Positions 1-27,329 of a stretch of 27,329 nt of DNA are shown one piece after another. A program made the translations under genes and the position numbers. How positions within the stretch are numbered: the first letter of the stretch is position 1; every line of letters starts with the position of its first letter. The notes beneath the pieces are model-generated. The model had not been told where the DNA came from. It searched no databases and saw only the letters and a list, made by a program, of their open reading frames with translations. The stretch comes from a virus (Duplodnaviria; Caudoviricetes), in IMG/VR virus record IMGVR_UViG_3300007778_000028, positions 1 to 27,329 of that record; one strand, given 5' to 3'.

Positions 1-810
1 CTGCTTAAGCGCTTTTTTCAGCCAAGACTGCTCACCTTTTGAGATCTCGACCATCGCCATGTCATCTGCGCCCCACGAAGAAAGTTTAGGTGCACACACT
101 GCAACCAACTCACCTTTCATCGCATTGGCGCGACGTGTAACATCGCTTGCCACACCGTCCCAGACACCTTTGTCAGCCTTGTGAACACGAATCTCACAGT
201 TATTTTTGGCTTGGAACTTATACAAGACGTCTCTTTGGTAAGATTCGCTAGTCTCTTCAAGCGACTCACCTTCAAACGACCAATCAGACTCCCAGCCGTC
301 CTCTTCGTCACTGTCACCAACGATGTGATCTTCACCGTCAACGACTACTTCAGCCTCGCCGTCCAGATCAAAGTCACCTTCAGTGCCAATATCAACGTAC
401 ACACCGCCTAGATCCGCTGCATCGACTTCAAAATCTGTATCTAAATCGTTGCCGTCATCGCTGTAGTCAAGCATGTCAGGGTCGACGCGACCCATCGCTA
501 CATCAATCGCGATAGCGGTTTCTTCGCCGTCTCCGTCTTCGACCTCTGTCCAGTCGTCACCCGCTGTACCCATCATGGCATTCAGCTTGTCGATACGCTG
601 ATCAATTACGATATCACCATCTATTGACGATTCGCCTAAATCACCCTGATCCGCGTCGTCTTCGACTTCCGTCCAATCTGTAACGGCTGCACCGACTTTA
701 CGGTCATAGTAGTCGTAACGGGCTTCGAGGTCTGGGTGGATCTCCAGCGCATTTTCGCTTTCATCGACGACACGACCGATTTTTGATAGAAGTTTAGTTG
801 CTATAGACAT
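1..810 (-). CDS. Acidic hypothetical protein with N-terminal leader (putative internal head protein), runs off the window edge
   Basis: Not in the ORF track; translated by hand. ATG at 810 with GGAG upstream. Starts MSIATKLLSKIGRVVDE, has a very D/E-rich stretch with DWTEVED twice, and ends at the window edge in ...EQSWLKKALKQ without a stop. Confidence 0.8.
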   Translation of the reverse strand, partial: MSIATKLLSKIGRVVDESENALEIHPDLEARYDYYDRKVGAAVTDWTEVEDDADQGDLGESSIDGDIVIDQRIDKLNAMMGTAGDDWTEVEDGDGEETAIAIDVAMGRVDPDMLDYSDDGNDLDTDFEVDAADLGGVYVDIGTEGDFDLDGEAEVVVDGEDHIVGDSDEEDGWESDWSFEGESLEETSESYQRDVLYKFQAKNNCEIRVHKADKGVWDGVASDVTRRANAMKGELVAVCAPKLSSWGADDMAMVEISKGEQSWLKKALKQ

Positions 811-828
811 TTTCAAGTTGTCTCCAGA

Positions 829-1077
829 TTAAGTTAAATCGAGCGTGTCGAAAATACGACGACTGATTTCGTAAATTTCGCCAGTGTCGCTAGAAATCAT
901 CACACGTGAGGTGAAACCTTCGGGGTTTCCCAGCACACTGTAAGTCCCGTCAGGAAGCGTGGTTGCTTCCCCTGTAACAAAATCAAAGCATGGCAAGACA
1001 AGTCCGTCATCGCCGCCCGTAATTTTGAACGTGGGAATCTTTTTAAGTTTACTGACTACAGAAATTGAAAGACTCAC
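829..1077 (-). CDS. Hypothetical protein
   Basis: 82-aa ORF; its GTG start overlaps the upstream TGA (GTGA coupling); tiles the operon. Confidence 0.65.
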   Translation of the reverse strand: MSLSISVVSKLKKIPTFKITGGDDGLVLPCFDFVTGEATTLPDGTYSVLGNPEGFTSRVMISSDTGEIYEISRRIFDTLDLT

Positions 1078-1310
1078 TCGTCACCTCCGTCATCACCATC
1101 AAGACCGCCTCGATTCGGGCGATACCGTGAGGCAATGTATTTGACAGTCGAATAGCGAAGTTGATCGTCTTGAATATTACCGACAGCTGCAATGGCTTGC
1201 AGGTAGAGACTTCTAAAATCTTTGCTTGTCATTTCTCGGTTCTTCGCCTCAGCGTCACGTAAAATTCGACGTACGGTGCGTGCGAGATCGACATCAGCGC
1301 TTTTAATCAT
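1074..1310 (-). CDS. Hypothetical protein
   Basis: 78-aa ORF with GGAG RBS, tiling between neighbouring genes. Confidence 0.65.
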   Translation of the reverse strand: MIKSADVDLARTVRRILRDAEAKNREMTSKDFRSLYLQAIAAVGNIQDDQLRYSTVKYIASRYRPNRGGLDGDDGGDE

Positions 1311-1324
1311 CTTCCGATCTCCAC

Positions 1325-1957
1325 TTAATAAATAACATGATGCCAGTCTGAGTTATCTTGTAAACGCTCTATTGTCTGTTCGACCAAACTTTGTCCTTCA
1401 CCGACAAGCTGATCCGCGTCCATCGATACCGGCAGGTCGTTCAACGTGAATGCGCGACGTGAGCGTCCAAGGGCAATCAGAAAGTTACCCTGTAACAAGT
1501 CCAAAAACAGCGTTTCCTGACGCACGCCGCTAATCTCAGCGTCAATCAGCACGCCTGTAGTCTCATCCCGTGTCTCAACCGTTGGGTAGGTGTCGTAATG
1601 TGCGGTGATATTGACTGCACCGAGCAAACCTACAACGTCGAGCACGCCGGTCTCGCGATTGTATTCCCAGTAATTCACGCTTGAACTGCCGTGAAAACCT
1701 GACATCAGAATCCCAAAGGGCACGGTTGAGACAGACTGCACCGACGCAGGCTTGTCGTTGGTATCAAACTGGTAGCTGTTCGAGTTAAGCTGCACTTTGT
1801 GTACCGCTGTGCGCGGTTTCCAGCGTGAGTAGTCACGCAGAGTACGCTTTACCAACGCGTAGAACAGTGGCACGTCGATCTGCGTATTCGCTAGATCACC
1901 GACGATGAACTCACCGGAAATCAGCATGATCTCGTTTATCAAGTCAGTCAGTCGCAT
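1325..1957 (-). CDS. Putative neck/head-tail adaptor protein (T4 gp13-like)
   Basis: C-terminal ALGRSRRAF...LPVSMDADQLVGEG...IERL resembles the gp13-type W/LG..R.KF..LP...NG..L..EG..E..L pattern; located downstream of the head genes. Confidence 0.55.
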   Translation of the reverse strand: MRLTDLINEIMLISGEFIVGDLANTQIDVPLFYALVKRTLRDYSRWKPRTAVHKVQLNSNSYQFDTNDKPASVQSVSTVPFGILMSGFHGSSSVNYWEYNRETGVLDVVGLLGAVNITAHYDTYPTVETRDETTGVLIDAEISGVRQETLFLDLLQGNFLIALGRSRRAFTLNDLPVSMDADQLVGEGQSLVEQTIERLQDNSDWHHVIY

Positions 1958-1971
1958 AATGCGCCCCGTGT

Positions 1972-2370
1972 CTATCGTCTGGTTTTACGTTTGATATTTA
2001 GTAAAGAGCGACGACGCGTACTGATCTTGCGTTGACGCTTGGTTGTACCCTTTTTAGCCGTGCGTTTTATCGCGCGATTGCGTCGCGCTTTTTCGCTACC
2101 TTTTAACATGCGATACACGCACTGACGCCGTGGGTCGACCGTCGCAATATACCCCGCACGCTTTGGACACGTGAAGCGCTTAAGCTTTATCTTTTTACCC
2201 TGACGTACAACGAACTTGACCATCTTCTTAGCACGAATTTCGGTGATAACCTCTTCACCTAGATCTGCCTCGTCGAACTCGCTATAGAGCGAGAGTTCGA
2301 CTGTCTCTGCATCATCAGCAAGACGCTCAAGAATTCGTGCAGCTAATGATGTAGTGTTATTTGAAATCAT
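1972..2370 (-). CDS. Prohead core protein-like (T4 gp68-like), acidic N-terminus and very basic C-terminus
   Basis: SLAARILERL leader, acidic stretch ending VITE, then K/R-rich VVRQGKKIK...AGY...RM...EK.RR..RRRSL...RK resembling gp68-type core proteins. Confidence 0.55.
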   Translation of the reverse strand: MISNNTTSLAARILERLADDAETVELSLYSEFDEADLGEEVITEIRAKKMVKFVVRQGKKIKLKRFTCPKRAGYIATVDPRRQCVYRMLKGSEKARRNRAIKRTAKKGTTKRQRKISTRRRSLLNIKRKTRR

Positions 2371-2960
2371 TTAATGATACCTCGCGCATTCAGTGATTCG
2401 ATCAACGCCTTTATATGCTTGCAGTAACCCAAAATGTGACGCGGATTACGGCGTGGATAACCCACAGGCGGCAACGGCGTTTTACGAACGTATGGCACCA
2501 TATGAGAACCGAGCAATGCGCCACGACGCTTCAGTGCCCAACCCCAGACAAAGTAAAAATCGGGACAGGTACAGCGACATTCAATTGGGTTTTGACGCTT
2601 CAAAATGCTCTTCATATACAGCGGCTTCGTACCGCGCTTCGCATTTTTAGGCATGATCGGAATCGCATGCTTTCGATCACGTGCATCAACTAAATCAACT
2701 GCCGAATACGTAATGGATGTAAGGTAGCGTGGCGTGCCGAGCTTTTTGCCCTTGCGCATGACAGGGTTACCCGTCGACAATGCTTTTATCGCGATCTGTT
2801 TGTTGCGCGGATAAGCAAACGAGTCGAGAATCTTCACCTGACGTGCGGTGTTCCAGTTTTTGCGCAACTTCTTACTGGAAGTCACTAAGCGCATCGTGGT
2901 TACGGTGTTTTTACGCTGTTTCTTTTTCGCCACTTTGGGCTGTGAAATCCGTGACGCCAT
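2367..2960 (-). CDS. Basic SWIM-type zinc-finger protein
   Basis: CRCTCPDF...RNP...GYCKH fits the CxC-xn-CxH SWIM motif; K/R rich. Confidence 0.7.
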   Translation of the reverse strand: MASRISQPKVAKKKQRKNTVTTMRLVTSSKKLRKNWNTARQVKILDSFAYPRNKQIAIKALSTGNPVMRKGKKLGTPRYLTSITYSAVDLVDARDRKHAIPIMPKNAKRGTKPLYMKSILKRQNPIECRCTCPDFYFVWGWALKRRGALLGSHMVPYVRKTPLPPVGYPRRNPRHILGYCKHIKALIESLNARGIIK

Positions 2961-2975
2961 AATGTCCGCCTATAA

Positions 2976-3800
2976 TTAACGCTTTTTCTTCTTACCGCCG
3001 GACTTTGTACCCTTGTCATTGACGTCGAGCACCTTGTTGAACGGTCGAGTATGGAAACCTTTTTTACGCATCACAGTCTTTGCAATTAGTTCTAGCAACC
3101 CTGAGCGCGGATTGAAGTTGAGAACAAACGGCAAATTCACGTCCGACGCCATATCTTTAATGACACCTTCAACATCTTTGCCCAACGTACGCAGCTTCTT
3201 ACCCCATTTAGTGAATACACCTGAAAACAGGCTGCTCAACTCATCCAAGGTAATCTGCTTTTTGTTGCGTGCATCATTGACGCGGTCAAAGAAATGACGT
3301 GTGAACTCAACATCGACGCCAACCGCAGCAAATAGCTTGTCGAGCTGTGCTTCCAGCGCAGAGATCTGCGGCATTGTGAGCGGTTCTGCAAGATTGATTT
3401 TCTCTTCAAGAGACAACGCTTCAAACGCCTCCGCAAACTCCGCAGGCACGATGTGAGAGAACGCTTCTAATCTATACTGCGCAGCGACAGGGTTCTCACC
3501 CTCGCGATCTGCAAATTCTTTCGCAGGATCGACCACCTCTACGTCGTCATCAGCGTCAGCCGTGAAGTCAATCGGTTTTGCCGTGTCCTTGTCGTTTTGA
3601 GACTTTGCACCCTTTTCATCGGCTTCACAGGTGTCAACCTTGTGTGCCATGCTCAGCACGTTGCCCAATCGCTGATACAATGCGTCGTACTCAGCTTGTG
3701 CGCGGGCGTTTTGCTCGATTGAATCACGAGTCACGCGATCAATAGTGGCAGTTACCGCCGCCGCCTCTGTTAGAGACAAGAGTTTCTGAGACAAATTCAT
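2976..3800 (-). CDS. Leader-bearing protein with C-terminal RegB/RelE-like putative ribonuclease domain
   Basis: Start moved to MNLSQKLLSLTE (ATG 3800, GAGG RBS). C-terminal VEFTRHFFDRV...ITLDELSSLF...LIAKTVMRK resembles T4 RegB (YSQHLLDR) and the FTxH..R motif of RelE-like folds. Gene certain, function tentative. Confidence 0.5.
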   Translation of the reverse strand: MNLSQKLLSLTEAAAVTATIDRVTRDSIEQNARAQAEYDALYQRLGNVLSMAHKVDTCEADEKGAKSQNDKDTAKPIDFTADADDDVEVVDPAKEFADREGENPVAAQYRLEAFSHIVPAEFAEAFEALSLEEKINLAEPLTMPQISALEAQLDKLFAAVGVDVEFTRHFFDRVNDARNKKQITLDELSSLFSGVFTKWGKKLRTLGKDVEGVIKDMASDVNLPFVLNFNPRSGLLELIAKTVMRKKGFHTRPFNKVLDVNDKGTKSGGKKKKR

Positions 3801-3815
3801 AGGGTGCGTCCTCAA

Positions 3816-4244
3816 TTACTTAGCGACTTTACGGCGGCGTGGTGCTGCTTTTTTAGTCGACTTTTTCGCAGGCTTTTCAGCTTCAACAGCTGGCGCTTCT
3901 TCAACGACAGGTGCCTCTTCAACGACAGGTGCCTCTTCAACGACAGGTGCCTCTTCAACGACAGGCGCTTCTTCAACGACAGGTGCAGCCTCTACAACTG
4001 GCTCGGCTTTCTTTTCAGCCTTTTTAGCCGCTTTAGCTTCTGGCTTAGCTGCCTTTGCCTCGTGTGCTTCGAGCGCTTTACCGTGTAAGAGCATGTCGCC
4101 AAAACGGTTGAGAATTTGCTCCCAGTTGCGCAGCAGTTTGCTGGCAGGGATATCGCGAGTTTCACCCGCAGGAATTGGGGTTGCGATCTGATCAGTCGTG
4201 ATCTTCAGCGAGACAACACCCGCCGTTGCGTTTTTGATTTTCAT
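3816..4244 (-). CDS. Hypothetical virion protein with APVVEE repeats and Lys-rich tail
   Basis: ATG at 4244 (MKIKNAT) with GGAG RBS; small N-terminal domain, then a low-complexity A/K/E/P region. Confidence 0.75.
   Translation of the reverse strand: MKIKNATAGVVSLKITTDQIATPIPAGETRDIPASKLLRNWEQILNRFGDMLLHGKALEAHEAKAAKPEAKAAKKAEKKAEPVVEAAPVVEEAPVVEEAPVVEEAPVVEEAPVVEEAPAVEAEKPAKKSTKKAAPRRRKVAK
3881..4006. repeat. Intragenic 18-bp tandem repeat, ~7 copies (unit CTTCAACGACAGGTGCCT)
   Basis: Three exact copies at 3899-3952 plus degenerate flanking copies; encodes (APVVEE)n on the minus strand. Confidence 0.95.
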
Positions 4245-4263
4245 GGAATGCTCCAAATAGTAA

Positions 4264-4683
4264 TTAGCTGTAAGCTGACGCAGGAAAAATTGAACGCCCG
4301 TGCTTTTTAGCGAGGGTTTCGAGGGTCAGAACAAGTGCAGTTGCGCCAAATGGCAGGAGATACATCGACGTGATGCCGAGGATTTTGAACACGTCGAGCA
4401 GCTGCGCGTTGGCAAACTGAATCTCATCCCGTGTCGCTTCACCTTTGAGCGCCTTCAAGTAGATTCTCAGCATTTCTTTAGATTCAGCTTTTTCCGTGCT
4501 CAGCACATGCTTCACACGGTCTAAAAAGACGCCGATTGATCGGAACTTTTTGAGAATGAGATCTTTGAGATTGGCTTCATTCAGTGGCGGCAGCGTTGCA
4601 TGCGACTCGTGAAGCTCTTGAATCGCCTGCAACACTCGAAGCGATGCCGAACGTTTAGGCTGTGACGGTTTCATCGCGATCAC
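4264..4683 (-). CDS. LETM1-like membrane-associated protein
   Basis: TRDE...QLLDVFK.LG...LLPFG (hydrophobic)...IFPASAY resembles the LETM1 TRRE...DL.R.VP...LPSTF pattern; GTGA coupling to the upstream gene. Confidence 0.5.
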   Translation of the reverse strand: MIAMKPSQPKRSASLRVLQAIQELHESHATLPPLNEANLKDLILKKFRSIGVFLDRVKHVLSTEKAESKEMLRIYLKALKGEATRDEIQFANAQLLDVFKILGITSMYLLPFGATALVLTLETLAKKHGRSIFPASAYS

Positions 4684-5870
4684 TTATCACTCAATGCAAA
4701 CTCAATCGTCGCATCAGTGCTCGTAATTTCTGAGCCTATCGTTTTTTCAACGTCGATTCGTTTGCCTACGCCCGCTTTAGCGAGTGCTTGTGCAAGCTTT
4801 TGCTGCAAAGCAGGCTTAATACTTAATAGCTTAAGCTCAGCTTTGAGCGGCAGATGACCGTTGAACTGCCCGTCGATATACACTTTGATATTCGGGTTCA
4901 TATCCACGGCTTCGTCGACCGTTTCGTGCGCGTCCACGGACTCAGCAGCCTCATTCGGGTACTCGCCTTTTTTCAAGCGCGCAACGACAACACCTCTGTC
5001 GTGAACCACAAAGTCACCGTTATCAGAAAATATGGTTGTATGATTTGGGTCTTTCTTTAGCTTGGCAGTTTTGAGTGCCAGCGCATATAAGTCGTTGTAA
5101 TACTTACGCCGCTTGGCTGAAACCTGTATAGCCTCCTCAACATCGCTTACGCTGTCTGACGAGTCAGCCTCAACGGACTCAGCTACCGTCTTAAGATAGT
5201 CAATCAGTGCAGATACTTGCTTACCGTTCAACGTCATCGACATGTCACGTGAGCCTTGCGTAATGCCAACTCGTGCCTGTCCTTTTTTCACCGCTGTCAC
5301 GTCTAAATCCATGCCGGACTTATCATCTGACAAAAAGAGCGTGCCCTTAACGACTTCAATTGAGTCGTCTTTGCGCTTCAAAAAATCAAACAGCTCATCT
5401 ACCGAATCTGTCTCAATCAATTTCGCCTCAATCATGCTGTCCCTCACTGCTTTAGCAACTTCGCGCCAGTCTGCATGGTCGCTATACCAATCTGTCAACG
5501 CGTCAACAGTCAAGCCGAGTTGCGCCGCTGCTTTCTCGGACGCCTTGATCCGATCCATACCTGACTTTTTGTATTTGGCAAAAGTCTTCATGTACTCGAC
5601 GTACAATTTCTCCATATCTTCATAGGAGACAGACTCATCAACAAAGACGACTCGACGTGAGACAGAACCTTGCTTCGGATCAAGCACGAGCATGCGCTCT
5701 TTGCCTTTTGCCGTGCTTTTGAAGTCCTTATGAACCTTACGGAACTCCGCTTTGGTAATGTGAACTGCGCCGTCGACGATTTTGTAGTTCGCCTCGGAAA
5801 CCTCACCGACTTCAGACACGTCAGGGCGATAGTGCTCTTGCACACTACCCATTAAGCGTTTAGCTGACAT
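4680..5870 (-). CDS. Leader-bearing multidomain hypothetical protein (putative internal head polyprotein)
   Basis: True start likely MSAKRLMGSVQEHYRPD (ATG 5870, AGGAG RBS); about five small domains separated by acidic linkers. Confidence 0.8.
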   Translation of the reverse strand: MSAKRLMGSVQEHYRPDVSEVGEVSEANYKIVDGAVHITKAEFRKVHKDFKSTAKGKERMLVLDPKQGSVSRRVVFVDESVSYEDMEKLYVEYMKTFAKYKKSGMDRIKASEKAAAQLGLTVDALTDWYSDHADWREVAKAVRDSMIEAKLIETDSVDELFDFLKRKDDSIEVVKGTLFLSDDKSGMDLDVTAVKKGQARVGITQGSRDMSMTLNGKQVSALIDYLKTVAESVEADSSDSVSDVEEAIQVSAKRRKYYNDLYALALKTAKLKKDPNHTTIFSDNGDFVVHDRGVVVARLKKGEYPNEAAESVDAHETVDEAVDMNPNIKVYIDGQFNGHLPLKAELKLLSIKPALQQKLAQALAKAGVGKRIDVEKTIGSEITSTDATIEFALSDK

Positions 5871-5880
5871 TGCTGAACTC

Positions 5881-6714
5881 CTACTTATCGAGATCTGTAT
5901 CGACGTCTGTTTCAACCGACTCGTAAACAGGTTCAATCGACATTTTGGTCATCGCGTCTTCACGCGAAACACCGAGTTGCTTCATAGCGTATTCCAAGGC
6001 TTTGAGCATCGACTTAGCGTGATCACGTGACACGTCAACCGTCTTTTTGCCCAGCGTCGCTGTCCAGCCAATAAACGTGCCTTTCTGCTGTTCTTCAATG
6101 TCGGCATCAACAGCTTCAGCTGTGGGTTTAACTACTTTGTGGGTTGCGACATTCACGACCGCATCTTTAATATGCTGTACTAACGCTTGCCCACGCATGC
6201 TTTTCAGCGATTTCCACGCTTTCTTGAGGTCATCTTCGCTTGTAGCTGTCAACACGTCCCAGACGAGTGGGTCACGCGACGGTGGATTACCGAGCGCAAC
6301 AGTCAGATCACGAGTAATCGCTTTGGCATCTTTACCTGACTTTTTAGCTATCCACTGAAGCATGTTGATTGTCGGACGCTCTTCGATCAACGCGTCGAAA
6401 GACTCATCAGCTGAATCATCGTCGTCACCAACATCTGCTAAACCCAGATCTTCAACCACCTCGGCAGATAACGCCTCTGCTTCAAATGCTTCGTGCGCGG
6501 GTACGACTGAGAGCAAACCGACTTTAGACTTGGGCACCTTGAGTGCCTTGATAGCGAACTGCTTAGCGCCGTAAAGGTCTTTCGCGTCCGTGCCTTTCTT
6601 GATCTCTATCTTTTTGCTGCCATACATGCCAATCCAGCCTGCAAGCTTGCCGCCCTGATCAAGTGGCAGGTCAAAGTATTCGAGCACAGACTGTGCTAAA
6701 CGAGAATTGTCCAT
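5881..6714 (-). CDS. Leader-bearing multidomain hypothetical protein with duplicated ~50-aa domain
   Basis: Start MDNSRLAQSVLE (ATG 6714, GGAG RBS); GWIGMYGSKKIEI... and GWTATLGKKTVDV... are related segments. Confidence 0.8.
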   Translation of the reverse strand: MDNSRLAQSVLEYFDLPLDQGGKLAGWIGMYGSKKIEIKKGTDAKDLYGAKQFAIKALKVPKSKVGLLSVVPAHEAFEAEALSAEVVEDLGLADVGDDDDSADESFDALIEERPTINMLQWIAKKSGKDAKAITRDLTVALGNPPSRDPLVWDVLTATSEDDLKKAWKSLKSMRGQALVQHIKDAVVNVATHKVVKPTAEAVDADIEEQQKGTFIGWTATLGKKTVDVSRDHAKSMLKALEYAMKQLGVSREDAMTKMSIEPVYESVETDVDTDLDK

Positions 6715-6729
6715 TGAGTGAATCTCCAG

Positions 6730-6762
6730 AAACGACAAAACCGCCACAAGGACGGTTTCGTT
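6730..6762 (-). terminator. Putative rho-independent terminator after the HD gene
   Basis: Minus strand AAACCGTC-CTTGT-GGCGGTTT followed by TGTCGTTT. Confidence 0.55.
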
Positions 6763-6793
6763 AAAATTAGTGAGAGCGCCAGCGGCGCGAGAA

Positions 6794-7240
6794 TTAAGCG
6801 CTCAAGCGCGCAATCGCAGCTCGGTACTTCTCAACCCGAGCCAAGTCTTTATCAGAAACGCTAGCCAACCGGCTTAAGTCGCTGTTGTGGGCAAGATCCG
6901 CCAGCTTAACTTCGACAGCCAAAGGGTTGGCTTCAACACGCGCCAAGTAATCATCGTAGTGCTCACCATCGACTTTTGAGAGCGCAACAACCGCCGCAAC
7001 AACCGCCTCAACGTCTGCCGCACCCGCACCACCATCAAGCAGTGCCGCACGCAGATCAGCTTCGACCATTGCAGTGTCCTCAAGGACGTCGTGAAGGAAC
7101 GCAGCCGCTTTAGCCAGCGGGCTAGACACCCCAGCCGCAACTGCACTGAGGTGACCCGCGAAGTAATCAACACCAGCCTTATCGACGTCGCCAGCGTGGG
7201 CAACTCGGGCTAGGTTTTTCGCAATCACATCAATCATCAT
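6794..7240 (-). CDS. HD-domain hydrolase, small alarmone ((p)ppGpp) hydrolase-like
   Basis: AH.G..DKAG..Y..H, AFLHDVLEDT and VKLADLAHN match the SpoT/Mesh1-type hydrolase motifs. Confidence 0.8.
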   Translation of the reverse strand: MMIDVIAKNLARVAHAGDVDKAGVDYFAGHLSAVAAGVSSPLAKAAAFLHDVLEDTAMVEADLRAALLDGGAGAADVEAVVAAVVALSKVDGEHYDDYLARVEANPLAVEVKLADLAHNSDLSRLASVSDKDLARVEKYRAAIARLSA

Positions 7241-7261
7241 ATCTCCTCACTCAACATGATT

Positions 7262-7301
7262 ATTATATCAAAATGAGTGAGCATTGCAAGTCAATACGCT
7301 G
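7262..7301 (-). promoter_or_regulatory. Sigma70-type (early) promoter for the HD gene
   Basis: CAGCGTA-TTGACTTGCAA...TGaTATAAT. Extended -10 at 7262-7267; TTGCAA lies 16 bp and TTGACT 21 bp upstream. Confidence 0.7.
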
Positions 7302-7311
7302 ATAGTTTTAA

Positions 7312-8061
7312 CTACTTAGACTTGTATGAACTAAGTGCCGTATCCAACTGCGCCAGCTTTTGAGCTTCAGGTTTTGTAGAGACGCGAAGTGTAAAGGAGT
7401 AGTAAAACACAACTTTACCTGCCAGACCTTCCATAAACACGTAAGGCTCTTTGTCGAATTTTTTGATATTGATCAACTTTCCTGCATCGTCAAAAAAGCT
7501 GTCTGCAATCGCTTTCATTCTACGTTCGATATTCGAAATATCGCTAGTCGTCAATGGCGGAGCAGATGTTGTAGAAACAACGGTTACAGTTAGGCTTTTA
7601 TCAGTTAGCTTAGTCTTAACACTACCGCCTGTTGGAACGTGTCGAACTACGTTCTTAAAATCGAGAGTTGCTTCGTCAACCTGAGTTTCTTCGACTACTT
7701 CGGCTGGAGTTCCCTCTTCGTCCGCAGACTCGCTCTTAGCTTTCTTCACGTCATCGTAAGTAGCAAGACCGTTTGAATATGCCCACTGTACTTCCGCACG
7801 TTTGCCAGATAGACCTTTGGTAGCTGCCTTGTGTAACTGCGTTAGGTCATCAACCATCTTTGGAACAGAGTCGTAGGGCTGATCCAGAGTCGCACCTGTC
7901 TTAACAACCTTAGCCTGCCAATACTGCTGTCCACGAGCATTCTTTTGGCGAACAGCTTCAAAATCAATGTCGCCTACCGTGAATGTCTTACCTTCACTAA
8001 GAGTATGTTTCGGGCGGTAGTTTTCGTCCAGACCGCCCATTAGAGTTTTTGCATCAATCAT
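7312..8061 (-). CDS. Leader-bearing two-domain hypothetical protein
   Basis: Starts MIDAKTLMGGLDENYRP; acidic linker SESADEEGTPAEVVEETQVDE between two domains. Confidence 0.8.
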   Translation of the reverse strand: MIDAKTLMGGLDENYRPKHTLSEGKTFTVGDIDFEAVRQKNARGQQYWQAKVVKTGATLDQPYDSVPKMVDDLTQLHKAATKGLSGKRAEVQWAYSNGLATYDDVKKAKSESADEEGTPAEVVEETQVDEATLDFKNVVRHVPTGGSVKTKLTDKSLTVTVVSTTSAPPLTTSDISNIERRMKAIADSFFDDAGKLINIKKFDKEPYVFMEGLAGKVVFYYSFTLRVSTKPEAQKLAQLDTALSSYKSK

Positions 8062-8105
8062 TTTTTTAAATCCTTTAAAAATTCAGGCGTAAATTGACGG
8101 CTCAA

Positions 8106-8657
8106 TTACCATGAATCTTTAAGCAATATCGGTTTGCGGTCATCACCACCTACGTAGCCTTTGCGCTTTAATCCGTCGAATAAATCCGACTCTCTTTTAG
8201 CAAGCATACGTGTGTCGTCGGGATTTTGTCGCCAATCCCGCCCGTACTGCCAAGCCTTGCCACTCTCGATCCAAGCTTTAATGTCGTTCAAGAGAGCTTT
8301 CTCTTTAAGCGTAAGGTCTGAAGGCGGGTCAATCAGCAGCTCGACGGTCAGTGTATTCACGTAAGTGTCGACGCGTGAATCAATGACTTTGAGTATGCCG
8401 TCTTTAGCAAGCTTCTTAGCGATCTTGTAATCTCGCTCACCTTTCTGTCGGCTCCCCTGACTCGAACCTTTGTAGAATTTGACGTCTATTACATCGCCTT
8501 TCTTACCAAACTGACGAATGAAGTTATCCTCGGTTTTTGTAAACTTAGCTGCCTCACTCACCTGAGTATCTTCAACGATCTCAGCTTTAGCAACGTCAGG
8601 GCGATAGTGCTCGGTAACCCCGCTCATCAAAAACGCGGCTTTAGATTGTACGGTCAT
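8106..8657 (-). CDS. Leader-bearing hypothetical protein
   Basis: Starts MTVQSKAAFLMSGVTEHYRPDVAKAEIVEDTQVSE. Confidence 0.8.
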   Translation of the reverse strand: MTVQSKAAFLMSGVTEHYRPDVAKAEIVEDTQVSEAAKFTKTEDNFIRQFGKKGDVIDVKFYKGSSQGSRQKGERDYKIAKKLAKDGILKVIDSRVDTYVNTLTVELLIDPPSDLTLKEKALLNDIKAWIESGKAWQYGRDWRQNPDDTRMLAKRESDLFDGLKRKGYVGGDDRKPILLKDSW

Positions 8658-8677
8658 TTTAAATACCTATGAGAGAC

Positions 8678-8699
8678 AGGCACCTACGGATAGGTGCCT
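8678..8699 (-). terminator. Intergenic hairpin, possible terminator
   Basis: Perfect 9-bp stem AGGCACCTA/TAGGTGCCT with a 4-nt loop; the U tract is weak. Confidence 0.45.
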
Positions 8700-8716
8700 T
8701 ACGACTAAACCTGAGA

Positions 8717-10066
8717 CTAAACGACGGTGAATTTGAATTTATCGTTGCCGACATTTTCAACTTCAATGTGGTCACTCATACCCGCGTAGGATACAACGAG
8801 CTTGCGACCTTTTTCCGGTAGCTTATTCGCTTCACCGCCGCCAAGTTGCTTGCTTAGTGCCAGCAAAACGTCTTCTGCATTTTTCTTAGAAACCGTTTTA
8901 CCATCAATGCCTAGCGACTTCAGACTGTTCTTCTCATCCATCTCAGCGACTGCATCGACTAGAGCCTCATCTGCCCACTTGAACAGCTTCACCGTGTAAT
9001 CTTTGTAGATAACTTCGTGATCAGCCCCGTCGCGACCGCCGATATAGCCAATTGACTTAACGTTTTTATCGTGGCGAATTTTGTTCCACTCAGCACCTGT
9101 AACAGTAATAACTTTAGGCGCTTTGGCTTTGGCTTCGGCAGTGTCAGTAGACTCCAACTGTTGATTCGACATGCGGTGAGAGAGGTAACCATAGACGTTT
9201 CGGTAAAAAGTTTCCGAATCAGTTGCGTTTTTAGCGTAATCTTTGATAACACTGAACGGCACCCAACCCTTATCCATCGCGTCAGCTAAATCTCTGTCGA
9301 ACTTTTTCGCGGAGGTACGCATCGAGTCTGCTGCGTCACGTAGCATAGAAAGTGTTTGTAGCTTTGCCTCGCGCTCAGCGCTGTCTGCTGTCCGGTTTAC
9401 ACTCATCGTGCGAAGAATATCAACCGACTTGCTGATCTGCTCGCCAACCCAAGTTTCTAGCTGGAACACGATATTGGTAATGTACATGAGGGAACTCAAT
9501 GTACCTTTACGCTTATCGGCTGGCGCGAATTTAGGGTAGAGCTTTGTCAGATCTGGATTTGGTTGCGTATTGTCGTTGATCTGTCTTTCAATCGCATCCA
9601 TGAAAAAGTCAAACTGTGGCATAAACGACTTCTTAAACCACTTTTCAAACTTTTCTAAGGCATCAATGTAGTTCTCAACTAACTTCGTTAGATCTTTGAT
9701 ATCTTTCATGTCGTGAGTTTCATCAAGTACAACGTCAGTCGACTCAATGATTCCTTTCGACCGAGCTTTCGCAAGCCCACGGAACCACGCTTCGTAGTTA
9801 ACCAAACCTGTTTCTGCATTAATGCCGAGAGCTGAACTCGGATCAGCCTTTTTAGCTGCGAAAAAAGTCGCCACGTCTGCAACGTAATTCATCGCGTAAA
9901 ATTGCTTTTCGAGACGCGAGCGTGCCGCTCCAATCCCGCTTAGATGGTTAGCCACACCTGCGAAGTCTTGTTTACTTGCAATCTCTGCGAGGCTTACAGG
10001 TTTAGCTTCGTCCAGATCGTCAGGACGGTAGTTCTCAACAACGCCCATCAATTTTTTAGTAGACAT
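8717..10066 (-). CDS. Leader-bearing multidomain hypothetical protein
   Basis: Starts MSTKKLMGVVENYRPDDLDE; internal linkers IIESTDVVLDE, QLESTDTAE and AEMDE. Confidence 0.8.
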   Translation of the reverse strand: MSTKKLMGVVENYRPDDLDEAKPVSLAEIASKQDFAGVANHLSGIGAARSRLEKQFYAMNYVADVATFFAAKKADPSSALGINAETGLVNYEAWFRGLAKARSKGIIESTDVVLDETHDMKDIKDLTKLVENYIDALEKFEKWFKKSFMPQFDFFMDAIERQINDNTQPNPDLTKLYPKFAPADKRKGTLSSLMYITNIVFQLETWVGEQISKSVDILRTMSVNRTADSAEREAKLQTLSMLRDAADSMRTSAKKFDRDLADAMDKGWVPFSVIKDYAKNATDSETFYRNVYGYLSHRMSNQQLESTDTAEAKAKAPKVITVTGAEWNKIRHDKNVKSIGYIGGRDGADHEVIYKDYTVKLFKWADEALVDAVAEMDEKNSLKSLGIDGKTVSKKNAEDVLLALSKQLGGGEANKLPEKGRKLVVSYAGMSDHIEVENVGNDKFKFTVV

Positions 10067-10069
10067 TTA

Positions 10070-10621
10070 TTAATTCACCTTTAGGTATTTAGGGTTCATA
10101 CGGTCAGCGCCGTAGATGTTGTCTTGATTGTCCTTCACTGCTTTGGCACACGTTTCAATGTACTTAAATAGTGCTTTCTGGATACGGTCGAGGTCGCCTG
10201 TCACTTTGCGCAGCTTAAGCCCCTTCAAACGTTCCATCGCAAGATGAGAGCCTTCAGGCGGATTCAGGTAGAGCGCAGACGACAGTGACTCAAACTCAGA
10301 ACGCGCATTGAACATTTCAGTTCGCGGATCAGTGGAGATCTTCAAATTATGATGAAACGGGTCGTTTTCTCGATAACCGCTCGGTAAATCCTGCTTATTG
10401 CCGATCAGACCCCAATGAATGCTCATAGATGCACCGAAGCGGGGGTTTTCCCATGCCTGAAAAAAACCGTTGGGGAAGTGCTTCTTGAACTTCGCCTCAA
10501 CTGCGTCCATGAACGCTTTGACTTCAGGAGAGTCCGGTGCGACACCGTCACTGCCTGCTTCAATTAAATTTGCGGGGCGATAGTGCTCGTTTACACCCAT
10601 CAATTTTCTCGTAATAGTCAT
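10070..10621 (-). CDS. Leader-bearing hypothetical protein
   Basis: Starts MTITRKLMGVNEHYRPANLIE; AGGAG RBS. Confidence 0.8.
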   Translation of the reverse strand: MTITRKLMGVNEHYRPANLIEAGSDGVAPDSPEVKAFMDAVEAKFKKHFPNGFFQAWENPRFGASMSIHWGLIGNKQDLPSGYRENDPFHHNLKISTDPRTEMFNARSEFESLSSALYLNPPEGSHLAMERLKGLKLRKVTGDLDRIQKALFKYIETCAKAVKDNQDNIYGADRMNPKYLKVN

Positions 10622-10670
10622 ACTAACTCCTGCGCCGCTCGACGCTCGTGTGAGGGCGCGGCGTATTGAT

Positions 10671-10979
10671 TTATTCGTGTGGGAGGGCGTTTATTAACGT
10701 TTTCAGTGCTGTGGCAATTGGACTCTGTGCAGTGAATGATTGCCCGTCGAGGTCGCAAAACCAGAAGTTGCCGTCTAATTTATAGACCGGCAATCGAAGA
10801 TCAGGGTAGTCATCTATCGAAACCATGATGGTCTCAGGCGTCACAACCTCGTAAGTGCCAAAAAACTCAGCATGACGAAAGCGCCCGTCGATATGCACCC
10901 AGACAGACTCCGTTATGCCCGACCCATCACCGCGATCAAACTCGTAACGGCTTACGCCCGCCTCAAAGGAACTGAACAT
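10671..10979 (-). CDS. Hypothetical protein (no leader)
   Basis: 102-aa ORF with GAGGT RBS. Confidence 0.7.
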   Translation of the reverse strand: MFSSFEAGVSRYEFDRGDGSGITESVWVHIDGRFRHAEFFGTYEVVTPETIMVSIDDYPDLRLPVYKLDGNFWFCDLDGQSFTAQSPIATALKTLINALPHE

Positions 10980-11010
10980 ACGGCACCTCGCGACAGTTGT
11001 TCGTAGACAG

Positions 11011-11034
11011 AAAAAAGCACCGTCTGGCGGTGCT
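11011..11034 (-). terminator. Rho-independent terminator
   Basis: Minus strand AGCACCG-CCAGA-CGGTGCT followed by a T run, directly at the stop codon of 11033..11419. Confidence 0.8.
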
Positions 11035-11419
11035 AGTTTTCACGGTAGAAATCGAAGACATACCCTTCATGTTCGTACAAGGCATAACCGTACTTTTTAG
11101 CCAACTTAGCCGCTATGCGGCGATAAACTGGGACTTTGATTGCCTCGTTCGCTGAGAACCGGAAGTAGTGCGGCTCGAATCGACGCAGTGCGTGATCAAT
11201 AAACTCGACAATGTGGTGTTTAATCTTGAACACATCTTTGACGTCGGTTTTTGTCCACACAGTATCCGGTGACACGTCACCCCACATCCGCGCCTCGCGA
11301 GACAGTGGGGCAACATTGTAATCTGAATTCAGCACGTCAATGTAGAACGTAAAAATGCTGCGGACTTCGTCATACGAGACAACGTATGCAACACCCTCAA
11401 CCTTAAAACGCTCAATCAT
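11033..11419 (-). CDS. Hypothetical protein (no leader), single-gene promoter-terminator cassette
   Basis: 128-aa ORF flanked by its own sigma70 promoter and terminator. Confidence 0.75.
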   Translation of the reverse strand: MIERFKVEGVAYVVSYDEVRSIFTFYIDVLNSDYNVAPLSREARMWGDVSPDTVWTKTDVKDVFKIKHHIVEFIDHALRRFEPHYFRFSANEAIKVPVYRRIAAKLAKKYGYALYEHEGYVFDFYREN

Positions 11420-11459
11420 CTAACACCCCTTGCCGTTGGAACCCCCAACTAACTCGGGT

Positions 11460-11498
11460 AGTATACTGCCTGATGCACTAAATGTCAACACGCTGTTC
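11460..11498 (-). promoter_or_regulatory. Sigma70-type (early) promoter
   Basis: GAACAGCGTG-TTGACA-17 bp-TATACT (-35 at 11483-11488, -10 at 11460-11465). Confidence 0.85.
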
Positions 11499-11513
11499 AA
11501 TTGGCGTCTGATA

Positions 11514-12548
11514 TTACTGCTCGATTTTGGCTTTTTTGTACAAGTTATCCATTGCGACGAAAAAGTCAGCGGTCTGGATTTCACCTTTGCTGAGCATATC
11601 GAGTGCAATTGCAATGCGTACTGCCATATCGACACCGAAAGTCTTCACATTACCTTTGAAGCCTTTGACGTCTTTCCAGACTTTATCCACAAACGCTTGC
11701 GCATCCGGTGACAAGTCGTACTCATTCGGATTAACCGCTTCGTCAACAAGTTCGGCACCTAACACGTCAGTCGCTTCAAACTCTTCACGCTTGCGGTTCT
11801 TCTTACCCTTTTTCGGAGCATTACCCATCGCAAACAGCTTCTTAGACATATGCTGATCGAATTTCGACAGATCCTGCTTGCTAGAGCGGTATTTGTTGTA
11901 GATATCGTGAGCCGCTGTTTTGTACGACCACAGCTTGCGCGACATGATCTGTAGCTCAACGATAATACCGTCGATATTCAGATCGACGTGATGCGAACCG
12001 AAGTAGCCGTATTTAGCATCGTCACCTTTGTCTTTCGACTCATAACCGACAATCATCGACTTATTTTTACGCAGAAAGTCTTTCATAAAACCTTCGACTT
12101 CAGCGGGATCGTCGAGCAAGATTGCACCGCGCACTAAGTCGTTGACGTTCTGAAAGCCCTTACCGCGCAACACAGCTTTATCAAACACCGAATCGAACGG
12201 CTTAATGCCGCTCAGCACTTTGTTTTTGCGATCTTTGAGTACGTCACGTGGCACCATTTTATTGAGCTTTTTATGCACAGCAAGCAAGGTTGGCTCAAAT
12301 TTCTTAAACAGTGACACGAGCATTGACTGAAGAACGGACTTATCTTCACCCTGCTTAATTGCCTTGTCGAGTGCCTGCACGTCGGCATCGGTAACCATCG
12401 CGGGGTTTGCCATTTCGTCAATCGCACCGAAATGCGCTTCAAACTGGTCAAGGGTTTCAAGCATCACGTCATCGAACGTGTGCACAGTGTCATCAGTCTC
12501 AACAACAGCTTTCACGTTGATCTGATCAAGAAGTTTCTTAGCTAGCAT
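11514..12548 (-). CDS. RelA/SpoT-like nucleotidyltransferase (small alarmone synthetase-like) with N-terminal leader
   Basis: IKPFDSVFDK, NDLVRG, GYFGSHH, VELQIMS and AHDIYNKYR correspond to RSH synthetase motifs Syn1-5, though divergent; starts MLAKKLLDQI. Confidence 0.7.
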   Translation of the reverse strand: MLAKKLLDQINVKAVVETDDTVHTFDDVMLETLDQFEAHFGAIDEMANPAMVTDADVQALDKAIKQGEDKSVLQSMLVSLFKKFEPTLLAVHKKLNKMVPRDVLKDRKNKVLSGIKPFDSVFDKAVLRGKGFQNVNDLVRGAILLDDPAEVEGFMKDFLRKNKSMIVGYESKDKGDDAKYGYFGSHHVDLNIDGIIVELQIMSRKLWSYKTAAHDIYNKYRSSKQDLSKFDQHMSKKLFAMGNAPKKGKKNRKREEFEATDVLGAELVDEAVNPNEYDLSPDAQAFVDKVWKDVKGFKGNVKTFGVDMAVRIAIALDMLSKGEIQTADFFVAMDNLYKKAKIEQ

Positions 12549-12559
12549 TTTAATAAACC

Positions 12560-13303
12560 TTATCGATTGCGTGGATTCCCAATTGCGTCACCATACGCCA
12601 GTGTCAGCGGTAGTAACTCAGCAATTGGAAGGTCAACTTTAAGACAGCGCGATTCCATATCAGGATCGACGAGAATTGATGATAAGAACCGGTGGTGACC
12701 GTCAAGAATGTAGTTATCTTTTGAAGCAATCAGAATCGACTTGTTCTTTACGTAATCGCGGAACGACTTAGTGCCAGATCGCGCCACAGACAACAATGAC
12801 TTATCGACGTAAATCTGCGCTTGGATTGGCTTAAGCTCTTTGACAGGTACATTTTCAAAGTACGTTTTCACGACATCATCACGATCTGACCCGTCGTGAA
12901 CCGGCAAGCCTTGCTCTAACCACTGCGCGGCGCGATCACCGGTTAGACCTTGCGGAAATGGGTTGCGCTTTGATGCGTGATCGGTGAATGGTGCACGCAG
13001 GTCGATTGCGCCTTGTGACATACGGCGCTGGAACTCCCGCACATCGTCAATATTAATCACAGGCATATCTTTACGCTTCGTCCAGCCTTTCTTAGCCTTC
13101 GCCTGTGCGAGCGCGAAGTTACGTGGGAAGTTCTCGACTTCCTCATCGAAACGGCGATTGTGAGCAAGGAATGCCAGCTGTCCAAACTCGTAGGCGTTTG
13201 CTAACTTAGTCTTAAGCAATTCCATCTGTCGATCTGATTTCAATACAGACGCAATATCGAGTTTTTCAAGCAACGTCAGGATTTCAGCAGCGCTGGTCGT
13301 CAT
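12560..13303 (-). CDS. ParB/sulfiredoxin-like domain protein with N-terminal leader
   Basis: VPVKELKPIQAQI...ILIASKDNYILDGHHRF; starts MTTSAAEILTLLE. Confidence 0.7.
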   Translation of the reverse strand: MTTSAAEILTLLEKLDIASVLKSDRQMELLKTKLANAYEFGQLAFLAHNRRFDEEVENFPRNFALAQAKAKKGWTKRKDMPVINIDDVREFQRRMSQGAIDLRAPFTDHASKRNPFPQGLTGDRAAQWLEQGLPVHDGSDRDDVVKTYFENVPVKELKPIQAQIYVDKSLLSVARSGTKSFRDYVKNKSILIASKDNYILDGHHRFLSSILVDPDMESRCLKVDLPIAELLPLTLAYGDAIGNPRNR

Positions 13304-13331
13304 GGGGTCACCTAAGTTAAAAATAGATTTG

Positions 13332-13760
13332 TTAAAGGAGTGAAGCGGACTTCGCTTTTTCGTAGTCAGACTGCCGCATCAGTACTGGGATACGGTTTAA
13401 ACCCGCGTGGTACATGGCATAAAACCGATGCCCGCCGTCGACAACCTTGAGCCGAGCGTTGACAAGCAGTGGCGGCAGTTTTGCAGCCGAGTTTATTAGG
13501 GTCTTTGCATAATCAATATTTACAGTTCGGTCTATCGCGCCAGCACTATGTTGATTCGCTCGCTCAAGTGTGCGGAAATCTAAAACAAGCAGCACATAAT
13601 CATCACCTCGCGAGGTGTCAACAAAACGCGCATGTACGTTATCTTTGTTTTTGCCGCTGAGGTAGTAGCTCTTAAGCCGTGCAACTGCGTACGTATTTGG
13701 AATAACCTCGACACTATGCACAGCCTCGAAAAGAGACAGCAGTCGGCGCGCGAGCGTCAT
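13332..13760 (-). CDS. ParB/sulfiredoxin-like domain protein with N-terminal leader
   Basis: LPPLLV...VVDGGHRFYA...G...IPV; starts MTLARRLLSLFE. Confidence 0.7.
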   Translation of the reverse strand: MTLARRLLSLFEAVHSVEVIPNTYAVARLKSYYLSGKNKDNVHARFVDTSRGDDYVLLVLDFRTLERANQHSAGAIDRTVNIDYAKTLINSAAKLPPLLVNARLKVVDGGHRFYAMYHAGLNRIPVLMRQSDYEKAKSASLL

Positions 13761-14089
13761 TTTGAGACCTTCCTAATTGACGTCAAAACCGCGCCCATAT
13801 CGCCAACCGCGAAACTAGGCTCTCCCCCGTCGCGGCTGTATAAAAAGAAGCCCACAAATCGTGGCTTATCTTTGATACCGAAAGAGACTTTATCGGTGTT
13901 GTACTTTTTGCTAGTTGAGCGACTTTTTACAAACACAGTCGCTTTTTGGCTTTTTGCCCACGAGTCGTCCCACGTAATTTCGTACGTGTCGCCTTTCTTC
14001 AGCGCATCAAACTCAGCGCGAGTCATTGCATACCTTTCAGCAACAACAGTTTCAGACAACTTCTCAAGAATAGTTTTAGCTAAAGACAT
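13757..14089 (-). CDS. Leader-bearing hypothetical protein
   Basis: True start likely MSLAKTILEKLSE (ATG 14089, AGGT RBS); ATGA overlap with the next gene. Confidence 0.75.
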   Translation of the reverse strand: MSLAKTILEKLSETVVAERYAMTRAEFDALKKGDTYEITWDDSWAKSQKATVFVKSRSTSKKYNTDKVSFGIKDKPRFVGFFLYSRDGGEPSFAVGDMGAVLTSIRKVSK

Positions 14090-14185
14090 TTTTATACCTG
14101 CGTGAATACTAGATAGGCATCTAACGTCGCACGGGGTGAGCACTCCAACGCACCGAGCGGTTTAGATGATTTTCCTAAAAAGAGA

Positions 14186-14261
<76 letters not shown>

Positions 14262-14268
14262 AAAGACG

Positions 14269-14838
14269 TTACAACGCGGGGATCGAGAGGAAACCAACAA
14301 GATTGGCAACCACCTCAGCATTTTCCACACGGTGTCCCCAAGGAAGTGGGGTATAAACAAGATTTTCAGATTCACAATAAGCAATGGTCGAATGCGGATT
14401 AACGACCTCGTCATTCATGCCAACGATGACGTGAATCGGAGCGGCGAGTTCAACTCGACGAATACGATCTAACGGCTCAAATGCAGCACGCATTGTGTCT
14501 GAAATAGGGATATCGGTGTTAGTTGCATAATCCTTCGCGGGTCGATCTCTAAAGATCTCCAGAAACGTTGCAGGATCAAGCACTGGATTTATCGCAAGTG
14601 TTGGCAAACCGAACACTTCAGAAAGCTTCATTGCGTAGAAGCCGCCCATCGACGTACCGACAATGACGGAGGGTTTAACAGAGTTAACAGTATCACAGAG
14701 TTCGCGCATCGAACGCTCGTAGTCATGCGGCGCATAACTTGGCGCATCAACTACAAGATCTAAATCGCGCAACGCAGCTACGGTCGACGAATTTCCACTC
14801 GACCCTAACCCATGCAAATACAACACTCGTTCACTCAT
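14269..14838 (-). CDS. YqiA/YcfP-family alpha/beta hydrolase (esterase)
   Basis: YLHGLGSS, nucleophile elbow GTSMGG, INP, DEVV and GH catalytic-triad motifs. Confidence 0.85.
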   Translation of the reverse strand: MSERVLYLHGLGSSGNSSTVAALRDLDLVVDAPSYAPHDYERSMRELCDTVNSVKPSVIVGTSMGGFYAMKLSEVFGLPTLAINPVLDPATFLEIFRDRPAKDYATNTDIPISDTMRAAFEPLDRIRRVELAAPIHVIVGMNDEVVNPHSTIAYCESENLVYTPLPWGHRVENAEVVANLVGFLSIPAL

Positions 14839-14861
14839 ACGAACTCCCCATCACACTAACC

Positions 14862-14900
14862 ATAATAACTCGCTTGGCTTCATAAGTCAATACGCTGTTC
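14862..14900 (-). promoter_or_regulatory. Sigma70-type (early) promoter for esterase + tRNA
   Basis: GAACAGCGTA-TTGACT-17 bp-TATTAT (-35 at 14885-14890, -10 at 14862-14867). Confidence 0.8.
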
Positions 14901-15471
14901 AGGTTATTGCTTTGTTAGGGGTTCCAAACATCGCCTTACGAATCATATCGCCGCCAATTTCACGGCGGTAGAAATAGTCATCAATCGGCTCAAGCGTATC
15001 ATTTTTCAAAATTTTCTTTGCATCGGAGACTTTGATTCTGTACTTCTTAAGCAGTTTAGGGACACGCTTTTCCAGCCAGCTAAGTAGGTGATGCGAAACT
15101 TCCATATACGAACGCTCGAACTCAGCGCGCATAATGTTTTCAAAATCAACCTTACCCGTTGGCGCATCACGATTCACAGCAACAGCGACGAGCTTACGTC
15201 CAGACTTATCTTTATAGATAATCACACACGTCACAACACCTTCGCGTACCGACAACTTCCAGAACGGCATTGTCTTGACTAACGCCGCTTTGCTTTCAAA
15301 GCCAGAGCCTTTTATGCCGCCCATTTCCTTGTAAGCAGCTTGCAACATATCCCACACCTGATCGACATATTTAAGTCTCGGATCTTGGTCTTTTATAAAT
15401 AAATTGACGTAACGCTCATGGCGCGAAATAGTCGGATTTAACCGCACTAAAATTGACTCAGCTAAGGTCAT
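14899..15471 (-). CDS. Leader-bearing hypothetical protein, possibly GNAT-like fold
   Basis: Starts MTLAESILVRL; VWDMLQAAY...GG followed by a beta-rich segment. The fold call is weak. Confidence 0.7.
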   Translation of the reverse strand: MTLAESILVRLNPTISRHERYVNLFIKDQDPRLKYVDQVWDMLQAAYKEMGGIKGSGFESKAALVKTMPFWKLSVREGVVTCVIIYKDKSGRKLVAVAVNRDAPTGKVDFENIMRAEFERSYMEVSHHLLSWLEKRVPKLLKKYRIKVSDAKKILKNDTLEPIDDYFYRREIGGDMIRKAMFGTPNKAIT

Positions 15472-15560
15472 AATATCGCCTTATTTTTAACAATACGGTC
15501 ATTCAAAAGCACACACAGCACAGATGCGCTTTTGAATATGGGTACACTTTTAGAGATCTA

Positions 15561-15602
15561 TAGAAAGGCGGGAAAAGAGCGAAAAATCGCTCTCTTCCTG
15601 CC
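15561..15602 (-). terminator. Terminator downstream of the major capsid gene
   Basis: Long stem GGCAGGAAGAGAGCGA/TCGCTCTTTTCCCGCC followed by TTTCT on the minus strand. Confidence 0.7.
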
Positions 15603-15624
15603 CCAAATTACGACTTGAAAAGGA

Positions 15625-17016
15625 TCAAGAAGTAACGATGCGCAGACGTGTTACGAAGGTTGGGATAACAGATTTCAGACCTGTCCAAACCGCCGCAAAA
15701 CGCTGGTTTCTAAGTGGGTTAGAGCCAGTTCCCATTGTGTTAGAAACGAACAATGGCATGTATGGCGCATGTACCAATGGCGCTTCAAAGTGGCTGTTGC
15801 CCTTGTAGCAGCACAGCATGTCATCAGACGCGATGATGTTCGCAGCACGGATAACAGGAACTCCATTAAAGAAGCCGTATAGACCTACTGCGCTGTTCAT
15901 GCCGCCTTCAGCAGCAGTGAAACCTGCCATGCCACGCAGAGTAGCAGCAGCAGACGCGCCAGCGATGATGCGGCTGATTGAGCCACGTCCAGAGTTGGCA
16001 TTAAGAAGCGCTTCTGCCTGTGCAAATGCGTCTATAAATGTCAACTTATGTTCAGCGTAAGACACGGCAGATGGTGCAGTGCGATCCCACGTAGTTACGC
16101 CAACAGCCGCAGCGTCAAGACGCTGGATAGCCGCAGTGTTAGTTACGCGAGTCAGTTCGCCGGTTAGATCCTGAGCAACTTCGTCCATTGCAAGACGACC
16201 GAAGCGCTTGCTGAAAGAGTACTCTTGCAGGATACCAACTTCAGATTTCAGTGCGAAAACTTCAGCACGGATATCAGTAGATGCCAAAGTGCCTGCGATG
16301 CCCTGAATGTCAGACTGAGCTTCAAACAGCTGCTCGTAAGTAGCCATGATAGAAGCGCCGTTAGCAACAGCGTCAACGAAAGTTACTTCAACCATACCTG
16401 TTTCGTAGTTGATAGAACCTGTAGCGCCGTTACCCAGCAGAGTGCCGTTGCCGTCATCCATTACTTTCACGCCGCCAACGGTCGCAGTGAAGCTGCGTGG
16501 ACGAACCTGCTCATTAGCAAGGTTTGCAGAGAAAGTAGTAGTAGCGCCGTCACCTGAAGCCATAACTTCAGTAACAGTCGCAGCACCGTAAGACGAGTTC
16601 CAGTCACGTACGCCATTCTGAGCGTCCATGATGATCTGACCTTGGGTGCGACCTGCTGCGTTAGAAGTAGCAACAACCTGTTTGTAGTAGACGATGCCCT
16701 GCTCTTCCTGAATTGGCTGCGTGCTTGCTACCAGCGGAAGGATTGAGTTGCCGTGTGCAGCCGCGATTACGTCCAGAGCAACGCTTGGCAGCTGACCCAG
16801 AGCACCTACAGTGCCGGTAGACTCAACGTAGTTCTGGTACTCTTCGTACTGTTCCAGCTGACGACCGAGACAGTAGATCTCAGAAGCGGAAACAGACGCG
16901 CCTGATTTAGCCAGAGCAGAGTGAGACTCAAATGCTTCGATCTGGTCACGGTATTTTTCAAAGTAGCGGTCAGCATTGTTTTCAATGATTGACTCGTTCA
17001 TTTTTTCAAATGACAT
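15625..17016 (-). CDS. Major capsid protein (T4 gp23-like, HK97 fold)
   Basis: Start MSFEKMNE (ATG 17016, AGGA RBS), 463 aa. LVASTQPI..QGIVYY, YKG.S.FEAPLVHAPYMPL are gp23-like motifs; directly follows the protease/scaffold gene. Confidence 0.9.
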   Translation of the reverse strand: MSFEKMNESIIENNADRYFEKYRDQIEAFESHSALAKSGASVSASEIYCLGRQLEQYEEYQNYVESTGTVGALGQLPSVALDVIAAAHGNSILPLVASTQPIQEEQGIVYYKQVVATSNAAGRTQGQIIMDAQNGVRDWNSSYGAATVTEVMASGDGATTTFSANLANEQVRPRSFTATVGGVKVMDDGNGTLLGNGATGSINYETGMVEVTFVDAVANGASIMATYEQLFEAQSDIQGIAGTLASTDIRAEVFALKSEVGILQEYSFSKRFGRLAMDEVAQDLTGELTRVTNTAAIQRLDAAAVGVTTWDRTAPSAVSYAEHKLTFIDAFAQAEALLNANSGRGSISRIIAGASAAATLRGMAGFTAAEGGMNSAVGLYGFFNGVPVIRAANIIASDDMLCCYKGNSHFEAPLVHAPYMPLFVSNTMGTGSNPLRNQRFAAVWTGLKSVIPTFVTRLRIVTS

Positions 17017-17048
17017 GATGTATTTCCTATTTTGCGGAGTGATAAATA

Positions 17049-17207
17049 CTGGCAAGCGCCAGCCTTCGACTAACTGGATTTACTTTAAATCGGAAGTGCC
17101 GCAGAAATTTCTATCCGGTGAGTGCACACGCGGTACACTCAAATCTCACGTACTTGATCTAGTCAACTTCAAGCACGCACGTAAAACGCTGTGCGCAACG
17201 CACACAG
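17049..17207 (-). other. Cluster of stem-loops in the ~260-bp leader of the capsid gene
   Basis: Hairpins at 17049-17062, 17119-17141, 17149-17177 and 17189-17207; the imperfect pair in three of them is G.U only on the minus strand. Confidence 0.55.
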
Positions 17208-17275
17208 TTAGAAAGGGTCACCTGCCCCGACGTGTCGCCCGCCAGAGTGAATGTGTCAGAGCAAGTGAAATTGAA

Positions 17276-19204
17276 TTACTTCATTAGCTTCGCAGCACGT
17301 GAAACATCGGCACCGCGTGTAGACGGTACAGGACATTCAACGCGAGCTTCGTGGAAGACGTTGTAGCGATTGCCTTCCATCAAAGATGCAGCATTGTGGG
17401 TGCGGAAACGCTCAGCCAAACGCTCGGTCAGTGTTGCATCTTCAACGAGTACAGACTCTTCTACGGCATGAGTGTCGTATGCTTCCTCTGCCTCGGAGTC
17501 TTCCGCATCGTCGTCGTCTTCGTCAGACTCATCTTCTTCGTCTGAGCCATCTTCTTCTGAGTCTTCGTCGTCAGACTCGTCTTCTGCATCAGACTCTTCC
17601 GACTCTTCAGCCACAACTTCAGCATCAAGCTCGACAACGTCAACAGCCTCAACAGCGTCCTCAAGTTCAACAGCCTCAACAGCGTCTTCAACTTCAACTT
17701 CAACAGCCTCAACAGGCTCTTCAAGTTCAACTGCTTCCTCAACCTCTGCTTCGACAGCGTCGTCTGCATCTTCACCAAGATCGAACATGCCGAGAATGTC
17801 ATCGACGCTCTTACCCGCATTGAGCATTTCAACCACAGCTTCAAGCTTCAGATGCGTGCGATCTGACACGTCGTGAGCCAATGCAGTCTGCTGCTCAACG
17901 CGCAGTGCTGTGAAGAAATTTTCACTCTGCATTAGCGCGGCGCGGATCTCAGACGGCGTACCCGCGTCAGCAACCAGCGACTCAAACGCTTCGAGTGCTT
18001 CACGAATCTCAGCAGGTGTACCTAACTCTTCGATCAACGCATCAAACGCTTCTAGGGCTTCAGTGATATCAGCCGGTGTGCCAATTACCGCGAACTGCTC
18101 TAGCTGCTCAAGGCTTTCAATGATGTGTGCAGGTGCGCCGTGAGTCTCGAAAAACTCGCGCGACTGAGTCAGCGCTTTTTCAATCTCCACGGCTTCACCG
18201 AGCGATTCATACGCTTCGACTTTAGCTAACTTCTCGCTTAGCTCTTCGACCGCACCAAACGCAGTGTAGCTTTCGAGCGCTTCTATAGCAGTCTTCAGTG
18301 ACTCAGCGACTTCGCGCTCTGAGCCATGCTTGGCATACTCAGCAATGCGTGCTTCGAGTGCTTCACGATCAGCGTGCGCAGTTGCCAGCTCTTCACGCTG
18401 AGCTTCAAGCATCTCAAGCGCTTCGTTGCGGCTTGCTTGTACGTCGCTTAGTTCCGATTTTAGTGCGTCCAAAACAGTCGCATCCACGGTGTTTTCAGTA
18501 GTAGTTGTCATAGTACTCTCTGTTTTTTCAATAGTTGCGGGTGCGACCGCAGGGATTTCAGCATGACCGTCTTCAAGCACTGCGCTTGGCGAATCACTAA
18601 GTAAAAGCTCTTTAACAGTTTCTTCCGTCAAAGATGCCTTTGTTTTCTCGCGCTCAATCTCTTCCACCAAACTTGGCTTTGCGTCTAAAAACCCTGGATC
18701 TAACACGAAATCGACGCTATCTAACGCGAACTTGCTGGGATCTATCACATTTTGACCAGCATCATTTTTAGCTTCCAGATACTCACCACGAGCGCGTGTA
18801 GAGACTGAAATAGCGGAACCGGCACGCAACAAGGTGTTGAGCGTTCGACCTGACGGTGTATTGAGGATTAGAAACTCCGCCATGCCTTTGCCCGTGGACT
18901 CGTCGATGTAAATGCGATTCACGATATGGCTAATCTTGCCTTCACGTACAGCGACGTCATCCAACGGCTGATCGTGACCAACTGAGCCAAATACAAGACG
19001 TTTCCCTAAGCGTGTTTGCAGCGACTCATCTTTGAGCGCATTCGTCCACGCTTCACGTGGGTAGAATCGGTTGTTACGCGAGGCGGAGTCAGGGAAAAAA
19101 GCTTCGCCAGAGGCACGGGCAATTATGTGCTCACCGTCGACGATAGACTGTGATTCGCTCAGCGCGACAGAATTTCCCGATTCCCAAATTTCAATAATTT
19201 CCAT
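17276..19204 (-). CDS. Prohead protease (T4 gp21-like) fused to scaffold
   Basis: NNRFYP, GSVGH, ISHIV, LNTPSGR, VSTRARG and DFVLDPGF in the first ~180 aa; then coiled coil, 20-aa helical repeats and an acidic tract. Confidence 0.88.
   Translation of the reverse strand: MEIIEIWESGNSVALSESQSIVDGEHIIARASGEAFFPDSASRNNRFYPREAWTNALKDESLQTRLGKRLVFGSVGHDQPLDDVAVREGKISHIVNRIYIDESTGKGMAEFLILNTPSGRTLNTLLRAGSAISVSTRARGEYLEAKNDAGQNVIDPSKFALDSVDFVLDPGFLDAKPSLVEEIEREKTKASLTEETVKELLLSDSPSAVLEDGHAEIPAVAPATIEKTESTMTTTTENTVDATVLDALKSELSDVQASRNEALEMLEAQREELATAHADREALEARIAEYAKHGSEREVAESLKTAIEALESYTAFGAVEELSEKLAKVEAYESLGEAVEIEKALTQSREFFETHGAPAHIIESLEQLEQFAVIGTPADITEALEAFDALIEELGTPAEIREALEAFESLVADAGTPSEIRAALMQSENFFTALRVEQQTALAHDVSDRTHLKLEAVVEMLNAGKSVDDILGMFDLGEDADDAVEAEVEEAVELEEPVEAVEVEVEDAVEAVELEDAVEAVDVVELDAEVVAEESEESDAEDESDDEDSEEDGSDEEDESDEDDDDAEDSEAEEAYDTHAVEESVLVEDATLTERLAERFRTHNAASLMEGNRYNVFHEARVECPVPSTRGADVSRAAKLMK
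17912..18325 (-). repeat. ~20-aa helical repeats in the scaffold (GTPxEIxEALExF), ~7 degenerate copies
   Basis: GTPADITEALEAFDALIEEL / GTPAEIREALEAFESLVADA / GTPSEIRAALMQSENFF and more divergent upstream copies. Confidence 0.75.
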
Positions 19205-19222
19205 TTTGGTAATCCTTTAATT

Positions 19223-19786
19223 TCAGCGCTGAACTAGATCAGATAGAAAGTCTGTCTGCTCGTCTGTCAGCTTTGCAGCACTACCAGCAAGTAGCGCGGT
19301 TCGCAATTCGATCTCTAGCTCATCGAGCAGCGGCATCGACTCTTCAAACAGCAATGAATAAGCTGATTCTTCATCGATAGAGCTGGAGTACTTAAGATCG
19401 ACACTCAAATGTGTTTTCAGCGAGTTGAGCGCCACTAAGCATTCAACCAGCAACACTCTGTCAGCGCACTCTCGCATCGCTAACCAGCGCGCGAGCTTGC
19501 GGTGAAAACGTTTACCTTTTGTGGAACGGGCGAAACGCTTAATGCCCTTTTCCAAATTATTACGCTTAAGACGCCACTGCTTTTTCGTCATTTTCGAGCG
19601 CTTCAAATCTTTGACTCGACTGAGCTGCCTCGCACGCTGCGTCAGCGTCTCTTGATCTGTGAACTCATACACAGACTGGTCTGAATCAGACTGAACAAGC
19701 TGCTCACTGCCGACTTCAAGCTCAAACAGAACGCGATCTGCGACGGAGCCAAAGCGGATTTGTGTTTGTGAATCGCTATTTGACAT
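19223..19786 (-). CDS. Putative prohead core protein with central basic segment
   Basis: Lies between portal and protease; SVADRVLFELE N-terminus and a K/R-rich middle. Confidence 0.55.
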   Translation of the reverse strand: MSNSDSQTQIRFGSVADRVLFELEVGSEQLVQSDSDQSVYEFTDQETLTQRARQLSRVKDLKRSKMTKKQWRLKRNNLEKGIKRFARSTKGKRFHRKLARWLAMRECADRVLLVECLVALNSLKTHLSVDLKYSSSIDEESAYSLLFEESMPLLDELEIELRTALLAGSAAKLTDEQTDFLSDLVQR

Positions 19787-20361
19787 TAACTCTCTCTCCG
19801 ACTCGTTTTCAGCGTATCGACTAACTGCTTAAAAGCCTGCGTCTCAATGCCTGCGGTCACTGCTGCAATTGCGTCTGCTAGGTGCTCATTGGCATTAGTT
19901 AGCGTTTCTTTGCCTTTAAGCTTGCGCGTGATCCAGTTTGCATACGGATAGCGCGCGTGCGCCCACTGAATCATGTCGTCTTTGCTTGCCGTACGTGTTC
20001 CAACCGTCGCCAATTTAACTGCATAAGGGTCGACTTCGATCACCGGCTTATTGTGAATTGCGCCAATCAAGCCGTAACAGATACCGACGCTCTTCATAGC
20101 GTTCGCAGATTGCGAGCCAATTGGCACCTCAACGACGATGACGTCACAGATATTGACGAATTCACGCAAATCACGTGCTAACTCTCGAACACGTCGCAGA
20201 TCGTCGGTCGACTGTTTTGTCTTCGTCTTCGCGCGCTGCGTGTGTCTCAGGTGCAAGTGATCAACTTCGATGACTTTCATAAAGTCGGTGCAGACGCGTG
20301 TCACCGCAAAACCAAAATTGGCGAAGGCTGGATCAACGCCGAGCACTCGTAAAATTGCCAT
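19786..20361 (-). CDS. ruvC: RuvC-like Holliday junction resolvase
   Basis: VLGVDPAFANFG, VVEVP, VKLA..G...ASKDDM and EHLADAIA catalytic motifs. Confidence 0.85.
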   Translation of the reverse strand: MAILRVLGVDPAFANFGFAVTRVCTDFMKVIEVDHLHLRHTQRAKTKTKQSTDDLRRVRELARDLREFVNICDVIVVEVPIGSQSANAMKSVGICYGLIGAIHNKPVIEVDPYAVKLATVGTRTASKDDMIQWAHARYPYANWITRKLKGKETLTNANEHLADAIAAVTAGIETQAFKQLVDTLKTSRRES

Positions 20362-20384
20362 GCGCTGATCTCCTTTAAAGCTAC

Positions 20385-21980
20385 CTAGTAGCCGCTGTCA
20401 TCGTCATCATTTGGCTCTTCAGGCTCTTTCACGCCTTCTGCATAGATAAAGTCGTATCTGAAGCCAACATCACCGAGCGCAGATTTCACGTAGTTCGCGA
20501 ACGCCTCACCGTTAATGCGATGCTTCATATTCAAATCCGACGTGTACATTTCCTGCGCAAGACGGTGCAGTTCGTTGATTGAACTAAGCTGCAATTCGAT
20601 ACCTTCTAGGTTGCTCAACTCGTCAACCGACAGGTTAGAGCGCATATCGACTTTGACGTCGGACAAACGAATGCGCGTGTCTTGGAACTTGTTGACCAAG
20701 TGGTTTAAGCACAACTGCTGCAAGCCACGCGTAATCGCACGCTGGATCGTTGTGATTTTTCGCGAGTAACGTGCGTACTGTTTTAGTGCAGCACGACGGT
20801 TACCGACTTCACCAAACAGCAGCTCGCTTGGGATACCCAAAGCTGTTGCAGCGACTTCACGGTAGTCACGTATCAAGGGCAGCAAGTCCATCGACTTGTC
20901 GCCTTGGTTCAAATCGACCTTATCGAGCTGACCTTTGTCTGAGAAAATCGGTACGACTTTGACGCGTGAACTGTCTTGGATCATGCCTGACAGCTTATCC
21001 ATTGGGTTCGCACCCTGCATACCTGCCGACGTCTGCTGACGGGAATTCGCGTTGAGCATATTCTCGTAGCGCTTAGTAATGTCGACTAGCTCATTGGGTG
21101 CAGTGGAGTTGGGTAACGACAGACCGATGATATTCGGACGTGTCAAACTCGATACAGAGTTAGCTGCACTGACTTTTTCAAGCAACATCAGCTCTTTGAG
21201 CTTATCAATACCTGACCAAATCACTGAGCGTCCGATTCTGTAAAAAGGTGAACGCATCTTCAGGTCTTTAGGTGCACGCTGCGCTGAATCGACACGCAGT
21301 TTGCGTGAGTTGATACAGAAGTGGGCGAAATCGCGAACCGGTGCCACTTTGAAGCTGTCTGCGTCGCGAATCCAAAAAGCACGAGGCAGCTGAGAGTCGT
21401 AGAGCGCGACAAAATCGCTCGGCGTCACTGAATCGACAATCTCGATGATACCCTTGCCAGACTCGACAGTCGTACCAAGTGCATATTCACCGTATAGCAG
21501 CATCTCGGGTAGAATATCTTCAATCAGATTGACAACATCGAACTCTTCCATGAAGCGCTTTAGCTCTTTATCGAGTTCGGGAATATCAGAAGAGACGTCG
21601 ATCACGGAACCTGTATTGGAATCCGTTAAAACGTCATCACAAATCACGTCAAGTGCTAACGTCACGAAGTAGTAATTTCTGAACTGCTCGATCTCTTTGT
21701 AAATCGAGTCTCGGTCTTGTCTAATATTCAAGAAACCGTTGAGGATCTGTTGGTAGTAATCAGATTCGTTTTGATAGAGTGACAGATCCGGTGCTTTAAA
21801 GTTTTTACCCAGCAGCGCGTTACGCAGCATGTCGGCACCCGAACGCGCTGAGCTTGCGCCCATGTCGGCACCCTGATTTAAGTACGCGGCAGTTTTTTGC
21901 TCAGTACGAGTCATGCCACTCGTATCGAATGACTCTTTAATTGAGTCGTTATTTTCAGGGGTATCATTCACGGCGGGCAC
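20385..21980 (-). CDS. Portal protein (T4 gp20-like)
   Basis: 531 aa; ALDVICDD, LLYGEY, GRSVI...KELMLLE and ALGIPSELL motifs; between terminase and protease. Confidence 0.85.
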   Translation of the reverse strand: MPAVNDTPENNDSIKESFDTSGMTRTEQKTAAYLNQGADMGASSARSGADMLRNALLGKNFKAPDLSLYQNESDYYQQILNGFLNIRQDRDSIYKEIEQFRNYYFVTLALDVICDDVLTDSNTGSVIDVSSDIPELDKELKRFMEEFDVVNLIEDILPEMLLYGEYALGTTVESGKGIIEIVDSVTPSDFVALYDSQLPRAFWIRDADSFKVAPVRDFAHFCINSRKLRVDSAQRAPKDLKMRSPFYRIGRSVIWSGIDKLKELMLLEKVSAANSVSSLTRPNIIGLSLPNSTAPNELVDITKRYENMLNANSRQQTSAGMQGANPMDKLSGMIQDSSRVKVVPIFSDKGQLDKVDLNQGDKSMDLLPLIRDYREVAATALGIPSELLFGEVGNRRAALKQYARYSRKITTIQRAITRGLQQLCLNHLVNKFQDTRIRLSDVKVDMRSNLSVDELSNLEGIELQLSSINELHRLAQEMYTSDLNMKHRINGEAFANYVKSALGDVGFRYDFIYAEGVKEPEEPNDDDDSGY

Positions 21981-21989
21981 TCTCTAGGT

Positions 21990-22469
21990 TTAATTCGTAA
22001 TCCCTTTCGCTTTCTCAAACGTGCGAAGGGTTGCGCCGGTCAACAAAATACCCAGAAGGGAATACAGTTGCTCGGCAGGTAATCGGGGAAGCTCGTTGGG
22101 ATCAAACGGGATCTCAAAAAAGTAGCTCGCCAGCTGAATGCCGTAGGCGACAAACATGTCGAGCGCTACGCCAACGACGGCGACCCATGCTAAGGCAGGT
22201 CGCCACGCGGATTTGAACCAGCTTGTCGATAAACTCTCTTGTACCAGAGCAAAAGTCTGGGCGACGTGTGGCGATTTCGCTAAGTCCGCAAGCCCTTCAA
22301 CTGTTTCGATTGAATCATGTCCTGCGTTTGCTTTCTTAGTTGAGAGCTTGTCTTCAATTTGATCAGCAACCACATTGACGACGGTTTCTGCGACCGCATC
22401 TTTTGAATCTCGCGACGTCCATAGATACGAGACTGCTTTGAAAACTGCGGATATTAGCAATGGATTCAT
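21990..22469 (-). CDS. 3TM-type holin (gene-transfer-release holin family)
   Basis: SWFKSAWRPALAWV...LLGILL.G..LRTFEKAKG signature with hydrophobic helices. Confidence 0.75.
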   Translation of the reverse strand: MNPLLISAVFKAVSYLWTSRDSKDAVAETVVNVVADQIEDKLSTKKANAGHDSIETVEGLADLAKSPHVAQTFALVQESLSTSWFKSAWRPALAWVAVVGVALDMFVAYGIQLASYFFEIPFDPNELPRLPAEQLYSLLGILLTGATLRTFEKAKGITN

Positions 22470-22486
22470 TCCTACCTCCTTGCCGG

Positions 22487-22690
22487 TTAGATGTATCCGA
22501 GATCTTCTAGCACGCTGGTTTGGACGTAATAGACAGTCGAATCATCGGCAACGCAGGTAAACGTGTCACACGGCGCATCAATATCATGCTCAGTGATCGT
22601 GTACTCGCCGTATGGCAAGAGACACGTCGAGTCACTGTCACGGTGAATCGCATCAACTGGGCTATGAACTTCAAAACGATCAACACTCAT
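22487..22690 (-). CDS. Hypothetical protein
   Basis: ATG at 22690 just after the upstream stop codon; tiles the operon. Confidence 0.55.
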   Translation of the reverse strand: MSVDRFEVHSPVDAIHRDSDSTCLLPYGEYTITEHDIDAPCDTFTCVADDSTVYYVQTSVLEDLGYI

Positions 22691-22694
22691 AAAA

Positions 22695-22916
22695 TTACCA
22701 AAACCCTTTCGGACAACTCGCATTTTTCAGCCGTGCTTTGGCTGGCATCACGCAACCACATACTGCACACATTTTTAGCGTCGCATTGTAGTGATCACAG
22801 CGACTACAGATGTCGAGACGACGCTTAGCGCGCGCCTCTCGATCTTCAGCTGCCGCGTCTGCCTTCGCCTTAATTTCCGTAAGACGCTTAACGGCGCGTG
22901 ATGCAAAATTCGACAT
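22695..22916 (-). CDS. Small Cys-rich Zn-binding protein (DUF6171-like)
   Basis: Start MSNFASR (ATG 22916, GGAG RBS); RL.IC..C...C..CGC...K......CP...W. Confidence 0.75.
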   Translation of the reverse strand: MSNFASRAVKRLTEIKAKADAAAEDREARAKRRLDICSRCDHYNATLKMCAVCGCVMPAKARLKNASCPKGFW

Positions 22917-22930
22917 GGTAATATCTCCAA

Positions 22931-23164
22931 CTATCTCGGCTTTGGCAGCGTAGTAAGCGGGACAAGTGGAAAATAATTCGACTCGTCGATCACATACGAG
23001 TGGACTACCCATCGACCCGACGGAGGTGTTGCGGTTGTATCTAAGCTATCTGAAAGTGACAAAGCGTTTGCACGATCTCGCGCGTAATCTGCTGTACTGT
23101 AAACGCCGTCTAGCAGCACTTCATTTCCATTCGTCCAACTCACAACATAAACGCGGCTACTCAT
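22931..23164 (-). CDS. Hypothetical protein
   Basis: ATG at 23164 with GAGGTGG RBS; VYVV...GVYST..A pattern seen in small phage proteins. Confidence 0.65.
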   Translation of the reverse strand: MSSRVYVVSWTNGNEVLLDGVYSTADYARDRANALSLSDSLDTTATPPSGRWVVHSYVIDESNYFPLVPLTTLPKPR

Positions 23165-23179
23165 ACCCACCTCGCTCTT

Positions 23180-23539
23180 TTAGATTGACACTGGCATCAG
23201 CTTGATCAAATCTTGACTAAATCTTGCATCAGCACCCGAGCCGACAACGCAAACGCTGGAACGATCTTCCGCAATGACTGCGAGCATCCAGTTTCTTGTC
23301 GTATCAGACACTAAATAAACAAAAGTCAGCCCGTTTGCCTCACCCTCACTACTAACCGGTGAGCCTGTGATGACGGGCTTAAGACCGACTTTTCCGGTCG
23401 CGTCGACAAACTGCGAGAACTCAAAGCACTCGTGCTTCATGTCGAGTGTGAATTTCACAGGCGGTTTTATAGAGTCCGATGCAAACACCGAAGCGGAAAG
23501 ACAAGTTGCAGTTAAAATAAGAGATTTTAGTGACAACAT
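23180..23539 (-). CDS. Putative secreted/periplasmic protein
   Basis: MLSLKSLILTATCLSASVFA|SD looks like a Sec signal peptide; two Cys in the mature part. Confidence 0.65.
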   Translation of the reverse strand: MLSLKSLILTATCLSASVFASDSIKPPVKFTLDMKHECFEFSQFVDATGKVGLKPVITGSPVSSEGEANGLTFVYLVSDTTRNWMLAVIAEDRSSVCVVGSGADARFSQDLIKLMPVSI

Positions 23540-23640
23540 TTTGCGCCCCTTGGTCAAAATGACCGTTTAGTGGCGGCGAGCGGCGCATTCAAATAGCGTT
23601 TTTCAAAGCAGACAGTATCCGCTTTCAGAAAAGCTACGTA

Positions 23641-23931
23641 TTAAGTGTGCTGCACATCTTCAAGCAAGCCTTCGATAATTCGCGAGACAATTTCAGGGTT
23701 CGCGGTTACGTACTCAGAGTGCACCGTGAAGATGTCTTTTAAGTGCGAGATCACCTTACGCTCAAACGCGCGCGTTGGAACTTCATACAGCGAGTAAAAG
23801 AAGACACGTGGCGTAGTTGAGCGATGAGACTTCAACCGTTGATGCGGATTCTGCGTCACTCCAACTTTACACCGTGACGGTCGCTCATCGTCTGCGAGGA
23901 CGTAAACATATTGCTGGACTTTGTTGCGCAT
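23641..23931 (-). CDS. GIY-YIG nuclease family protein (T5orf172-like)
   Basis: YVYV...KVGVTQNPHQRL...FERKVI...SEYV. Confidence 0.75.
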   Translation of the reverse strand: MRNKVQQYVYVLADDERPSRCKVGVTQNPHQRLKSHRSTTPRVFFYSLYEVPTRAFERKVISHLKDIFTVHSEYVTANPEIVSRIIEGLLEDVQHT

Positions 23932-23954
23932 AGAGTCTCCACGCGCAACGGCGT

Positions 23955-24260
23955 TTATCTGTCGAAAATCTTATCAATCAAATGCTTAGTAGCGTATAGC
24001 CCGACTGCTAGGGTAAAAAGGACAGCCGCGTCGATAAAAATAGAACCCGACGACGGCAATGAGACGCCGGTCAACCCAACACTTGTTTGCGACCCACTTC
24101 CGTGTACAAGAGATACGCCCGAAGATGGCACTTGATCTGGACACTCGACATCATCACTCGGAATGCACTGCGTGTCGTAATCAGGTGCAACAAAATACTC
24201 TTTCACAAGCGCTTGCTGCGCGTTATCTGGCTGATCTTGAAGTTCGTTTTGCGCGTTCAT
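23955..24260 (-). CDS. Hypothetical membrane protein (single C-terminal TM helix)
   Basis: IFIDAAVLFTLAVGLYAT hydrophobic segment; AGGT RBS before the ATG at 24260. Confidence 0.6.
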   Translation of the reverse strand: MNAQNELQDQPDNAQQALVKEYFVAPDYDTQCIPSDDVECPDQVPSSGVSLVHGSGSQTSVGLTGVSLPSSGSIFIDAAVLFTLAVGLYATKHLIDKIFDR

Positions 24261-24424
24261 AGTTAGCACCTAAGATTAACGAGAAGGCTGGCACCCGCGA
24301 TAACTCGTAAACAAATCTACGCTTTATCCAGCTTTATCACACAACTGAGCAGTGTATTGCTCCATAAACGTGGGGTGGCTAGCTTGTTTCCAGCGGAGCT
24401 GAGGGTTACTAGCAAAAACCCAAA

Positions 24425-26269
24425 TCACCATTCAAATGAATCGCCTTGCGCGCTTGCGATCATGTCGTAGACAGATCCGCTTGATCCTACGGATTCAAGT
24501 GCGTTCAAGAAATCAGACGTCGCTGTTGACGCTGCAAAATCATCCATGTGCGCTTTCGCGACTGACATAGATCCTGCAACGGCATCGGTTAAGTCTTTCG
24601 AGCCGATATCGGGGTGATCAATCTTTTTGTCATTCTCGTTCAAGAATTCCAGTTCTTTGCGAAGCAACGGGTGCTTAGGCAAACTGACACGATCTGTCAG
24701 AATCGCTTGCTTGAGCGCCAGATATGCATCTTTCGTCCTATCAACTGAGACGAGCTGCGTTTCAAAGCCAGCTAGCATTAAGTCTTGACGCAAATTAGAC
24801 GACTGATAGCCGTCCGTAGAGATTACGCCGATAGGATAGCCCTCAACACGCAAGTCAATCATCAGCTGCTTGATCTTGTAGATCGCAACTTCCTGACCGA
24901 CAGGTGCTTTTAGACTTAATACCCACTCAACAACAAATCGTGGCTCTCGACTCACCTCTTCACGCCCCGTGGTTGGGTTAAACGACTTCACAGTCACAAA
25001 CCCATCCAAACGAGTCGCAGCGATACCAGTTTTGTCTTGAGACAAGCCTAAGTCGATGTGTATGTAACGCTGGCGTTGGTCACTAAGTAGCAAATCAGTT
25101 TTGATGTAAGGCAACAGCTGTTGCTTTTGATCAAAGAAGTCGAGCGTCACCAATTCTTTGGTTACTGCGTTATCTCGATTAAGCGCCTGATCGATTTTTG
25201 CGATTGACTTGATAAAGCGTCGTGAACTCACAGTCGATACGCCTGCGATATCACGCAGCGAATTGTAGATGTCAGTCTCGAACTGCGTCCGGTACTCGAC
25301 CGGCACGGTGATTAAATTGTCGGAGTCAATCCCAGCAACTTGCTCAGGTGCTTCGACGATGAACGGGTCTTGAGAGCTATCTCCTCGAAACACTTCAAAC
25401 GTGTCACCTGAATAGATACCGCTGTGCGCCTTCACCACCCAGACTGGGTAGTCGTACACGCGAATTCCCTTCAAACCTGCTTGCTCGCTGGCTTTTAAAT
25501 GCTCTTCGATAAAAGAGTCGTCGTCAGTTTTGGACGAATCCAGCCAGACGTGAGACGGCAATGAGCCGCCTGACGCCATAAATCGGGACTGCATTCGACG
25601 CATAATGTTGGTGAAGTTATCTTTTGCCTGCCCTTTTACCTTCGTCTGAAAGTTAAGCTCCGACAAAATGGCACCGACGATTGCACGACCGAGTACGTGT
25701 GATGAGCGCGAACCGGAAACGATATCGACGTTTTTAGGGAACAAGGTTTTGGCTTTCACCTTACCACGTTGATTGCTCTTCATTAGATCTTTGAAGTATG
25801 GACTGGTGTTTAGCCAGTCCATCAGCTGCTCAAACAAGACGTCTTTACTGAGTCCGAGCGTGGCGTTCATCAGCGCGTACGCGATAACGGTTGAGTCAAG
25901 CAACTTAAAATGCTCTTGCGGATTGCGTAAATGCAGGATTTTGCAGAGATCATACAGCGTCCCAACTAGTGAAAACGTTGTTTTACCGACACCAATCGCA
26001 CCACTGATTACAATCTCGACATAAGGCGAGTAATACGGATTTGGGTAAATCTCCTGCAACGCCTCGCGCCATGTCGGAAAAAGCGAGTTGCCGATGACCG
26101 GCTTCATAAACTCCGCGTCATCTAAGAATTCTGTGATTGTTGGCGGGGCTTCCTCATAACCAGAAGCGCGCGCCAAAATATTCATCGCTTCTTTCTGACC
26201 ATACTTAGCGATCAGCTCTTGTATAAACTGATCTTGTCGAGCCTTTTGAGCTGATTGAGCTTGTGTCAT
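24425..26269 (-). CDS. terL: Terminase large subunit
   Basis: Walker A GAIGVGKT, Walker B AILSE, RNase H-fold nuclease IHIDLG...STDGYQS...IDHP..GSKDLTDAV; start moved to ATG 26269. Confidence 0.92.
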   Translation of the reverse strand: MTQAQSAQKARQDQFIQELIAKYGQKEAMNILARASGYEEAPPTITEFLDDAEFMKPVIGNSLFPTWREALQEIYPNPYYSPYVEIVISGAIGVGKTTFSLVGTLYDLCKILHLRNPQEHFKLLDSTVIAYALMNATLGLSKDVLFEQLMDWLNTSPYFKDLMKSNQRGKVKAKTLFPKNVDIVSGSRSSHVLGRAIVGAILSELNFQTKVKGQAKDNFTNIMRRMQSRFMASGGSLPSHVWLDSSKTDDDSFIEEHLKASEQAGLKGIRVYDYPVWVVKAHSGIYSGDTFEVFRGDSSQDPFIVEAPEQVAGIDSDNLITVPVEYRTQFETDIYNSLRDIAGVSTVSSRRFIKSIAKIDQALNRDNAVTKELVTLDFFDQKQQLLPYIKTDLLLSDQRQRYIHIDLGLSQDKTGIAATRLDGFVTVKSFNPTTGREEVSREPRFVVEWVLSLKAPVGQEVAIYKIKQLMIDLRVEGYPIGVISTDGYQSSNLRQDLMLAGFETQLVSVDRTKDAYLALKQAILTDRVSLPKHPLLRKELEFLNENDKKIDHPDIGSKDLTDAVAGSMSVAKAHMDDFAASTATSDFLNALESVGSSGSVYDMIASAQGDSFEW

Positions 26270-26280
26270 ACGGTCACCCG

Positions 26281-26856
26281 TCAATTTTTAAGCTTCGCCA
26301 TTTCTGCCAGCAATGCACTTGCGATCTCGGCGGTGCTCTCACCCTGACGCGCTGTGTCAGTTGATTCAGACTTCGCCATTGTCATAAGATCTAACTCAAT
26401 TTTCTCCCAGTCTGCGGCTTTGACTGCACCTTTCACGTACGCCGCTGCGTCATTCATCGACTCAACACCGAGTCGGTACACGTCTATCAGCTTCCGCGCG
26501 TCTAACTCGCGCAGCGTTTCATCTGAAAAGACGCGCTGTTCAAGCTGGTACACCAAGCCCGAAAGCTGCGAAAGTCGAAGTGCCTGCACTTCTGCTAACC
26601 CGAGCAAAACGAGGTTCAAACCCAACTCTTTACTTCGCCAAGCCGTGTCTGAAGTCTGTTCTCTGTCGACTAGCTTGATCGCTGTACTCATCGTCGTGTT
26701 TGAGTAGTCGTCAGTCAAAATCGTCTTCGACTGATCAGATTGGTGAACAAACGGTGCCTCATACTGACGATCATCATAATCTGCGTCGTCAGCTAGATCA
26801 TCTATCGACGGGACGCTCAGACTGCGAAGGTCATCATCATTACTACTACTGCTCAT
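26281..26856 (-). CDS. Putative terminase small subunit
   Basis: Helical ~190-aa ORF immediately upstream of terL; ATG 26856 with GGAG RBS. Assignment is by synteny only. Confidence 0.5.
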   Translation of the reverse strand: MSSSSNDDDLRSLSVPSIDDLADDADYDDRQYEAPFVHQSDQSKTILTDDYSNTTMSTAIKLVDREQTSDTAWRSKELGLNLVLLGLAEVQALRLSQLSGLVYQLEQRVFSDETLRELDARKLIDVYRLGVESMNDAAAYVKGAVKAADWEKIELDLMTMAKSESTDTARQGESTAEIASALLAEMAKLKN

Positions 26857-27057
26857 ATCAACTCCACTCATCTGCGGTAACACCGCCTCAATTACTGCGT
26901 TTTTCTCGCTTTATACCCATTTAGGCAACTTACCCCCCAGTAGCGACGAATGGCGCTGTTATAGGGTAAAAAAAGTCAAAAAAAATGATTTTTTATCGTT
27001 TCAAAGACTGAAGCAGGGCAAGTGGTATGAGATTTGCTTAGAGAGCAGAGAGAAAAA

Positions 27058-27155
27058 GGTATCAAAACGCCATGTATATATATTACTAACATATAAAGAT
27101 ATAAATATTTATATCTATAGTATATATAACCAAATGTACATGGCGTTTTGATACC
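27058..27155. repeat. Concentric inverted repeat: 19-bp arms around a 20-bp perfect AT-rich palindrome
   Basis: GGTATCAAAACGCCATGTA (27058-27076) / TACATGGCGTTTTGATACC (27137-27155) and AGATATAAATATTTATATCT (27097-27116) share the same centre, 27106/27107. Confidence 0.92.
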
Positions 27156-27329
27156 CTTTCGGTTAGTCTGATGAACCTGATAGGAAAACAAAAAAAATAT
27201 GACAGTCACTCGCATACACAAAAGCAACACTGGACATAACAGTGTCACATCTCAGCTAGATGGAATACTGTCATTAGTACTGTCTGAATCAGAGGGACTT
27301 GGTACTGTGTACCAAATCGGTCAGCGTAC

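Follow-up and report, generated by a model that had tools for sequence, protein, structure and literature searches.

Gene content of the locus

The window, that is, the whole stretch of 27,329 nucleotides analyzed here, encodes on its minus strand a synthetase, a small adjoining gene (the partner), and an HD hydrolase. The initial annotation had described the synthetase and the HD hydrolase, and both open reading frames (ORFs) lie at the coordinates given and carry the RSH and SAH-like motifs quoted for them, with no leader on the HD ORF. It had also treated the two as a pair; their coupling was borne out, while the pairing proved incomplete, as the third part was missed. The closest partner of the synthetase is the adjoining 128-aa gene and not the HD hydrolase, which lies 4.3 kb off. 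The features of the locus are as follows.

4680..15471, minus strand: gene cluster lying downstream of the major capsid and prohead protease genes, its members having similar N-terminal leaders
6734..6761, minus strand: hairpin after the HD gene, a possible terminator (-14.2 kcal), without a clean U run
6794..7240, minus strand: HD hydrolase, predicted Aph1 type from the 7SMG alignment, 148 aa, no leader
7262..7301, minus strand: HD promoter region, with the shared element CAGCGTATTGAC and extended -10 TGATATAAT
11016..11034, minus strand: intrinsic terminator-like hairpin and U run after the partner gene
11033..11419, minus strand: partner, 128 aa, leaderless (phrog_24699)
11460..11495, minus strand: partner promoter, CAGCGTGTTGACA-17-TATACT, the best sigma70 match in 4000-16000 (11/12)
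11514..12548, minus strand: synthetase, SAS-fold pyrophosphokinase of an unclassified phage family, 344 aa (phrog_37685)
11517..11780, minus strand: acidic C-terminal extension, residues 257-344, common only to the synthetase and its closest homologue, P0002
11820..12413, minus strand: predicted mature catalytic core, residues 46-243, basic (pI 9.4), with core residues K116, S120, K124, R128, D137, R140, K172, Y182, G184, S185, H187, E198, Q200, K210, H214, Y217, and R221
12414..12548, minus strand: leader/propeptide, residues 1-45, acidic (pI 4.2), ending in I43-D44-E45, a predicted prohead-protease cut
15625-17055: major capsid gene
17276-19204: prohead protease

A virus-confined synthetase family with an unusual active site

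The synthetase family is confined to viruses (175 clusters at an E value of ≤1e-30). Pfam RelA_SpoT matches the synthetase with an E value of 1.5e-4, below the curated cutoff, and neither PADLOC nor NCBIfam matched at the family level. The AlphaFold model has a pLDDT of 81, with the core above 90 and the leader as a low-confidence part. Structural matches to RelQ, RelP, CapRel, and Tas1 with Z scores of 12 to 14 revealed an SAS fold, including 5ded (Z 14.3, rmsd 4.0, 172 aligned residues), Tas1 (Z 12.2, rmsd 3.0, 163 aligned), and CapRel, which gave the longest structural alignment (210 residues, Z 13.1); FaRel2 reached just Z 7.2 to 7.6. Tas1 is not favored over RelQ or CapRel in this ranking, which counts against the interpretation proposed below.

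Among 167 family proteins of about 25 to 50% identity, H187, E198, and K210 are kept in all 167, K124, Q200, and the Syn2 catalytic Asp, D137, in 165, K116 and R128 in 164, and R140 in 151; E198 and Q200 form the Syn4 ExQ. The Syn1 arginine, which had appeared to be replaced, is indeed Gly114 in the window; the RxK arginine is absent in 152 of the 167 members and present in 15, which also counts against the proposal. Because the loss is family-wide and the rest of the catalytic residues hardly vary, this caveat is weaker than feared: judged from the alignment, the loss is a trait of the family and not decay, and the invariant R128 and K172 might compensate for it. A pseudogene reading of the synthetase was ruled out by the same family-wide conservation. 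A further point against the proposal is that Syn3 is SxH, a type tied to guanosine (PMC12226406), and that Syn4 is I/V-M, neither IR nor YH.

In the profile and fold comparisons made here, the family matches no named subfamily and is best regarded as unclassified. Among the rows listed of the Jimmy 2020 dataset, phiN3 and phiM19 appear with PbcSpo[H] only, and their synthetases are therefore unassigned in those rows. A literature search, mainly of open-access papers, found no description of the family. Scanning of 25 records, without a positive control, found the synthetase in none, and the other synthetase search agrees, with no match there. A cellular origin was rejected, as a single-pattern scan of 185,579 species genomes gave only two matches, both on short MAG contigs. 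Some members (P0016, P0020, and P0101) are fused to other internal-protein domains. Many large T4-like phages encode an unclassified RelA/SpoT-fold enzyme together with a neighboring small protein and a hydrolase.

The HD hydrolase and the partner

The HD hydrolase matches phrog_990 (E value of 1e-41), and its best PDB match is 7SMG, the hydrolase Aph1 (E value of 7.7e-17), which has the same length class and HD motif. The metal site is present (H50-D51, E54-D55, D115, and N119), and all six (p)ppApp signature residues are found in the alignment, with D20, R101, D121, R124, K138, and Y139 corresponding to Aph1 D24, R96, D116, R119, K133, and Y134. Aph1 is a tetramer that hydrolyzes (p)ppApp and not ppGpp. 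The window HD is therefore predicted to be specifically of the Aph1 type and to hydrolyze (p)ppApp, which points to an adenosine acceptor for the synthetase. Of 10 co-occurring HDs in near-complete genomes, four have five or six signature residues, five have zero to four, and one did not align; this distribution counts against the proposal. The position of Aph1 D24 is Arg in two of these, and the full signature occurs in 4 of 10 HDs fused to synthetases.

In 14 of 19 viral loci, the partner directly adjoins the synthetase, at a distance of no more than 100 bp, and 4 of 12 members of its family contain DUF6934. Its fold is alpha/beta and weakly GNAT-like. Foldseek gave no match at an E value of ≤0.001, and the best fold matches (RNase E subdomain and GNATs, Z 7.2) are within the noise range and so argue neither for nor against an acetyltransferase role; Tis1 is absent among the fold matches listed, which excludes nothing. 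The partner is likely a cognate inhibitor of the synthetase, acting by binding the enzyme.

Leaders and probable packaging

The capsid targeting residues of T4-type phages follow an aromatic pattern. An aromatic-x-x-aromatic start occurs in 89 of 167 family members, compared with 31 of 294 background ORFs, and 122 of 167 have [ILV]xE among residues 1 to 20, compared with 136 of 524. The T4-type residues, placed at about positions 4 and 7 in PMC9026906, are not found in the window synthetase, which has another leader type: together with P0002, it carries an A-x-x-L/I-L leader of its own lineage, nested among other types on the tree. The L/I-X-E rule for the cut site, as given in the same paper, is fitted by I43-D44-E45 before the mature domain. 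The AIDE cut proposed previously also agrees with the family, in which [ILVMF]xE lies 1 to 4 residues before the NP motif in 30 of the 33 members with NP.

The window leader pattern, which was written after seeing the genes concerned, occurs in 8 of 30 genes versus 9 of 524. Elsewhere it was found in just one RP13 ORF and 4 of 26 L034 ORFs, and a subgroup of the family (L118-L127) has no evident leader; both points count against the proposal. Judged by eye, head-region genes of the kin L034 and RP13 have similar leaders, and YerA41 205c, 206c, and 208c-210c have one common leader ending in xE; four of these five are labeled structural protein, and the YerA41 paper included virion LC-MS/MS. Since lineage-specific leaders ending in [ILV]xE occur in the family together with late-type promoters, the synthetase is likely packed into the head via its leader; of the packaging proposed initially, the leader stands, and packaging itself is likely from these sequence patterns.

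Promoters and proposed timing

The sigma70 promoter assigned to the HD gene is present at 7289-7262 (TTGCAA-16-TATAAT with an extended -10 TG). Its terminator held in part, as the hairpin at 6734-6761 exists but lacks a clean U run, and the terminator scan did not call the site. Overall, sigma70-type sites in the region are at chance level (13 found, 12.3 expected). The partner and HD genes nevertheless have a common upstream element in addition to a sigma70-like promoter: the 12-mer CAGCGTRTTGAC stands exactly before three leaderless genes (HD, 11033-11419, and 14269-14838), with six matches at ≤1 mismatch versus 0.43 expected, for a pattern read off those same three sites.

In the window itself, no late promoter was identified, shared ones included, which counts against the proposal. 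The promoter split, late for the synthetase and sigma70 for the HD gene, is supported by homologous loci. ATAAATA lies upstream of 14 of 45 synthetases, 1 of 23 partners, 2 of 21 HDs, and 35 of 417 other ORFs, and the corresponding counts of strong sigma70 sites are 0, 11, 5, and 36.

Genomic coupling and fusions

Co-occurrence, adjacency, and repeated fusion all support coupling of the synthetase and the HD hydrolase. Of 11 near-complete synthetase genomes, 10 encode the HD and 9 the partner, with at least one in each (G010 lacks the HD; W02 and G015 lack the partner), compared with 2 and 0 of 19 control genomes (Fisher P values, uncorrected for kinship, of 2e-5 for the HD and 4e-6 for the partner). 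Occurrence of the partner without the synthetase was tested in these 19 controls only. IMG/VR Gp23 contigs were dropped as a control because most were fragmentary; 2 of 26 had the HD, apparently from one phage. In metagenome loci, the HD is fused to the synthetase or within 1.5 kb of it in 13 of 36, and the order synthetase-partner-HD occurs in L139 and L141. HD-synthetase fusions account for 10 of 167 proteins and have at least seven independent origins on the tree; in one case, L114, an internal leader retains its own GGAG and ATAAATA within the HD sequence. The repeated fusion is an argument for action of the HD on the synthetase's product. HD genes are also common independently, as had been cautioned (248 phage records, versus 11 with the synthetase), and this frequency counts against the proposal. 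The coupling of the synthetase with the HD and partner is strong.

Proposed mechanism and alternatives

The favored interpretation, to which a probability of roughly 55% is given, is that the synthetase is a phage-packaged alarmone maker, made late and restrained after injection by the partner and the Aph1-type HD. The synthetase would probably be expressed late and enter the head by means of its leader, with trimming at IDE-45. Once injected, it would transfer pyrophosphate from ATP to the 3'-OH of an adenosine; the product, most likely (p)ppApp, would stop host growth. The partner and HD, from sigma70-type and likely early genes, would then restrain it, the former by binding the enzyme and the latter by hydrolyzing the product. 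The host would thereby be shut down briefly, from injection until early expression, and late in infection the producing cell would be protected. The initial reading thus keeps its leader, likely packaging, promoter split, and HD coupling, and its two-part scheme gives way to a trio. As the acceptor, a free adenosine nucleotide is the leading candidate at a little below even odds; the tRNA 3'-CCA end is doubtful, and GTP/GDP is improbable, as is another acceptor or an inactive enzyme.

The same packaging and antidotes could instead serve an enzyme that modifies the tRNA 3'-CCA end, like FaRel2 and CapRel, for a transient translation block. This is considered unlikely, although the Syn3 SxH rather than the GxN of Apk, the basic core, and the CapRel alignment are in its favor. 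The phage hydrolases PbcSpo and PaSpo also neutralize tRNA-targeting toxSAS (PMC7229694, Table 1), the phiN3 HD is classed as PbcSpo, and in phiM12 genes for a CCA-adding enzyme and a peptidyl-tRNA hydrolase lie within 4 kb. However, the FaRel2 match is low, the Syn2 register and C-terminal helix are Apk2-like, and a translation block would delay production of the antidotes. Less probable is a synthetase that is not injected or not catalytic, being either an enzyme that works inside the cell late in infection or a basic internal protein bound to DNA, with the HD unrelated: the loss of the Syn1 Arg, HDs separated from it by 19 to 58 kb or more in several genomes, and leaders inferred from sequence alone would suit it, but the near-invariant catalytic residues, the dedicated partner gene, the recurrent fusions, and the late/early promoter split speak against it. 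An about equally improbable alternative, an injected (p)ppGpp synthetase inducing a stringent-like state with the HD directed mainly against host toxSAS defense, agrees with SxH at Syn3, the best profile and fold matches (RelQ/RelP/Rel), Arg at the Aph1 D24 position in two co-occurring HDs, and the stand-alone HDs often found in lytic phages, but not with the full (p)ppApp signature in the window HD and 4 of 10 fused HDs, the lack of ppGpp activity in Aph1, or the recurrent fusion.

Comparison with known systems

The Apk2-IapK-Aph1 module of temperate phages (PMC10083569 and PMC12226406) likewise combines a head-linked SAS-fold enzyme, a small adjoining partner, and an Aph1 hydrolase, in the gene order of L139 and L141, and the D-x-x-R register and C-terminal K..H..Y...R helix of two Apk2 domains align with the synthetase. 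By sequence, however, the synthetase is not an Apk2. Apk2 has an N-terminal MuF domain, whereas the synthetase has no MuF match and a short, presumably cleavable 45-residue leader instead. RYT, GxN, and YH at Syn2, Syn3, and Syn4 of Apk2 are replaced by RGA in the same register, SxH, and IM, and the Syn1 Arg is lost. IapK has 69 and 72 aa in two sequences, compared with 128 aa for the partner; the antidote genes here are driven by separate promoters and in some cases lie on the opposite strand, and the family occurs in large, Gp23-bearing phages.

The tRNA-targeting toxSAS (FaRel2, CapRel, and PhRel; FaRel-ATfaRel) share the fold, pair a toxin with a small cognate antitoxin, and are neutralized by phage SAHs. 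They are characterized by a CCA groove and acceptor-stem binding and are known as host or prophage defenses without packaging leaders. T4 internal proteins share with T4-type family members a leader of about 10 residues, an L/I-X-E cut, and a late promoter; the cargo here is an enzyme of nucleotide signaling that has antidote genes of its own, and the window leader has a different, lineage-specific motif. Phage polyvalent RelA/SpoT domains were proposed to be injected alarmone makers, with fused members as here; the sections of PMC5512222 devoted to them describe Spirochaete and epsilonproteobacterial (pro)phages and MuF fusions and mention neither a solo T4-superfamily family nor antidotes.

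Significance

The trio is likened to a Medea-like drive, a poison-antidote element acting across virion generations, here in lytic phages. This is rather improbable. If it were true, each head assembled during an infection would contain the enzyme, and only genomes with the partner and HD genes could switch it off after injection; co-infecting rivals whose genomes ended up in such heads, like hosts that destroy the injected DNA, would face a (p)ppApp maker with nothing to restrain it. Such a drive would explain the tight linkage, patchy spread, leader swapping between lineages, and repeated fusions.

What head-associated (p)ppApp synthetases, the MuF toxins, do in infection was described as unexplored (PMC10083569). 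Under the favored interpretation, the synthetase family brings the logic of MuF toxins into large T4-superfamily phages, including phiM12, whose synthetase homologue is gp365, and phiN3, both cultured on harmless hosts, and injection, timing, and fitness are therefore directly testable. The SAS enzymes gain a large family whose active site is unusual and which an earlier RSH census apparently missed, and the partner provides a new candidate inhibitor fold; the family also offers one reason why some lytic phages may retain Aph1-like hydrolases.

Synthetase family and head region

The system comprises three genes of the window:

11514-12548 (-), synthetase, a 344-aa RelA/SpoT-like protein with the small-alarmone-synthetase fold
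11033-11419 (-), partner, a 128-aa gene
6794-7240 (-), HD hydrolase of the Aph1 type

The synthetase matches Pfam RelA_SpoT with a score under the cutoff, and a profile search (E<=1e-30) yielded a family of 175 clusters. Of 17 synthetase-bearing records, the 15 of sufficient size all have Gp23, and the remaining 2 are fragments. In a one-pattern scan of GTDB, the two matches came from short MAG contigs. The genes immediately upstream of the synthetase are two ParB-like genes (12560-13760; DGHHR and DGGHR). Family protein P0101 combines the synthetase with a comparable domain, and in locus L003 one is encoded nearby. By eye, the C-terminal domain of 2976-3815 resembles the HF.DR.ND.RN domain (PBECR-like nuclease) that precedes the synthetase in fusion proteins P0016 and P0020.

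The window, which is the whole of a 27,329-base virus record, encodes a head module of large terminase, portal, prohead protease, and Gp23-like capsid protein, the last sharing 41 to 44% identity with those of RP13, Ab1-TPeters, and IME392 and 28% with that of YerA41. The protease (17276-19204) has a long acidic C-terminal extension with many xE sites, likely a fused scaffold. In two close kin, an insertion with its own ORF, possibly an intron, splits the capsid gene (L033:9211-10040 and L034:9216-10040). Genes 3' of the capsid gene form a run with similar N termini, broken by a few leaderless genes. Five proteins (4680-5870 and 7312-10621) have in common the N-terminal motif (E)(H/N)YRP, which follows their leader, and lack a Pfam match.

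Leader and predicted packaging

An aromatic-x-x-aromatic leader start characterizes 89 of 167 family proteins versus 31 of 294 background ORFs; in the family it is followed by [ILV]xE and matches the T4 packaging-leader rules in PMC9026906 and PMC3012670. The window synthetase has another leader type, common to its neighbor genes and, by eye, to head-region genes of its kin L034 and RP13. In a tree of 163 rows (2 outgroups included; 6 family proteins lacking the anchor motif or length omitted), it nests among aromatic-leader members (support, 0.79), which suggests that its leader was swapped to suit a new lineage. In YerA41, shared-leader genes mostly carry structural annotation; the YerA41 paper describes virion LC-MS/MS, with replication enzymes also in its list. 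Of 45 synthetase genes, 14 have the late-type box ATAAATA upstream and none has a strong sigma70 site there, in counts that include near-duplicates and some misset starts; the partner gene shows the reverse. These upstream regions agree with packaging. The initial annotation proposed that the synthetase is packaged, and packaging is probable from the leader and upstream patterns. Subgroup L118-L127, with no evident leader, several adjacent HDs, and no partner, may be a nonpackaged version.

Partner gene and HD hydrolase

The synthetase had been paired with the HD gene alone, which overlooked the partner. Of 19 viral loci, 14 have the partner within 100 bp of the synthetase (tandem, upstream, or convergent; two of the 14 carry the same protein), and in a fifteenth the distance is 1.3 kb. 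It occurs in 11 of 36 metagenome loci, most of them short, and in 0 of 19 controls. It is leaderless, with its own terminator and the region's best sigma70 site, and shares element CAGCGTRTTGAC with the HD gene. Its structure model is confident (pLDDT, 89.5), and structure searches gave no clear match to its fold. The simplest reading is a candidate cognate inhibitor of the synthetase. An alpha/beta hydrolase gene (UPF0227) followed by tRNA-Thr(TGT), at 14186-14897, has the same promoter element, CAGCGTATTGAC, as the partner and HD genes.

The closest PDB match of the HD protein is Aph1, 13 orders of magnitude in E value ahead of the next, and all six Aph1 signature residues, as defined in PMC10083569, are retained; only 4 of 10 co-occurring HDs retain five or six. 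In the co-occurrence check, 10 of the 11 near-complete genomes with the synthetase also carry HD, versus 2 of 19 isolate controls, which were hand-picked, with the HD of one known in advance. Dependence is one-way: such an HD occurs in 248 phage records and the synthetase in 11, in line with the caution that HD genes are independently common. An 8-bp inverted repeat, CTCACTCA...TGAGTGAG (7246-7281), surrounds the HD -10 box, overlaps the HD ribosome site, and is a possible operator.

HD-synthetase fusions account for 10 of 167 proteins, in either order, with at least seven origins. The HD-first fusions (L114:134-1273, P0136, P0079, P0117, and P0080) retain an internal leader after HD, so that a single gene may give two products. 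In L114, a ribosome site and a late-type box belonging to this leader sit within the HD sequence, which illustrates the proposed poison/antidote timing logic in one gene.

Product and mode of action

The structure model of the synthetase has a confident core, with RelQ, RelP, CapRel, and Tas1 as top matches (Z, 12 to 14); these modeled matches leave substrate classes unseparated. Its motifs are mixed: Syn2 is in the Apk register, Syn3 is SxH, as in RSH proteins, and Syn4 is unique to the family. In PMC12226406, exchange of these motifs left specificity unchanged, and the product therefore cannot be named from motifs alone. The suspected replacement of the Syn1 Arg is real, the residue being mostly Asp or Gly across 167 proteins, but is a family trait, as the catalytic Asp, Glu, and Gln and phosphate-binding lysines are nearly invariant. 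Among the rival readings, a tRNA-CCA target is unlikely, and a noninjected or inactive synthetase and production of ppGpp are both quite improbable. The boldest reading, a cross-generation poison-antidote drive formed by the trio, is also unlikely.

Injected RelA/SpoT domains were already proposed (PMC5512222), and the Apk2-IapK-Aph1 trio of temperate phages is likewise published. The accessible Jimmy 2020 dataset, supplement search included, credits phiN3 and phiM19 with the hydrolase only, and thus holds no assignment for the synthetase family. Within the literature covered by the searches, no paper described the family, packaging of its members by a leader, or the partner gene.

Apk2-IapK-Aph1 has the same anatomy as synthetase-partner-HD, and the C-terminal helix and Syn2 register of Apk2 align with those of the synthetase. 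The favored model (probability, roughly 0.55) is that a large phage has reworked this anatomy and added timing of expression, in which the synthetase would be a late, likely head-carried poison and the partner and HD would be antidotes expressed from host-type promoters.

Follow-up and report, generated by a model that had tools for sequence, protein, structure and literature searches.

How unrelated proteins of one phage may come to enter the same head is the question raised by a stretch of viral DNA of 27,329 nucleotides (the 27.3-kb 'window' analysed here, which is an entire contig). Its minus strand encodes a head module of terminase, portal, fused protease-scaffold and major capsid protein, and downstream of the capsid gene lie about 25 genes, mostly without annotation. 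About 14 head-region proteins in the window begin with variants of a motif that is also present at the tail of the scaffold. The herpesvirus scaffold tail bears a coat-binding C-terminal helix and is grouped with that of P22; we know of no natural N-terminal copies of the scaffold helix on the P22 ejection proteins. In T4, passages of two sources describe the CTS as a leader of IPI–IPIII that is removed by gp21 (PMC9026906, PMC9958956). One of them, a 2023 review, adds that other core proteins do not conserve the CTS and calls the localisation of proteins in the T4 core still mysterious (PMC9958956).

A fused protease-scaffold and its terminal motif

The capsid protein and scaffold of the window have matches in Ab1-TPeters, RP13, IME392, EP_H11, Vibrio 1.031.O, 150E35-1 and the Rhizobium TM30 group, and a more remote match in YerA41. 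The protease-scaffold consists of the protease (about residues 1–180), helical scaffold repeats (242–474), an acidic tract and the tail; protease residues H77 and S135 are invariant in 14 homologs, and PF03420 is present in homologs. In contrast to this fusion, 150E35-1 and YerA41 encode the protease and the scaffold separately (L013 3388–5772, P0010, L159 39124–41097), and in P0010 the protease is preceded by a domain resembling the product of window gene 19223–19786.

The first-pass annotation had recognised in the scaffold C-terminus look-alikes of two sorts of cargo leader. The peptides lie where it had placed them, at residues 591–600, 603–612 and 635–642 of the 642, and their likeness to the leaders is above chance; what it took for two signals, however, is three tandem copies of one motif, 8–10 residues long, that is terminal clade-wide. 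An AF2 model of the whole protease-scaffold (mean pLDDT 63, tail below 50) predicts, with low confidence, tail helices at 592–602, 605–608 and 636–641, the rest of the region being unstructured. All three copies are kept in P0001, the closest relative's scaffold, with identities of 8/10, 7/10 and 7/8, unlike the acidic tract, which is identical at only 44 of 113 positions. Hydrophobic-x-Glu sites at 583, 610 and 619 separate the copies of the window, and no Glu follows the terminal one.

The motif S-[RL]-[AG]-x-R-L-M-E-S-F was found de novo by a Gibbs search of the last 40 residues of relatives' scaffolds (n = 73). The set was obtained by clustering 137 closed scaffold ORFs from fetched loci and protein matches; it excludes the window and its own record, P0001, P0007, P0010–P0012, two protease-only halves and one truncated ORF. 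In 53 of these 73 scaffolds of the RP13/IME392/TM30-like clade the motif lies at most 3 residues from the stop; column 5 is R/K in 55 and column 6 is L/I in 62. With the 73 scored on training data, one copy reaches a score of at least 8 in 54 scaffolds, two in 9 and none in 10, while three copies at this score are found in the window and P0001. Conservation and modelling support the view that the tail motif behaves as a conserved terminal docking helix.

As for the capsid protein, its predicted model (pLDDT 82.8) has its best fold matches in the capsids of P1, S6 and T4, with P1 on top. A predicted N-terminal prodomain (about residues 1–65) is helical in this model, and the pair E65–S66 is invariant across six close homologs. 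In the closest viral relatives (L002 8417–10606 and L003 8419–10606), the capsid gene is interrupted by about 800 bases with another ORF, possibly an intron.

Table 1. Features of the window; ranks refer to the relatives' tail profile and posteriors to the unsupervised model of N-termini
Feature	Position	Strand	Support
Fused gp21-type prohead protease and scaffold, 642 aa	17276..19204	-	phrog_207, E 7.5e-24
Acidic tract, residues 476–588, predicted disordered linker ahead of tail	17441..17779	-	pLDDT <50, without secondary structure
Tail copy 1, residues 591–600, nearest class-A leaders	17405..17434	-	rank 1/8114
Tail copy 2, residues 603–612, weakest, nearest class-B leaders	17369..17398	-	rank 9/8114
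Tail copy 3, residues 635–642, terminal; aligns with clade-wide motif	17279..17302	-	rank 2/8114
Major capsid protein, gp23-type HK97 fold; proposed helix partner	15625..17016	-	PF07068 above cut-off
Class-A leader of 190-aa gene 14899–15471	15433..15471	-	posterior 0.93; rank 13
Class-A leader of 110-aa gene 13757–14089	14051..14089	-	posterior 1.0; rank 4; ATG at 14089
Class-A leader of 142-aa gene	13722..13760	-	posterior 1.0; rank 6
Class-A leader of 247-aa gene 12560–13303	13262..13303	-	posterior 0.97
Weak class-A leader of 344-aa gene 11514–12548	12513..12548	-	by eye; uncalled by unsupervised model
Class-B leader of 183-aa gene	10574..10621	-	sequence; rank 11 with 8-column tail profile
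Class-B leader of 449-aa gene	10019..10066	-	sequence; weak tail-profile score
Class-B leader of 183-aa gene, nearest tail copy 3	8595..8657	-	rank 21
Class-B leader of 249-aa gene	8011..8061	-	sequence; weak tail-profile score
Weak class-A-like leader of 277-aa gene	6673..6714	-	posterior 0.33; rank 33
Class-B leader of 396-aa gene	5820..5870	-	rank 11
Class-A leader of 274-aa gene	3762..3800	-	posterior 1.0
Leader of 132-aa basic head-region gene; top leader match to tail motif	2314..2370	-	rank 3/8114, score 17.5
Class-A leader of acidic gene running past window edge	757..810	-	posterior 1.0; rank 17

Tail and leaders compared in both directions

The leaders of the window are sorted into classes A and B, the latter retaining the L-M pair of the tail and adding an extension, E-[HN]-Y-R-P. 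A pattern search of 2166 related-locus proteins gave 0 matches to this extension, and the scaffold tail holds no counterpart of it beyond a loose E..Y in copy 2.

In one direction, a tail profile trained on relatives, without the window or P0001, was scanned over the 8114 positions of 38 window proteins. N-terminal leaders were found at ranks 3, 4, 6, 11, 13, 17 and 21, and the top 20 included 6 positions within the first ten residues of a protein, against 0.94 expected (p 2e-4). Clade-wide, the same profile reached a score of at least 8 in 19 of 1178 N-termini versus 0–6 at matched internal offsets, with controls at 0/66 (T4 genes) and 0/32 (opposite-strand genes), the column permutation p for these N-termini being only 0.016. 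In the other direction, from leader to tail, an unsupervised model of N-termini yielded the leader motif [SN]-[KLR]-A-x-[KED]-[LI]-[LI]-x-x-[LI]-E in 181 of 1178 proteins (154 families), whose alignment to the tail motif has offset 0 (p 3.5e-4 by permutation). A single block among 3787 from 16 conserved families, itself a leader, was nearer the tail profile than this motif, and the margin over the best non-leader block was small (4.94 for the leader motif versus 4.73).

Also from the leader side, the first-pass annotation had proposed beforehand that leader-derived profiles should score the tail better than amphipathic helices, and this is what was observed. With six class-A leaders, picked by the unsupervised N-terminal model, 6 of the 3621 amphipathic 10-mers that share its helical register scored as high as tail copy 1; with five class-B leaders, copy 2 was equalled by 6/3621 (10 columns) and copy 3 by 3/3621 (8 columns) in-register helices. 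Each copy thus stands above at least 99.8% of them. A joint A+B profile places all three copies within the top 0.1–0.9% of in-register helices; since all three score with this one profile, the two leader classes represent versions of a single helix, and the idea of two separate signals in the tail was rejected. Random 63-residue segments equalled the best tail match in 6–8 of 3971 cases for A (10 columns) and B (8 and 10 columns), and in 157 of 3971 for A at 8 columns, the A set here being 10 leaders of which some were chosen after the tail-profile ranking was known. These comparisons support the conclusion that tail and leaders share one motif beyond the chance likeness of amphipathic helices.

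Over the clade, this likeness is patchy, which weakens the mimicry reading, and the present genome is among the clearest cases of a tail–leader match, not the rule. When a genome's own leaders are made into a profile, the tail of its scaffold is detected (p < 0.05) in 5 of 19 cases with 8 columns and in 6 of 19 with 10. This is a minority, yet it exceeds the single detection due to chance (binomial p 0.002 for 8 columns, 0.0002 for 10), and the best match in some of these genomes is not the terminal copy. In YerA41, the clade profile gives the end of the scaffold a score of −2.2, and with the own-leader profile this end ranks no better than 945/26714. In L062, about 24 small genes flanking the head genes on both sides start with a leader of M-S-K-A type, an array larger than any other observed; its scaffold end fits the tail motif poorly, and its own leaders (n = 24) have no match to the tail. 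Covariation between own tail and own leaders was not significant (p 0.06 over 8 or 10 columns, n = 17 genomes, two having been dropped for a weak tail motif), nor was it column by column (p 0.19–0.49), and column 5, Arg/Lys in most tails, is frequently Glu or Asp in leaders. The further claim that the leaders originated from the scaffold tail gained no support from the DNA: of the 96 residues that tail and leaders share, 29 have identical codons, which is the chance level (about 0.2–0.3 for the residues compared), so recent copying of tail DNA into leaders was rejected. The leaders may have arisen from the tail or have converged on it. Class-B leaders compared among themselves share the codon at 30 of 68.

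The leader-bearing genes as putative cargo

Beyond the leader the proteins have little in common: past residue 36, the 14 bodies gave 0 pairwise matches at E 0.01. The homolog search for class-B cargo returned one near-identical match only, and nothing above 0.77 was found for it in the Atlas. Of the 16 leader-like proteins of the window, 11 have a potential cleavage site of the form h-x-E-[ASG] among their first 45 residues, versus 4 of the 22 others, three of these four being capsid protein, scaffold and portal. Clade-wide, 109 of 181 leaders end at hydrophobic-x-Glu, a count that is not independent because the Glu column belongs to the fitted motif, and sites downstream of the leader motif are not enriched (23/181 versus 132/997).

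Particle data exist for YerA41, in which six genes in the vicinity of the terminase have leader scores of at least 0.98; among 94 ORFs elsewhere in the genome, 1 scores as a leader. All six products are marked as particle-associated by LC-MS/MS in Table S2 of PMC7354516, versus 20 of 46 for other genes of the same scaffold (Fisher p 0.011) and 5 of 20 for genes of at most 180 residues (Fisher p 0.002); genes were mapped to that table by order and length and counted by hand. The six are neighbours, and the particle list also includes terminase and endolysin and gives no in-head location (PMC7354516).

Minus-strand genes in 12560–13760 form an adjacent leader-bearing pair: one, of 142 aa, is weakly similar to a ParB N-terminal domain (PF02195, E 0.0028, below cut-off), and the other, of 247 aa, matches phrog_2859 and has an L043 homolog with a different leader variant. 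The 344-aa protein (phrog_37685, E 5.5e-37) has a RelA/SpoT-like nucleotidyltransferase region (PF04607, E 1.5e-4, below cut-off) and, given its weak leader, is a candidate virion-delivered enzyme. The 132-aa gene (1972–2370) has a homolog in L004 that also starts with a leader; its identification as a gp68 homolog found no support (E 22). A tRNA-Thr(TGT) gene (14186–14261, minus strand) lies within the cargo gene cluster, the neighbours at 14269–14838 (alpha/beta hydrolase) and 6794–7240 (HD hydrolase) are without a leader, and the gene at 3816–4244 (minus strand), in the position of a conserved head-region gene, encodes a run of roughly five hexapeptide repeats in tandem, with Glu, Ala, Pro and Val abundant in them.

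What the shared helix may bind

The preferred reading, to which about an even chance is given, is that the leaders dock at the site of the scaffold helix on the coat, that cargo rides into the prohead and that the fused protease clips it free. The terminal helix of the scaffold would be the coat-docking element, reaching the inner face of the capsid protein across the acidic linker, with a partner that is probably the cleavable N-terminal region or N-arm of that protein. While the prohead assembles, leaders would fill this docking site on some of the capsid subunits, after which the gp21-type protease would cut after Glu and remove scaffold, prodomain and leaders, leaving the cargo in the head for later ejection into the host. 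Helix formation, the capsid partner, one pocket for tail and leaders, cleavage and ejection are steps that we infer. Docking on the coat is modelled on P22 and on 80alpha; for the latter, passages of PMC5644958 place the tails of the scaffold and of SaPI1 CpmB at the same site, the N-arm helix of the coat.

As with 80alpha and CpmB, a second protein bears a copy of the terminal amphipathic motif of the scaffold. However, CpmB is described there as a satellite's size-redirecting scaffold with a C-terminal copy made of a helix and an RIIK hook (PMC5644958), whereas the window copies are N-terminal, putatively cleavable, devoid of the RIIK hook and borne by many unrelated proteins of the phage itself. 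The P22 coat-binding helix-loop-helix, compared by its description in the same source, is likewise a basic amphipathic C-terminal helix behind a flexible linker (PMC5644958). With T4, the window phage shares a gp21-type protease, a gp23-type capsid protein and, as far as passages on the CTS go, a short common N-terminal leader on unrelated proteins, late ones in T4, which in the window may likewise end at a hydrophobic-x-Glu cut site. It differs from T4 in that protease and scaffold are fused, that about 14 cargo genes are present versus 3–4, and that the leader motif recurs in the scaffold, set against what parts of PMC9958956 report for the CTS. In the one T4 genome scored, tail–leader likeness was rejected, the gp22 end scoring 1.4 and the IPI–III leaders lying off-profile (−9 to −12, posterior at most 0.13). 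P1, whose capsid is the top fold match of the window capsid protein, offers another comparison in DarA/Hdf: its internal anti-restriction protein DarA has a cleaved N-terminus proposed to act with a scaffold domain at capsid sites. Unlike the window leaders, this is a propeptide of 69–90 residues ahead of a body that is folded and binds the capsid, a separate scaffold is absent from P1, and the passages available describe no common short leader on many cargos (PMC12810830). No account of leaders repeating a scaffold tail, or of the motif itself, was found in the full-text papers searched, a set with few subscription journals. The proposed arrangement would work like the T4 CTS through another sequence, and like CpmB by mimicry, here placed at the N-terminus of cargo that the phage itself encodes.

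Sequence evidence equal to that for coat docking would fit a helix that assembles the core, tail copies and leaders binding the scaffold core (or the portal) so that cargo co-condenses with scaffold and not with coat. This alternative, which we consider rather unlikely, draws on T4, which has a capsid protein of the same gp23 type and whose internal proteins co-purify with gp22 and carry propeptides described, in passages of PMC9026906, as core-targeting. The T4 CTS is, however, unlike the gp22 end by the tail profile, so that T4 need not be the model, and a motif at the extreme C-terminus behind a disordered linker fits better the coat-reaching tails of 80alpha and P22, as excerpts of PMC5644958 present them. 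The leaders might also be capsid-targeting propeptides with a site of their own, their likeness to the tail reflecting a shared need for a short amphipathic helix capped by Ser/Thr and, in the window, some luck. The patchiness speaks for this, 13–14 of 19 genomes as well as YerA41 giving no significant match to their own tail, as do the non-significant covariation, the differing charge at column 5 and the missing DNA trace of copying. Against it, all three copies pass the in-register amphipathic null at 0.1–0.2%, the profiles of leaders and tails, each derived without the other, line up at offset 0, and the own-tail detections still exceed the one expected (binomial p at most 0.002); we consider a separate site unlikely.

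Very improbable, in our estimate, is that the helix is a ligand for an exosite of the prohead protease, steering cleavage without being a loading signal. Protease and scaffold do form one chain, most leaders end at a putative cut site (with the caveat given above for the fitted Glu column), and such sites lie between the tail copies. Yet the terminal copy has no Glu after it, the N-termini of capsid protein and portal, which are the expected substrates, have sites but no helix motif, and in T4 the CTS residues that serve targeting can be told apart from those that serve processing, according to passages of PMC9026906.

Coat docking has a broader form, to which slightly less than an even chance is given: in the RP13/IME392/TM30-like clade, the coat-docking helix of the scaffold would be a general loading code, and the triple tail of the window an answer to competition. 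An N-terminal copy of 10–12 residues with a Glu cut site would then suffice to get the product of any gene packaged, and leaders on up to two dozen small proteins per genome would compete with the scaffold for one capsid pocket. If this were true, T4-type capsid targeting would gain a defined receptor and a portable tag. With a leader that is visibly the terminal helix of the scaffold, the question of core localisation in T4 becomes one of peptide competition, in a clade that includes the E. coli phage IME392. The leader could act as a short packaging tag, and its profile points to likely injected proteins (181 proteins, 154 families) in a phage group that is mostly unannotated. Among small proteins of the clade, RP13 ORF65 (L010 30089–30418, 109 aa) has two motif copies at its start with N-E-S sites between them, like a miniature of the two-copy scaffold tails in RP13's subgroup.
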